NCBI GenBank assembly: GCA_965221695.1
Contig: OZ244905.1
Span: 896,001 to 960,000, forward strand
DNA from: Gammaproteobacteria bacterium
GTDB lineage: Bacteria; Pseudomonadota; Gammaproteobacteria; Eutrophobiales; Eutrophobiaceae
Direction of reading: 5' to 3'
Length of the DNA: 64,000 nt
Shown: one piece after another, positions 1-64,000 of the stretch
How the letters are laid out: each line of letters begins with the position of its first letter
Numbering within the stretch: position 1 is the first letter of the stretch
Made by a program: the position numbers and the translations under genes
The notes under the pieces: generated by a model
The model's database searches: none
The model's input: the letters and a program-made list of their open reading frames with translations, nothing else
What the model was told of the DNA's origin: nothing

Positions 1-207
1 GAAAACCTGCGTTTCATCGAACCCGTGGGCATCGGCGACACCATCCAGGTAAAGATCGTGGTCAAACAGAAGATAAAGAAAGACAGGCGCCCCGATGATA
101 CCCGCGCGACGGGTGTAGTGAGATGGGCTGTGGAGATTACCAACCAGGACGACAAAACCGTAGCCTTGTACGATGTTATGACGCTGGTGGAACGTCGGGA
201 TGACTGA
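1..207 (+). CDS. paaZ: C-terminal MaoC-like hydratase domain of PaaZ (partial, runs off window start)
   Basis: Frame 1 reads [15 protein letters not shown]...[13 protein letters not shown]...LYDVMTLV, a MaoC-type tail; lies directly upstream of paaI. Confidence 0.8.
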
Positions 208-658
208 GCTCACCGGCGATGAGCTTGCACGCGCCTGCGTGAAAGCCATGTACGCCAAGGATATGGCCTCGCAAAGCATCGGCATTACCATTGGCGAGGT
301 GCATGAGGGTTATGCCCGTCTCGAGATGACCATCACTGACGGCATGTTGAACGGCCACGGCATCTGCCATGGCGGTTTCATCTTTACCCTGGCGGACACG
401 GCCTTTGCCTGCGCCTGCAACACCCGCAACGACGTGAACGTAGCGCAGAAGTGCGGCATCGAGTTCAAACGGCCGGGCAGAGCCGGTGATCGGCTGGCGG
501 CGACTGCCGAACATAAGTCACAGGATGGCCGTTACGGACGCTACCAGGTCAGGGTCACCGACCAGGACGGCAACCTGGTCGCCCTGTTCGAGGGACACTC
601 ATGCCAGGTGAGAGGGAAACTGCTGCAAAACCAGGGGTCGGAGTTAGGTAAGCTCTGA
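200..658 (+). CDS. paaI: Hydroxyphenylacetyl-CoA thioesterase PaaI
   Basis: Hotdog motif [26 protein letters not shown]. Confidence 0.9.
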
Positions 659-680
659 CTTAATCTCAGAGGTTTCTTAA
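644..680. repeat. Mini (37 bp) copy of the TTAA-flanked MITE family
   Basis: ttaggtaagctctga-cttaatc-tcagaggtttcttaa; contains the stop codons of both convergent flanking genes. Confidence 0.75.
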
Positions 681-1201
681 TCAGCTTGCAGATTCGCCAG
701 GTCCGCAAGGACCTCGGCGCTGTGGGTATCGGGGTCCACTTTTCGGTAGGTCTTTGCAATCTTGCCGGCGGGGTCAATGATAAAGGTATGCCGCGCGGCG
801 ATGGTCATGCCCAGCCACTTTGTCAGAGAGCCGTATTGCCTGGCTGTTTCGCCTTCGGCGTCGGACAACAGCGGAAACGGCAAACCATATTTTTCCGCGA
901 AGCGGGCGTGGCTTTCGGCGCTGTCGAGACTGACGCCAAGCACTTCCGCATCCAAAGCCCGCAGTTTGAAGATGTCATCGCGGAAATTGCACGCCTCGGT
1001 GGTGCAACCGGGCGTATCGTCTTTGGGATAAAAGTACAACACCACCCACTTGCCCTGGTACTGCTCCAGGCTATGGGTTTTCATGTGCTGATCCTGCATC
1101 ACAAACCCGGGCGCAGGTTGCCCGGCCTGAAGCTCGGCAGCCGCGACCTGATGTCCGAACAGAAAGCAGACCAGAAAAGAGATTGATCTCACTATTACCA
1201 T
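677..1201 (-). CDS. Peroxiredoxin, BCP/PrxQ family, with signal peptide
   Basis: YFYPKDDTPGCTTEAC motif; start moved to ATG 1201 because the longer ORF runs into the MITE. Confidence 0.9.
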   Translation of the reverse strand: MVIVRSISFLVCFLFGHQVAAAELQAGQPAPGFVMQDQHMKTHSLEQYQGKWVVLYFYPKDDTPGCTTEACNFRDDIFKLRALDAEVLGVSLDSAESHARFAEKYGLPFPLLSDAEGETARQYGSLTKWLGMTIAARHTFIIDPAGKIAKTYRKVDPDTHSAEVLADLANLQAD

Positions 1202-1224
1202 AAGGTGATTATACACGGGATGAA

Positions 1225-1383
1225 TTAAGGAAGCTCTGATTAAGTCAGAGCTTCCTGCGATACAGGGATGTATCGCTAAATTCGATGACGATAAGTCATT
1301 GAATTTGTGAGCAAAATAAAAATCGCATTTTTGTTTTGCGTGCCCTGACAAGTCCAGGATGGACTTGTTCAGAGCTTCCTTAA
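1225..1383 (+). mobile_element. 159-bp MITE, full-length copy 1
   Basis: Terminal inverted repeats ttaaggaagctctga...tcagagcttccttaa; same-length copies at 24257, 31581 and 52289. Confidence 0.85.
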
Positions 1384-1411
1384 CATGGATACACAGGATG
1401 AACAGGATGAT
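1384..1411. repeat. ACAGGAT-family repeat (TTAACATGG terminus)
   Basis: catggatacacaggatgaacaggatg; related to copies at 10501, 22506, 28115 and 54025. Confidence 0.6.
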
Positions 1412-1416
1412 TTTAC

Positions 1417-1486
1417 TAGCTGGCCTGCGACGCGGGGATGCATCGCTCAGAGAAGTGCTGGATGGACACGTTCAGAGTTTCCTTAG
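1417..1486 (+). repeat. Degenerate short-form MITE copy
   Basis: cctgcgacgcggggatgcatcg|ctcagagaagtgctggatggacacgttcagagtttcctta joins the MITE left-inner and right parts, as in the 32873 copy. Confidence 0.6.
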
Positions 1487-1525
1487 TATACTCTCCTTTA
1501 GCGTTCGACTGACGGGGGTTCTTCC

Positions 1526-2617
1526 ATGGCTTCACAGACTCTTGCTGAGAGACAACAGAAACTGGCCTCAATTTCAGCGGCGAGTATGGCCGATCGCGAC
1601 ACACCACTGATCAGGAATGCCTGGTATGTGGCTGCGCGCAGCGATGAAATCACTCGCAAGCTGTTTTCCCGGCAATACCTGGGCGTCAGCGTTGTGCTGT
1701 TTCGCAAGGAGAATGGTACGCCGGTGGCTTTGCAGAACCGTTGCTGCCATCGCTCGTTTCCATTGGCTGAGGGTAAGCTGTACGGTGATGTGCTGGAATG
1801 CGGTTATCACGGCTTCCGCTATAACACCGACGGCAGGTGTGTGGCGGTGCCATCGCAGAAACGCCCGCCACAAAATATCGGCCTGCGCACGTTTCCGGTT
1901 GTGGAGAAAAAACCTTTTATCTGGATCTGGCCGGGCGACCCGGACAAGGCGGACGAGGCCCTCCTACCAAACCAGTTCTACCTGGACCACCCGGACTGGG
2001 CGGTTAACATCGGTTTCCTGAACATAAAAGGCAGCTATGTCAGCCTGCATGAAAACCTGCTGGACTTGTCGCACCTGAGCTTCCTGCATGACAAGACCTT
2101 CGGCACGCCGGAATATGCGCGCGCGCCGATTGAAGACACGGTCGGTGACGAACATTTTGAGGTGTGGCGGCACGTGGAATGCGTGTTGCCGCCGATTTAC
2201 GCCAAGCCGCTGGGTTGGGAGGGCGAAAAAGCCATGCGCAGTTCCGGCTCGCTGTTTGTCAGCCCCGGCCTGCACGTTAACTCCGGCATCCTGAAAAACC
2301 TGGACAAACCGGAAAAAATGCAAAAACTGCAGCCTCTTATCAAAGTGGCGCAGTTGATAACCCCGGAAACCAATACCTCGACAAATTATTATTACGCCCA
2401 GTGTCGCAACTTCTGTTTACACGATGAAGAAATGGGCGCGTTCATGCTGAAAGCCAACCAGGCCGCATTCAGCGAGGATGTGTTTGCGATCGAACACATC
2501 AACAGGATGCAAGACACCGATCAGACGCCCGGCTTCTTTGAGGTCGACGTGCCGGCAGACCGCGCCGGCATCGCAATGCGCCGCCACCTGAAAAAAATGG
2601 CGGACGCAGAGCGGTAG
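1526..2617 (+). CDS. Rieske non-heme iron oxygenase, VanA/TsaM-like O-demethylase/monooxygenase subunit
   Basis: Rieske CCHR...CGYHG; mononuclear iron motif ENLLDLSHLSFLH; C-terminal AFSED. Confidence 0.85.
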   Translation: MASQTLAERQQKLASISAASMADRDTPLIRNAWYVAARSDEITRKLFSRQYLGVSVVLFRKENGTPVALQNRCCHRSFPLAEGKLYGDVLECGYHGFRYNTDGRCVAVPSQKRPPQNIGLRTFPVVEKKPFIWIWPGDPDKADEALLPNQFYLDHPDWAVNIGFLNIKGSYVSLHENLLDLSHLSFLHDKTFGTPEYARAPIEDTVGDEHFEVWRHVECVLPPIYAKPLGWEGEKAMRSSGSLFVSPGLHVNSGILKNLDKPEKMQKLQPLIKVAQLITPETNTSTNYYYAQCRNFCLHDEEMGAFMLKANQAAFSEDVFAIEHINRMQDTDQTPGFFEVDVPADRAGIAMRRHLKKMADAER

Positions 2618-2684
2618 CCCATGAGAGCGCGGACATCCAGAATCAAGACAAGCGCAGGATTCATAAATTTTTTTAAAAAAAGTG

Positions 2685-2730
2685 TTGACATCTAAGAATC
2701 AACCTCTATAATACTTAGTTAAGTAACTAA
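2685..2730 (+). promoter_or_regulatory. Consensus sigma70 promoter followed by a palindromic operator
   Basis: TTGACA (2685-2690), 16-nt spacer, TATAAT (2707-2712), then ttagtt-aagt-aactaa (2715-2730). Confidence 0.75.
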
Positions 2731-2743
2731 CAAAGTTTTGTTT

Positions 2744-3337
2744 ATGCCCAGATTAAGTGATAAACGTGAACGTTTGATTAGTGCAGCCGATGCTCTGATA
2801 CACAGGCAGGGTTTTTATCGCACCACGCTAGCAGACATTGCCGAAGAGGCAAAAGTGCCGTTGGGAAACGTGTATTACTATTTCAAGACCAAGGAGGATA
2901 TCTGCAAGGCGGTTGTCACAGAACGGAAGCAGGCATTATCAAATATGCTCAAGAGTTGTTGCAGGAGAAGGGATCCAATGGACGCGTTGATGAACCTGGT
3001 CAAGGTAATGATAGGCCATAGCAGGGAACTGGCCGAAGCAGGATGCCCTCTCGGCGGCCTGTCCCAGGAACTGGATGAGCAATGCGGTGAGTTGATGGAT
3101 TGCGCTGATAGCTGTATGAAGTACCTGGTGGATTGGTCAACAGAGCAATTTCGCCTGATGGGTTTAAAGCGGGCTGAGGAACTGGGTTTCGAGTTCGTAT
3201 CACGTGTGCAGGGAATTATTTTGCTGGCCAACATATTAAATGATCCCCGGCAATTGAAACAGCAACTCAAGTCGGTGGCTGAATGGATAAAAAGCCTGGC
3301 CCCGCACTGCCGGAATGAGCAACGGGCTGCCGCATAA
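2744..3337 (+). CDS. TetR/AcrR family regulator (NemR/LmrA-like, Cys-rich)
   Basis: HTH TTLADIAEEAKVPLGNVYYYFKTK; GCPLG motif. Confidence 0.9.
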   Translation: MPRLSDKRERLISAADALIHRQGFYRTTLADIAEEAKVPLGNVYYYFKTKEDICKAVVTERKQALSNMLKSCCRRRDPMDALMNLVKVMIGHSRELAEAGCPLGGLSQELDEQCGELMDCADSCMKYLVDWSTEQFRLMGLKRAEELGFEFVSRVQGIILLANILNDPRQLKQQLKSVAEWIKSLAPHCRNEQRAAA

Positions 3338-3365
3338 CAGGACAGCAACTATTTTTTTATAGAAA

Positions 3366-3387
3366 CTAAGTTAGTTATTTAACTTAG
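3366..3387. promoter_or_regulatory. Second putative TetR operator
   Basis: Perfect inverted repeat ctaagtta-N6-taacttag containing ttagtt-N4-aactta. Confidence 0.55.
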
Positions 3388-3501
3388 AAAGGTATGAAAC
3401 TTATGACATTGTATATCGAAGAAGACTCTCATAGTCGCAATGTCTGTTGGCTGTGGGCCGTATTTATCTAAAACCCTTGAAAATTTATTTTTAGCCCATA
3501 T

Positions 3502-3517
3502 TTAGTTAGACAACTTA
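3502..3517. promoter_or_regulatory. Third putative TetR operator
   Basis: ttagtt-agac-aactta just upstream of the SD aaggag and ATG 3538. Confidence 0.5.
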
Positions 3518-3537
3518 CATAGAAAAGGAGAACGACC

Positions 3538-3828
3538 ATGAAAACTTTGATCGGAAAAACGTTTGCTGTCACCTTGATTGCCAGTTTACTGACCCTGGCC
3601 AGCGTGGAGAATCACGCGGGCGAACTCGACAGCTACCTGGATGAGGCCATGCGCACCCAGGTTCTCGAGGAATTGAAAGAAAACATGCAGCGCCTGTACG
3701 AAGGCGAGGCGTTTATTCCTGCAACGGGTTACCAGGTAAACGCCCTGCAGGTACAGGACTTCGGATTTTCTATCGCCAATCGGAAAATTGCGGTTCCGGA
3801 CTTTTATCGGGTTGGCGTAGTGAATTGA
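3538..3828 (+). CDS. Hypothetical exported protein
   Basis: Strong SD, signal-peptide-like N-terminus, terminator downstream. Confidence 0.7.
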   Translation: MKTLIGKTFAVTLIASLLTLASVENHAGELDSYLDEAMRTQVLEELKENMQRLYEGEAFIPATGYQVNALQVQDFGFSIANRKIAVPDFYRVGVVN

Positions 3829-3879
3829 GACAGGTTTACCCCCCTCTATCCCCCGGGAGTTTCCATACTCCCATACTTG

Positions 3880-3920
3880 GCCGCCACCGGTCCTCCCCCT
3901 CTGGTGGCGGCATTTTTTTT
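3880..3920 (+). terminator. Rho-independent terminator
   Basis: gccgccaccgg/ctggtggcggc stem followed by a T8 tract. Confidence 0.8.
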
Positions 3921-3999
3921 CTGCTTCAAGACAGGCAAATACTTGCCTGGTCAAGCCTTTCATTCCCATTCCGGTTATAATTCCTGAAACTATTCAACA

Positions 4000-6678
4000 A
4001 TGACTGAAACTACTGAACGCATGCTGGAAAAAACAACAGACATCGACCCTCAGGAAACTCAGGAGTGGCTCGAAGCCCTGGATTCAGTCATGGCCCGGGA
4101 TGGCACAGAACGGGCACATTACCTGCTTGAACAACTGGTTGCCAGGGCCAGGAAATCCGGCGCCTACCTGCCCTATTCGGCCAATACCGCTTACCTGAAT
4201 ACTATCCCGCCGGCGCGGGAAGAACGAACGCCGGGTGATGCCGGTATTGAATGGCGCATCCGCTCGCTGATACGCTGGAATGCGCTGGCCATGGTGGTCA
4301 GGGCCAATCGTCTGAACAGCGAGTTGGGCGGGCATATCGCCAGCTTTGCATCCTCGGCCACCTTGTACGATGTGGGTTTCAACCATTTTTTTCGATCCAC
4401 CAACGAAAAACAAGCGGGCGATTTGATATTCATACAAGGCCATTCAGCGCCGGGAATTTACGCCCGCGCTTTTCTCTACGGCGAAATAACAGAAGAACAA
4501 TTGAACAAGTTTCGTCAGGAAGTGGATGGCGACGGTCTGTCTTCTTACCCGCATCCCTGGCTGATGCCCGATTTCTGGCAGTTCCCCACGGTTTCCATGG
4601 GGCTGGGACCGTTGATGGCCATTTACCAGGCGCGGTTTTTGCGCTACCTGGAGCACCGGGGATTAGTCCCGGCCAGCGACAGGAAGATCTGGGCATTCAT
4701 GGGAGACGGCGAAATGGATGAGCCGGAAGCGCTCGGCTCTATCGGTCTGGCCGCCCGGGAAAATCTGGACAACCTGATCTTTGTGATCAATTGCAACCTG
4801 CAACGCCTGGACGGCCCGGTACGCGGCAACGGCAAAATCATACAGGAGCTGGAGGCCGATTTTCGCGGCGCCGGCTGGAATGTGATCAAGGTTATCTGGG
4901 GTTCCTATTGGGACCCGCTGATTGCCCGCGACACCGACGGCAAACTCCTCAAGGTAATGGAGGAGACGGTGGATGGCGAGTACCAGGCCTACAAAGCCAA
5001 CGACGGCGCTTATGTGCGCGAACGGTTTTTCGGCAAATACCCGGAGTTAAAAGCGTTGGTTGCGAACATGTCGGATGAGGATATCTGGCGCCTTAACCGC
5101 GGCGGACATGACCCGCACAAGGTCTATGCAGCTTATGCCGCAGCGATGAAACACCAGGGACAACCGACCGTTATATTGGCGAAGACTGTGAAGGGCTATG
5201 GCATGGGGGAAGCGGGCGAAGGCCAGAACATCACCCACCAGCAGAAGAAAATGGGAGAGGAAACACTGAAAGCATTCCGCGATCGTTTCAATATCCCGGT
5301 TTCCGACGAAGATGTTGCCAACGCCGCCTTCTACAAACCGCCGGAAGATAGCCCGGAATTAACCTACATGCGCGGGCGTCGGGAAAAACTGGGTGGTTTC
5401 CTGTTGCAGAAATGGCCACAAGCGTCAAAACACCAGATGCCGGATGCGCAAATACATGACAAGCTGCTGGCCGGCACAGGCAAGCGGGAGATTTCCACTA
5501 CGATGGCCTTTGTGCGTATTCTTACCGCATTGGTCAAGGACCAGCACATCGGTAAATTCATCGTTCCTATTGTGCCCGACGAAGCGCGCACATTCGGGAT
5601 GGAAGGCATGTTCAGACAACTGGGCATATACTCCTCGGCAGGCCAGTTATACGAACCGGTCGACAGCAGCCAAGTGATGTATTACCGCGAAGACAAACAG
5701 GGTCAGATACTGCAGGAAGGCATTAACGAAGCAGGCGCGTTTTCATCCTGGATGGCCGCGGCCACCGCGTATAAGCATCACAGCGTGCAAATGATACCTT
5801 TCTATATTTTTTACTCGATGTTCGGCTTTCAACGCGTTGGCGACCTGGCCTGGGCAGCCGGCGACCTGCGCTCACGCGGTTTTCTCATCGGCGGCACAGC
5901 CGGTCGCACCACGCTGGCCGGCGAAGGGCTGCAACACCAGGATGGCCACAGCCACCTGCTGGCTTCAGCGATACCCAACTGCGTGGCATATGACCCGGCT
6001 TATGCCTACGAGTTGGCGGTGATCATTCACGACGGCCTGCGGCGGATGTATACGGACGACGAGGATATTTATTACTACATCACGGTGATGAATGAAAACT
6101 ATCCGCACCCGCCGCTGCCGGATAATGCAATCGAAGGCATATTGAAAGGTATGTATAAACTGCAAGGAAGCGATGCGAAAGCGGCGCAAGTGCGGTTGTT
6201 GGGCTCGGGAACGATTCTGCGTGAGATATTAGCCGCAAAAGCGCTGCTGGAAGATGATTTTGCAATCGCCGCCGAGGTTTGGAGCGTGACTTCTTTCAAC
6301 GAATTACGCCGTGACGGCCTGGCAGTAGAACGCCGGAACCGTTTGCACCCGGAAGCAAAGCCCAAACAGAGTTATGTCAGCCAATGCCTGGGCAATACAA
6401 CGATACCAACGATTGCGGCCACCGATTATATGAAAACATATGCCGACCAGATACGCCAGTTCGTGCCGGGGATATACCTGGCGCTGGGCACGGACGGATA
6501 CGGGCGCAGCGATACCCGCGCCAAGTTGAGAAGTTTCTTTGAAGTAGACCGTTATCACATCGCTGTGGCCGCCCTGAAGGTATTGGCGGATGCAGGAGCA
6601 ACGCCCACCGCCACAGTCAGCGACGCTATCAAACGCTACGACATTAACCCGGACAAACCCGGTCCGGCCACTGCATAA
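4000..6678 (+). CDS. aceE: Pyruvate dehydrogenase E1, homodimeric type
   Basis: DIDPQETQEW, GDGEMDEPE TPP motif, FPTVSMGLGP. Confidence 0.97.
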   Translation: MTETTERMLEKTTDIDPQETQEWLEALDSVMARDGTERAHYLLEQLVARARKSGAYLPYSANTAYLNTIPPAREERTPGDAGIEWRIRSLIRWNALAMVVRANRLNSELGGHIASFASSATLYDVGFNHFFRSTNEKQAGDLIFIQGHSAPGIYARAFLYGEITEEQLNKFRQEVDGDGLSSYPHPWLMPDFWQFPTVSMGLGPLMAIYQARFLRYLEHRGLVPASDRKIWAFMGDGEMDEPEALGSIGLAARENLDNLIFVINCNLQRLDGPVRGNGKIIQELEADFRGAGWNVIKVIWGSYWDPLIARDTDGKLLKVMEETVDGEYQAYKANDGAYVRERFFGKYPELKALVANMSDEDIWRLNRGGHDPHKVYAAYAAAMKHQGQPTVILAKTVKGYGMGEAGEGQNITHQQKKMGEETLKAFRDRFNIPVSDEDVANAAFYKPPEDSPELTYMRGRREKLGGFLLQKWPQASKHQMPDAQIHDKLLAGTGKREISTTMAFVRILTALVKDQHIGKFIVPIVPDEARTFGMEGMFRQLGIYSSAGQLYEPVDSSQVMYYREDKQGQILQEGINEAGAFSSWMAAATAYKHHSVQMIPFYIFYSMFGFQRVGDLAWAAGDLRSRGFLIGGTAGRTTLAGEGLQHQDGHSHLLASAIPNCVAYDPAYAYELAVIIHDGLRRMYTDDEDIYYYITVMNENYPHPPLPDNAIEGILKGMYKLQGSDAKAAQVRLLGSGTILREILAAKALLEDDFAIAAEVWSVTSFNELRRDGLAVERRNRLHPEAKPKQSYVSQCLGNTTIPTIAATDYMKTYADQIRQFVPGIYLALGTDGYGRSDTRAKLRSFFEVDRYHIAVAALKVLADAGATPTATVSDAIKRYDINPDKPGPATA

Positions 6679-6699
6679 TTCTGTTATCGTTATATCTTT

Positions 6700-8130
6700 A
6701 TGAGCAAGCTATCCGATATTACTGTCCCCAATATCGGGGATTTTGATGCGGTTGAGATCATTGATATCGCCGTTAAAGTGGGCGACCGAGTCGACCTGGA
6801 AGACACGCTGGTCACGCTGGAGTCTGATAAAGCCAGTATGGACGTGCCGGCTGCTGCGACCGGCATCGTTAAGGAAATTCTTGTCAACATTGGCGACGCG
6901 GTGTCCGAAGGCAATTTGCTGATGCGCTTTGAAGAAGGAGAGAAGCAGGCCGCCACTGAGCCGCAATCTACGAAGTCAGACAAACCTGCCGAGGAGCAGG
7001 ACATGGCTGCGGATAAAGCATCCGAATCCATCACCGCGCCGCTGGCTGCGGCGCCTGACAAGACTGGACAGCCGAGTAAGACCGCCGCAAAAAAAGCAAC
7101 TGGCAACGATAACGGCATAGTCAAATCGGCAGCGTTGGCCGCCGATGAAGACAGCGATGCGCCGGGCGCGTACGCCCCGCCACCGGCGCCGGCAGCGCCG
7201 GCAAGCGCGCAAACCGTCGGTTCCAGCGCTTCCGCCCAGGCACATGCGAGCCCGGCAGTACGCAAATTGGCGCGCGAGCTGGGTGTGGACCTGGGCCTGG
7301 TCAAGGGCACCGGCAAAAGAAACCGCATCCTGAAGGAAGACGTAACCGCTTTTACCAAGACCGTGATGACGGGAACACGCGTGTTCGACGGGCCCGCGCT
7401 TCAGGAAGTCCCGCCCGTGGACTTTTCCAGGTTTGGTCCGGTGGAAACCCGTCCGCTGCCGCGTCTGAAACAGCTCGGCGGCCAGAACCTGCATCGCAAC
7501 TGGGTCAACGCACCCCATGTCACCCAATTCGACGAAACGGATATCACTGAACTGGAAGCCTTTCGCCTGTCGAAAAAGTCCGACGCGCAACGGCGCGGCG
7601 TCAAGCTCACCCTGCTCAGTTTCCTGGTCAAGGCGGTGGTGGTTGCGCTGAAGAAGTTACCGGAATTCAACACTTCCCTGGGGCCGGACGGCAAGCAACT
7701 GATTTACAAGCAATACTTCCATATCGGAGTGGCGGTGAACACCGATCAGGGCTTGCTGGTACCGGTAGTGAAGGATGCCAACCTTAAAGGTATGTTCGAG
7801 TTGGCTGAGGAACTCACCGAGCTGGCGCAAAAGGCCAGGGATAAAAAACTGCGCCCCGCGGACATGGAGGGCGGCTGTTTCACCATCAGCAGCCTGGGCC
7901 ATATCGGCGGCACGGGATTCACACCCATCATCAATTCCCCGGAAGTCGCGATACTCGGCGTTTCCCGGGCAACGATGAAACCGGTCTACCAGGATGGCAG
8001 TTTCGAACCCCGGCTGATCCTGCCCTACGCCTTGTCTTACGACCACCGCGTCATTGACGGTGTCGCCGCCGCGCAATTCACCCGGACACTGGGTGAAATC
8101 CTGACGGATATCCGGGACATTCTGCTGTGA
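6700..8130 (+). CDS. aceF: Dihydrolipoamide acetyltransferase E2 (one lipoyl domain)
   Basis: ESDKASM lipoyl site, [19 protein letters not shown]. Confidence 0.95.
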
Positions 8131-8132
8131 GC

Positions 8133-8276
8133 TATACTCTGAACAAGTCAAAATTAAGTTGAAAGAGTACTCGCCTTTACTCACTGTTACGGGGATGGCA
8201 CAGGGCTCAGGTCAGTTAGTAGAAACTTAAGTCATTGATTTTGACGGCGTATCCCTGTACCGTTGGAACCTCCTAG
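8133..8276 (-). repeat. Degenerate, chimeric MITE copy
   Basis: actctgaacaagtc...aagtcattgattttgacggcgtatccctgtaccgttggaacctc matches the reversed MITE; also contains a ttgaaagagtact arm like 49649-49683. Confidence 0.6.
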
Positions 8277-8293
8277 TTAACCGTTAAACGCCG

Positions 8294-9499
8294 ATGAGTG
8301 ATCAACCAGTGAACAAGGTCGTGCTTGCCTATTCAGGCGGATTGGATACCTCTGTCATCCTGAAATGGCTGCAGGACACCTACCAGTGCGAAGTGGTGAC
8401 ATTCACCGCGGATATCGGCCAAGGCGAGGAAGTGGCGCAGGCGCGGGCCAAGGCTGAAAGCCTGGGGGTGAAGGAGATATTCATCGAGAACCTGGTGGAA
8501 GAGTATGTCCGGGATTATGTCTTTCCGATGTTCCGCGCAAATACAATCTATGAAGGCGAATATTTATTGGGAACATCCATTGCGCGGCCGTTGGTCGCCA
8601 AACGCCTGGTGGAGATCGCCGAGGAAACAGGCGCTGAGGCAATATCCCACGGCGCCACGGGCAAGGGTAACGACCAGGTCCGATTGGAAATGGGCGCTTA
8701 CGCGCTGAAACCCGATATCAGGATCATTGCGCCGTGGCGTGAGTGGGAGTTGGACTCCCGGCAAAAACTGCTGGCTTATGCCGAACGGCACGGCATCCCC
8801 ATAGAAGCCAAGCGCGCTGGAGCATCTCCTTACTCTATGGACGCCAACCTGCTGCATATCTCCTATGAAGGCGACGACCTGGAAGACCCCTGGCAGGAAC
8901 CGGATGAATCCGTATGGCGTTGGAGTGTCGCGCCCGAGCGCGCGCCCGGTGAACCGGAAGTTATTGAACTGGATTTCAGCGCCGGCGACGCTTGCGCGCT
9001 GAACGGGGTTGCGATGTCACCGGCGCAACTGTTGAAGTCGTTAAACGAAATCGGGGGGCGGCATGGCATCGGTCGCACCGATATTGTCGAAAACCGCTAC
9101 GTGGGCATGAAATCCCGCGGCTGTTATGAAACGCCCGGCGGAACAATACTGCTGAAAGCGCATCGCGCGATGGAATCCATCACCCTGGATCGCGAGCTAA
9201 CGCACCTGAAAGACGACCTGATGCCACGCTATGCCAGGATGATTTATAACGGTTACTGGTGGAGCCCGGAACGCCTGGCGCTGCAAAAGCTGATCGATGA
9301 AAGCCAGGCAACAGTAAACGGCCGCGTGCGCCTGAAACTGTATAAAGGCAATGTCATCGTATGTGGTCGCAAATCCGATACTGACAGCCTGTTCAACCCG
9401 GATGTGGCCACCTTTGAGAGCGACGCCGGCAGCTATGACCAGAAAGACGCGGAAGGTTTCATCAAACTGAATGCGCTACGACTGCGCATGCGTCAATAA
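8294..9499 (+). CDS. argG: Argininosuccinate synthase
   Basis: [33 protein letters not shown]. Confidence 0.97.
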
Positions 9500-10252
9500 A
9501 TCAACTCCCAGGATTACCTGCTTTTTCCGCATTTCTTCCAGTACCGCGCGGCCGCCGTTGATAACCGCTTCCGGGTCCGGGTGGGCTATCTCTGCGGCAA
9601 TTTGCGCGAGGACATCCCGGCCGGTTTTACCATCTTTGTTCTCTTTGATGGCATCGACCAGGCGCGCAGCCAGGGGGTTCAGTTCGATAAACCTTACCTT
9701 GTCCTGCCGATCCCGATAAACGAGCAAGCAAGTGGGTTGCGAGGGTTTTTCCTCGGGCAGATAATCGGGGCTGATACGATGCACCGGATAGTCATAGGCC
9801 AGCGACCAAGACAGTTCATTCAATAGCGGAACGCCTGAGAGCAAATCACCATCAGGATCGATGCCGTCCTGCCTGATCTCTCGAGTGTCTATCGACAAGG
9901 CCAGTTCCACCCATTCGTAGTGCGCAAGTTCCAGCACAAACGGATAAAGACCCTTGACGGATTCCTGTTCATGCTGCAGGTATTGGAGAAACTCCTGGGG
10001 CATACGGGGGAACAGCGGCGTGCGCGCCTGGTGGTTTTTGAAATACCCGCGCATCAAGCCATGCCATTCTTCATCCCTGAGCGCCTTCCTCAACACCGGG
10101 AAACTGTTCGCGAGAAAACTTTCCACGTTGCGATAAAGCAGGCCGCGATAGATCGCCATGCGGCGCTCTTCAATATCCTGCGGCGCCGGCTCGTTGTCCG
10201 GGTCACGAATGTGCCGGGTAAACTGATACTGGATATCAGTAAAGGAGTTCAT
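9476..10252 (-). CDS. DUF2063 (HvfC/BufC-like) RiPP maturation partner
   Basis: [11 protein letters not shown]...RRMAIYRGL...FPVL...[10 protein letters not shown]; downstream of DUF692; start moved to ATG 10252 because the extension is repeat-derived. Confidence 0.85.
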
Positions 10253-10256
10253 AACA

Positions 10257-10472
10257 CCATTCCCGTGAAAACGGGATTCCAGTGAGGCAAAGGGTTGCCC
10301 TGCGGGCATACTGTATTCGACTGGACTCCCGCTTCCGCGGGAGTGGTACTGTGGTGATATTCACAGGAGCGCCCGCCATCCCATTCCCGTGAAAACGGGA
10401 ATCCAGTGAGACAAAGGGTCGCCCAGCGGGCGACACTGTATTTGACTGGACTCTCTCTTTCGTGGAGTGGTG
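10257..10472. repeat. BIME-like array of dRS3-like palindromes, two 124-bp units
   Basis: ccattcccgtgaaaacggga(t/a)tccag at 10257 and 10381; inverted ctggactcccgcttccgcgggagtgg at 10321 and a degenerate copy near 10445. Confidence 0.85.
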
Positions 10473-10500
10473 CAGAAGAATAGCCTGATTTGGGCCAACA

Positions 10501-10584
10501 GTTACATGCAATCGGGACATACAGGGATCTAATCATGCGGGTTTATGACATGTTTCATCCTGTATATCCTGTACATCAATGTGA
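10501..10584. repeat. ACAGGAT-family repeat
   Basis: atcctgtatatcctgtacatcaatgtgaa; overlaps the DUF692 stop codon. Confidence 0.55.
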
Positions 10585-11439
10585 ATTAATGTGTCGTTTA
10601 TCCTCATACGCCATGTACCGAACCTGGGTGCGGCGGATGATGCCGACCTCAGAGACCAGCTCAGGCAATGGAGGAATATTGAAATCCCGTTCCAACAGGG
10701 TCGGAAAGACACCGAAATGTTCGTAGGCCGTCTCCAGCAGTTTCCAGACCGGGTCGATCACGTTGGAACCGTGAGTGTCCACCCGCAGATCCTCAGCCTC
10801 GACATAGTGGCCGGCGATATGGGCGTAAGCAATACGTTCCGCCGGCATTGATTTCAGCCAGGTTTCCGCATCATAGCGGTGGTTGATGCTATTGACGTAA
10901 ATATTGTTGATGTCCAGCAGCAGGTCGCAGTCGGCCTCGACCAGTACGTTGTTGACAAATTCCGTTTCGGTCATTTCCGCGCCGGGCGCTGCATAATAGG
11001 ACACGTTTTCAATGGCCATGCGCCGCCCGACAATCTCCTGGGCGCGCCGGATCCTGGCAGCGGTATAGCGCACCGCTTCCTCCGTAAACGGAATCGGCAT
11101 CAGGTCGTACAGGTGGCCGTCATCCCCGCAATAACTCAGGTGCTCGCTGTAACAACGGACATTGAGTGTATCGAGGAACTGTCTTACTTTATGCAGGAAC
11201 GCCTCATCCAGGGGCGCCGGACCGCCGAGATTCAGCGACAGCCCGTGACAAACCAGTGGTGTCCGTTCGGCTATCTCACGAAAGCTGTGCCCGAAGCGGC
11301 CGCCCACGTCAATCCAGTTCTCCGGCGCCACCTCCATGAAATCAATGCGTGAGGGCCAGTCATCCGAGTCTGCGAGCGAGCGGATGAACGCCCGCCGCAG
11401 ACCCAGACCGGCTCCCTGTACGGAGTAAGCGCCAGGCAT
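10576..11439 (-). CDS. DUF692 multinuclear non-heme iron oxidative enzyme (HvfB/BufB-like)
   Basis: [50 protein letters not shown]. Confidence 0.93.
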
Positions 11440-11525
11440 ATCCTTCGATCCCGTATCAGACCGGGAGTTGACCCGGATATGCCTGGATGATCAAGCTCCG
11501 ACGCCAAGCCGGAGCGCGCTGCATG

Positions 11526-11858
11526 TTATGAGTCGCTGCTTTCACCACATTTGCCTTCGCCGCACTTACCCTCGCCTTCTTCCTTATCTTCACCGCACTT
11601 TCCTTCACCGCATTTACCCTCACCTTCTTCCTTGTCTTCACCGCATTTGCCCTCGCCACACTTACCTTCACCGCATTTGCCTTCGCCACACTTACCTTCT
11701 TCGCCGTGTTCGCCGGCAATCATGTAACCGCCCTGTGACAGTTCAGTCATGTTAAATGGGTTCTCAGCAGCATTGGCAACGGGGCTGAGGGAAAGCGACA
11801 CTGCGAAAGTAGTCCCCAACGCAGCCGCTAATGGTTTTAATGTCATCTCTTTGGACAT
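11526..11858 (-). CDS. Exported EGKCG-repeat RiPP precursor (HvfA/oxazolin-like)
   Basis: SD aggagg, signal peptide ending VANA, 8 EGKCG motifs, upstream of DUF692 and DUF2063. Confidence 0.9.
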   Translation of the reverse strand: MSKEMTLKPLAAALGTTFAVSLSLSPVANAAENPFNMTELSQGGYMIAGEHGEEGKCGEGKCGEGKCGEGKCGEDKEEGEGKCGEGKCGEDKEEGEGKCGEGKCGESSDS

Positions 11859-11940
11859 CAGTAATACCTCCTGTCTTGGTAATTTTGGAATGTCTACGCC
11901 GCCAGTATCTGCTGCCGCGCACTGGCAGTATAGCATTAAG

Positions 11941-11968
11941 ACAGACCTGCTTTATAAGGAAAAGTTCC
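11941..11968 (-). promoter_or_regulatory. Putative sigmaE/AlgU-type ECF promoter
   Basis: Minus strand GGAACTT-N16-TCTGT. Confidence 0.55.
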
Positions 11969-12021
11969 TTTTCTATGCTGAGAAACCGTCACGGCGAACG
12001 CGTACTTTGTGATTTACCGTT

Positions 12022-12107
12022 TCTCCCGGGAGCGCGGGTGCCTCGTTCACGTCAGACTGGCAGGCTGGCGCCCGCATGCGGGCGAGACGCCCGCGCTCCC
12101 GGGGAAA
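12022..12107. repeat. REP-like long GC-rich inverted repeat downstream of lysS
   Basis: cccgggagcgcggg...cccgcgctcccggg arms. Confidence 0.6.
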
Positions 12108-12189
12108 TAAGTGACCGATTTACAGTGCTTAAACGGCAAAGCGGGAACCGGGTTTCAGCGTATGCGGTTGCCCTGACCGTCAGCGATTA

Positions 12190-13674
12190 TCATTTTTTCC
12201 GTAACTGTGGAAACAGGATCACGTCGCGGATGGATGCCGAATCGGTCAGCAGCATTACCAGCCGGTCTATGCCTATGCCCTCGCCGGCCGCGGGCGGCAT
12301 GCCATACTCCAGCGCCATGATGTAATCGGCGTCGTAATGCATGGCTTCTTCATCACCGGCGGCTTTCTCTTCGACCTGCTGATGAAAGCGCGCAGCCTGA
12401 TCTTCGGGGTCGTTCAACTCGGAAAACCCGTTGGCAATCTCGCGACCGCCGATAAACAGTTCAAACCGGTCCGCCAGGTCGGGTTGCAAGTCATTGCGCC
12501 TGGACAAGGGCGACACTTCGATCGGATAACCAGTGATGAACGTAGGCTGCCTGAGTTTTGCCTCCACGGTCTTCTCGAAGATTTCAACCAGCAATTTGCC
12601 GGTGCCGTAACCCTGTTTTACCTCCACGCCCAGACCGGACGCTATACCGCGCAGCCTGTCCAGGTCTTCGAGGTCACCAGCAGACAAATCCGGGTTATGG
12701 GCAAGAACGGCATCGCGCACGCTCATACGCTGAAAATCACGGCTGAAATCGCAGGTCTCCCCCTGGTATTCGAATACGCTGTCTCCTGTTACTTCGCGGG
12801 CCAGGGAACGCAGCAGATCCTCCGTCAACGCCATCAGGTCCTCGTAGCCGGCGTAGGCCCAGTAAAACTCCAGCATCGTGAACTCGGGATTGTGCTGCAG
12901 CGACAGTCCTTCATTGCGGAAATTCCTGTTGATCTCAAACACCTTCTCAAAACCGCCGACCACCAGTCTTTTCAGGTACAACTCCGGCGCGATGCGCAGG
13001 TACAAGTCCATATCCAGGGAATTGTGGTGAGTGATAAATGGCCGGGCCGCAGCGCCGCCGGGAATTGACTGCATCATTGGCGTTTCCACTTCCAGGAAAC
13101 CCTTGTCGCCCAGGTAAGCGCGGATATGGTTGATCACCTTGCTGCGGACCTGGAACGTCTGTCTGGTCGTTTCATTGGCAATCAAATCCAGGTAGCGGCG
13201 ACGATATCGGGTTTCCTGGTCCGACAGGCCATGGAACTTTTCCGGCAGGGGGCGCAAGGACTTGGCCAGCAGCCTGATGAAGTCGGCCTGGATCGACAAC
13301 TCTCCGGTTTTCGTCCTGAATACAGTCCCGGTCACGCCGATGATATCGCCGACATCCCATTTTTTGAATGCGGCATAATCCCCGTCCGGCAGGGCATCGC
13401 GCCGGATAAAAAGCTGGACCTGACCGGACATGTCGCGAATATGGGCAAACGCCACCTTGCCCATGACCCGTCGGCTCATCAGCCTGCCGGCAAGGCTGAA
13501 CGTTGCGGTTTCTGCCTCCAGCTCTTCCCGCTCCTTTTCACCGTAATGGTTGTGCAGCTCAGAAGCCAGGATATTACGCCTGAAATCATTGGGATAGGCA
13601 TTCCCGGCTGCGCGCAATTCCTCCAGTTGCGCGCGCCGCTGCCTGATTACCTCATTGTCGTCTTTTATCTGCAT
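12190..13674 (-). CDS. lysS: Lysine--tRNA ligase (class II)
   Basis: [25 protein letters not shown]. Confidence 0.97.
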
Positions 13675-14776
13675 CTAAGTCACCCCGCCCTTGAGACTGG
13701 CCTCCATGAACCGGTCCAGGTCGCCATCCAGGACAGCCTGGGTATTGCCGGTCTCCACACCGGTGCGCAAGTCCTTGATCCTGGATTGGTCTAGCACATA
13801 GGAGCGGATCTGGTTGCCCCAGCCGATGTCGACCTTGGTTTCCTCAAGGGCTTTCTGCTCCGCCATGCGCTTTTGCAGTTCCAACTCATACAACTTGGCG
13901 CGTAACTGTTTCATGGCCTGGTCCCGGTTCTTGTGTTGCGAGCGGTCATTCTGGCACTGCACGACGATACCCGTGGGGATATGGGTCAACCTTACCGCCG
14001 AATCGGTCTTGTTCACATGCTGCCCCCCGGCGCCGCTTGCTCGGTAGGTATCCACGCGCAGTTCGGAAGTGTCGATATCCACTTCTATATTGTCATCGAT
14101 TTCCGGCGCCACGAACACTGAGGCGAACGAAGTATGGCGCCGGTTACCGGAATCAAACGGCGATTTTCTTACCAGCCTGTGCACCCCGGTCTCCGTACGC
14201 AACCAACCATACGCATAATCTCCCTCATACTTTACCGTGGCGCTCTTGATGCCGGCCACTTCCGCGGGCGACACCTCGATTAACTCGGTGGAAAAACCCC
14301 GTTGCTCGCCCCAGCGCAGGTACATGCGCAGCAGCATTTCCGCCCAATCCTGGGCTTCAGTGCCGCCGGAACCTGACTGGATATCGAGAAACGCATTGTT
14401 CGGGTCCATCTCCCCGGAAAACATGCGGCGGAATTCCATCTCTTTGATCTGCGCGGTGAATTTATCCAGGTCAGCCACGGCCTCGTCCGCGGCATCGGCA
14501 TCGTCTTCCTGCCTCGCAAGTTCCAGCAGTAATTCGACATCGCCGATACCCTGACCCAGGGTCTCTATCGTCTCGATTGTTTTTTCCAGCAGCGCCCGCT
14601 CTTTGCCCAGCGCCTGGGCGCGCGCCGGATCGCTCCAGATATCCGGCTGTTCAAGTTCCTGCCTGACTTCATTCAGGCGTTTTACCTTGACCTCAAAGTC
14701 AAAGATACCTCCTCAGGGCTTCGATTCGTCCCTGGCAGTCTTTGATACGGGCGGTGATTGATGAAAGTTCCAGCAT
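13675..14776 (-). CDS. prfB: Peptide chain release factor 2 with programmed +1 frameshift
   Basis: ATG 14776, 25 codons to AGGAGG-TAT-CTT-TGA-C (slip site 14704-14698), then the +1 frame with SPF and GGQ motifs. Confidence 0.97.
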
Positions 14777-14956
14777 GTCGGTTTCCTTGGTTTGTTTCAG
14801 TATCCGGATTTTGGGAACAGATTCTACGACATCCGGGGACAGAGTAAAATCGCAATTTGCGCAAATATCTGCCAGTCAGATATTGCCGGGTATCCACCAT
14901 TCCCGTAATGGAACCGGAAGTGTGTGAGCAGACCTTCCTAATAAGGAATTTTTTGC

Positions 14957-15170
14957 CTACTGGACTCCCACTTCCGTGGGAGTGGTACGGTGACGGTACT
15001 CACGCAAGCGCCCCCACCCCATTCCCGTGAAAACGGGAATCCAGTGAGAAAATGGGTCGCCCTTTGGGCGACACAGTATTCCACAGGACTCCCGCTTCCG
15101 CGGGAGTGGTACGGTGACGGTGTTCACTGAAACACCCCCTCCCCATTCCCGTGAAAGCGGGAATCCAGTA
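14957..15170. repeat. BIME-like array of dRS3-like palindromes
   Basis: Alternating palindromes at 14960, 15019, 15084 and 15143; 124-bp period; linkers similar to the 10257 locus. Confidence 0.85.
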
Positions 15171-15188
15171 AGCAACTCTTCCTTATAT

Positions 15189-16910
15189 TCAGTTACGGTG
15201 GATATGCTGCACGATGAGTTGTGGCGTTTGTTCACCGTTGTAATCGTTGATAGCCAGGCGATAGACGATGCGCTGGGTCGGCGCAGAGCTATCGATAGCC
15301 TCCGGGTCTGTATTGAACGATATCGCGTCAACAGGGCGCTGTGCGCCGTCTGCAAGCAGCTTCAGTTTCAGGTGCCGTTCGGCAACAGTTTTTACATCGA
15401 CAACCGTGAAATCATCATCAAACAAGGGTTCGGGAAAGCCCTGCCCCCAGGGTCCGCCGGTTTCGATCTCCCCGGCAAGATCGAGGCTGATCTCGGCGGC
15501 CGCCAGCTTACCGTCCGTTAACAGTTCCGCCGCGGGTATGCGCCCGCCGGTAAGACTCCTGAGTTGCGCGTCAAACAGTTGCTTGAACTGCGCATAATCA
15601 TTTTCCATGATGCTGAGGCCGGCGGCCATCGCATGACCGCCGAAGCCTTTCATCAACTGCGGATGTTGCGCGGCCAGCGCCTCCAGGACATCTTTCAGGT
15701 GAATATCGGGTATGGACCGCCCGGAGCCTTTCAACAGTCCTGCGCCGGCGGGCGCGAACACAATCACCGGGCGGTTTACCGTCTCTTTTAACCTGCCTGC
15801 CAGGATGCCGATAATGCCCTGGTGCCAATCCGGGTCATACAGACACAGTCCAAACGGCAACTCAGCCTGGTCCAGTCCGGTGATTGCGCGCAGGTGGGCG
15901 CCGGCTTGTTCCTGCATCTCAGCCTGAACATGCTTTCTCTCGCGGTTGAATTTGTCCAGTTGCAGCGCCAGGTTAACCCCATCGGAAAAATTGTCCGTGA
16001 GCAAGCACTCTATGCCCAGGCTCATGTCGGCCATACGGCCGGCCGCATTCAGCCTTGGCCCCAGCGCAAACCCGAGGTCTGCGGAAGTCATCTTTTCTGG
16101 CTCTCTGCCGGCGATTCGGATCAAGGCCAACACACCCTGGGAACAACGGCGCGCGCGGATGCGTCTCAAACCCTGCCCGACCAGGATACGGTTATTGAAA
16201 TCCATTTCCACCACATCGGCAACGGTGCCCAGCGCCACCAGGTCGAGCAAAGGCGCGAGGTTCGGCGCCTCCGTTCCCTGCTGTTCAAACCAATTCGCAT
16301 TCCTCAGACCGGCCCGGACTGCCAGCAACACGTAAAACATCACGCCGACCCCGGCGATACATTTGCTCGGAAATTGATCACCCGGCTGTTTCGGGTTAAC
16401 GATCACATTGGCCGCAGGAAGTTGTTTGCCCGGCACATGATGATCGGTGATCAATACGTCGACCCCGGCGCTGCGGGCAAAGTCAACGCCGGCAAGACTG
16501 GAAATGCCGTTATCCACAGTTACCAGCAGGTCGGGTTCAAACTCCAGGGCCTGGCGCGCCACATCGACACTCAGACCATAACCCTGTTTTACCCGGTCCG
16601 GGACCATGTACATGGCCTGCCTGGCGCCGAGCATCGACAGGCCGCGCAAGGCCACGGCACAGGCGGTGGCGCCGTCCGCATCGTAGTCTGCGACGATGAG
16701 TATGCGCTTGTTGGCGCATAGCGCATCGATCAGCAATGCGGCAGCCGCATCGATATTTTTCAGCTTGTCAAACGGCAGCAGGTTGGTCAGCGAATAATCC
16801 AGTTCCCGGTACGAGGAAATATTGCGCCCGGCATACACGCGCCGCATCACCGGATGCATGGAATCCGGCAGGTCGCACTCGGAAGGAACTGTGCGGCGGG
16901 TAATATCCAT
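15189..16910 (-). CDS. recJ: ssDNA exonuclease RecJ
   Basis: DYDADG, TDHH, GPRLNAAGR, GGHAMAAG. Confidence 0.96.
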   Translation of the reverse strand: MDITRRTVPSECDLPDSMHPVMRRVYAGRNISSYRELDYSLTNLLPFDKLKNIDAAAALLIDALCANKRILIVADYDADGATACAVALRGLSMLGARQAMYMVPDRVKQGYGLSVDVARQALEFEPDLLVTVDNGISSLAGVDFARSAGVDVLITDHHVPGKQLPAANVIVNPKQPGDQFPSKCIAGVGVMFYVLLAVRAGLRNANWFEQQGTEAPNLAPLLDLVALGTVADVVEMDFNNRILVGQGLRRIRARRCSQGVLALIRIAGREPEKMTSADLGFALGPRLNAAGRMADMSLGIECLLTDNFSDGVNLALQLDKFNRERKHVQAEMQEQAGAHLRAITGLDQAELPFGLCLYDPDWHQGIIGILAGRLKETVNRPVIVFAPAGAGLLKGSGRSIPDIHLKDVLEALAAQHPQLMKGFGGHAMAAGLSIMENDYAQFKQLFDAQLRSLTGGRIPAAELLTDGKLAAAEISLDLAGEIETGGPWGQGFPEPLFDDDFTVVDVKTVAERHLKLKLLADGAQRPVDAISFNTDPEAIDSSAPTQRIVYRLAINDYNGEQTPQLIVQHIHRN

Positions 16911-18026
16911 TCAGCGATCGGCGAGAATGACCCGTTTTACTGCGTCCAGGTCGGCGGGTACCTTTTGCACCGGGGCAACGCTATGGCGCATTGCAGTGTC
17001 CGGGTCTTTCAGACCATGCCCGGTCAGGGTGCATACCACTGTGCTCCGTTCCGGTATGTTACCTTTTTCGATGTCTAGCAGCGCGCCTGCGATCGAGACT
17101 GCGGAAGCCGGCTCACAAAATATGCCTTCCCTGGCAGCCAGCAACGCTTGCGCGGCGAGGATTTCCGCATCGCTGAACTCGTTGAACCAGCCACCGGATT
17201 CTTTGCTCGCAGCCCAGGCCAAGTGCCATGATTGCGGCCTGCCGATGCGTATCGCAGTGGCGATGGTTTCGGGTTCCGTCACCGGTTCGCCCCGCAGAAA
17301 CGGCGCCGCGCCGGACGCCTGGTAACCCAGCATGCGCGGACGCGTGTCCACCACCGGCTCAGCATTGTACGCACATTGGCCGTCACAGAAATTGCAGGAA
17401 CCGGGGGTAATGCCGGCATATTCGCTGTAGCCGGTCCAGTAAGCGGAGATATTCCCGGCATTGCCTACGGGCAGGCAATGAAAATCCGGCGCCTTGCCCA
17501 GCGCATCGACAATCTCGAACGCGGCGGTTTTCTGGCCCTGCAGACGGTATGGATTGACCGAGTTCACCAGGGTGATGGGCGCTTCAGCAGCGATCTGTTT
17601 CACCAACCGCATGCCGTCGTCAAAATTACCCTGCACCTGGATGACCACGGCCCCATGGATCATCGCCTGGGCCAGTTTGCCCATCGCGATCTTGCCGTCC
17701 GGGATCAGGACGTAACAGGCGATGCCGGCCCTGGCCGCGTACGCGGCTGCGGAAGCCGAAGTATTGCCGGTGGACGCGCACAGTACCGCCTGCGAACCCT
17801 GGTTCACGGCTTCGGTAATGGCCATGGTCATGCCCCGGTCCTTGAAAGAACCGGTCGGGTTCAAGCCTTCGTATTTCACGTAAAGTTCGATAGCCCGATC
17901 ATTGGCCGCAGGAATATTTTCCAGCCGAATCAACGGGGTATTGCCCTCGCCCAGGGTGATGATACGGGCATCACCGGCCACCGGCAGCCGCGCACGATAC
18001 CGCTCAATCAATCCCGAATAGCTCAT
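16911..18026 (-). CDS. thrC: Threonine synthase
   Basis: [13 protein letters not shown] lysine, [10 protein letters not shown]; follows hom. Confidence 0.95.
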
Positions 18027-18040
18027 TGCAACCAGCCCGG

Positions 18041-19354
18041 CTAGTTCAGGGTCTCCACCCGAATCCGGTGCACCTTGCCATTAATCGTATCCAAAGCCTC
18101 GATTTGGCTGATAGCTTTGTTCATGTTGCGCTCTTGTACCCGCTGGGTCAGCATGATCACGGTAACATGGCCGGCGTCGGGCTCAGGTTCCTTTTGGATT
18201 ATCGCCTCTATGCTGATGCCCAAATCGCCCAGGATCGCGGTCACCGAGGACAATACGCCGGGCTGGTCCAGCGCTCGCATGCGCAGGTAATACGCCGTGT
18301 GGACCTCTTCCATATCCAGCACGGGCAGGTCGGACAGCGCGCCCGGCTGAAACGCCAGGTGCGGCACGCGGTTCTCCGGATCGGTAGTCAGGGCGCGCAC
18401 CACGTCTATCACGTCTGCCACGACAGAGGATGCGGTCGGCAGCGAACCCGCCCCGGCACCGTAATACAGGGTCGGCCCTACGGCATCGCCCTGTACCAGT
18501 ACGGCGTTCATCACCCCGTCCACGTTGGCTATCAATCTCCGCGCGGGGATGAGCGTGGGGTGGACTCTGAGTTCTATGCCCGTATCGGTTCGCCGGGTAA
18601 TGCCAAGATGTTTAATCCGGTAGCCCAGTTCATCGGCGCAGGCAACATCCTGTTGTTCTACCCCGCCGATTCCCTCGGTGTAGGTTTTGTCAAACTGCAA
18701 CGGGATGCCGAACGCAATAGAGCCCATGATGGTCAGTTTGTGCGCGGCATCAATGCCTTCCACGTCAAAGGTCGGATCGGCTTCCGCATAACCCAACTGC
18801 TGGGCTTCCTTCAATACCTCGGCGAAATCTCTGCCCTTATCGCGCATCTCGGTCAGGATATAGTTTCCCGTGCCGTTGATAATGCCCGCAGCCCATTCAA
18901 TACGGTTTGCCACCAGGCCCTCACGGATTGCCTTGATAATGGGAATCCCGCCGGCGACGGCCGCCTCGAATGCAACGATCACGCCTTTTTCCCGGGCCGC
19001 GCGGAAAATTTCATTGCCGTGTACGGCAATCATCGCCTTGTTCGCGGTCACCACATGCTTGCCGTTATCAATGGCGCGCAAAACCATTTCCTTTGCCGGA
19101 GAGTAGCCGCCAATCAGTTCGATGATGATTTCGACTTCCGGATCGTCGACCGCGGCAAATCCGTCGTCGGTGATCCGTCCTACCTGGTCCAGTCCGTCAA
19201 TTGCGCCGGCGTCATATTCCTTTGCCGCAGCATGACTGATTACCACATCCCTGCCTGCGCGCCGGGCAATCTCATGGGCGTTCCGCGTCAGGACCGTAAC
19301 CACGCCTCCGCCTACCGTACCCAGGCCAAGCAATCCTATCTTTATCGGTTTCAT
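18041..19354 (-). CDS. hom: Homoserine dehydrogenase with C-terminal ACT domain
   Basis: [31 protein letters not shown]; start at MKPIKIG. Confidence 0.96.
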
Positions 19355-19373
19355 TACTTTTCTCGTGTTTTCT

Positions 19374-19784
19374 TTACTGGTATTTTTTAGGCAAAACCAT
19401 GAACTTCTCTGTAACGAAGTCCACATCCAGGGCCAGGGCGGTATCCAGACCCAACCTGCGCATCAGGGTAAAGGATGTGCAGTCAGTAAAACTGTAATCC
19501 TGATCAGTTCGCTGACAAAACAAATCCCACGCCAGACGTTCATCCTCGTTGGTCACGCGCGCCATGTCAACTTCATCAGGATTGAGCAACGCGGAACCAA
19601 CCATACAGGCTACATCGTGACCGAGGCGATACAAACACAGAGACACTGTCTCATCGAAAATATAGTTTGTTGTTACCAAACGACCCGGAAACGTGTGCAT
19701 GATTTCACGCACGCGTTCATGTTCTGGATCTTTACGATTGGCATAGGCAAACCAAGCGCTGGTATCTACAAATAAGCGCTTCAT
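19374..19784 (-). CDS. PIN-domain (VapC-type) toxin
   Basis: LFVDTSAW...SFTDCTSF...ALDVDF. Confidence 0.88.
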   Translation of the reverse strand: MKRLFVDTSAWFAYANRKDPEHERVREIMHTFPGRLVTTNYIFDETVSLCLYRLGHDVACMVGSALLNPDEVDMARVTNEDERLAWDLFCQRTDQDYSFTDCTSFTLMRRLGLDTALALDVDFVTEKFMVLPKKYQ

Positions 19785-20020
19785 TGCGCCTGGCGCTTCC
19801 CGGCATGCAGATATTTGTCATGTTGCTCGCCATATGCGGCTGCATCTTCACCAATACCGGCAATGGCGTCAAGACCAGCGCGCATGGCAGGGCTGGGAGT
19901 GGCCAATGATGCATCCAAAAGCTCGCGCACCAGCGCGGATAGACTACGTCCCTCACGCTCGGCGCGTCCCCGCAATGCCTCATATTGCCAATCTTCAAGA
20001 AGTAGCTGCGTACGATGCAT
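19781..20020 (-). CDS. RHH/CopG-type antitoxin
   Basis: MHRTQLLL...REGRSLSALVRELL...HDKYL; overlaps the toxin start by 4 bp. Confidence 0.82.
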   Translation of the reverse strand: MHRTQLLLEDWQYEALRGRAEREGRSLSALVRELLDASLATPSPAMRAGLDAIAGIGEDAAAYGEQHDKYLHAGKRQAQ

Positions 20021-20123
20021 ATTTACACATTACATCATACATCGTTATTTTGCAACATCGCAAAAACTTCCAATCAATTTTTCATCAATGTGCATCAGTA
20101 CGAGTTTCACGTATACTTTATTG

Positions 20124-20936
20124 ATGCTTAAAGCAGCTACAATCCAGATGGTTTCCGGCGATAACCTGGAGGCCAACCTGGCGCAGGCCGCCGAACTGGT
20201 CCGGGAGGCCGCGGGCCAGGGCGCACAGTTTGCGCTGCTGCCGGAATATTTCCCCATTATGAGCGATGATGAGGCGGCGAAAATCCGTATCGGGGAGACG
20301 CCCGGCAATGGCCCTATACAGGATTTCCTTGCCGAGCAGGCCCGGAGCAACCGGCTCTGGCTGATGGCGGGCACGTTTTCACTGCAAAGCGATGACGCTG
20401 CGCGCGTGTACAACACCTGTTTGCTGTATAGTCCGGATGGCGCCGGCGCTTATCGCTACGACAAGATGCACTTGTTCGATGTGCAAGTGGGGGACGAGGA
20501 CAAGGAGGTTTACAATGAATCCAACACCATTGTTCCAGGCCGTAATTCAGTGGTCGCGGATACGCCGTTAGGCAGGATCGGAATGAGCGTCTGCTATGAC
20601 CTGCGTTTTCCCGAACTGTATCGCGAACTTTCCGCGCAACAAGCGGAAATGATCACCGTCCCCGCCGCGTTCACGTACGCAACGGGGAAGCGCCACTGGG
20701 AACTGTTTTTACGCGCCCGCGCCGTGGAAAACCTGTGCTATGTCATCGCCTCCAACCAGGGCGGACAGAACACGGAGACCCGGCGCACCTGGGGGCACAG
20801 CATGATTATCGACCCATGGGGCGACATATTATGCAGCCTGGAGGAAGGGCCGGGCGTTGCCTGCGCCAATATCGACCTGCGCAGGCTGCATGAACTGAGA
20901 CAGTCGTTCCCGGCGCTGGAGCACCGCGTATTATGA
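20124..20936 (+). CDS. Carbon-nitrogen hydrolase (Nit1/deaminated glutathione amidase-like)
   Basis: LPEYF, YDKMHLFD, CYDLRFPE; usual position upstream of tldD. Confidence 0.9.
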   Translation: MLKAATIQMVSGDNLEANLAQAAELVREAAGQGAQFALLPEYFPIMSDDEAAKIRIGETPGNGPIQDFLAEQARSNRLWLMAGTFSLQSDDAARVYNTCLLYSPDGAGAYRYDKMHLFDVQVGDEDKEVYNESNTIVPGRNSVVADTPLGRIGMSVCYDLRFPELYRELSAQQAEMITVPAAFTYATGKRHWELFLRARAVENLCYVIASNQGGQNTETRRTWGHSMIIDPWGDILCSLEEGPGVACANIDLRRLHELRQSFPALEHRVL

Positions 20937-21015
20937 GACAACAACAGCCCGGATACAGCGCCAGTGGAAGCGTAGCCTGTAACGGCACAAAAGTGAAAAT
21001 GAGCCCTATAACTCT

Positions 21016-22506
21016 ATGAGTATGAAAACATTATCGTCAAGTCCCAAGCGAACTGACGCGTTATCCGGGCTGGAACAAGCCTCCCGGCAATTGCTCAGCC
21101 CGGGCGGAATCGGCCGCCGGGACATTGAAAAGACCCTGGACCAGATCATCGTCAATGATATCGACTACGCTGACCTGTATTTTGAATATTCCCAAGCCGA
21201 GTCCTGGGTGCTGGAGGAAGGCATTATCCGGGAAGGCTCTCACAGTATCGACCAGGGAGTGGGAGTCAGGGCCGTCAGCGGCGACAAAACCGGTTTTGCC
21301 TATTCCGATGAGATTGTACTGCCGGCGCTGACCGATGCCGCGCACGCGGCGCGGGCTATCGCCCGCAGCGGTGGCGCGCAGACACTGCAAGCCTGGCAAA
21401 ACCGCCATCTGGCGCCGCTCTACGCCGGCGAGAATCCGCTGGATTCGATACCCGCCGAGCAAAAGATTGCGCTGTTGCAACGCATCGATACCGAAACCCG
21501 CAACAAGGACCCAAAGGTCAAACAGGTGATTGCCGGCCTGAGCGCAGCGTATACCGCAATACTGGTTGCCGGCAGTGACGGCGTTTACAACGCTGATATA
21601 AGACCGCTGGTCAGGCTTAATGTCAATGTCATCGTCGAGCAGAACGGCAGGCGGGAAAAAGGCGGCGCCGGTGGCGGCGGGCGCTTTGGCTATGACTACT
21701 TTATGAATGAAGAAATCGTGTCCGGCTATATCGACGATGCGGTGACCCAAGCGCTGAACAACCTGGAAGCCGTGCCGGCGCCGGCCGGCGCGATGACCGT
21801 TGTGCTGGGCCCGGGCTGGCCCGGGATCCTGTTGCACGAAGCCATCGGTCACGGACTGGAGGGCGATTTCAACCGTAAGGGCACCTCCGCATTCAGTAAT
21901 CGTATAGGCCAGCGGGTCGCGGCCGAAAGCGTTACTGTGGTGGATGACGGGACTATCGAGAACCGGCGCGGTTCGCTGACCGTCGACGATGAGGGAACGC
22001 CTACCGAATCCACGACCTTGATTGACCGGGGTATCCTCAAAAACTACATGCAAGACAAGCTCAATGCCGGCTTGATGGGGATGAATCCCACCGGCAACGG
22101 GCGCCGGGAATCCTATGCGCACCTGCCGATGCCGAGAATGACGAATACTTATATGCTGGGAGGTGAGCATGACCCCGAAGAAATAATCGGCTCGGTGCAA
22201 AAAGGAGTATATGCTTCCCAGTTCGGCGGCGGGCAGGTGGATATCACCAACGGTAAATTCGTATTCAGCGCCAGCCAGGCCTGGCTCATCGAAAACGGCC
22301 GTCTGACCGCGCCCATCAAGGGCGCGACCCTGATCGGCAACGGACCGGATGTGCTGACCCGCGTGTCCATGGCCGGTAATGACATGCAACTCGATAGTGG
22401 CATCGGGGTATGCGGAAAGGATGGCCAGTCAGTCCCCGTCGGGGTGGGGCAACCGACCATCAGGATCGACGAATTGACCGTCGGCGGGACATCCAGACCG
22501 GATTAA
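21016..22506 (+). CDS. tldD: Metalloprotease TldD
   Basis: LLHEAIGHGLEGDFNRKG, PMPRMTNT, CGKDGQ. Confidence 0.96.
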   Translation: MSMKTLSSSPKRTDALSGLEQASRQLLSPGGIGRRDIEKTLDQIIVNDIDYADLYFEYSQAESWVLEEGIIREGSHSIDQGVGVRAVSGDKTGFAYSDEIVLPALTDAAHAARAIARSGGAQTLQAWQNRHLAPLYAGENPLDSIPAEQKIALLQRIDTETRNKDPKVKQVIAGLSAAYTAILVAGSDGVYNADIRPLVRLNVNVIVEQNGRREKGGAGGGGRFGYDYFMNEEIVSGYIDDAVTQALNNLEAVPAPAGAMTVVLGPGWPGILLHEAIGHGLEGDFNRKGTSAFSNRIGQRVAAESVTVVDDGTIENRRGSLTVDDEGTPTESTTLIDRGILKNYMQDKLNAGLMGMNPTGNGRRESYAHLPMPRMTNTYMLGGEHDPEEIIGSVQKGVYASQFGGGQVDITNGKFVFSASQAWLIENGRLTAPIKGATLIGNGPDVLTRVSMAGNDMQLDSGIGVCGKDGQSVPVGVGQPTIRIDELTVGGTSRPD

Positions 22507-22537
22507 TTTACATGGATGAACACAATCCCGGACATCC

Positions 22538-24253
22538 ATGTTAAATGACCTGTTCAGGATAAGGGGGTTCCTTCCCTATGTGTCCATGCTGTTCCTGAAC
22601 GCGTTTGTCGACCTGGGACACAAAATCACGATACAGAATACCGTTTTCAAGACCTACGAGGGCGATGCCCTGATTATTTTGACGGCTATCGTCAACGCGC
22701 TGATCCTGCTGCCGTTCATCCTGCTGTTTACCCCCGCCGGTTTCATAGCCGACAAGTTTCCGAAAAATCGGGTTATGCGCACCACCGCCTGGGGCGTAGT
22801 CGCGCTGACCAGCTTGATCACCTTGTTCTACTACCTGGAATGGTTCTGGGCGGCCTTCGCGATGACGTTCCTGCTGGCGGTGCAAAGCGCGTTTTATGGG
22901 CCCGCGAAGTACGGTTATATCAGGGAAATTGCCGGCAAGCAACGGCTGGCGCGCGCCAACGGCGTGGTGCAGGCCACTACGACCACCGCGATCCTTACCG
23001 GAACATTCATATTTTCAATCACCTTCGAGATGTTCCTGGCCGATTTGGCATTTTCGACCAAGGAGGATGTGCTAGGCGCGATCAAACTTACCGGCTGGTT
23101 CCTGATTGCAGGCGCGCTGGTGGAATTGTTGCTGTCCTACCGCTTGCCTACCGTCCACGAACCGGATCAAGACCTGCGTTTCGACTGGGCAAAATATCGT
23201 AGCGGCCGTTACCTGGCCGAAAACCTGAACGCGGTCAGGTCCCGGGAAGTGATCCTGTTGTCTATCATCGGCCTGGCGATCATCTGGGCAATCGGCCAGG
23301 TGTTACTGGCGGCATTCCCCGCGTTCGCGAAGGACAACCTGGGGGTGTACGACACCCGGATCATCCAGGGCACACTTGCGTGTGCCGGTATCGGGATCAT
23401 GCTGGGCTCGCTTATCGCCGGCAGGATCTCAAAAAACTATATCGAGACCGGCTTGATCCCGGTCGGCGCGCTGGGGGTGGCCGCCTGCTTGTTCATCCTG
23501 CCAGGGCTAGGTAGCGTGCCGGCCCATGCTCTTAACATCCTGTTGCTGGGCATGCTCAGCGGCCTGTTCATCATCCCTCTCAACGCGCTGCTCCAGTTCC
23601 ACGCGGGCGAACGTATGCTGGGCAGGGTACTGGCGGGCAACAGCCTTATCCAGAACGTAGTAATGCTGAGCTTTCTGGCGCTGACGGCGCTGTTTTCCAT
23701 GAGAGGCATCAGCAACCTGTTGTTTCCGTTATTGACGCTGGTGGCGCTGGGCGGGGCAATATATACAGTGTATAAACTGCCGCAATCGCTGGCGCGGTTT
23801 ATCGTCACCCTGGCCATCGGCTACCGTTACCGGCTGGAGGTCGGGGGATTCGGCAATTTTCCCGATAGCGGTGGAGTCCTGTTGCTGGGCAAACACACCA
23901 GCCAGGGCGACTGGACCTTCATCCAGATGGCATCGCCGCGCCAGGTGCGCTTTGTGATGGATGAGAACATCCACAGCAAGTGGTATACGAGGAAGTTCTT
24001 TGAATTCTTCCGCGCCTTGTCCGGCGCCCCGGATCAATCCACGCGCAAGACCATCATCGAGCTGCTTGATGCCGGCGAAGTCGTATGTCCATGGTCTGCG
24101 GCAACCGCGGATGATACTGCGTGGCTGGAGTCCTTGCGCAATAGCAGAGACAAGCCGGATAAATGGGTAACATTGCCGTTTACCATGAGCGGTTCACCGG
24201 GCGGCAAGGCATCGTCGAACGGGGTAAGCATCGCATTCGGTGAACCCATTTGA
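22538..24253 (+). CDS. LplT-like MFS transporter fused to a short acyltransferase-like domain (Aas-related, C-terminally short)
   Basis: FLNAFVDLGHKI, PAKYGYI, IETGLIP; HX4D motif in KHTSQGD; no acyl-CoA synthetase domain. Confidence 0.75.
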   Translation: MLNDLFRIRGFLPYVSMLFLNAFVDLGHKITIQNTVFKTYEGDALIILTAIVNALILLPFILLFTPAGFIADKFPKNRVMRTTAWGVVALTSLITLFYYLEWFWAAFAMTFLLAVQSAFYGPAKYGYIREIAGKQRLARANGVVQATTTTAILTGTFIFSITFEMFLADLAFSTKEDVLGAIKLTGWFLIAGALVELLLSYRLPTVHEPDQDLRFDWAKYRSGRYLAENLNAVRSREVILLSIIGLAIIWAIGQVLLAAFPAFAKDNLGVYDTRIIQGTLACAGIGIMLGSLIAGRISKNYIETGLIPVGALGVAACLFILPGLGSVPAHALNILLLGMLSGLFIIPLNALLQFHAGERMLGRVLAGNSLIQNVVMLSFLALTALFSMRGISNLLFPLLTLVALGGAIYTVYKLPQSLARFIVTLAIGYRYRLEVGGFGNFPDSGGVLLLGKHTSQGDWTFIQMASPRQVRFVMDENIHSKWYTRKFFEFFRALSGAPDQSTRKTIIELLDAGEVVCPWSAATADDTAWLESLRNSRDKPDKWVTLPFTMSGSPGGKASSNGVSIAFGEPI

Positions 24254-24256
24254 CAA

Positions 24257-24415
24257 TTAAGGAAACTCTGATTTAGTCAGAGGTTCCTACGATACAAGGA
24301 TGTATTGTCAATATCAATGACTGTAAGGCATTGATATTGTGAGGAAAACAAAAATCGCATTTTTGTTTTCCGTACTCTGACAAGTCCAGGATGGACTTGT
24401 TCAGAGTTTCCTTAA
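24257..24415 (+). mobile_element. 159-bp MITE, full-length copy 2
   Basis: ttaaggaaactctga...tcagagtttccttaa; the right TTAA contains the aroC stop. Confidence 0.88.
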
Positions 24416-25473
24416 CATGGGTTTTGCGCCCGCTGTCGCAATGCGTGATCCATCAGTACCAGCGCCAGCATTGCTTCGGCGATGGGCGTGGCGCGGATGC
24501 CGACACAGGGATCGTGGCGGCCGGTCGTGGCGATCTCCGTTTCATTGCCGTGAATATCCACGGTTTTTCCGGGAATACGAATGCTGGATGTCGGTTTGAG
24601 CGCAATGGCGGCCAGGATATCCTGACCGCTGGAGATGCCGCCGAGGGTGCCGCCGGCGTGGTTGGACAAGAATCCGCCGGTAGTGATCTCATCCCGATGT
24701 TGCGTGCCGCGTTGCTCAACCACCTTGAAGCCATCGCCGATTTCCACGCCCTTGACAGCATTGATGCTCATCAGGGCCTTGGCGATATCGGCATCGAGGC
24801 GGTCAAATATCGGTTCTCCCAATCCCACCGGCACATCAGTTGCAACCAGGTTTATCCGGGCGCCGATGGAATCGCCTGATTTGCGCAGCTCATCCATCAG
24901 TTTTTCCAGGACTTCGACCTTGCCTGCGTCCGGGCAGAAAAATGGGTTGTTATCAACCTCGTTCCAGTCGCGTAATTCCAAGTTGACAGGGCCCAGTTGC
25001 GCGAGGTAACCGCGCACCAGGCAGCTAAACTGCTCGCGCAGGTATTTCCTGGCAATCGCGCCGGCTGCCACGCGCATACAGGTCTCCCGGGCGGACGCAC
25101 GGCCACCGCCGCGGTAATCCCGGATCCCGTATTTTTTCCAGTAGGTGTAATCGGCATGACCGGGCCTGAATTTATCCTTGATCGCGGAATAATCCTTCGA
25201 GCGCTGGTCTTCGTTCTCGATCAGCAGACCTATCGGCGTACCCGTTGTTCTGCCTTCGAACACACCGGACAGTATCTGCACCTTGTCGGACTCCCGACGC
25301 TGGGTAACATGGCGGGATTTACCAGGCTTGCGCCGGTCCAGGTCATGTTGCAGGTCCGCCTCACACAGTTCCATACCAGGCGGACAACCGTCAACAATGC
25401 ACAGGTAGCCATAGCCGTGACTCTCGCCACAACTGGTTACCGTGAATAATTTTCCGATAGTGTTACCTGACAT
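24412..25473 (-). CDS. aroC: Chorismate synthase
   Basis: MSGNTIG, GESHG, RPGHAD, GRHDPCV. Confidence 0.97.
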
Positions 25474-25478
25474 AGAGG

Positions 25479-25877
25479 TCAACTCACAGTATCGACCAAC
25501 GCTGCGTCGATGATCCTGCGATCCTGTGTCAGGAGCGTAACACCAAGAACCCGGGCAGTAGCAACCAAAATCCGATCTGCAGGATCTCTATGAAATGAAG
25601 CCGGCAACGCTGCCACTTCCGCGGCGATGGCAGGAGAGATGCCATAGCGTTGCACCAACGGCGGCGCCGCAGCTTTGTCCAGCCACTCACGTAACGGGAT
25701 ATGCAGGTTGATACGCCCCCGACCATGTAACATGGCCACTTCCCACAGTGATATGTCGGATACCAGCAACGGTGAATCGGCATCAGCCGCCTGGATAAGA
25801 TTACGCTGATTTTGGGAAAGGCTTTCATGCTTATTAAGCCACCAAAGGAGCACATGTGTATCAAGCAACAAACTCAT
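25479..25877 (-). CDS. PIN-domain (VapC-type) toxin
   Basis: [11 protein letters not shown]...[13 protein letters not shown]. Confidence 0.9.
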
Positions 25878-26113
25878 TAACGGAGACAGTCCCAATCTTC
25901 CTCTGGAACTACCGGTTCAATAATATCTCCAACGATAGAGACCGTGCCTTCCAACTCCATTTGAGGATATCGGGCTTGAGAACGCCGCGCGGGCAACAGC
26001 TCGGCAACCGGGCGTCCGCGCTTCAGGATAAGCACAGGCTCACCTGTTGATTGTACGCGGTCTAGAATTGCCAGGCACTGGGCCTTGAAGACAGATGCAT
26101 TGATTGTTTCCAT
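25877..26113 (-). CDS. Phd/YefM family antitoxin
   Basis: INASVFKAQCLAILDRV...ILKRGRPVAEL. Confidence 0.9.
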   Translation of the reverse strand: METINASVFKAQCLAILDRVQSTGEPVLILKRGRPVAELLPARRSQARYPQMELEGTVSIVGDIIEPVVPEEDWDCLR

Positions 26114-26119
26114 ATGACT

Positions 26120-26149
26120 AGTATAACTGACCAGTCATTTACTGGTCAA
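26120..26149 (-). promoter_or_regulatory. TA promoter with palindromic operator
   Basis: tgaccagt-cattt-actggtca (26128-26148) overlapping TTGACC-N18-TATACT on the minus strand. Confidence 0.6.
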
Positions 26150-26200
26150 TAGTTGTTATTATCACAACACTGCGGTAACACAACGAGCCAAAACTTCGGA

Positions 26201-26740
26201 TTAGTCCAGAACCTGGATAAAACCCTCCCGGTTCGGCATCTTCACCTCGGCGAGGGTGGCGGCATTCATCTCCTTGTCCGCGGGAATGATCTCATTTAGA
26301 TAAAGCAGGTAGGCCGTGAGTGCGTACACTTCGGAAGCAGTCAGGCTGCCTGGTTGGGTCATGGGCTTTGAACGCCGGATGAAGTCAAACAGCGTGGGCG
26401 CGTAAGGCCAGAACGTGCCGATGGTTTTTTCCGGCCATTCATCGGTCAGTCCCATTTGCGCGCCGGCCAGTTGGTCGCCGCTGTCGCCAAGGCCGCCGGG
26501 GCCGTGGCAGGATATGCACAGCCTGTCGTAGAGCGCCCTGCCCTGCTCTGCCGTGCCGCCGCCCTGCGGCAGACCGGCGCCATCCGGCATGACGCCCCAG
26601 TCCAGGCCGCTGACGGCGTGGTTGCCGGCTGGCTCGCCCAGGTCGGGGCCCGGACGAACCTCGTCTGCGCCGGGATTAATCCCAGCCAGCGTCAATACTG
26701 ATATCAGTATCAGGCTGCTTTTCTTCGGTATCATAAACAT
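26201..26740 (-). CDS. Monoheme cytochrome c, SoxD-like
   Basis: PDGAGLPQGGGT, CISCH, TIGTFWPYAPTLFDFIRR, MPNREGF. Confidence 0.85.
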   Translation of the reverse strand: MFMIPKKSSLILISVLTLAGINPGADEVRPGPDLGEPAGNHAVSGLDWGVMPDGAGLPQGGGTAEQGRALYDRLCISCHGPGGLGDSGDQLAGAQMGLTDEWPEKTIGTFWPYAPTLFDFIRRSKPMTQPGSLTASEVYALTAYLLYLNEIIPADKEMNAATLAEVKMPNREGFIQVLD

Positions 26741-28010
26741 GGGTCACGCTTCCGTATTCATCCACGCTCCAGCTGACAATAGCGTTGTAATGGTAAAAAC
26801 CGTGCCGGCCGCGTGCGGCAACGAGTTGTTCCCGCTCCGGTTGCACATATCCGGTCTCGTCAACAGCCCTGCTTTTCAGGACGGCCGGCGTCCCGTCCCA
26901 TTGCCAGGGTATGCGGAACCGGGTAAATGCCTTTGGCAGTACCGGTTCCTCCAATGCCGCCGGCGCCCAGGTCTTGCCGCCGTCAGCGGATACATCCACT
27001 TGCTTTATGCGCCCGCGGCCACTCCAGGCCAGGCCGGTAACCTGGTACAAGCCCGGCCCCTGCTTCAAGACCATGCCGCCGGACGGAGACGTGATCAGCG
27101 ATTTAGCCTCCATCGTGAACGTGAACATACGCGCGTTGCCGGACGGCAGCAGTTCCGTATATCTCGCAGTCTCGTTCCTGGCCAAGATGGGTTGCTCCGT
27201 GGCTTTTAACGACCGCAACCATTTGACGTTCAATACGCCTTCCCAGCCTGGCAGGATCAGGCGTAACGGATAGCCGTTCTCCGGTCTCAGGCGCTCGCCG
27301 TTCTGGTACAAGGCCAGGATCGCGTCGTCCATCGCCTTTTCAATCGGGATGCTGATATTCATCGCAAACGCATCGGCGCCGTCGGCAATCAGCCATTTGG
27401 CCTTTTTATCGATGCCCACCTCCGCCAGTACGGTCGGCAGGGGCACACCGGTCCATTCGCTGCAGGAAACCAGGCCGTGAAAATACCCGGCCTCCGCGCG
27501 CGAGGGGGTATCGTTCCAGCCGGCGTTACTGTTGCCGCCGCACTCGACAAAACAGATCTGTGAGCGCATCGGGTAACGCAGCAAATTATCGATACTGAAA
27601 AATGCCGGTTGCCGCACCAGGCCGTGCAGCAGCAACCGGTGTTCGTCGGGATTGATTTGCGGCACACCGTTGTGGTGCCGCTCGTAATGCAGGCCGTTGG
27701 GCGTGATCATACCTTCCAGCCGGTGCAGCGGCGACCAGGAAGCGCCATTGTTGCGCAATACCCGGTTGGGAGCGGGATAACGAACCACCTCGTCTTCATA
27801 TTCCGCCGGTTGTCCATAGGGCGTAAACGGCTTGCCCGGGACGTTCATCCACTCGGGCCTGGCAGACAGTTCCGGCGTAGCGGCATGGGCCTTGCCAGCA
27901 AGCAGTTGGGCGGCTCCCATTACCAGTCCGCCTTGCAGGAACAGGCGCCGGTCCAGCAGACCATTACCGGCAACAGGCGTCAGGCGCCGAGATTTATTAT
28001 TATTGCTCAT
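26676..28010 (-). CDS. soxC: Sulfite-oxidase-family molybdoenzyme, SoxC-like, Tat-exported
   Basis: DRRLFL Tat motif, ITPNGLHYERHH, ECGGN, RPENGYPLRL, YHYNAI. Confidence 0.85.
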   Translation of the reverse strand: MSNNNKSRRLTPVAGNGLLDRRLFLQGGLVMGAAQLLAGKAHAATPELSARPEWMNVPGKPFTPYGQPAEYEDEVVRYPAPNRVLRNNGASWSPLHRLEGMITPNGLHYERHHNGVPQINPDEHRLLLHGLVRQPAFFSIDNLLRYPMRSQICFVECGGNSNAGWNDTPSRAEAGYFHGLVSCSEWTGVPLPTVLAEVGIDKKAKWLIADGADAFAMNISIPIEKAMDDAILALYQNGERLRPENGYPLRLILPGWEGVLNVKWLRSLKATEQPILARNETARYTELLPSGNARMFTFTMEAKSLITSPSGGMVLKQGPGLYQVTGLAWSGRGRIKQVDVSADGGKTWAPAALEEPVLPKAFTRFRIPWQWDGTPAVLKSRAVDETGYVQPEREQLVAARGRHGFYHYNAIVSWSVDEYGSVTHVYDTEEKQPDTDISIDAGWD

Positions 28011-28050
28011 TGTTTGCTGTTTAGGTTGTACTGTCTGACCTGCGTCCTGT

Positions 28051-28104
28051 CCATTTCCGTGAAAACGGGAATCCAGTGGGCAAAGGGTCGCCCTGCGGGC
28101 GACA
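28051..28104. repeat. Partial dRS3-like BIME unit
   Basis: ccatttccgtgaaaacgggaatccag plus the gtcgccc-tgc-gggcgac linker. Confidence 0.8.
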
Positions 28105-28107
28105 TTA

Positions 28108-28992
28108 TTATTTTTTATCCTGAATATCCTGTACATCCCTGTTAAATAGAATGAAAACACCTTCCCCGCCCTGCTCAAAGTCAAGCCAGATAAAAGGCGT
28201 GCGGGGGTATTTCGCCTCCAGCGCTTCGCGGCCCTCGCCTACTTCCACTACTAAGACGCCATCCATCGCCAGGTGCTGGCCGGCCTCTGCCAAGATGCGA
28301 TCAACCACGTCCATCCCGTTGGCTCCGGCCGCCAGGGCAAGAGACGGCTCATGCCGATATTCAGCCGGCAACGCCGACATTTCCTTATCGGGGACGTAAG
28401 GCGGATTACTAATAATAATATCATACTCCCTGTCCCCTAATGCGCTGAACAGGTCCGACTCGACCAGATTGACCCGCTGCGCCAAGCCGTGTCTTTCTTT
28501 GTTGATGCGGGCCACTTGCAACGCGCCGGGACAGATATCCGTGGCGTCAATGGTTGCATCGGGAAAGGCAACAGCGCAGGCAACAGCGATACAACCGCTG
28601 CCTGTGCATAAATCCAGGATATGCGTGCCCTGCTTGGGCTTAATCCAGGGTGAGAACCGGTCATGGATCAGTTCGGCAATGGGCGAACGAGGTATCAGGA
28701 CACGCTCGTCCACATAAAACCGCAGATCGGCGAACCAGGCCTGTTTGAGCAGATAGGCGACAGGTATTCTAGTCGTTATTCGAGCATCGACCAGCGTCCT
28801 GATATGCTCATGTTCAGTCGCGGTTAGTGTCCTGTTCAACTGCGCCGCGCTGGCGTCAAACGGCAGTTCCAGCGCGCCCAATACCAGGTAGGCGGCCTCA
28901 TCCAGGGCATTATCGGCGCCGTGGCCGAAAAACAGATCAGCCGCAGTAAACCGTTGTACGGCCCAGTCAATGAGTTGACGGGGAGTTGTCAT
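28108..28992 (-). CDS. prmB: 50S ribosomal protein L3 glutamine methyltransferase
   Basis: VLIPRSPIAELI, LDLCTGSGCIA, SNPPYV, EYRHEP. Confidence 0.95.
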   Translation of the reverse strand: MTTPRQLIDWAVQRFTAADLFFGHGADNALDEAAYLVLGALELPFDASAAQLNRTLTATEHEHIRTLVDARITTRIPVAYLLKQAWFADLRFYVDERVLIPRSPIAELIHDRFSPWIKPKQGTHILDLCTGSGCIAVACAVAFPDATIDATDICPGALQVARINKERHGLAQRVNLVESDLFSALGDREYDIIISNPPYVPDKEMSALPAEYRHEPSLALAAGANGMDVVDRILAEAGQHLAMDGVLVVEVGEGREALEAKYPRTPFIWLDFEQGGEGVFILFNRDVQDIQDKK

Positions 28993-29246
28993 ATATGGCG
29001 CACGCGAACCTCTATAAAAGAAGCTGCTTATCTTACAATGGCGGAATCATAATAAAAACCGTCCGGGAAAATCAGGCGCCACACCCGACATCCCGGACGA
29101 TATATTTATGGAGAGTCCTGCAAACGCAGAACACTCCGCCTGGCAGCACATTGCGCGCTGTTCAATCCATAATGTCGAATTTATTCGCGTAACAAACTCC
29201 ACCTCATGGATAGGCGTGGACCAGTTTACCGGGATTATTTTCAAAA

Positions 29247-29268
29247 AAATGTGAGAAAACTCACATTT
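29247..29268. promoter_or_regulatory. CRP/Vfr-type binding site upstream of aceA
   Basis: AAATGTGA-gaaaac-TCACATTT, both half-sites match the CRP consensus. Confidence 0.65.
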
Positions 29269-29467
29269 TGTGCAAAATAATTAGAAAAATTTTGACTTTT
29301 TCGGTTGAAATCCCGGTTTTATTCGGAGCAGTTCCTTTTCGGATCAACGCATGTGACGGATCATCATCAAAACGCAATGCCATTGGCTGGCCCTTCTCCG
29401 AAGATATTTGCGCGCAAGGTAACCACAATGTAAAATAACGCTTTTATCTTTGGCTAAGGAGCATTAC

Positions 29468-30757
<1,290 letters not shown>

Positions 30758-30826
30758 GCAAACAAATCATCTCAGCGCCAGCACAGGGGCGCTTCTGCGC
30801 GCCCCTGTACGGTTCCACAGAGACTG

Positions 30827-31468
30827 ATGGGTTTCAGCGCGTGGTTTCAGCAGCGCCTGCAATCGCTCAGGCAGCGTAAGCCGCAGACTTTTCCCGACAG
30901 CCTGTTGCCGGATAAATTCTCCCGAGCAGCGGTGCTGATACTGTTCTGGCCAGCCCCCGATGATGCTGTCCAGCTCGTTTTTACCCGGCGCACCGAGACC
31001 GTTTCCAGCCATCGCGGCCAGGTATCCTTTCCCGGCGGCGTATTCCATGAGGGTGATGAGACCATGGCTGCCACGGCGCTGCGCGAGACCCGGGAGGAAC
31101 TCGGCATTGACCCCGGCGCCGTCACCCTGATGGGTCGCCTGGATGATGCCTGGAGTATCGCCGGCCACCATGTAATCCCTTACGTGGGCTGGACTGAGCA
31201 GGCGCCTGTCATTACCCCGAACGCCGGCGAAGTGGCACAGGTGATTACGGTGGATGTCCGGGTATTATTACGCCCCGAAGTGAATACCACGCACAATGTC
31301 GAATTCCGCGGAAAAACGCACCTAACCCATGCTTTTGACTGGGACGGCGGGTATGTCTGGGGCCTGACCGCCGATATGTTGCGGGAATTTCTCAACTGGT
31401 TGAACGACGAACCCTGCGACCGTTTTGCCCGGCGTTTGCAGCGAATGGATGAACTTACTGGACTTTAG
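30827..31468 (+). CDS. Nudix CoA pyrophosphatase (NudL-like)
   Basis: HRGQVSFPGG...ALRETREELG, VWGLTA. Confidence 0.9.
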   Translation: MGFSAWFQQRLQSLRQRKPQTFPDSLLPDKFSRAAVLILFWPAPDDAVQLVFTRRTETVSSHRGQVSFPGGVFHEGDETMAATALRETREELGIDPGAVTLMGRLDDAWSIAGHHVIPYVGWTEQAPVITPNAGEVAQVITVDVRVLLRPEVNTTHNVEFRGKTHLTHAFDWDGGYVWGLTADMLREFLNWLNDEPCDRFARRLQRMDELTGL

Positions 31469-31548
31469 CCCGGATACAGCGACAGGTCGACCGGTGTCCC
31501 CGGGGAGCGCTCGGCGGGTTAATTTCCATCCACGAGTCAGGAGGTTGT

Positions 31549-31739
31549 GAAGGAAGCTCTGTGTTAATCTGAGAAGTTTCTTAAGGAACCTCTGATTAAG
31601 TCAGAGGTTCCTACGATACAAGGATGTATCGTCAAAATCAATGACTGTAAGGCATTGATTTTGTGAGGAAAACAAAAATCGCATTTTTGCTTTCCGTACT
31701 CTGACAAGTCCAGGATGGACTTGTTCAGAGTTTCCTTAA
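31549..31739 (+). mobile_element. Mini MITE (31549-31584) abutting full 159-bp MITE copy 3 (31581-31739)
   Basis: Shared TTAA at 31581; the dapE stop lies inside the right TIR. Confidence 0.85.
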
Positions 31740-32861
31740 CATCAACCGAGTCAGTATTGATTCGTACAGGCGCGTCAGTATTTCCAGGTCGGCACAGCGT
31801 ACGCATTCATTGACCTTGTGGATTGTGGCATTTACCGGCCCCAGCTCCACCACCTCGGCGCCGGTGGGAGCGATGAAACGCCCGTCGGAAGTGCCACCAT
31901 CCGTGGCGACCTGCGGTGTGATGTCACAGACATCTATTAGCGCGCCCCGGACCGCGTCCAGCAGTTTCCCTGATTGTGTCAGGAATGGCTGGCTGCAAGG
32001 TCGCCACAGAATGTCGTAATCCAGTCTGTGCGCTTGTAGCAGGTTCTCAATGGCATCCTTGAGTTGATGTTCAGTCCATTCGGTGGAGAAACGCAGGTTG
32101 AAACTGACCTCCACAGAGGCCGGTATCACGTTCTCAGCGCCGCTCCCGGCATGAATATTGGATATCTGGAAGCTGGTGGGGGGATAATGAGCGTTGCCCT
32201 CATCCCAGATCCGCCGGCTCAACTCAACAAGCGCCGGGCTAACCAGATGCACAGGGTTTTTTGCCTGCGCGGGATATGCCGTGTGACCTTGTATGCCGGC
32301 AACTGTTAGTATCCCCGATAATGAACCGCGGCGGCCGTTCTTGATTACGTCGCCTAGTTTTTCGTTGCTGCACGGCTCGCCTACCAGGCACCAGTCTATC
32401 CTGATTTGTTTCTCATCCAGATATTCGACCACCTTTTTTGTGCCGTTGATTGCGATGCCTTCTTCATCGCTGGTTAACAGCAGGCTTATAGCGCCATTAA
32501 AGGTTGGATTGGCTGCGGCAAAACGCTCCAACGCTGTGACCATGGCGGCAACACTGCCCTTCATATCTGCCGCGCCACGGCCGTACAGGTAGCCATTCCG
32601 CTCCCGAGGCTCAAACGGCGGCGATTGCCATTCTGTCTCTGGTCCCGGCGGCACAACATCGGTATGGCCAAGGAAAGTGAAAACGGGTGAGCCGTTCCCG
32701 TAAGTAGCCCATAGGTTGGCCACTTCTGCGCAAGGCAGGTGGGTAATGGTGAACCCGCGTTTTTTCAAGCGCGCGCCGATCAACTGCTGGCAACCGGCGT
32801 CATCAGGTGTTACCGATGGCCTGGCTATGAGTTCCTTGGTCAATGCAAGTGTCATGGTCAT
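31725..32861 (-). CDS. dapE: Succinyl-diaminopimelate desuccinylase
   Basis: GHTDVVP, GRGAADMKG, TSDEEG, GGTSDGRFIA. Confidence 0.96.
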   Translation of the reverse strand: MTMTLALTKELIARPSVTPDDAGCQQLIGARLKKRGFTITHLPCAEVANLWATYGNGSPVFTFLGHTDVVPPGPETEWQSPPFEPRERNGYLYGRGAADMKGSVAAMVTALERFAAANPTFNGAISLLLTSDEEGIAINGTKKVVEYLDEKQIRIDWCLVGEPCSNEKLGDVIKNGRRGSLSGILTVAGIQGHTAYPAQAKNPVHLVSPALVELSRRIWDEGNAHYPPTSFQISNIHAGSGAENVIPASVEVSFNLRFSTEWTEHQLKDAIENLLQAHRLDYDILWRPCSQPFLTQSGKLLDAVRGALIDVCDITPQVATDGGTSDGRFIAPTGAEVVELGPVNATIHKVNECVRCADLEILTRLYESILTRLMLRKL

Positions 32862-32872
32862 GAGATTCAGAT

Positions 32873-32964
32873 TATAGAACCTCTGATTAAATCAGAGCTT
32901 ACAACGGTACAGGGATGTGCCGTCTCTGACAAGTCCTGGATGGGCTTGTTCAGCGCTTCCCTAA
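32873..32964 (+). mobile_element. Short (~90 bp) internally deleted MITE
   Basis: Both terminal hairpins present, central AT-rich/IHF segment absent. Confidence 0.8.
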
Positions 32965-32967
32965 TTC

Positions 32968-33444
32968 TCAAAGAATGAACAAGAAATCCAGTACTCGCCA
33001 GTCGCGCGCCTCGATGAGCACATGCCAGTTGCCTTTGATTAACACAGGCAAGTCTCCGTGGTATGTTCCGTTCCCGCTGTGTTCGAGCAGCAGTTTCCTG
33101 TCATGCCCACCTCGCGTGGGGTGCAGCAGGCGCAAGGTAATTTGTTCCGGTGGCGCAAATAGCTCGTTGCCCTGCAGGATTATCCGTATTTTCCTGTCGT
33201 CTTCCGTGGTATGGATGATTGCTTTGAGGTCGTATCCTTGCGCGGCGCGGTCCCGTTCCAGGGTGCGGTTGATTTCCAGCCCCCGCTTGTAATAATCGTC
33301 CACGACCAAACCGTCGTCGGAGGAGAACGCAAGCCAGGTGGTGATGATGCCGCCGATAATGGCCAGTAACGGGAACAGCAGGAGCAGCCAGACGTAAGGT
33401 TCTCTGAACCAGCTTTGTTTGTCAGGTTGATTGGAGGAGGTCAA
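32968..33444 (-). CDS. ccoH: FixH/CcoH family protein
   Basis: WFREPYVWLL...DGLVVDDYYKRGLEIN. Confidence 0.9.
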   Translation of the reverse strand: MTSSNQPDKQSWFREPYVWLLLLFPLLAIIGGIITTWLAFSSDDGLVVDDYYKRGLEINRTLERDRAAQGYDLKAIIHTTEDDRKIRIILQGNELFAPPEQITLRLLHPTRGGHDRKLLLEHSGNGTYHGDLPVLIKGNWHVLIEARDWRVLDFLFIL

Positions 33445-34817
33445 TTTACCGGGCCTAAAAATCGGGCGGTCTCGGTGACGCTGAGCTCATCGTCTTGCGT
33501 GGTCAGGATAAACTCGATTTCATTGGAGCGCGCCGCAAGGTTAAGTTCATCCGCGCGTACCCTGACCGGCACGCTGAGCACTTCACCGCTTGCGGCCGTG
33601 ATAGGCGTCTTATCGGTATGCACGGTGATACCGCTGATCCCAGTTACGTCCAGGGAATACTGCCGGGTTCTGCTATCCATGTTCATCACCTTCAAGGTAT
33701 ACACATTTTCTATCAACCCCTCCCGGGTTTCACGGTAGAGTTGGTTGCGATCCCGGATCACGTCTAGCGCGAGTGGAGTCCTGTTTGCCAGGGTACCCAG
33801 CAATAGGGTGAGCAATACCAGCAGGATGGCGCCGTAGATCATTATCCTGGGCCGGATTACCCGGGTTTGTTTGCCTTCCAGGGCATTCGGTGTCGTGTAA
33901 CGGATAAGGCCTTTTTGATAACCCATTTTGTCCATGACATCATCACACACGTCAATGCAGGCAGAACATCCTATACATTCGTATTGCAGACCGTCGCGGA
34001 TATCTATGCCCGTGGGGCAGACCTGTACGCAAAGCGTGCAGTTGATGCAATCTCCCAAGCCCTCTTTTGCCGGGTTGACTTCGGGTCGACGCGCGCCGCG
34101 CGGCTCGCCGCGTTTTTCGTCATAGGAGATGATCAAGGTGTCGGCATCGAACATCGCGCTTTGAAAACGCGCATAGGGACACATGTATTTACAGACCTGT
34201 TCGCGCATCCAGCCGGCATTGCCGTAGGTGGCAAAACTGTAAAACAGTAACCAGAAACTCTCCCAGGGACCGAGTTGCAGCGCCAGGGTTTTTGCCGCCA
34301 GTTCGTGAGCCGGGGTGAAATAGGCGACGAAGGTAAATCCGGTCCACAGTGAAAACAGTATCCAGATCGTATGCTTGGCGCCTTTTATCCGTAGTTTCCT
34401 GAAATTCAATGGCGACTGGTCCAGCCGCATCTGCTGTATCCGGTTTCCTTCGATAGTGCGTTCAATCCATAAAAAAACTTCCGTCCATACGGTTTGGGGG
34501 CAGGCGTAGCCACACCACAAGCGTCCTGCCAGCGCGGTGAAAAAGAACAGGGACATGGCTGCGATGATCAGCAGCAAGGTCAGCATCGGAAAGTCCTGGG
34601 GCCACAGGGTAAGACCGAATATATAAAACTTGCGCGCCGGCAGGTCCAGCAGCACAGCCTGCCGGCCCGACCATTCCACCCAGGGCAGCGCGTAATACAA
34701 TCCCAACAGCCCGAGCACTGCGCCTACCCTGAGCAGCGCAAACTTGCCGTGCACTTCCCGCGGATAGACTTTCTCCCGTTTCTCGAACAGGGATAATTCT
34801 ACGGATGGGGTTGCCAT
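33441..34817 (-). CDS. ccoG: cbb3 oxidase accessory polyferredoxin CcoG
   Basis: WCGYACPQTVWT, CKYMCPY, CINCTLCVQVCP. Confidence 0.95.
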   Translation of the reverse strand: MATPSVELSLFEKREKVYPREVHGKFALLRVGAVLGLLGLYYALPWVEWSGRQAVLLDLPARKFYIFGLTLWPQDFPMLTLLLIIAAMSLFFFTALAGRLWCGYACPQTVWTEVFLWIERTIEGNRIQQMRLDQSPLNFRKLRIKGAKHTIWILFSLWTGFTFVAYFTPAHELAAKTLALQLGPWESFWLLFYSFATYGNAGWMREQVCKYMCPYARFQSAMFDADTLIISYDEKRGEPRGARRPEVNPAKEGLGDCINCTLCVQVCPTGIDIRDGLQYECIGCSACIDVCDDVMDKMGYQKGLIRYTTPNALEGKQTRVIRPRIMIYGAILLVLLTLLLGTLANRTPLALDVIRDRNQLYRETREGLIENVYTLKVMNMDSRTRQYSLDVTGISGITVHTDKTPITAASGEVLSVPVRVRADELNLAARSNEIEFILTTQDDELSVTETARFLGPVN

Positions 34818-34856
34818 GAATAACGGATTGGGTTGTTACGACTACGACCGCGGGTG

Positions 34857-35123
34857 TTATTCACCCGGTGTTAAGTCACCCGAAAGAAAATAGACACACA
34901 ACAGTCCGGCGCAAGCGCATAACAGCCAGAAGAACAGAAAGCCGATACTGTAGCTCGCAATATGCCCGAGTCCCGGCGCCGCCAGGCACGCGCCGATATC
35001 GGACGGGTCCACAACGCTGAAAAGTATCCCGGTAGGGACGATCGCGAGCAGGAACGACAGCCACAGGATCGCGACAAATTGATAGGACTCGGGAATTTTT
35101 CGGCTATTGCCCGGTTTTGTCAT
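34857..35123 (-). CDS. Small two-TM hypothetical protein between ccoP and ccoG
   Basis: ILWLSFL...FSVVDP...YSIGFLFFW; in line with the operon. Confidence 0.75.
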   Translation of the reverse strand: MTKPGNSRKIPESYQFVAILWLSFLLAIVPTGILFSVVDPSDIGACLAAPGLGHIASYSIGFLFFWLLCACAGLLCVYFLSGDLTPGE

Positions 35124-35156
35124 CGCGCTTGGCCCGGAATTCTCAGCAGGCGGCGC

Positions 35157-36062
35157 TTAATTCTTAGACAGGCTATACACATACGCGGCCAGCAAGTGGG
35201 ACTTGGCTTCGCCCAGGAACTCCTCGTGGGGCGGCATCACATTTTCGAAGCCGGTACCGATGCCTTCGACAATGCGGTGTTTCGATGCGCCGTGCAGCCA
35301 GATATCATCCGCCAGGTTCGGCGCGCCGAAGGCCGGGTTGCCGGCGCCGGTTTCGCCATGGCAGACTGCGCAGTAGGCATCGTAAGTCGGCTTGCCCCGG
35401 GCTGCTGCTGCCGGGTCGAATAAACGGTCGCTCAGGGACAGGACGTGATGGGTTACGTCGTCTATCTCCTGATCAGTGATAATGTCCTTCCAGCCGGGCA
35501 TCAAACCACTCCTGCCGTTGAGGATGCTCGTCTTGATGGTTTCGGGGTCGCCGCCGTAAAGCCAATCGTCATCGCGCAGGTTCGGGAATCCGCGGGCGCC
35601 GCGGGCGTCGGAACCGTGGCAGGTACTGCAATAGTTGGAAAACAACCGGCGGCCAACCTCCACCGCGTCGGGGTCAGCGGCCAGGGTTTCCAGGTCTTGA
35701 TTCAGGTAGCGATTGAACAGCGGGCCGTAATTTCTTTCCGCTGCCTGAATTTCTTCCTCGTACTGACTGATTTGACTCCAGCCGAGGATGCCGCCGAACG
35801 CGCCCAGACCGGGATACAACACCAGGTAAATGATGCTGAAGACGAGCGTAATGTAAAACAGGTTCAGCCACCAGCGCGGCATGGGCTTGTTGTACTCCCG
35901 AAGGTCCTCATCCCAGATATGCCCCGTGGTCTCAGCGTCTGCGTCAGAGGTGGGTGTTTTGCCTCCCTTGAATACCGCGAACAATATGATTAGCGCGACG
36001 ATGGAACCGATGGTCGCAACAATAATGAATATGCTCCAAAAAGGACTGGTGAAATCAGCCAT
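35157..36062 (-). CDS. ccoP: cbb3 oxidase subunit III
   Basis: TTGHIWDEDLREYN, two CxxCH motifs. Confidence 0.96.
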   Translation of the reverse strand: MADFTSPFWSIFIIVATIGSIVALIILFAVFKGGKTPTSDADAETTGHIWDEDLREYNKPMPRWWLNLFYITLVFSIIYLVLYPGLGAFGGILGWSQISQYEEEIQAAERNYGPLFNRYLNQDLETLAADPDAVEVGRRLFSNYCSTCHGSDARGARGFPNLRDDDWLYGGDPETIKTSILNGRSGLMPGWKDIITDQEIDDVTHHVLSLSDRLFDPAAAARGKPTYDAYCAVCHGETGAGNPAFGAPNLADDIWLHGASKHRIVEGIGTGFENVMPPHEEFLGEAKSHLLAAYVYSLSKN

Positions 36063-36216
36063 GGTTCTCGTCCGGCTCTTCCTGCAATGGAATGTTTGCG
36101 GCCTCCTCGAAAGATTTTTTCCGCTTGCCGCTGAAGGCCCAGCAGACTATCCCCACGAACAGCGCGGCAATGAAAAGAGTCCACAATGTCTGGATCAATG
36201 CGATACTCATTGCCAT
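36055..36216 (-). CDS. ccoQ: cbb3 oxidase subunit IV (not in ORF track)
   Basis: Hand translation [53 protein letters not shown], between ccoO and ccoP. Confidence 0.9.
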   Translation of the reverse strand: MAMSIALIQTLWTLFIAALFVGIVCWAFSGKRKKSFEEAANIPLQEEPDENHG

Positions 36217-36830
36217 CAGCGCCGGGTTTTTACCGCCGTTCCCAGGACCTGCAGGTAGGCGATTAACGCGTCCATTTCGGTCTTGTCGCGCAACGCATCG
36301 GGCGCATCCTCCAGTTCCTCATCCGTATAGGGCGTGCCCAATTTGCGCAGCGCCCGCATTTTTGTCCTGATGGTGGTCGGGTCTAACGGAATGTCCTCGA
36401 GCCAGGGATAACCCGGCATGATGGATTCCGGCACTACATCCCTGGGGTTGATCAAGTGTATCCGGTGCCATTCGTCATTGTAACGCCCGCCGACGCGATG
36501 CAGGTCGGGTCCGGTCCGTTTCGACCCCCACTGGAACGGGCGATCGTAAACAAATTCGCCGGCCAGGGAGTAATGACCGTAGCGTTCCGTTTCCGCGCGA
36601 AACGGGCGGATCATCTGCGAATGGCAGGTATAACAACCCTCCTTGACATAGACGTCCCGTCCGGCAAGCTGCAGCGCGGTATAGGGTTTCAGACCATCTA
36701 CCGGTTCCGTAGTGGAGTGCATGAAGAACAGCGGGACGATCTGTACCAGCCCGCCGATACTGATCACGACAATAATCAGGATGATCATGTAGCCGATATG
36801 CGTTTCTACTTTTTCGTGTGAGATTTTCAA
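36216..36830 (-). CDS. ccoO: cbb3 oxidase subunit II
   Basis: [24 protein letters not shown]. Confidence 0.96.
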
Positions 36831-36844
36831 GCTGATACCACCTG

Positions 36845-38290
36845 TCAGGCATGCGCCGGCTGCGGGATGGGAGCCTCCACCGGTTTTGCGCCGGCAATAG
36901 TTTTCCAGATGTTGTAGGCCATGACCAGCACGCCCAGCAGGAACAGGCCGCCGCCAAGGAAACGGATCAGGTAAAACGGGTGCATGGCCTGGACTGATTC
37001 GACGAAGTTGTAAGTCAGGGTGCCGTCATCGTTGACCGCCCGCCACATCAGTCCCTGCATGATGCCCGCGACCCACATGGAGGTGATGTACAGCACGACA
37101 CCGATGGTCGAGGTCCAGAAATGCACCTCGATCAACTTGACGCTGTATATCTCCCGTCCGAAAAGACGCGGGATGAGGTAATACATCGCGCCCAGGGAGA
37201 TCATCGCCACCCAACCCAGCGCGCCTGAATGCACATGCCCGACGGTCCAGTCCGTGTAGTGGGACAGGGCATTGACCGTTTTAATGGACATCAGCGGCCC
37301 TTCAAAGGTAGCCATGCCGTAAAAGGATACGGCAATGATCAGGAACCGCAGGATCGGGTCGGTGCGTAACTTGTGCCAGGCGCCCGACAGTGTCAGCACG
37401 CCATTGATCATGCCGCCCCAGGATGGCGCAAGCAGAATTATCGACATCAGCATACCCAGGGTCTGGGTCCATTCCGGCAGCGCGGTGTAATGCAAGTGGT
37501 GCGGGCCGGCCCAGATATAGGTGAAAATAAGCGACCAGAAATGCACGATGGACAGCCGGTAGGAATACACCGGGCGGTTGGCCTGCTTGGGGATGAAGTA
37601 ATACATCATCCCGAGAAAACCGGCAGTGAGGAAAAAGCCGACCGCGTTATGGCCGTACCACCACTGCACCATTGCATCCTGTACGCCGGCATAGACCGAG
37701 TAGGACTTGGTCAGGCTGACCGGTATCGCCAGGCTGTTGAAGATGTGCAAGATGGCGATGGTAATAATAAATGACGCATAGAACCAGTTGGCAACATAGA
37801 TGTGTTTGATCCTGCGGCGTCTGAGGGTGCCGAAAAACACCAGCGCATAGGCAATCCAGACCACGGCGATCAGTATATCAATGGGCCACTCCAGTTCGGC
37901 ATATTCCTTGGAGGTGGTAATCCCCAGGGGCAGGGTAATGGCTGCCAGCACGATGACCGCCTGCCAGCCCCAGAAGGTGAACGCAGCCAGACCATCGCTG
38001 CAGAGCCTGACATGACAGGTACGCTGGACGATATAGTACGAGGTTGAAAACAGCGCGCTGCCGCCGAAAGCAAAGATGACTGCGTTGGTGTGGAGCGGGC
38101 GCAAGCGGCCGAAACTGAGCCAGGGGACATCGAAATTAAGCGCCGGCCAGACCATCTGCGCGGCAATGAGGACGCCGACCGCCATTCCGACAATGCCCCA
38201 GACGACAGTCATGATCGCAAACTGCCGCACTACCTTGTAGTTATAGGTTTCCCCTGTTGTTTGTAGATTATTTTCAACCATCTTTGTCAT
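36845..38290 (-). CDS. ccoN: cbb3 oxidase subunit I
   Basis: [35 protein letters not shown]. Confidence 0.97.
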
Positions 38291-38293
38291 GGC

Positions 38294-38845
38294 TCAGGCG
38301 CCGAGGTTGCTAATGATGCCCTCGTAAAGTTTTTTGTATTGGGCGTGAACCACATCGCCGAATAACGGATCCTCCACCTGGGAAATCTTATCGTCGATCA
38401 GTTGCCAATCTGAATCCTCCAAGGTAATTATGGCCTTTGGGAAAATACTTCCCTCCTCCAGGTCCACATGGTTCCGGAACAGGTCGATGTAGGTCCTGGC
38501 ATTATCGAGAATTCGGTCCAGAGGAACAATCGCGCCGTTAATTACTGCGTTAAGCGCCTCTTTCAAGGCCAGCCCTGTTTCTGCGAGCTGCTTGTGTTCC
38601 GTGGTTAACTTGCGGACATCATCCAAACAGTCCGGGTCGAGGGCGCTCAGAATATCAAAAACGAGTTCTTCATGGGGATGGTGGCAGGCATCTGGATAAC
38701 TGACCATGTAATTTAAAATGTCATACATCAGTACGAAATCAGGTTCTTCTCCCTGATTCAGTTTCTCTGCTTCCATACTCAACAGGCTCAGCAATGCCAC
38801 ATGGTTTTTGTGGTCCTGGTGGAGGATATCTATCAAAGTTGCCAT
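38294..38845 (-). CDS. Hemerythrin/HHE-domain protein
   Basis: LHQDH, HHPHEE, EH, HVDLEE motifs; 3 bp upstream of ccoN. Confidence 0.85.
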   Translation of the reverse strand: MATLIDILHQDHKNHVALLSLLSMEAEKLNQGEEPDFVLMYDILNYMVSYPDACHHPHEELVFDILSALDPDCLDDVRKLTTEHKQLAETGLALKEALNAVINGAIVPLDRILDNARTYIDLFRNHVDLEEGSIFPKAIITLEDSDWQLIDDKISQVEDPLFGDVVHAQYKKLYEGIISNLGA

Positions 38846-39009
38846 CAGTCATATTCTAGCGCATCGGCAGACATTAATCACAGCAGTACAGCAAAATAAT
38901 TACCTGACTCATTTTTCACGGTCAACCGAACCGGAGGATATCAAACACAAACAGCCTGTTGTCCGGTTATAATTACATTCATATTAATTCAAACGGCTGA
39001 AGCGAACTT

Positions 39010-39140
39010 TCTTTCGAGGGAGTGGTACGGTAGCGGGGAGCACAGGAGCGACCCCCATACCATTCCCGTGGAAACGGGAATCCAGTGAGACAAGGAGTCG
39101 CCATGCGGGCGACACAATATTTGACTGGACTCCCGCTTTT
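39010..39140. repeat. dRS3-like BIME unit
   Basis: gggagtggtac...cattcccgtggaaacgggaatccag...ctggactcccgc with conserved linkers. Confidence 0.8.
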
Positions 39141-39276
39141 CAGCCTGCCCCCGTATGGCGTTGAGCAGTGGCGGAAGTGGTTCGGGGAAATGCCCTGGCC
39201 TGTGCGGATAGTAACGTACTATTGGGGCATACTAATCTCTCATCATGAAGGTATAGATAGTCTTGATCCTGGTAGT

Positions 39277-41550
39277 ATGCTTAACTCTGGGGAAAAACTC
39301 GTGAATGCCCCCACACACTTCAGCGCGTATGATAATGAGCGGATACAGGAAAGCTTTGTGCGCAGGGTGGATGCCGTTAACAGGGAGGCGACGCTGCTGG
39401 TGGAGGGTATTACCTGCCCGTCCTGCATTCGGAAAATCGAACAGAGCCTGAGCGGCCTGCCCGGCGTTGCCGAATTCTCCATCAACTTTTCCAGCCACCA
39501 GGCTAATGTGCGCTGGGATGCGGGCCGCGTGCGCGTCAGTGAGATTCTGGACAACATAGCAGGACTGGGTTACCGGGCTTACCCCTGGGAGGGGCAGCGT
39601 GAACAGGCGCGGTTTGCCGAACAGCGGCGCGCGGGGTTGTTACGCATCGGCCTGGCAGGCGTGCTGGCGATGCAGGTCATGATGATATCCGTCGGTCTTT
39701 ATGCCGGGCAGCATCACGGCATTGGCGAAGAGTTCAGGGACTTCCTGCGCTGGGTTGCCGCGTTGTTGACGTTGCCGGTCTTGATTTACTGCGCGCGGCC
39801 GTTTTTCAGCGGCGCGTATTATGACCTGCGCCGGCTGCGGCCGGGTATGGATGTGCCGGTCTGCCTGGGTATCAGCATTGCATTTGCCGGCAGCGTATGG
39901 GCGACCTGGACGCAGTCAGAACATATTTATTTTGATTCCATCGTAATGCTGGTCTTTTTTCTCTCGCTCAGCCGTTACCTGGAATTCATGGCGCGGCACA
40001 AGGCGAACGGGCAGCTTGCGGGGTTGAAGAAAATCATACCGGCCACAGCCGTCAGGATGGTGGGTGAAGGTTCCGGCCAGGGGCGGGAAACCGTTCCCGT
40101 GGCAGACCTGCAACCCGGAGACTGCGTTGCGGTGCGCCCGGGAGAAATCATCCCGGCGGACGGCACGGTCATCCTGGGACAAACGGACGTAAATGAGGCG
40201 ATTATCACCGGCGAAAGCCTGCCGGTAAGCAAGGGACCGGGGGCGCGTCTGATTGGGGGCAGCGCCAATATCACATCACCGTTGCAGATGCGGGTCGAAC
40301 AGGCGGGAGAAGGGTCCGTGCTGAGGAACATTACCGGCATGGCAGAGCAGGCACAGGCACACAAATCACGGCTGACGGGGTTTGCCGACCGGGTCGCATC
40401 CTGGTTCATTCTCTGTGTGCTCGCGCTTGCGGCGCTGGTCGGGCTGTACTGGTGGCAGACCGACCCGGCATCGGTTCTCCCCGTTATCGTTTCGGTACTG
40501 GTCGTAACCTGCCCTTGCGCGTTGGCGCTGGCAATGCCGAGCGCAGTCACCTCTGCGTCGACAGCCCTGATGAAGCGGGGTATTGCCTGCAAGTCTTCCG
40601 ACGCGCTGGAGCAGGTGGCCGGCGCCGACGAGGTCATCTTCGATAAAACGGGCACCCTGACAACCGGTCAGATGCAACTGCGCGAGGTGACGCCTTGTTC
40701 CGCGTTGGATGCCCGGCGCTGCCTCACGATTGCCGCGGCGTTGGAGACCGATTCCGAGCACCCGCTGGGCAGGGCGCTGGTTCGTGCCGGCTGCACGGAA
40801 AATATTGCCGCGGACGGCGTAGTGAATTATCCCGGCGGTGGCATATCCGGCAGTGTGGACCAACGCAGGTATGTTATCGGTAGCCGGCGTTTTATAGAGA
40901 CGCAAACAGGCATCACAGAGTTTCCCGACACGCCGGGGCCGGCCGCGGCCACACGGGCGTTCCTCGCAGATGACAACGGGATTCTTGCAGTATTTACTTT
41001 TACCGACGAACTCCGTCCCGGCGCCACAGAGCTGGTCCGCTATGTCAAGCGCCGCGGGAAAAGGACTATTCTGCTCAGTGGCGACCAGCGCAATCCTGTC
41101 GCAGACATTGCCGCGCGCCTGGAATTTGACGAGTTTCATTTCGAATTGGAACCCGGCGACAAGCTGGAATTCATCAACCGCAGAACCCGCGACGGTCGTG
41201 CCACGGTTATGCTGGGCGATGGCATCAACGACGTGCCGGTGCTGGCGGCAGCCACGGTGGCTGTTTCCATCAATGAAGCCGCGGACCTGGCCAAGGTTCA
41301 TTCAGATATTGTCATTTTAAATGACAACATGGAAAATGCCGCGTTTATCGTACTGCTGGGGAACCGGACCATGAGGATAATCAGACAGAACATAGCATGG
41401 GCTATCGGGTATAACCTGGTGGCCTTACCCGCTGCCTGCCTGGGATACCTGGCCCCGTGGATGGCCGCCATCGGCATGTCGCTCAGCTCCCTCGTCGTGG
41501 TCTTAAATGCGTTGCGCCTGCTTGCAACGGAGCCGCCACACGCGGCGTGA
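39277..41550 (+). CDS. ccoI: P1B-type copper ATPase CcoI/FixI
   Basis: CPSC HMA domain, TGES, CPC, DKTGT, GDGIND; followed by ccoS; start uncertain (39277 or 39301). Confidence 0.9.
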   Translation: MLNSGEKLVNAPTHFSAYDNERIQESFVRRVDAVNREATLLVEGITCPSCIRKIEQSLSGLPGVAEFSINFSSHQANVRWDAGRVRVSEILDNIAGLGYRAYPWEGQREQARFAEQRRAGLLRIGLAGVLAMQVMMISVGLYAGQHHGIGEEFRDFLRWVAALLTLPVLIYCARPFFSGAYYDLRRLRPGMDVPVCLGISIAFAGSVWATWTQSEHIYFDSIVMLVFFLSLSRYLEFMARHKANGQLAGLKKIIPATAVRMVGEGSGQGRETVPVADLQPGDCVAVRPGEIIPADGTVILGQTDVNEAIITGESLPVSKGPGARLIGGSANITSPLQMRVEQAGEGSVLRNITGMAEQAQAHKSRLTGFADRVASWFILCVLALAALVGLYWWQTDPASVLPVIVSVLVVTCPCALALAMPSAVTSASTALMKRGIACKSSDALEQVAGADEVIFDKTGTLTTGQMQLREVTPCSALDARRCLTIAAALETDSEHPLGRALVRAGCTENIAADGVVNYPGGGISGSVDQRRYVIGSRRFIETQTGITEFPDTPGPAAATRAFLADDNGILAVFTFTDELRPGATELVRYVKRRGKRTILLSGDQRNPVADIAARLEFDEFHFELEPGDKLEFINRRTRDGRATVMLGDGINDVPVLAAATVAVSINEAADLAKVHSDIVILNDNMENAAFIVLLGNRTMRIIRQNIAWAIGYNLVALPAACLGYLAPWMAAIGMSLSSLVVVLNALRLLATEPPHAA

Positions 41551-41566
41551 TAGACGGAGCGCACCG

Positions 41567-41740
41567 GTGGAAGTCATTTATTTGCTGGTTTTCATCTCCC
41601 TGGTCCTGGTGCTGGTCATTTCCTGCGTGTTTTTCTGGGCTGTGAAAAGCGGGCAGTATGACGACCTGGAGGGGCCGCGCCACCGGATCCTGGCCGATGA
41701 TGATTCCATCCAGGACGGCAAAGAGAGCAACAACGGATAA
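41567..41740 (+). CDS. ccoS: cbb3 oxidase assembly protein CcoS
   Basis: VEVIYLLV...FFWAVKSGQYDDLEGP.HRILADD. Confidence 0.92.
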   Translation: MEVIYLLVFISLVLVLVISCVFFWAVKSGQYDDLEGPRHRILADDDSIQDGKESNNG

Positions 41741-41744
41741 CAAC

Positions 41745-43034
41745 ATGCATGATCTACAACAACTGGCCTTGATCTGGGCCAGTGTTTTTATCGCCTCCTG
41801 GCTCGCGGCAAAGACCAAGCTTACGCCGGTTTTGTATTTTCTCGCGGCCGGTTGCGTGATGGTCAACCTGGGTTGGTTACCCACCCACAGCACGCCATTC
41901 ATTGCCGGGTTTGCCGAGGTCGGCATTATCCTGATCATGTTCGCGCTGGGGTTTGAAGCCAATCCGAACCATTTCGTCCGCAGCATGAAACGCAGTTGGG
42001 GTATTGCGCTGTTCGGCGCGCTGGCGCCGTTCATCGCTGCCTGGTCTTGTGCACAGTATTTCTGGGGCGACGATAACATCGCGCTGTTATGCGGCCTGAC
42101 GATGACTGCCACCGCAGTATCGCTGACCATGGTCTCATTGAAGAGCGAGGGCTTGCACCTGTCCGCCGCGGCAAACGGGATCATGACGTCGGCAATCATT
42201 GATGATATCGCTTCTCTTGCACTGGTTGCCATTTTGATCCCGGTAGCCACCGGGTCGAGCCAGTTGTCGATTGCCGGTATCGGGTTGATTGTATTAAAGG
42301 CGCTGCTGTTCTTTATTATCATCGTTATAATTGCCGTCTGGATCATGCCGCACAGCGCCGACAGGGGGCTGCTGAAACGCTATCCTGTGCTGGGGCGCTT
42401 CGGGATGATTAACCTGCTCGCGATAGACAATGGCAGCAAGGCAACCCTGGTCATCCTGCTTGTTGCGATCGCGATCAGCCTGCTCGCCCACCAACTGGGG
42501 CTGCACCCGGCCGTCGGCGCTTACATGGCAGGGCTGATTATCAGGGAGCAGTATTTTCATTTCGGCAGTAAGGAAAACAAGGATGTCCTGTACCGGGACA
42601 CGCGCAGGATCATTGATGATGTCGCCTTTTCCTGGATTGGCCCGATCTTTTTCGTCAACCTGGGGACCGAGATCGTCTTAGACCCGGTCATATTTTTTTC
42701 CGTTCTCGATGAAACCCTGGTCCTGCTGTGCAGCGTGTTTTTTGCCCAGGTGATTTCCGCCGCGGCGGCGGCGCGCTACACCGGCAACTTCAACTGGCAG
42801 GATTCCATGATGATCGGTTTCGGCATGCTGGGGCGGGCGGAACTGGCGTTTGTCGTGATGAATATCGCCTATATTCAACACGGCATCTTCACGGAGGAAG
42901 TGTTCTACACCCTGATGTTCACCATTTTCTGGCTGAACGTGGCCGTTCCCGTCACCATCCGATTATGGCGACCGTATTACTCAGGGGACAAACCACTGCC
43001 CGGCAGCAAAACAGGGCCTTACAGGCCGGGTTAG
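41745..43034 (+). CDS. Cation:proton antiporter (CPA2 family)
   Basis: Multi-TM; IIDDI, GMLGRAELAF. Confidence 0.88.
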   Translation: MHDLQQLALIWASVFIASWLAAKTKLTPVLYFLAAGCVMVNLGWLPTHSTPFIAGFAEVGIILIMFALGFEANPNHFVRSMKRSWGIALFGALAPFIAAWSCAQYFWGDDNIALLCGLTMTATAVSLTMVSLKSEGLHLSAAANGIMTSAIIDDIASLALVAILIPVATGSSQLSIAGIGLIVLKALLFFIIIVIIAVWIMPHSADRGLLKRYPVLGRFGMINLLAIDNGSKATLVILLVAIAISLLAHQLGLHPAVGAYMAGLIIREQYFHFGSKENKDVLYRDTRRIIDDVAFSWIGPIFFVNLGTEIVLDPVIFFSVLDETLVLLCSVFFAQVISAAAAARYTGNFNWQDSMMIGFGMLGRAELAFVVMNIAYIQHGIFTEEVFYTLMFTIFWLNVAVPVTIRLWRPYYSGDKPLPGSKTGPYRPG

Positions 43035-43061
43035 CGTTTTCTCCTCTTGCCTGGTTCGCTG

Positions 43062-43505
43062 TCAAGGCCGGACGGGATGGCGGTCGGCAATACGCCATTC
43101 GGCGGGTTTGCCGCTGGCGTCATACAGTTCAATGGTGAACACGCCAGGGTGTGATGGCACCGCAATACCGGTGGTCATGCGTGTTTCCAAATCGTTTTTT
43201 CCGGCAACCGACTTCCACACGGGTGTGTCCCCGATCAGTTTGCCATTGAAGCCCAGTTTTAATTCCTGCGCTTTTGAACCGGTCAGGGTTACACGTATAT
43301 CCAAGGTATTGCCCGGATGGAAATCACCGCGGGTCTCCAGCATTACCATGCCATTTGCGAGTGGGCGTGTGCCGTGCTCCTGCCACATGTCCGGGCCGGA
43401 ACACATATATGGGGTCAGGGCAAAGCTGAGCATAATCATTGCCAGGGAGGGCCAGCGCCAGACACCCATTCCTTGCCAGACCAGCGCGGCGGGCTGGATT
43501 TTCAT
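43062..43505 (-). CDS. Hypothetical membrane-anchored protein coupled to the PepSY gene (FpvH-like position)
   Basis: ATGA overlap with the upstream gene; one N-terminal hydrophobic segment. Confidence 0.6.
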   Translation of the reverse strand: MKIQPAALVWQGMGVWRWPSLAMIMLSFALTPYMCSGPDMWQEHGTRPLANGMVMLETRGDFHPGNTLDIRVTLTGSKAQELKLGFNGKLIGDTPVWKSVAGKNDLETRMTTGIAVPSHPGVFTIELYDASGKPAEWRIADRHPVRP

Positions 43506-44623
43506 GCCGCTGCAACGGGGAGTTGCGGACCTGGTGAACACTTACCGGCAATCCGCAGACCGTAAATTACCACACCGGTCAGCGACAGCATGGACAACAG
43601 CAGTCCGAATACGAACCAGATAACCCGGGTAAGCAAACCGCCCCAGGTTCCGAAGTGTAATGGATCGGCCATCTCCGACAGACGTTGGTGAAAATTCAGT
43701 TGTTCACCGCGATAGCTGCCGGTGACCGTGAACGCCGACGGGTCTACAAACACCGCATTGGCTCTGTTGCGCACCAATAGCGCCCGGGCCTGGCCCGTCA
43801 CCGCAATACTTGCGGAAGGTTGTCCGGGAAAGTGTATCTCACTCACGTCAAGATCAGGCTCATGCGCACGCGCGACGGCTACGATACGATCCAGGTCACC
43901 GCCTGAGAGACCTACAGACAGCTCAGCGTCCCGCGCAAGCGCGGTTTCTGGCCTTGGCAACGGCGGGGCAGCGCCTCCCAGGGATTTTTCCGCCAGGTAC
44001 CACACGCCTGTCAACGCGATAACAGGGATAAACCAGAGCGACCAGATCGCCCCCAGGCGATGCAGGCCCCCGACCCAGCGGCGGGTTCTGCGCTGAAAGC
44101 GGGGAGCACGAAAGTAACCAGTCCAGAACCGCCTGTACACGATGATGCCGGTCACCATCGACAGGATCAGAACGAACGAAAACATACAAACGATGGGTAT
44201 GCCGATAGCATTAGGCAGCATCATGTGACGGTGGGTTTGGCGCAGGAAGCGTTGCACGTTGAACCACCCGGTTACACCCCGGTACTGGCCGCTGTAGGGG
44301 TCGATCCATACGCGCAACAATTTCCCGGAAGGCGACACGAACACCGCCTGCACAGCCCACCAAGGGTCCTTGTGCGCCAGCAACGCGTTCAGCTTTCCAT
44401 CCGGATAAGCTGCGCGCGCGCTGGCATAAATCTGCCCCCAGGTAGTTGTTTGGCGCGATTTGCCGGTTTTATCCGAATACGCGACGCGCATTTCCGGGTT
44501 CAGCAACCAGTCAATCTCGTAGCTGAAAACCGCCAACGTGCCGGTGATAAGGATAAAACTCATCATCAAAGAGAGTTTCAGCCCCAACCAGGAATGGAGC
44601 GCCCAGAGTGCACGGCGTTTCAA
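43502..44623 (-). CDS. PepSY-associated TM-helix protein (iron-regulated, FpvG-like)
   Basis: LHSWLG, THR, LHR, PLHFGTWGG conserved histidines. Confidence 0.88.
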   Translation of the reverse strand: MKRRALWALHSWLGLKLSLMMSFILITGTLAVFSYEIDWLLNPEMRVAYSDKTGKSRQTTTWGQIYASARAAYPDGKLNALLAHKDPWWAVQAVFVSPSGKLLRVWIDPYSGQYRGVTGWFNVQRFLRQTHRHMMLPNAIGIPIVCMFSFVLILSMVTGIIVYRRFWTGYFRAPRFQRRTRRWVGGLHRLGAIWSLWFIPVIALTGVWYLAEKSLGGAAPPLPRPETALARDAELSVGLSGGDLDRIVAVARAHEPDLDVSEIHFPGQPSASIAVTGQARALLVRNRANAVFVDPSAFTVTGSYRGEQLNFHQRLSEMADPLHFGTWGGLLTRVIWFVFGLLLSMLSLTGVVIYGLRIAGKCSPGPQLPVAAA

Positions 44624-44686
44624 TGGTCTGCACTTACCTTGCGCGGGTAGTCTTCTGTTAGCTTATCCCTGTTGTATTTCGGCTTT

Positions 44687-47002
44687 TCAGAACTCATAGG
44701 CTGCGGACACCGCAAAAGTGCGTAGGGCCGCCGTACCGACACGGATAGCGCCAAGCAATTCGCTGGCAAATGCCTGGGCCTGGCGATATTCCTTATCGAA
44801 CACGTTGCGCACATTGACCTGGATTTTCCACGGTCCACGCTTGTAGTATCCGGCAACATCGACCTGCTCCCAAGAACCATACTGCGCGCGATTTTCATAA
44901 CTGACGTAAACATCACCCTGGTGGAACAGGCCGCCACCCAATCCCAACAGGCCGTTCAAAACGGAAATTTCGTAAAACGTAAACAGGTTGAAATTATGTT
45001 TTGCTATTCCAGGCAAACGGTTCCCCTTGGTGAATTGAGCGCCGAATTCACCGGTTCCACCTGTACTGAACGAATTGTCGATATAGCTGTAACCGGCGCG
45101 TATTCGCCAATAATCAGTAATGTTGCCAACCAGTTCGACCTCAAGACCATCGCTGGAAATGCCGCCGATATTGTCGTAACGGATATCGCCTGCCAGGGTC
45201 GCATTCCCTTCGCTATCGAACGGATTTGCCACATAAGGCACATCTTCAAGGTCGACAGTGTATAGCGCGCCGGTCAGCAACAGATCCTCATCGAACAATG
45301 CCCACTTGAAACCTAGCTCCCAGGCTTTCGAGGTTTGTGGGTCGACAGTGCGATCATCCATGCCAAGCAGGCCGCCGGATGGCGTATAGCCCTGGGAATA
45401 ACTCAGATAGGTCGAAAAGCTGTCTGCCGGTGAATAGACCAGTCCGCCCCTGAAACTGAAATCATCGTCGGTAAAATCACCATTCTTATCCTCGAAGTCC
45501 GAATAACGACCACCGACAAGCACGCCGACACGCTCACCAAAACGAATATAGTCCAATACATTGACGCCAAGTTCGTTGAAGTCCTGGTTCGTTGATGTGC
45601 CCCGGCTGCGAATCCGGAAAATTACCGACTCCGTGGCCCGGGTGATATCCGGGTCGTTGAGCTCTTCCTGCGTGAACTGCGTGAAGTACTCGCCTGAGGC
45701 AACATTGAAAAACACATTTCGGTCGCCGCGGAAATTCTCTGATCGTGTGCTGAAATCTTCCCACGTCACCGAAGCAAGGATTTTGTGTTCAAGCTGCGCG
45801 GGGCCCTGAAAATTCAGGATATTCTTGAATGCGATCCGTTGTGTTTTGCCGGAACCCTCTGACATACGGGGCTGAATCAGAACCAGGTCAGCAACTGGCG
45901 AGCCCGGCGGTCCTACTATATCCCGGTTCGACGTGATAAAGCGTGGCGACGAATCGACATTGAGTTTGTCGTTATCGGTACGCGCATAGCTCAGTTCTGC
46001 CTGCCAGAATTCACCGAAGCGGCGCTCCAGGACTACATGGAAACGCTTGGATTCGGCCTCGGTCTTGTCGTTATGGTTAGGAATCCCGAAGAACTGGCTG
46101 CTGTCCAGCCGGTCACTATAGAAATAACCATCAACCATATTGCCGTCCAGTACCTGTCCACGATCCTGTGTGTAGTTATCGTCGATGTACTCATAACTGA
46201 GGTTCAGACTCGTTGAAGCGCCAAGTTCAAAGGTGAGCGATGGGTTCAGGAGCAGGCGCTTGCGAAACACCTCATCCCGGTAACTGTCCGTATCCTGGTA
46301 AGCGCCAACCAAGCGGTAAGCCACGCTGTCACCCTCCCATAGGGGAACAGGACCGGTAATATCAAACTCGGCCTTATAGAAGTCATCGCTCCCGCCAATC
46401 AGCTCTACACTCATATTCTGCTCGAACTGAGGACGCTTGGTCACATAATTGATAATTCCTCCCGGTTCCCCTTGCCCATAGAGCAAGGCAGAAGGTCCCT
46501 TGAGCACATCAATGCGCGCGATATTGGCGGTTTCCGTCGAGGGGATGTTGGATGCATTAAGCGCATTATTGATGCGCGCGCCGTCCTTGTAAATTGACTG
46601 TGATGCATCGAAGCCACGGATGGAGAATTTCTCCTCGCCGCCATTCCCGGTCTTGAATTTGGTCACGCCGGCGACGTTACGCAGCGCATCATCAACATTA
46701 TTCACCTGCTGGTCCAACAACAGGTCCTGGGGGATAACACTCACCGCCGCCGGGGTGTCAAACAGCGACAGGTCCAGGCCGAGGGCAGTCTGTGATGACG
46801 CCGGCAGATAATCACGCCGATGCGCGGTTACCCGCACCTCTTCGATTGTATCGTCCCCGGCAACATTCGCACCGGAATCTTCGGCCTGTCCCGCCCACGG
46901 GGCTAAGACGCACAGGATAGCTGCGGGAATCGCGCCAACCCGAATACCGTATTGGCGCAATAGTAAATTGACGAACCGGCAATATGCCTTGCCAAATCTC
47001 AT
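44687..47002 (-). CDS. TonB-dependent siderophore-type receptor
   Basis: TonB box IEEVRVTA, IDVLKGPSALLYG...GGIINYVTKRP, C-terminal YEF. Confidence 0.92.
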   Translation of the reverse strand: MRFGKAYCRFVNLLLRQYGIRVGAIPAAILCVLAPWAGQAEDSGANVAGDDTIEEVRVTAHRRDYLPASSQTALGLDLSLFDTPAAVSVIPQDLLLDQQVNNVDDALRNVAGVTKFKTGNGGEEKFSIRGFDASQSIYKDGARINNALNASNIPSTETANIARIDVLKGPSALLYGQGEPGGIINYVTKRPQFEQNMSVELIGGSDDFYKAEFDITGPVPLWEGDSVAYRLVGAYQDTDSYRDEVFRKRLLLNPSLTFELGASTSLNLSYEYIDDNYTQDRGQVLDGNMVDGYFYSDRLDSSQFFGIPNHNDKTEAESKRFHVVLERRFGEFWQAELSYARTDNDKLNVDSSPRFITSNRDIVGPPGSPVADLVLIQPRMSEGSGKTQRIAFKNILNFQGPAQLEHKILASVTWEDFSTRSENFRGDRNVFFNVASGEYFTQFTQEELNDPDITRATESVIFRIRSRGTSTNQDFNELGVNVLDYIRFGERVGVLVGGRYSDFEDKNGDFTDDDFSFRGGLVYSPADSFSTYLSYSQGYTPSGGLLGMDDRTVDPQTSKAWELGFKWALFDEDLLLTGALYTVDLEDVPYVANPFDSEGNATLAGDIRYDNIGGISSDGLEVELVGNITDYWRIRAGYSYIDNSFSTGGTGEFGAQFTKGNRLPGIAKHNFNLFTFYEISVLNGLLGLGGGLFHQGDVYVSYENRAQYGSWEQVDVAGYYKRGPWKIQVNVRNVFDKEYRQAQAFASELLGAIRVGTAALRTFAVSAAYEF

Positions 47003-47121
47003 TGATTAGTTCCTCCATCGATGAGAGTCTGGCTGGCGGCTTGAGATCGCGCATCAGTACGGCAAAGGCGATGAAGCTGGCTGGCTTGACTGAAATAATT
47101 GTTAAGCTATATTTCGCATCA

Positions 47122-47140
47122 AATGCGAATAATTCTCATT
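47122..47140. promoter_or_regulatory. Fur box upstream of the TonB receptor
   Basis: aatgcgaataattctcatt; TTGACA on the minus strand at 47162-47167. Confidence 0.75.
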
Positions 47141-47335
47141 ATTAACTATGATGCGTATGCCTGTCAAGAAAAATCGGATTTCGAGCAACCCTCCTTGCTA
47201 TGAGGCATTGTATTATTGCTCCCGTCTGTGCGCGCAAACCCTGAATTAATCCACCAAGAGGTTTTAGCCCTATCATGTCAAACTATTACATATCGTTTGT
47301 GTAACGGTTTACTCTTCCGGCGCGAACTGGAGGGT

Positions 47336-47491
47336 TCACTTGGTCAATATCAGTTTGTTATTCGCGGTGATACGCAGAAGATAACGCTCATTGTTATGCA
47401 AAATATAAATCTCCCGGTCCCGGCCGATCAGTTGATGACTGTCCACCTGTTTCGGCACCGGCGTTTTTTTTATCTCACCCGTGTTTGCCAT
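47336..47491 (-). CDS. hemP: Hemin uptake protein HemP (not in ORF track)
   Basis: Hand translation MANTGEIKKTPVPKQVDSHQLIGRDREIYILHNNERYLLRITANNKLILTK, ending in the family signature KLILTK. Confidence 0.9.
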   Translation of the reverse strand: MANTGEIKKTPVPKQVDSHQLIGRDREIYILHNNERYLLRITANNKLILTK

Positions 47492-47497
47492 TATGAT

Positions 47498-47719
47498 TTA
47501 ATGGCTGTGGATACTCAGGTTATCGTGCGCCTTGTGTCCATAGTGTTTCCTGTATATGGAGCTAAACGCCCCGCAGATATTTTCAAACACCTCTTCCCGC
47601 AAACGCAGGCTCAGCGGACCGATATGCACGTGATACATCCGGCAGTCGGGGCATTGGGTAATGGAACAGTATTCAGATTGTACAACAGTCACTGTTTGAC
47701 AGGTTGCATGCTGGCTCAT
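47498..47719 (-). CDS. Small Cys/His-rich hypothetical protein
   Basis: SD ggag, CPDC.MYHVHIGPLSLRL; lies between a Fur box and hemP. Confidence 0.75.
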   Translation of the reverse strand: MSQHATCQTVTVVQSEYCSITQCPDCRMYHVHIGPLSLRLREEVFENICGAFSSIYRKHYGHKAHDNLSIHSH

Positions 47720-47751
47720 GGTTTTACTCCATCACAAGATATATTAATGCT

Positions 47752-47770
47752 AATGAGAATAGTTATCATT
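47752..47770. promoter_or_regulatory. Fur box upstream of the Cys/His protein-hemP operon
   Basis: aatgagaatagttatcatt; TTGACA-N16-TAAGCT immediately upstream on the minus strand. Confidence 0.8.
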
Positions 47771-47921
47771 TAGCTTATCATCCAATAAATCCGTGTCAAG
47801 TATTTATTTCATTATTTCATTACGCGAATAAAGTCCTAGCGACCAGGTGTGAAGCTGAAGGATTGACTTTACTCAAGAGAGCGCAGAAAAGGCGGCACAT
47901 GAATCATTCAGAGAACATGTA

Positions 47922-47962
47922 ACTGCCCGGCAGCAAAACAGGGCCTTACAGGCCGGGTTAGC
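47922..47962 (+). repeat. 41-bp exact copy of the antiporter 3' end (42995-43035)
   Basis: actgcccggcagcaaaacagggccttacaggccgggttagc at both sites. Confidence 0.92.
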
Positions 47963-48076
47963 TCGGATATTGCGCCAATGGATGCGATGATCGCACAGGA
48001 TTTTTCCGGGCCGGCTGTTAGAGAATGTGTAACCGGCGATTTATACAGAAATATTTACAGTCCCGCTGTAGAACTG

Positions 48077-48802
48077 TCACTCAAATACCCGGGGTTCAAA
48101 ACCAGCCCGGTTGACAATGCTGGCGCTGCTGCCGGTCGCCCTGATAACGAATAATCCCTGCCGCTCGGCATACCTCACCACACTCGAATCCGCCTTCAGG
48201 TAGGCCACGGCTCCCAATACCCGATGACCACGGTAACGGCGCATCCAACTCGTGAAATTCTCCAACTTCTCCACAAACTCCGTTACCGCCTCAGACCGTA
48301 ATGTCGTCTTTACTTCCACAACCACCACATCGGTCGTATTATCTGCAACTATGTCAAACTCGTAACTGTGGCCATTGCGTTGCCCTTTCACATTGGTTGA
48401 AGTCTGCTCAACCGTTATCTGTCGGGTTTGCAACAACGGTAACAGGTCGCCTTCGACCAGGCTTTCCATCAGTTTGCCCCATTGACTGGTAAACAATGCC
48501 TCCGTCTTTTTTATTTGTTCAGAGGTTTCTTTTACTTGCTGCTCGGTCTCTTTAACCTGTTGTGCGGTTTCCCTCACCTGCTGCTCTGTTTCCTTCAGCC
48601 TTCGGTCAGTCTCTTGCATCTGCCGATCGGTCTCCTTCAGCCTTCGGTCAGTCTCCTGCATCTGCCGAGCGGTCTCCTTCTGACGTTCGGATAATTCCTT
48701 GTTCCACACAGACAGTTCTTTATTGTTTTGTGAAACCTGGCGTAGTATGGCCCAAATTTCATCCGGGGTGGCGGGGGTGGAATTTGTAGGTTTATGTTCC
48801 AT
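48077..48802 (-). CDS. Coiled-coil heptad-repeat protein with C-terminal PD-(D/E)XK-like domain (DUF3782-like)
   Basis: (K/Q)ETDR heptads; WGKLMESLV...EFDIVA...VEVK. Confidence 0.8.
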   Translation of the reverse strand: MEHKPTNSTPATPDEIWAILRQVSQNNKELSVWNKELSERQKETARQMQETDRRLKETDRQMQETDRRLKETEQQVRETAQQVKETEQQVKETSEQIKKTEALFTSQWGKLMESLVEGDLLPLLQTRQITVEQTSTNVKGQRNGHSYEFDIVADNTTDVVVVEVKTTLRSEAVTEFVEKLENFTSWMRRYRGHRVLGAVAYLKADSSVVRYAERQGLFVIRATGSSASIVNRAGFEPRVFE

Positions 48803-48980
48803 TATCCTTCTCCTGTTATAAGTTGAATGTGAGATTAACAACAAGCGCCAGTTTGCTTGTCAAGCTTATGTTAACACGTATTGGCGCAAGCCAACATAAG
48901 AAGTTCCGCCGTTCACTTGTTAATAATGGAAACTAACGCGCAAACCTTGAATTAATGTGCGAAAACGTTATAGTCACCTC

Positions 48981-49586
48981 ATGTCAATACCAGTGCATAC
49001 CGCAAATTCCTGTGCTCACACGCTACTGTTCAGCGCGCTCCTGCTAACGACTCCGGGGCTGCTCGCGAGCAGCGTCAAACTCAGCGATAAAGCGGTGCAG
49101 GAAGTGGAAAAAACGGTGATTGATTCTGCGGAGGAGGAAAAACAACGCCAGGCCATTGCGGTGATGCTGGCCGAATACGAGATTGACGGAAGGAAACTGC
49201 TTGACGGGCTGGATGAAAATCCGGACAGGACCAGGATTGACGAACAGGCCGGCGTCCTCCTGTCTGCGGGTGAGATGATTATGGATTGGGCGCGTTTTCG
49301 TTTGCAACAATGCGATGAATACCTGGAGAAAGCCCGGGAACTCAAGGCAAAGATTGCCGACATTACCCTGGAAACGCTGGAGAAAGATTATCATCATGAC
49401 GGCGCTTTGCCTAAAGCGCCACCGGAGTGTTACCACGTAAAAGATACTTTCGTACATCCCGCCACGGTACTGGCGCTTACCCGCGATGACCCTGCCCTTG
49501 CAGAGGAAACCATTACCGCTATCAGGGCGGAGATCCAGGAAGTGCTAGGCCATACGGAAGTCGTCCGGCAACTGGTCGTGTATTAA
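48981..49586 (+). CDS. Hypothetical exported protein with His/Cys motifs
   Basis: Signal-peptide-like segment; a diverged copy differs mainly at synonymous sites, which supports coding; start uncertain. Confidence 0.8.
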   Translation: MSIPVHTANSCAHTLLFSALLLTTPGLLASSVKLSDKAVQEVEKTVIDSAEEEKQRQAIAVMLAEYEIDGRKLLDGLDENPDRTRIDEQAGVLLSAGEMIMDWARFRLQQCDEYLEKARELKAKIADITLETLEKDYHHDGALPKAPPECYHVKDTFVHPATVLALTRDDPALAEETITAIRAEIQEVLGHTEVVRQLVVY

Positions 49587-49648
49587 CCCGTCACCATCAG
49601 GTTATGGCGACCTTATTATTCAGGAGAAAAGCCACTGCCCGGCAGCAA
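49587..49648 (+). pseudogene. 62-bp diverged copy of antiporter 3' region (42948-43009)
   Basis: 7 substitutions, 6 synonymous in the antiporter frame and one D to E. Confidence 0.88.
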
Positions 49649-49683
49649 TAGTACTCTTTCAATTAAATTATGAAAGAGTACTA
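49649..49683. repeat. 35-bp TA-bounded palindrome
   Basis: tagtactctttca-attaaatta-tgaaagagtacta. Confidence 0.8.
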
Positions 49684-50421
49684 GAGTTCCTCAGGCGGTT
49701 CGTTATTTTCATAACTTCCTATCCTGTCGCGGACCATATTTTCCAGCCTAACCACATCGTCAATGTGGAGACGATTTTTCTCTTTCCGAATCAGTCCGCA
49801 AGAAGTAAGCTCCGTCATCTCCCTGGATATCGCTTCCCTGTGGGTGCTGATGCGGTTGGCGAGTTCAACATGTCTTGGCGCCGGTGATATGGTCGCGGTA
49901 TTAGGGTTGTCCATATTTCTCCAGGCAAGTCGCAGCAGTTCAGCATGGAGTCTGTTTCTGACATCCAGGGAACTGAATTCCACAATCCGTCGTGACAGTA
50001 TCCTGACAAGTTGGGCAAAGCGCATAAACGTCCTGGACATGACCGAAGGATATAACTGTAAAATCCACAGAAAATTCTCAGCGGACATTGCCGCAAGCAG
50101 AGTATTGTCAAGGCTGACCACATAGGCAGAGCGGGATTTTCTGTCCATGGCGGTAATTTCACCGAACATTTCTCCAGCGACCTGTTCTCCAAAAGATATT
50201 TCTCTTCCCGAAGCGGTATAAATCGCGACCTTGACCTTGCCGCTGATGATGAAATAAACATCAGTGTCAATATCATTATCGGCTGTGATGATGTCTCCCT
50301 CAGCAAATTGCAATCCCCGGCATTTATCAGCAATCATCTTACGCTCGTTGAAAGAAAGGTCACTAAATATCTCAACTGCGGATAATACCCCTGCTGATAT
50401 CTCGATAGTTTTTCTTGTCAT
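49681..50421 (-). CDS. Crp/Fnr family transcriptional regulator
   Basis: cNMP domain GEMFGE...RSA; HTH ELANRISTHREAISRE. Confidence 0.9.
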   Translation of the reverse strand: MTRKTIEISAGVLSAVEIFSDLSFNERKMIADKCRGLQFAEGDIITADNDIDTDVYFIISGKVKVAIYTASGREISFGEQVAGEMFGEITAMDRKSRSAYVVSLDNTLLAAMSAENFLWILQLYPSVMSRTFMRFAQLVRILSRRIVEFSSLDVRNRLHAELLRLAWRNMDNPNTATISPAPRHVELANRISTHREAISREMTELTSCGLIRKEKNRLHIDDVVRLENMVRDRIGSYENNEPPEEL

Positions 50422-50461
50422 TATTATCTCCCGTGTGGTTGATAGCCCGTCCAGGAAAATA

Positions 50462-52129
50462 TCACTCTTGGACTCTTGTACTCTGTCTGTGCAGATCTTG
50501 CCGGACACGCCGTAATGTGCTCTGACGCGCAACCTCCCACATCAAAGCCCACTTGAACTTATAACAGGCGCCATCGATATTCCCTGTCTTTAACAGTTCC
50601 CCGCTTCTGAGCAGCGAATTCAATGCATGATCAAGCTCGTTCCTGTTGTGGGGCCACATCTCTGCTAACAGAGAATAGTTGAACTTGCGACCTAACGCGG
50701 CGCCAATTTTCGCAGCTTTCCTGACAACAGGTTCATGCCGATCCAATCTTGCCATCAAAACAGTCCAGATCTTGTCGGGTATCTGGAATTCTTCCCGGCT
50801 TGGCTGCCGGCTTCCGTTGGTTTTACGTCGCGTTTGCAACGCTTTTCTGGTTAATTCTTCCAAGAACATCGGTATACCATCGCCTTTGGCGATGATTCCA
50901 GACATACTATGAGCAGAAATCTGTCTATTACCAGCGCGCCTGAGAATAAAAGCTCGGGCGGCGGCCTGATGCAACGGGCTAAGGCGAATAGTTTCCACAT
51001 GCCCTTGTTTAAGCCAGTTTTTCGGCGGTTGAAAATCTGGCTGGTGGGATATAGCCAGCAGTATCGGCTTATCCGGCGTCTGCGCTATCAGTTTGTCGAT
51101 TAATGCCAGCGCCGCGCTATCGCAGCGCTGCGCGTCTTCCAGAATGATCAGGCAAGGCCAGTCCGAGACACCTTTTCCGGATAGTTTTTTCCCGGCACAA
51201 AAATTTTCGGTAGCCGTTCCGCTTATGACCTGCAATTGCGAAATATGCGGGCGTAGGATGTCTTTTATATTCTCAGGCGAACATTGCAGGATAAATTGTT
51301 CCGAACATTGTCTGGATAGATTTATTCGCAACGTCTCCAGCAGCTTTGTTTTTCCCGTTCCTGTCTCACCGGAAATCAGGGCCACTCTGCCGGACTGAGT
51401 TCGAGCCAGGTCCCAGAGTTCGACGAGCCGGCCATATTTTTTTACCCTACCCGCCAGTTCCATCAGTTTGGCTGGTTTACTCGGGTAGGCATGAGTTTGT
51501 ATATTTGAAGGCCCGGCAACCTGCCATAGTTTCTGTGGCATTTTATATCCGCGCAATGATGAATTTCCCAGATATTTCAGTTCAAAAGAGTTGTGTATCA
51601 GATAATGCGTGTTCCCACACACCATAACCGTATCCGGTTGCGCCTCAGACTGTAATCTTGCGGCCAGATTAGGCGCTTCGCCGATAACGACTTGATCATA
51701 CATCTTGCCAGATCCCCCTGCATCGCCAACCAGCGTCACCCCGGAAGCAATGCCTACGCGAATGGAGATATCTTTCCAATAACTGTTAGCCGCCGCCTTT
51801 CGGATATTGATTGCATTGAGCAGTTCCAGGGCCGCACAAACAGCCCGCACAGCATCATTTCCATAGGCGCGGGGATAACCAAAAAAACTCATGATGCCGT
51901 CTCCCGTGAAACTAGCGGGAAAACCATTGTGACTGTTGATAATTTCAGCGCCGAGCCGCCGGTATGCCAGGATAAGATCCAGCAGGCATTCCGGGTCCAA
52001 TTGCGCAGTCAGGCGAGTCGAATTTACCATGTCACAGAACATGACAGTGAGAAATCTACGTTCAAGATGGCCGGCAGAGTCAAAATGCTGGCGTTGCAGG
52101 TGGGCAGGATGGGAAAAGGCGTATTCCAT
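50462..52129 (-). CDS. Class III adenylate/guanylate cyclase fused to a shortened AAA/STAND-like ATPase
   Basis: FCDMVNST, GDG, GEAPNLAARLQ; Walker A GETGTGKT. Confidence 0.82.
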   Translation of the reverse strand: MEYAFSHPAHLQRQHFDSAGHLERRFLTVMFCDMVNSTRLTAQLDPECLLDLILAYRRLGAEIINSHNGFPASFTGDGIMSFFGYPRAYGNDAVRAVCAALELLNAINIRKAAANSYWKDISIRVGIASGVTLVGDAGGSGKMYDQVVIGEAPNLAARLQSEAQPDTVMVCGNTHYLIHNSFELKYLGNSSLRGYKMPQKLWQVAGPSNIQTHAYPSKPAKLMELAGRVKKYGRLVELWDLARTQSGRVALISGETGTGKTKLLETLRINLSRQCSEQFILQCSPENIKDILRPHISQLQVISGTATENFCAGKKLSGKGVSDWPCLIILEDAQRCDSAALALIDKLIAQTPDKPILLAISHQPDFQPPKNWLKQGHVETIRLSPLHQAAARAFILRRAGNRQISAHSMSGIIAKGDGIPMFLEELTRKALQTRRKTNGSRQPSREEFQIPDKIWTVLMARLDRHEPVVRKAAKIGAALGRKFNYSLLAEMWPHNRNELDHALNSLLRSGELLKTGNIDGACYKFKWALMWEVARQSTLRRVRQDLHRQSTRVQE

Positions 52130-52288
52130 TACAATCGGGATGGAGAAAGCGTAATTTAAGTGTTCAATCGGTCCAGTCAAAATACAATGCCGTCCCTGCT
52201 ACAGCATCAATTCTACTGAACAGGGAGTTCAGTCAAATACTATGTCGCCTCCTGCCTGCGCGGGACAAGCTGTGGACAACTTTTTATT

Positions 52289-52447
52289 TTAATAAACTCT
52301 GAATCAGTTCATCCCGGACTTGTCAGAGCGCGTAAAACAAAAAAGCGACTTTCGTTTTACTCACTAAATCAATGACATAAAGTCATCGATTTCGACAGCA
52401 CGTCCCTACGCTGCAGGATCCTCTGACTAAATCAGAGATTCTCTTAC
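52289..52447 (-). mobile_element. Full-length MITE copy 4, inverted and diverged
   Basis: aactctgaatcagttcatcccggacttgtcag...ctctgactaaatcagagattctctta. Confidence 0.8.
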
Positions 52448-52519
52448 ATTCTATCAAATTCCCGTTTGCGTGAGAATTATCTCAGAGGTAATTGTTGAAA
52501 GTATAATATTGTCCCGGTC

Positions 52520-53599
52520 CTACCGCAACATCTGATTGACCGCTTCGGTAAATGACGCATATTGGTCGAGTAGTGAGTTTGCCGCATTGAACTGTCCTTT
52601 GGCCCTGATCTCACTGTGTTCGCTATGGCTGCCGAACCGTTTCGGGTCCCATGAGAAATAATCCTCATTTAAGGCATCGGCACAAAACCGGGCCGCCAAC
52701 TCAAGGTATATGGTCAGCGTCGCTGCCGGGACAGCAAGCCATTCCTCCCGCGTGAGCAATTCTCCGGCATGGTGGAAGTAAGCTACAAGCGCCGCTCGGC
52801 AATGAGGTATAGAGAAGTAAGCGTCAGTGGAATCTTCCCCGGCGGGGTTGCACCAGGAACGCAGCGCATCGCCTAGTTCCAGGTAGATCGGCATTCTGTT
52901 CAATGTGTCGAAATCAACCATGCAGAGCGCTTCACGGCCGTCGTTTGAAAAGATGAAATTGGATATCTTCGGGTCGCCGTGAACCATCCTTGCAGCCACT
53001 TCAGGCAATGCCGGAAGCTGGTCCAGACGCGCCAGAATGGCTTCTCCCAAGGGTTTAACCAGCGCGTGCCTGGAATGGCTGCGGCGTTCTGTCAGGCTAT
53101 TTTTCAGTCGCAAAGCATGTAGCGGCGTGTCGTGCGCAGCCGGCTGGTCTGTCTGTAATTCGTAATCAAGCAGCGCCAGAGCCGAATGCACGCGCCCCAA
53201 CATGGCGCCCGCCGCGCGCGCCATATCGGAGTGTTCCAAGCGCTCGTAGACGCTGCCGCTGATATGATTGAATAAACGCCAGACCCATCCGTCTACGCAC
53301 AAATACACCATTCCGCGGGAGTCCGGCAACAACCTGGGAGCCAACAGGCCGGATTGCTGTAAATGGCGGGTTACAATATCGATATCCAGATTTATTTCAG
53401 GGGGGAACCTGCTGTTTACCTGCTGTAATATGTAATCCAGGCCTTTGCTGTCTGTGACGCGATAAGTTTTGTTGATCAGTCCGGTATCCACCGCTCGAAT
53501 TTGCGCGGGAGTGACCGCGTAAGCCGCAAGCACATTTTGGATCTGTTCAGTTGGTAACGCATCCATGACCGGAAAGAATCTCACACCGATCGAATTCAT
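52520..53599 (-). CDS. APH/choline-kinase-like phosphotransferase
   Basis: GLINKTY, HGDPKISNF, VDFDT. Confidence 0.85.
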   Translation of the reverse strand: MNSIGVRFFPVMDALPTEQIQNVLAAYAVTPAQIRAVDTGLINKTYRVTDSKGLDYILQQVNSRFPPEINLDIDIVTRHLQQSGLLAPRLLPDSRGMVYLCVDGWVWRLFNHISGSVYERLEHSDMARAAGAMLGRVHSALALLDYELQTDQPAAHDTPLHALRLKNSLTERRSHSRHALVKPLGEAILARLDQLPALPEVAARMVHGDPKISNFIFSNDGREALCMVDFDTLNRMPIYLELGDALRSWCNPAGEDSTDAYFSIPHCRAALVAYFHHAGELLTREEWLAVPAATLTIYLELAARFCADALNEDYFSWDPKRFGSHSEHSEIRAKGQFNAANSLLDQYASFTEAVNQMLR

Positions 53600-53657
53600 G
53601 CAATTTAGAATCTACACCGCAATCGAATACGACTCGGCGAAATTCTCAAACAAAAGC

Positions 53658-53890
53658 TTGCCAACATTACCCTGGAAGCGCTGGAAAAGGATTATCATCA
53701 TGACGGCGCATTGCCAAAAGCGCCACCGGAGTGTTACCACGTAAAAGACACCTACGTACATCCTGCCACGGCGCTGGCGCTCACTCGTGACGATCCCGCC
53801 CTTGGAGAGCAAACCATTACCGCAATCAGGGAAGAGATCCAGGAGGTGTTAGGGCATACGGAAGTCGTCCGGCAACGGGTCATATATTGA
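53658..53890 (+). pseudogene. 233-bp orphan 3' fragment of the 48981-49586 gene
   Basis: Ungapped alignment to 49354-49586, about 30 substitutions by hand count, no start or 5' half. Confidence 0.9.
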
Positions 53891-53930
53891 ACTGAAAGTC
53901 TTCAAGCAATCGCGCCACCAGGCTGGCACG

Positions 53931-53978
53931 GTGATACACACAAAATATATCTCCCGGTCCCGGCCGATAAGTTGACGA
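53931..53978 (-). pseudogene. hemP remnant
   Basis: caaaatatatctcccggtcccggccgataagttga matches hemP near 47399-47436 (QLIGRDREIYIL). Confidence 0.8.
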
Positions 53979-53989
53979 ATGTATGCCAG

Positions 53990-54028
53990 TTAGAGAAGCT
54001 CTGAGGCTTAATCTCAGAGGTTTCTTAA
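53990..54028. repeat. Mini MITE
   Basis: ttagagaagctctgag-gcttaat-ctcagaggtttcttaa followed by catgg. Confidence 0.75.
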
Positions 54029-54056
54029 CATGGGTATCCTGTAAAAACCTGTGATT

Positions 54057-55376
54057 TTATCGGACCCAGGTTATTATCCAGGATGGTTCGTCTGCTACCG
54101 CAGCAAAGTCTGTATCGATCCAGAAGCCTGTGACCAGGGCCAGTCTGTCGTTGATAAAGATGAGGGGTATGCGCTCACGTAGCCACGGCGGGGTTCTGGC
54201 TTCCTGGAACAGTTTCTTCAGCTTATGCCGGCAAGACCTGCCTGGCAGACTAATTTTCTCTCCACCGCGACGATAACGGATTTCCACCCGCGCGCCGGCG
54301 CAGACCTGCTGCTTGAGCCCACTACCGCGGCCTGCTGTGGCAGTCAATTCTCCATCATCCAGGCAGCAGGGCGCCGGCAAATCCCAGACCCGTACCGCTG
54401 ATCTGTCAAATGCTTTCAAGGGCGCGCCAAGGTAAATGTATTGCCCGTAGCGTTTTATCTCCGCGCCGTTCCAACTGACCCGCGCCATTGAGTCGCGTCT
54501 GGAATTGATGATATCGGAAAGAATATGGCTCAGTTGGCGGCTGTCAGGAAGCGTTAAATCCAGCATACGACACCAGTAACGGACCACGTTCTTCTGTCTG
54601 GGAGAGGACAGTCGTTGCATCCGATCGACATACGCGATGCCTGAGTCTTCAGCGCGGCAGAACAACAGGTCCTGGCGGGCCAGATCATTCAGAAGTTCTT
54701 GAGTTTCAGCTAGGATGTCGATGGTTCGGCTGATCGGGAGCGCTACCGAAGGCCACTTGTGCTGAATTACCGGCAACGCTTGATGGCGGAGGTAATTCCG
54801 ATCCAGTTGTATATCGCTGTTGGAAGGGTCTTCAATCCAGCGCAGGCCATGAAGTTGAGCGTAGGTCAATAACTGGGCGCGTGAATAATTCAGCAGCGGA
54901 CGCGCATGAAACCCTTGCCCGAACCTGCGCACAGGCCGCATCGATACCAGTCCCAAGACACCAGCCCCGCGCAACAGCCGCAACAGGAACGTCTCAACCT
55001 GATCGTCCTGATGATGCGCGGTCAGCAAGACCTCGCCTTCTGCAAGGATAGCTTCAATTGCCCCATAGCGTTTGCGCCTGGCCCAGCTTTCAGGGCTTTC
55101 CTTATTCGGACTGCTTGCGTCGACATCCAGCGTTTCCAGTTTTACGCCCAGCGCGCGGCATATCTTTCGGCAATGCCGGACCCAAGAGCCGCTTTCCGGA
55201 TGCAGATGATGGTTAATATGCACAGCCCTGAACTGGCGATCGGAATCCTTGGCGAGAGTGGACATCAGAAACAACAGCACATGGGAATCGAGACCGCCGC
55301 TGTAAGCTACAAGGTAGCGCCCAGCATCCGGAAGCGTGTCAAGGAAAGCCGCGATGCTTTCAGCGCTGAGCCGCAT
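54057..55376 (-). CDS. tilS: tRNA(Ile)-lysidine synthetase
   Basis: AYSGGLDS, TAHHQDDQVET, RNYLR. Confidence 0.95.
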   Translation of the reverse strand: MRLSAESIAAFLDTLPDAGRYLVAYSGGLDSHVLLFLMSTLAKDSDRQFRAVHINHHLHPESGSWVRHCRKICRALGVKLETLDVDASSPNKESPESWARRKRYGAIEAILAEGEVLLTAHHQDDQVETFLLRLLRGAGVLGLVSMRPVRRFGQGFHARPLLNYSRAQLLTYAQLHGLRWIEDPSNSDIQLDRNYLRHQALPVIQHKWPSVALPISRTIDILAETQELLNDLARQDLLFCRAEDSGIAYVDRMQRLSSPRQKNVVRYWCRMLDLTLPDSRQLSHILSDIINSRRDSMARVSWNGAEIKRYGQYIYLGAPLKAFDRSAVRVWDLPAPCCLDDGELTATAGRGSGLKQQVCAGARVEIRYRRGGEKISLPGRSCRHKLKKLFQEARTPPWLRERIPLIFINDRLALVTGFWIDTDFAAVADEPSWIITWVR

Positions 55377-56344
55377 TACTCATGAAAATGCCCATAGGAT
55401 CGGAGTCGTGTTTGACGAGCTTCCAGAAGCTCTTCAATGCCCACTTGCTGAAGTTCGCTCAATTGTTGTTTTATCTGTGCGCTCACGCTGGAGGCCACCT
55501 GATCGTAATCTCTATGCGCCCCGCCCAACGGTTCCTCAATGATGGTGTCAATCAGGCCGAGCCGTAGCAGCCTGCGGGCGGTTACGCCTAGCGCTTCCGC
55601 CGCGTCTTCTGCCTTGCCCGAGTCCTTCCATAAAATGGATGCGCAGCCCTCAGGCGAAATCACCGAGTAAGTGCTATATTGCAGCATGTTCAACCGGTCG
55701 CCCACGCCAATTGCCAAGGCGCCCCCGGATCCCCCCTCGCCAATGACTATCGATATAACCGGTGTTCGCAACTCCGACATAACCATCAGGTTTCTGGCGA
55801 TGGCCTCGCTTTGTCCGCGCTCTTCGGCGCCGATGCCGGGATAAGCGCCGGGCGTATCGATAAAGGTAATCGTCGGAAGTTTAAATCGTTCCGCGAGTTG
55901 CATAATGCGCAAGGCTTTGCGATAGCCTTCCGGCTTTGGCATGCCATAGTTCCGGTAGATCCTATCCTTGATGTCTCTGCCCTTCTGGTGCCCGACCAGC
56001 GCAACCGGCTCACCCTCGAAACGGCCAATCCCTGTTACGATTGCAGGGTCATCCGCAAAATTACGATCGCCGTGCAGTTCAATGAAATCGGAAAATATTC
56101 TGCCAACATAGTCAAGGGTATAAGGCCGGAGGGGGTGCCGGGCTATCTGAGAAACCTGCCAGGCATTGAGTGTGGCAAAAATTGCCTGTGTCAGATCCTT
56201 GCTGCGCTTTTGCAGGCGGGTGATCTCATTGTGGATATTCAGTTCGCCATCGTCACTGACGTGGCGCAACTCTTCGATCTTCGCCTCCAACTCAGCGATG
56301 GGTTGCTCAAAATCGAGAAAATTAACTGATTGTTGCTGTTCCAT
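55376..56344 (-). CDS. accA: Acetyl-CoA carboxylase carboxyltransferase alpha
   Basis: [30 protein letters not shown]. Confidence 0.97.
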
Positions 56345-56388
56345 GATACGGGTTAATCCACTGCCCAGCCGGATTTTTCAGATACAGG

Positions 56389-59300
56389 TTAAAGCTTCAC
56401 CCGTTTCGGAAAGTCCAGGCATACATTTGTCGCGCCCACCATGTCGGTAAGTTCGGTCATTAATTCGTCGCTGAATTTTACGCCCCACTCGCTGCCGAAA
56501 TTCAGGCAGGTTGAGACATTGTCGTTATTATATTCCATCAAAACCCGATTTGTCCCGGATCGATAACGCGACAATACCTCCTTGACTCCGAGGACAAACT
56601 TGTCGCTTAGCATATTTTTATTTATTTTCAAACGGATAGCTGCATATCGCCGCCGCAACTCAGAGATCGAGTAAATCTCAGCCGCAACTATGGATATGCC
56701 GGTCTCGTAGTAGTTATCTTGCGTCGCTTCCCCCTTCAATACGATAAGCTGATCTTTCTGTAGTAGTTCTCCGTACTTCTGGTAATTTTCGCTGTAAACC
56801 GTAACCTGCAGGCGCGCAGTTTTATCATCCAGATCCAGTTCGGCCATGCGTCCCCTGTTCCCGGTGCGGATGCGCAGATTCTCAATATAACCAGCCACCG
56901 TCAGACTCATGCCTGGCTTGACCTTCTCCAACCGGGCAGAAATAAACGGCGCCAACTCTTTTTCAAAACGAGTGATTGGATGTCCTGTCAGGTAAAACCC
57001 AAGAGTTTCCTTCTCCCCTTTCAGACGTGTGAGTTCTTCCCAGTCGGGCGCGCTGACATAAGGTGTTTCAGCTTCAGCAGACCCGTCCGTGTGTTGCGGC
57101 AGCAAGTCCGCGCCGAACATATCATTCTGTCCGACCTCGGCATTGCTGGCCTGCTGCTCAGCGAACCTCAGCGCCTTCTCCAGGCTTTCCGCCAGCACGC
57201 TTCTGGGTTGGCCGAAATCATCCAGCGCGCCGGACCGGATCAGCGCTTCTATTACCCGTTTGTTGAGAGGTCGCGGAGCCGTGCGCCTGCAGAATTCAAA
57301 CAGGTCGGAAAATTGGCCGCGCTCCCGCCTCTCCGCACACATGTTCTCAATAGCAGCGCGGCCTACACCCTTGATGGCGCCCAGACCATATAAAACAGCG
57401 CATTCATTAATCACCTTGAACTTATAATTGCTGTGATTCACAGATGGGGGTTTTATCGCCAGTTTCATCCTGTTCGACTCTTCGATCATCCGTACCGTCC
57501 GATCAGTATTATTCATGTCCGCGGACAGTACGGCAGCCATGAATGCGGCAGGATAATGGGTTTTCAACCAGGCGGTCTGGTAAGCAAGCAGCGCATAAGC
57601 AACAGAATGGGATTTGTTGAAGCCGTAGCCGGCAAACTTTTCCATCAGGTCAAATATGGAGGTGGCAACTGTTTTGCTGACCTGGTTATTCAGTGCGCCC
57701 TGCACGAAAATATCTCTTTGTTGCGCCATCTCTGCGCGCTTTTTCTTGCCCATGGCACGGCGCAGCAAATCGGCTGACCCCAGGGTGTAACCGCCCAGGA
57801 TGCGCGCTATCTGCATTACCTGTTCCTGGTACAGGATCACACCATAGGTCGGTTTCAGCACAGACTCAAGCAAAGGGTGGAGATAGCGCACCTTGGCTTT
57901 GCCTTTTTTCCGGTCGATAAAATCATCAACCATGCCCGAATCCAGGGGGCCGGGGCGGAATAATGCCACCAGCGCGACCAGATCATCGAATTTATCCGGT
58001 TCCAATCGTTTTATCAGTTTTCTCATCCCATCCGATTCAAGCTGGAATATTGCGCTGGTGTCCATGCGCCGTATAGTTGCATAGGTTGCGGCATCATCGA
58101 GCGCGATATGTTTTATCTCCAGGCTTGGGACGCCATTGTCAAGCAGCAGTTCATTGATATCTTTTACTGCCCAATCGATAATGGTCAGGGTGCGCAGTCC
58201 CAGGAAATCAAACTTGACCAGTCCGATGGCTTCCACATCTCCCATGTCAAACTGGGTTGACGTGACTGAAGTGTTTCTTTCGCAGTACAGCGGCATAAAC
58301 TCGGTCAAAGTCCAGGGCGAGATGACGATGCCACCCGCGTGTTTTCCCGCATTTCGGGATAGCCCCTCCAGTTTTTTTGCCAGGTCAATGAGGATTTTGA
58401 CCTCCTCTTCCTCATCGTATCGCTGTTTCAGTATCTCCTCCGCTGCCAGCGCCTTATCCAGAGTCATATCCAGTTCAAACGGGATTAACTTGGCTATCTT
58501 GTCTACGTAGCCGTAAGGGTGTCCGAGCGCCCTGCCTACATCGCGCACCACTGCTTTTGCCGCCATGCTGCCGAAAGTGATGATCTGGGAGACCCGGTCG
58601 CGCCCGTAACGGCTGGACACGTATTCGATTACTTCATCCCGTCTGTCCATACAGAAATCCACGTCAAAATCAGGTAGTGATACCCTGTCCGGATTCAGGA
58701 ACCGTTCGAACAGCAATTCATGATAAATCGGATCTAACTCGGTGATGCCCAAGACATAGGCAACCAGGGAACCGCCCCCGGAACCGCGTCCTGGCCCTAC
58801 CGGTATGCCCTGCTGTTTTGCCCAATGGATGAAATCAGCCACGATGAGGAAATAACCCGGAAAACCCATACTGGTGATCACATCAAGTTCATCGTCCAGA
58901 CGCTTTCGGTATTGATCCGGATCGATGCCACTTACTGCCGCCCGCTTGTCGCTCACCAGTCTTTCCAGGCCGTTATAGGCTTCCCGACGCAGCCAATCTG
59001 ACTGGTCGAATCCTTCCGGAACAGGAAACTCCGGCAGGTGATAATCCCCGAATTGCAGTTCAAGGTTGCAACGGATGGCGATATTGACGCTGTTCTGTAA
59101 CGCTTCGGGCAGGTCGTGAAACAACTCCTGCATCTGTTCCGGTGATTTCAGGTATTGTTCGCTGGTATAGGTTCGGGGACGTTTTGAGTCGTTGAGCGTA
59201 TTACCATTATTAATACAGACCCGGGCTTCGTGGGCCTCAAAGTCTTCAGGCGTCAGAAACCGGGCGTCATTGGTCGCAACCACGGGCAGTTCGAACTGCG

Positions 59301-59874
59301 CGGCAAGCTCCAGGGTTTCTTGAATATAAACATCTTCCCCAGGGCGGCCAACGCGTTGCAGCTCCAGATAGAACCGGTCAGGGAATAAATCCCGAAAATA
59401 CGCCAGATGTTGTCTGGCAGAATCGGGTTGGTTATGCATGATGGACTGGCCGACCGCGCCGCTCATTGCGCAGGACAAGGCGATCAGACCGTTCGAACGG
59501 CGCTGCATCCAGTCTCTTTGTATCACGGGCGTCCCGCGTGACTGGCCCTCGGTATAGCTTTGGGTGATCAATTCCGTCAGGGCTTTGAAGCCATCGTTAT
59601 TCTGGCAAAGCAGCACAAGCCTCTGGTTCTTATCGTCGCCGTTTTCATCCGCCAGGTTTATCTCTGCTCCAATGATGGGTTTGACGCCGCGGCTCAGGCA
59701 TTTCCGGTAGAACTTGACCATCGAAAACATGTTGTACAATTCGGTGATCGCGCCGGACCACATGCTTTTCTCAACCAGAGAGTCCACGTAATCGTCGACC
59801 CGTAGCAAACCGTCTACCAGAGAATATTCGGTGTGCGTATGTAAATGGACAAAATTATCCTGCATTTTTTGCAT
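56389..59874 (-). CDS. dnaE: DNA polymerase III alpha subunit
   Basis: FVHLHTHTEYSLVDG, GPGRGS, PDFDVDF, KFDFLGL. Confidence 0.97.
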   Translation of the reverse strand: MQKMQDNFVHLHTHTEYSLVDGLLRVDDYVDSLVEKSMWSGAITELYNMFSMVKFYRKCLSRGVKPIIGAEINLADENGDDKNQRLVLLCQNNDGFKALTELITQSYTEGQSRGTPVIQRDWMQRRSNGLIALSCAMSGAVGQSIMHNQPDSARQHLAYFRDLFPDRFYLELQRVGRPGEDVYIQETLELAAQFELPVVATNDARFLTPEDFEAHEARVCINNGNTLNDSKRPRTYTSEQYLKSPEQMQELFHDLPEALQNSVNIAIRCNLELQFGDYHLPEFPVPEGFDQSDWLRREAYNGLERLVSDKRAAVSGIDPDQYRKRLDDELDVITSMGFPGYFLIVADFIHWAKQQGIPVGPGRGSGGGSLVAYVLGITELDPIYHELLFERFLNPDRVSLPDFDVDFCMDRRDEVIEYVSSRYGRDRVSQIITFGSMAAKAVVRDVGRALGHPYGYVDKIAKLIPFELDMTLDKALAAEEILKQRYDEEEEVKILIDLAKKLEGLSRNAGKHAGGIVISPWTLTEFMPLYCERNTSVTSTQFDMGDVEAIGLVKFDFLGLRTLTIIDWAVKDINELLLDNGVPSLEIKHIALDDAATYATIRRMDTSAIFQLESDGMRKLIKRLEPDKFDDLVALVALFRPGPLDSGMVDDFIDRKKGKAKVRYLHPLLESVLKPTYGVILYQEQVMQIARILGGYTLGSADLLRRAMGKKKRAEMAQQRDIFVQGALNNQVSKTVATSIFDLMEKFAGYGFNKSHSVAYALLAYQTAWLKTHYPAAFMAAVLSADMNNTDRTVRMIEESNRMKLAIKPPSVNHSNYKFKVINECAVLYGLGAIKGVGRAAIENMCAERRERGQFSDLFEFCRRTAPRPLNKRVIEALIRSGALDDFGQPRSVLAESLEKALRFAEQQASNAEVGQNDMFGADLLPQHTDGSAEAETPYVSAPDWEELTRLKGEKETLGFYLTGHPITRFEKELAPFISARLEKVKPGMSLTVAGYIENLRIRTGNRGRMAELDLDDKTARLQVTVYSENYQKYGELLQKDQLIVLKGEATQDNYYETGISIVAAEIYSISELRRRYAAIRLKINKNMLSDKFVLGVKEVLSRYRSGTNRVLMEYNNDNVSTCLNFGSEWGVKFSDELMTELTDMVGATNVCLDFPKRVKL

Positions 59875-59915
59875 TCAGCCGCTTCGGGCAACCCCTGGCC
59901 AAATCAGAGGTCCTG

Positions 59916-60521
59916 TTATTCGGGCACAGAGCACAGATTAAACAAAAGAGATTGTTGTACCGGGGCGAAACTGCGCCGGTGAATTGGGCATGGACCGTGT
60001 TCGGCTAATGCCTGAATATGCTGCCGGGTCGGATAACCCTTGTGCCGGGCAAAGCCGTAACCCGGGTATTTTCGTTCCATTTCCCGCATTTCCTGGTCCC
60101 GGCACACCTTAGCCAGAATTGAAGCAGCGCTAATACATGCTTCAGTCTGGTCGCCTTTTATGATGGCGCTGACCGGACAACGGGTCTCGGGACAGCAGTT
60201 GCCGTCGACCAGCGCCTGCTCGGGCATAACGCTTAACCCCTCAATTGCCCGTTGCATGGCCAGTAAACTCGCTTGCAATATATTCAACCTGTCAATCTCA
60301 AGATGGTCGGCGCGGCCGATAGCATAGGCCAGCGCCTTCTCCCGAATAAGACCTGCCAGCCGCTCCCGGCGCGGTTCCGATAAGATCTTGGAATCGGCCA
60401 GTCCGGCAACCATGTCAGTCTGATCCAGAATCACTGCGGCTGCAATCACCGGCCCCGCCAGCGGCCCGCGGCCCGCCTCGTCGACGCCTGCCAGCAAGCG
60501 CGCGCGCTTCATCCTGAGCAA
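59916..60521 (-). CDS. rnhB: Ribonuclease HII
   Basis: [22 protein letters not shown]. Confidence 0.96.
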
Positions 60522-61669
60522 AGTTCTAGCGCGTCGGAACAGCCCTGTCCATCAACCAGCTCCAACACAGCGCGCGCAGCGTTGGTTTCGGCTATCCGCA
60601 AGGACTCATGGAGATCAGTGAAACAGCGGGATAATGCGCGCGCTTCATGTGGTTGTTCCAGCCAGAATTGCAGCGCCGGGCCCAGAACTTCCGCCCGGCA
60701 TTCCGACTGAAAATACTCAGGCACAAGCTTCCGCCCTGCCAACAGGTTGGGCAACGACACCCATGCCACATTGAGCAATGCGCGCACGATCCAATAGCTG
60801 AGACTATGCATCCGATAAGCGACAACCATGGGTGTTTTGTAAAGCATCGCCTCAAGGGTAACAGTGCCTGAAGCGACCAGCGCAACGCTGGCTGCCGCCA
60901 AGGTATCCGCAATTCTGTGTTTGACTATTTGCAAAGGCAAAGCCCTGCTTTCGGCTGCCGCGCGTAACTGTTCCGCTGCGCGGTCATCGACCGCGTTGGC
61001 AATAAACCTGAGCCTATCATGGCGCGCAGCCAGCCAGGCAGCCGTGTCGAGAAAAGGACCTGTCAGTTTCTCCAATTCCGCGTGCCGGCTGCCAGGCAGA
61101 ATGGCAACCGTCAAACTGTCTGAAGGCAGGCCAAGACGCTGGCGGGCGCCTTCGACATCTTTTTCAATATCCACTTGTTCCGCCAGCGGGTGCCCCACGT
61201 ACCTGGCAGAGACCTTGCGACGGCGTAAAAACTCCGCTTCAAACGGAAAGACACATAATACAAGCTGCGCGGCCCGCCTGATTTTGCGTATCCGCCAAGA
61301 ACGCCAGGCCCACACCGTGGGGCAGACATAGTGGATAGTTTTTATCCCGTTGTTGCGTAGTTTCCGCTCAAGGTCAAGATTGAAGTCAGGAGAGTCCACA
61401 CCGATAAACACATCCGGCCGGTATTCGATGAAGCGTTGCGCCAGCATTGCGCGCGCTTTGAGCAACTGTGGCGCCTTCCCCAATACCTCCACCACCCCCA
61501 TCACCGCCAGTTTTTCCATTGGAAACAGGATATCACAACCCGCTTGGCGTAGATTTGCCCCTCCCACTCCTGCCACCTTGAGGTCCGGCCGGCGCTGTCT
61601 TATATCTTTGATCAGTTGCGCGGCCAGAAAGTCTCCTGAAGGTTCGCCCGCTACAATTCCGATTTTCAT
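60509..61669 (-). CDS. lpxB: Lipid-A-disaccharide synthase
   Basis: AGEPSGD, DSPDFN, LPGSR. Confidence 0.96.
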
Positions 61670-61681
61670 AACAGCCTGATG

Positions 61682-62455
61682 TCAACGGACAATTCCGCGT
61701 TCGGACTGCCTGATAAACCGGGTGAAAATTCCAACCTCGCGGTCTTCCATGGCAAGGTCGTCAAGTTTTTTCAGGGCATTTTTAAGAAGCAGCCCTTCAC
61801 GATAGACAATGCGATATGCCTTCTTCAGCGCTTCAACCGAATTGTCGGGAAATCCATGGCGTTTGAGACCCACCCGGTTAAGACCGCTGGGTTTTGCGCT
61901 ATTGCCGGATACCATCAGGTAAGGCGGAACATCTTTCAAGATGATAGAACCGATAGCGGAAATACTGTGGCGCCCGACCCGGCAAAACTGATGCACGCCG
62001 GTAAACCCGCCCAGAATCGCATAATCTTCAATCTGCGCATGACCGGCAAGGGTGGCGTGATTGGCGAAGACTGTGTTGTTTCCCACCTGGCAATCATGGG
62101 CAATATGCGTATACGCCATAATCCAGTTGTTGTTGCCCACATGAGTTACGCCTCCGCCCAGCGCAGTCCCGCGATTGATACTGCAGAACTCTCTGATGAC
62201 GTTATTAGAGCCTATCTCCAGGAAGGATTCGGTTTCACCCTGATACTTCTTGTCCTGGGGATCTTCGCCTAAGGACGAAAACTGCGATATCCTGGTTGCT
62301 TCTCCTATCCGGGTTGGCCCTTTGACCACCACATGCGGTCCGATAACACAATCGTCCGCAATCCTGACCCGATCCGCTATCACGCTATATGCGCCGATAC
62401 TGACCCCACTCCCAATCTCTGCGCCGGAGTGTATTTTCGCAGTGGGGTCGATCAA
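61682..62455 (-). CDS. lpxA: UDP-N-acetylglucosamine acyltransferase
   Basis: Hexapeptide repeats, PQDKKY, HIAHDC. Confidence 0.96.
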   Translation of the reverse strand: MIDPTAKIHSGAEIGSGVSIGAYSVIADRVRIADDCVIGPHVVVKGPTRIGEATRISQFSSLGEDPQDKKYQGETESFLEIGSNNVIREFCSINRGTALGGGVTHVGNNNWIMAYTHIAHDCQVGNNTVFANHATLAGHAQIEDYAILGGFTGVHQFCRVGRHSISAIGSIILKDVPPYLMVSGNSAKPSGLNRVGLKRHGFPDNSVEALKKAYRIVYREGLLLKNALKKLDDLAMEDREVGIFTRFIRQSERGIVR

Positions 62456-62901
62456 GTCTCCCGGTCCGAAATAGTAGTCAATAGGTCCGAGTCAGCCACG
62501 ACTACGCCATCAACCTTCGCAACACAGGAAAAGCGCCAGATATTCCTTCGCAAAGCAACGAATCTCACTTCGATCGTCAGTTGATCCCCTGGGCCGACGG
62601 TCTTTCTGAACCTGGCCTTGTCAACGCCTACCAGGTAATACAACTTGTTCCAGTGCTCGCTCCCCTGTTCCGACAACAGACCCAGAACCGCGGAAGCCTG
62701 CGCCATAGCTTCGATAATAAACACTCCCGGCATAATTGGATGCTGGGGGAAATGGCCCTGGAAAAACGGCTCGTTGGCAGTAACGTTCTTGACCGCGGTC
62801 AGGAATACACCAGACTCGTAATCCGTTACCTTATCCAGCAACAACATGGGATAGCGGTGCGGCAGCGCCTGTTTTATCTGATCAATATCCAGTTCCGGCA
62901 T
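62452..62901 (-). CDS. fabZ: 3-hydroxyacyl-ACP dehydratase
   Basis: LPHRYP, FQGHFP..PIMPGV..IEAMAQ. Confidence 0.96.
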
Positions 62902-62961
62902 TATCAAATAGCCTCATAAAGATTGGCCACAAGAGGAACAGAAAATAGCGTTCTCTGTTGC

Positions 62962-62997
62962 TTAAGGAAACTCTGATTAAGTCAGAGCTTCCCTTAA
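62962..62997. repeat. Mini (36 bp) MITE
   Basis: ttaaggaaactctga-ttaag-tcagagcttcccttaa. Confidence 0.8.
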
Positions 62998-63023
62998 TAT
63001 CTCTGTGCCCTGGGGTTTATCGT

Positions 63024-63998
63024 TCATTGTACCAGTTTCTCCAATGCAGACACTTTTCTCGCCAGTTTGTCCAGGCGCCTGAACCTGACCGTGTTTTTAC
63101 GCCAGGTCAGATTGTCCGTTACGGGCGCGCCCGAAGAGTAAACGCCCGCCTCCGTGATGCTGTTTGATACGCCTGACATGCCGGTTATGACGACATCATC
63201 GACAATCGTAATATGGCCGTTAATGGCGCTGCCGCCACCGATCATGCAGCGGCGACCAATGATGGCGCTGCCGGCTACCACTGCCGCCCCAGCAATGGCA
63301 GTGTGTTCTCCAACCCGGACATTATGACCTATCTGCACCTGGTTATCGATTTTCACGCCGGCTTCTATTATGGTGTTTTCAATAGCGCCTCTGTCAATAG
63401 TCGTGTTGGCGCCTATTTCAACATCGTCTCCGATGATAACGCCGCCCAGTTGCGGAATTTTCTGCCAGCGGCCGGAATCATTGGCGATCCCATAACCATC
63501 CGCTCCGATAACGACACCAGGATGGACCAAGACCCGTGCGCCGATTTCGACACGCTCCATGATGGTCACACACGCGTGTATATGGCAGTGGCTGCCGATT
63601 CTGACACCCGCCTCGAGCACGCAGCCAGGGCCAATCCAGACGCCCGGGCCAATGACGGCATTGCGACCAATCACAGAATTGGCGCCGATAAAACAATCCG
63701 CTGCGATATCCGCATTGGCTTCAATGACCGCAGTCTGGTGAATGCTCGGGGTGAATGCCGGCACAGGATTCAGAAACCTGGCCGCTTTAGCGTAACCGAG
63801 GGAAGGATTGTCTGTGATCAAACTCGCAGTGGGACAGCCAGCCGCATCTTCGGCTGCCAGTATCACTGCGCTGGCGCGGGTCGTTTTCAGGTCAGCGCGA
63901 TAGCGTTTGTTGGCATAGAATGTCAAGTCGCCAGGCGCAGCATTGCGCAAGCTGGCAACATTGGTTATCTCGTTGGCAGGATTGCCCCGCAGTTCTGC
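63024..63998 (-). CDS. lpxD: UDP-3-O-acyl-glucosamine N-acyltransferase (5' end outside window)
   Basis: KIPQLGGV, TTIDRG, KIDNQVQIGHNV. Confidence 0.96.
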   Translation of the reverse strand, partial: AELRGNPANEITNVASLRNAAPGDLTFYANKRYRADLKTTRASAVILAAEDAAGCPTASLITDNPSLGYAKAARFLNPVPAFTPSIHQTAVIEANADIAADCFIGANSVIGRNAVIGPGVWIGPGCVLEAGVRIGSHCHIHACVTIMERVEIGARVLVHPGVVIGADGYGIANDSGRWQKIPQLGGVIIGDDVEIGANTTIDRGAIENTIIEAGVKIDNQVQIGHNVRVGEHTAIAGAAVVAGSAIIGRRCMIGGGSAINGHITIVDDVVITGMSGVSNSITEAGVYSSGAPVTDNLTWRKNTVRFRRLDKLARKVSALEKLVQ

Positions 63999-64000
63999 GT

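Follow-up and report, generated by a model that had tools for sequence, protein, structure and literature searches.

Orphaned gene ends between an antiporter gene and tilS in a gammaproteobacterial genome as probable leftovers of ordinary recombination and rearrangement

How did orphaned pieces of nearby genes come to lie between an antiporter gene and tilS in this gammaproteobacterial chromosome? The window, the whole 64,000-nucleotide stretch that was analyzed, belongs to a genome consisting of a single 3.54-Mb contig, and the original prediction read the interval as a stack of captured 2–5 kb cassettes laid down by an undescribed system. The scars proved to be real, and synteny with 22 genomes of the genus points away from a cassette-capturing machine and toward leftovers of ordinary recombination and rearrangement. 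At a probability of roughly 0.6, we favor the reading that two conserved neighborhoods were joined and then patched by recombination with the DNA of other lineages, with no dedicated system; a dedicated cassette-capturing system is unlikely. The process is best read as one of a described kind (homology-facilitated illegitimate recombination, and C-terminal displacement as in Rhs/T6SS) rather than as an undescribed one.

The antiporter gene and the copies of its end are as follows.
41658–43034, plus strand: intact antiporter gene A (Pfam PF00999, Na_H_Exchanger, E = 4.7e-35; NCBIfam CPA2); its last 87 nt, 42948–43034, are the reference sequence for scars A′ and A″
47903–47962, plus strand: scar A′, of which 41 nt (47922–47962) are the same as the antiporter end
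49587–49648, plus strand: scar A″, the last-but-26 62 nt of an antiporter allele, between the stop codon of gene E and the Crp terminator
49649–49684, no strand: palindromic repeat element that terminates the A″ homology and supplies the Crp stop codon

All the repeats listed in the original prediction are present at their positions, reach significance and are confined to this locus, BLAST finding no further copies of the antiporter end, the E 3′ end or hemP in the 3.54-Mb genome. The exact 41-bp antiporter end was correctly placed at 47922: positions 42995–43035 (the last 41 nt of A plus one base) recur at 47922–47962 (BLAST E = 1e-16 against the whole genome). The 19 nt ahead of this copy contain 12 matches and an in-frame TAA. 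An exact 41-nt repeat behind so degenerate a stretch requires a crossover or conversion at that very point, which counts against our reading. Scar A″ begins immediately after the E stop codon and is 89% identical to 42948–43009. The seven changes in 62 nt that had been reported were found, but the count of six synonymous ones was slightly high, as the six changed codons comprise five synonymous changes and one Asp>Glu. The 36-nt palindromic repeat after A″ has a 92% copy at C1:2542458–2542493, and there are 21 copies of its 12-nt core in the genome.

Farther right lie an exported-protein gene, its pieces and a nuclease-like gene.
48957–49586, plus strand: intact exported-protein gene E, from its open reading frame and translation
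53645–53890, plus strand: scar E′, the final 81 codons and the stop of an E allele, with an open frame and no start
47231–47296, plus strand: E 5′ scar, promoter, ATG and ~7 codons of an E allele (direct repeat D6), absent from the list of the original prediction
48077–48844, minus strand: gene N, a coiled coil plus a PD-(D/E)XK/Hjc-like domain, of a DUF3782-type family

The true start of E is probably the ATG at 48981, judging from an alignment of the promoter and start with those of relatives. No Pfam or NCBIfam family matched E; the protein is 96% identical in amino acids to that of relative G008, and its orthologues adjoin tilS in relatives. As had been claimed, its 3′ end aligns without gaps to the copy at 53645–53888/90, with 34 of 246 nt changed and most changed codons synonymous (19 of 30, 11 not; P = 8e-6 against a random expectation of 25%). 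The left edge of E′ is sharp, 42 of the 60 upstream nucleotides differing from E. This bias indicates purifying selection and upholds the view that the scars were once functional, but it is compatible with long-lived functional paralogues as well; a 243-nt tree places E′ as sister to the E of G000 and G008 (support 100/99). Imported alleles and an old intragenomic duplication would look alike here, a point against our reading. On a purely local account, the antiporter end, N and E would have been copied within one lineage, whether by template switching during replication or by a tandem or segmental duplication, and the copies would have diverged as functional paralogues before being truncated, with no foreign alleles; E′ being the closest relative of E suits it. 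The E 5′ scar does not: this direct repeat (76% over 51 nt against 48937–48987) continues as a G018-type allele when aligned with the E starts of relatives and is nearer to alleles of other species than to intact E. It is a fifth scar and lies to the left of intact E, so the rule that every scar lies to the right of its intact gene does not hold.

The remaining genes belong largely to two conserved neighborhoods.
49681–53599, minus strand: Crp-like regulator (49681–50532), class III cyclase-AAA protein (50462–52180) and APH-type kinase (52520–53599), from Pfam
53609–53645, no strand: rearrangement breakpoint within the upstream spacer of the kinase, the distal half of this spacer lying at C1:1146668–1146797
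54057–55376, minus strand: tilS (Pfam, synteny), where the conserved backbone tilS-accA-dnaE begins

In 18 of the 22 genomes the antiporter, whole or as a fragment, adjoins Crp-(cyclase)-kinase, G008 being the exception and G006, G011 and G012 not judgeable, and the trio shows baseline identity (64–81%) to all relatives. In 12 of the 22, E and tilS are no more than 8 kb apart, and E-(hemP/p73)-tilS-accA-dnaE forms the second backbone; where one contig of a relative holds both, they are 170–225 kb apart. Both are thus conserved chromosomal neighborhoods and not captured cassettes, and A″, E′ and hemP′, a piece of hemP beside tilS, sit at ancestral positions because the blocks around them are backbone. 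In all seven relatives with a fetched flank, the kinase is followed by a block X, which in this genome lies flipped at C1:1139930–1146561, 197 kb away; both halves of the kinase-upstream spacer can be traced here as well. The joint between the kinase and E′ is therefore a chromosomal rearrangement breakpoint. The reciprocal product of a simple inversion, the 5′ part of E beside X, is absent at the other junction, which counts against our reading, and several events are needed because the A and E fragments are interleaved.

The block between A and A′ has two kinds of content.
43062–47002, minus strand: three-gene iron-uptake module, with a 159-aa protein (43062–43541), a PepSY_TM protein (43502–44623) and a TonB-dependent receptor (44687–47002), from Pfam
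47336–47491, minus strand: hemP (Pfam hemP, E = 2e-16)
47498–47719, minus strand: p73, a Cys-rich gene of 73 aa
53932–53991, minus strand: scar hemP′, an internal 60 nt of hemP, beside tilS

Positions 43036–47333, with the TonB receptor module, have no DNA match in any of the 22 genomes. The nearest receptors, at most 64% identical in amino acids, come from marine metagenome-assembled genomes, some with the same three-gene order; the module is foreign. No donor for it was found, which counts against our reading. Positions 47334–47808 (hemP-p73), in contrast, are 79–81% identical to the tilS-adjacent copies in G018, G020, G019, G001 and G006, and these are genus-type genes that lie directly beside tilS in relatives. 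The predicted hemP fragment is present, but as an internal piece and not as a gene 3′ end; it is 78% identical to intact hemP, with a core of 26/27. Both the foreign module and the 22% difference of hemP′ from intact hemP speak against purely local duplication.

The exchange with G008 bears on the same question. The ATPase-antiporter region and N-E are 97–98% identical to G008 (N+E 97%), against 69–78% from Crp to dnaE and between the species otherwise, and such a contrast requires transfer between lineages. The antiporter itself is 97–98% identical to G008 and 85–86% to the G020 clade. The high identity stops within A″, where 5 of the 62 nt differ, as opposed to 2.6% overall, and where the letters unlike G008 are those common in other relatives, and a mosaic with G008 is also seen in a random 20-kb region (93% against 75–78%). 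G008 is the only one of the 22 genomes with N+E at the antiporter, and its A-N-E-A″ order and E|A″ joint are as in this genome. Its arrangement, [A end-spacer-N]-E-[A end-spacer-N2], contains two tandem units that are 93–95% identical, and Crp-cyclase-kinase is present twice in G008 and in G019; segmental duplication is therefore active in the genus. No E was found in the 8.4 kb fetched past tilS in G008, as if E had moved. These last observations favor local duplication, which we nevertheless regard as doubtful given the foreign module and the G008 contrast. With N+E at the antiporter in 1/22 genomes and 43036–47333 in 0/22, N+E and the iron block are the only true additions, both within the last 41–87 nt of the antiporter. 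Homology-facilitated capture without a recombinase, one of the two routes originally proposed, is the best explanation for these two insertions but not for the whole stack.

Working from what is observed (repeats, synteny, an identity mosaic, inserts that relatives lack, no integrase), we infer the following order of events, direction of transfer and recombination pathway. The two neighborhoods of this marine gammaproteobacterial genus, P-type ATPase-antiporter-Crp-cyclase-kinase and E-(hemP/p73)-tilS-accA-dnaE, would have been joined first and patched afterward. RecA-type recombination would pair incoming DNA with the homologous ATPase/antiporter region, and the far end of that DNA would be joined illegitimately or inside short gene-end homology, by homology-facilitated illegitimate recombination or Campbell-like insertion-duplication. 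The incoming allele would thereby restore the antiporter gene, whose former end would be displaced downstream. A″ would then be the old antiporter end, still beside Crp, E′ and hemP′ the old copies still beside tilS, and the E 5′ piece an old promoter and start. N+E would be part of a recent exchange with the G008 lineage that covered ATPase-antiporter-N-E, and the iron block a chimera in which a foreign TonB module is combined with genus-type hemP-p73. The kinase would have come to lie beside the truncated E′ through another event, a large rearrangement of a ~197 kb block, and no dedicated recombinase or cassette system would be involved.

One-sided homology traps foreign DNA, and an illegitimate joint inside the anchor gene leaves the resident end duplicated downstream. 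Homology-facilitated illegitimate recombination and insertion-duplication were reportedly described in naturally transformable bacteria by Prudhomme in 2002, by Meier and Wackernagel in 2003, and by de Vries and Wackernagel. The A/A′ and A/A″ structures, and a TonB-receptor/AbiL structure elsewhere in the genome, match this process, with the difference that the exact 41-nt repeat fits a Campbell-type single crossover equally well, the route being deduced from sequence. ComEC and DprA are present in the genome, which is weak evidence because most control genomes have both. Kirchberger et al. (2017, PMC5361080), citing Jackson et al. (2009) on rhs, describe orphan 3′ arrays formed by C-terminal displacement at Rhs/T6SS effector-immunity loci, where the proposed route is a homologous anchor with an illegitimate far joint, whole arrays then moving by ordinary homologous recombination. 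Such models describe exactly what is seen here: an intact gene is followed by same-orientation orphan 3′ pieces of older alleles, and new material enters upstream of the old end without an integrase. Unlike those loci, this one has ordinary genes as anchors (a cation antiporter, an exported protein) instead of polymorphic toxins, no selective logic such as retained immunity genes, and two additions only, some scars stemming from chromosomal rearrangement and not from displacement.

The statement that no recombinase is in view held: Pfam finds no recombinase or transposase in the antiporter-tilS interval, and the whole genome yields two Phage_integrase hits of XerC/D size (296 and 299 aa) and no resolvase. 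CIMEs and tandem accretion were reportedly treated by Pavlovic in 2004 and Bellanger in 2011. Their occurrence at gene 3′ ends, including integrase-less tandem arrays, is described by Guedon et al. 2017 (PMC5704250), and here same-orientation direct repeats of a gene's 3′ end flank each inserted block and 42995–43009 is common to all three antiporter-end copies. We nevertheless consider it quite improbable that a trans-acting integrase, later lost, used an att site in the antiporter 3′ end to build an array with att copies at its borders. Apart from the two XerC/D-sized hits, the genome lacks tyrosine integrases, and it also lacks serine recombinases. No integrase stands at the antiporter-Crp junction in any of the 18 relatives that have this junction, G004 instead carrying a transposase that we take, by eye from its translation, to be of IS66 type. 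No motif or site is shared across the junctions, repeat boundaries differ at every junction (extents of 87, 41–60 and 62 nt), and instead of identical cores the copies represent diverged alleles. The blocks contain no mobility genes and no remnants of transfer or integration genes, nor can the att sites of one system account for the E′ and hemP′ scars. Integron arrays likewise consist of small units with promoter-proximal addition displacing older ones downstream, but here there is no IntI, no attI- or attC-like site common to unit ends, and the units are whole operons in both orientations.

Gene N, as a mobile or recombination-promoting, homing endonuclease- or Rpn-like nuclease, might itself make the adjoining gene-end duplications. 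It lies directly beside A′, G008 has an N after each of two antiporter-end copies, and its family, with a PD-(D/E)XK/Hjc-like domain and 4431 homologues (some called DUF3782 in UniRef), is multicopy in the genus (20 of 23 genomes have between 1 and 30 matches each, many of them in tandem). This role is very improbable, as the Pfam Hjc match is marginal (2e-4, 21.6 bits against a cut-off of 21.1), the spacer and 41-nt end stand beside no other N copy, only G008 matches outside the coding part, and the second N copy in this genome has no flanking low-copy repeat. The genome does contain another duplicated gene end, which supports our main reading: an AbiLi/AbiLii pair is flanked on both sides by the final 108 nt of a TonB receptor gene (107/108 between the copies), and in relatives with both genes matched that receptor runs straight into the downstream esterase gene. 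No N gene is present there, which also speaks against a role of N.

Finally, an assembly chimera, joining the alleles of two co-occurring strains at the repeats, has hardly any likelihood. Contigs from two independent public runs of different studies cross E|A″|Crp, kinase|E′ and E′|hemP′|tilS with 0 differences, and these three joints are therefore not assembly artefacts; the genome is one contig, and the shared order and joint in G008 come from an independent assembly. This settled the suspected chimerism for those joints but not for the iron-block junctions, which the run contigs do not bridge because the 41-nt copies exceed their word size. In run X2, some contigs are identical to this genome, but ATPase-antiporter and N are also represented by a second allele resembling that of G008 (for ATPase-antiporter, with the G008 letter at 37 of 38 listed variant sites); this co-occurrence also favors our main reading of exchange between lineages. 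Contig depths differ between segments (X1: antiporter 10.1 against iron block 3.4; X2: 93–110 against 46), which leaves room for variants without the iron block. A loose-end contig of run X2 maps to the palindromic-repeat copy at C1:2542458–2542493.

Gene order in and around the interval was established from an ORF listing and family scans. All the repeats listed in the original prediction were located at their places, and one further fragment, the 5′ end of an allele of the exported-protein gene, was added:

39085-41550, + strand: P-type ATPase
41658-43034, + strand: CPA2 antiporter (A, intact)
43062-47002, − strand: 159-aa protein, PepSY_TM protein and TonB-dependent receptor
47231-47296: E 5′ scar, with the promoter, ATG and ~7 codons of an E allele
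47336-47491, − strand: hemP
47498-47719, − strand: 73-aa Cys-rich gene (p73)
47903-47962: A′ scar, 41 nt exact against the antiporter end
48077-48844, − strand: N, a coiled coil with a marginal Hjc/PD-(D/E)XK match
48957-49586, + strand: exported protein (E, intact)
49587-49648: A″ scar, 55/62 nt matching the antiporter end, beginning directly after the E stop codon
49681-53599, − strand: Crp-like regulator, class III cyclase-AAA protein and APH-type kinase
53645-53890: E′ scar, 212/246 nt matching E
53932-53991: hemP′ scar, an internal hemP fragment with 78% identity to hemP
from 54057, − strand: tilS, accA and dnaE

The antiporter fragments A′ and A″ and the fragment E′ are orphans in the same orientation as their intact genes, downstream of inserted DNA. 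The E 5′ scar lies between the receptor upstream region and hemP, to the left of intact E, and is nearer to other species' alleles than to intact E, which gives an interleaved order (A, E 5′ scar, A′, E, A″, E′). At A′, an in-frame TAA immediately precedes the 41 identical bases. Each scar piece matches this locus only in a BLAST search of the whole 3.54-Mb single-contig genome (E-values 1e-12 to 1e-62), and hence they are not members of a dispersed repeat family; a genome-wide REP/MITE origin of the 41-nt and 62-nt repeats was ruled out, both being confined to this locus.

The synonymous bias previously seen in the scars was borne out. Between A and A″, 5/6 changed codons are synonymous (P = 0.006), as are 19/30 between E and E′ (P = 8e-6), against ~25% expected for random changes. 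A″ and E′ are diverged alleles shaped by selection, not fresh copies. This divergence is not seen in A′, nor in the copy flanking an AbiL gene pair elsewhere in the genome (described below), both of which are near-identical to their gene ends.

To place the fragments in a wider context, 22 further genomes of the genus, each a species representative, were searched with the interval, and their loci were fetched. The conserved neighbourhood is ATPase-antiporter-Crp-(cyclase)-kinase. The antiporter adjoins Crp in 16 genomes, and an antiporter remnant does so in two more, where just short fragments are left beside Crp (G003, L128:3894-4073; G009, L127:3864-3986); G008 lacks this adjacency, and G006, G011 and G012 were unjudgeable, being fragmented or without a match. 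One of the 16, G004, carries a 2.5-kb IS66-type insertion between the two genes (L124:5851-8405), with a putative transposase, recognised from its translation alone, and a 225-aa ORF. The DNA inserted in the window is absent where relatives keep the flanking genes adjacent: adjacency was found in 18/22 genomes, a match to 43036-47333 of the iron block (the TonB receptor module with hemP-p73) in 0/22, and N+E at the antiporter in 1/22, namely G008.

On the other side, E lies at most 8 kb from tilS in 12/22 genomes; it directly abuts tilS in G007, G002, G021 and G011, and a haem-type block with hemP-p73 stands between the two in G020, G018, G019 and G001. The kinase is followed by another block, X, in all seven relatives with a fetched flank. 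In relatives with both neighbourhoods on one contig, these are 170-225 kb apart, in a relative orientation opposite to that of the window. This synteny (antiporter-Crp, E-tilS and kinase-X) means that Crp-cyclase-kinase and the tilS side are backbone and not cargo; the stack of cassettes that had been proposed is not supported. A″ occupies the place expected of the antiporter end, and E′ and hemP′ occupy those expected of E and hemP.

The junction between the kinase and E′ (53609-53645) is a rearrangement breakpoint. Block X is found in the same genome at C1:1139930-1146561, flipped, and the spacer upstream of the kinase is in two pieces, the proximal one at 53600-53625 of the window and the distal one at C1:1146668-1146797, beside unrelated DNA. 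A simple reciprocal inversion between the kinase spacer and E was rejected as the sole event, since at the other junction (C1:1146798-1146853) X adjoins a block of unrelated DNA, and the 5′ part of E is missing there. The trio of Crp-like, cyclase-AAA and APH-kinase genes is itself conserved genus-wide, the cyclase being missing in the G020/G018/G007/G002 group; in PADLOC, the trio gave Pycsar-cyclase and cNMP-binding matches at domain level only.

The N+E insertion could be compared directly with that of G008, where the order is antiporter-spacer-N-E-A″-spacer-N2-tRNA-Arg. The E|A″ joint (TAA|CCCGTCACC) is identical in both genomes, which implies that it arose once and was then inherited or transferred. 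The two genomes are 97-98% identical over ATPase-antiporter and N-E, against 69-78% from Crp to dnaE. The high-identity tract spans N-E together with 10 kb or more of the ATPase-antiporter flank and fades inside A″; it provides, on one side, a homologous anchor shared with a candidate donor lineage. A″ has 5 differences in 62 nt between the two genomes, and the differing sites carry letters common in other species; this pattern, resting on few sites, fits a right-hand crossover within the short antiporter-end homology. A random 20-kb region elsewhere showed the same two-level mosaic against G008 (93% against 75-78%), with the G020 clade uniformly at 77-87%, and such a mosaic argues that the tract was exchanged between lineages recently. 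Genome-wide, this marine genus is strongly mosaic: against G008, patches of 91-98% (e.g., L095:2900-9706 against its flanks) stand in a background of 69-80%, with the G020 clade again uniformly at 77-87%, which indicates extensive recent exchange between lineages.

Old duplication within the genome competes seriously, at least in part, with this reading. E′ is sister to the E of both genomes (support 100/99; 243 nt, 10 sequences), the antiporter-end-N unit is present twice in G008, and G008 and G019 each have two copies of Crp-cyclase-kinase.

The N family has 4431 homologues in a database search, some named DUF3782, and is multicopy in the genus, with matches in 20/23 genomes, at most 30 per genome and often in tandem. 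Relatives hold arrays of ~9 tandem copies of this coiled-coil/Hjc-like family (e.g., G001:C12:933914-941500), and the genome of the window has 2 copies. Neither the spacer nor the 41-nt end was found beside any other N copy.

The receptors closest to that of the iron block reach no more than 64% identity and belong to marine MAGs; three of those loci keep the receptor-PepSY-159-aa order. No close donor of the TonB module was found among species-representative genomes (21 loci, best 63% amino acid identity) or metagenome contigs (7 loci, of which the best, a partial match, reached 64%); neither list named the window's own genome record. The module is fused to a genus-type hemP-p73, 79-81% identical to the tilS-adjacent copies in relatives, with the E 5′ scar between them, and the exact 41-nt repeat bounds the whole block. 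Two mutually inverted 21-nt AT-rich sequences (47121-47141 and 47751-47771), upstream of the receptor and of p73/hemP, are putative Fur boxes, judged by the consensus.

To check for chimeric assembly, contigs from two public sequencing runs of different studies were aligned over 40000-58000 of the window, leaving out contig joints with sides of only 20-28 nt or involving MITE copies. The contigs crossed E|A″|Crp, kinase|E′ and E′|hemP′|tilS with no differences, so these joints stand; the iron-block borders were unbridged, as contigs break at the 41-nt repeats, which are longer than the contig word length. One run, X2, has an ambiguous loose end of 8 letters at 47922 and another at 49649, which was rejected as an alternative junction because it derives from another copy of a palindromic element. 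X2 also holds an ATPase-antiporter allele with the letter of G008 at 37/38 listed variant sites, and both runs show uneven depth between segments. If the two lineages were mixed in one sample, this would account for the uneven depth and the second allele and would give an opportunity for exchange; depth is weak evidence.

We then considered which recombination system could have left this picture. Family scans found no recombinase or transposase in the interval 42948-53978, in agreement with the earlier reading that none was in view; genome-wide, there was no resolvase match and just two Phage_integrase matches, in open frames of 296 and 299 aa, which are taken to be XerC/D, judged by size alone. 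The closest alternative is site-specific tandem accretion of integrase-less elements (CIMEs), as described in PMC5704250. For such accretion, a cognate integrase was found neither in the genome nor at the antiporter end in the relatives' fetched loci, mobility remnants are absent here, and a constant core appears to be lacking. The repeat edges differ (87 nt for A″ of G008, 62 nt for A″ in the window and 41 to 60 nt for A′), and the junction sequences have no motif in common. The three antiporter-end copies overlap in 42995-43009 (15 nt) only, with unequal edges, and E′, hemP′ and the E 5′ scar are without such a core.

Other known systems differ from the locus as well. An integron would have IntI with attI and attC-type imperfect inverted repeats; no integrase lies in or near the interval, and the unit ends have no inverted-repeat family in common. 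A composite transposon or IS insertion would bring a transposase domain and terminal inverted repeats, of which neither was found (42948-53978 and block ends, respectively), and would be expected to leave a short target duplication, whereas the duplications here are 41-108 nt. A search of metagenome contigs with an exact 22-nt pattern, aimed at strains having the antiporter end in other contexts, gave 0 matches.

The outcome matches homology-facilitated illegitimate recombination, and also C-terminal displacement as described at Rhs and Vibrio T6SS effector-immunity loci (Kirchberger et al. 2017, PMC5361080). In the best-fitting mechanism, recombination would have been anchored in the homologous ATPase/antiporter region and the far end joined illegitimately or inside short gene-end homology, so that the gene was rebuilt from the incoming allele and the resident end displaced downstream. 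The exact 41-nt repeat, and a 108-nt repeat elsewhere in the genome, would equally result if a circular fragment had entered by a single Campbell-type crossover. Given the interleaved A and E fragments and the missing reciprocal inversion product, at least four joint-forming events are needed. There are 12/19 matches just before A′, and any microhomology at the putative joints 43035/43036, 49586/49587 and 53644/53645 is hypothetical. As regards DNA uptake, ComEC and DprA are present; they also match in 10-11 of 14 control genomes. Homology-facilitated accretion, as the original prediction had it, is thus a reasonable account of two insertions, while an undescribed system finds no support, and the locus does not represent a novel type of mobile element system.

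A self-comparison of the genome, suggested earlier as a search for other orphan ends, returned 42 low-copy local direct-repeat pairs. Three belong to this locus, and 18 were inspected for their ORF context. In the cleanest case (C1:131389-136098, L099:1389-6098, outside the window), the last 108 nt of a TonB receptor gene (C1:131389-133674) are repeated 2.4 kb downstream (107/108), and an AbiLi/AbiLii (AAA_21 + RloB) pair lies between the copies, with no integrase in the region. In at least six relatives (G020, G002, G021, G015, G016 and G022), the receptor is directly followed by the esterase gene that lies downstream of the pair here. AbiL homologues occur at other places in nine loci of relatives, one of which (G003) has 108-nt flanking repeats, of unrelated MITE-like sequence; as the other loci are without such flanks, the cassette does not carry its own ends. 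In another region outside the window (C1:236902-243655, L100), an amidohydrolase 3′ end has an 86%-identical copy 5 kb downstream, and the two enclose an RTX-repeat protein and other genes; this region is another patchwork, its left part a 97%-identical tract shared with G008. These further cases show that gene-end duplication around small integrase-less inserts is recurrent in this genome.

Additive, homology-anchored recombination has a clear natural example here, at ordinary genes of an integrase-free genome, and the AbiL pair is an independent supporting case at another locus. Events of this type have received much study in the laboratory and at loci of polymorphic toxins; to our knowledge, they have rarely been documented as the entry route of uptake and defence cassettes into chromosomes. 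A broader reading, which we consider quite unlikely, is that small operons (iron uptake, N+E and the AbiL pair) enter at the 3′ ends of conserved genes by an integrase-free route general to the genus, in which the gene is rebuilt and its old end stays downstream. A genus-specific factor, such as REP-like hairpins located at stop codons or the enlarged DUF3782 nuclease-like family, would promote this route, and not illegitimate joints arising by chance. A practical lesson is that orphan gene ends should be checked against the synteny of relatives before cassette boundaries are called.

Several short repeat elements were also observed. The A″ homology stops at a 36-nt palindromic element (49649-49684), which also supplies the TAG stop codon of the Crp-like gene; its core has 21 occurrences in the genome, and the element has a 92% copy at C1:2542458-2542493. 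The cyclase/kinase spacer contains a ~150-nt multicopy element (52294-52446) with 6 other copies in the genome and dozens in relatives, and a REP-like hairpin with many similar short copies genome-wide lies between hemP′ and the tilS stop codon (53995-54033). At its 5′ end, the ATPase ORF is extended (GTG at 39085) through a highly repetitive element (39011-39205), for which there are up to 95 other matches; as the relatives' ATPases align from residue 67-71 only, the true ATPase start is probably further downstream.
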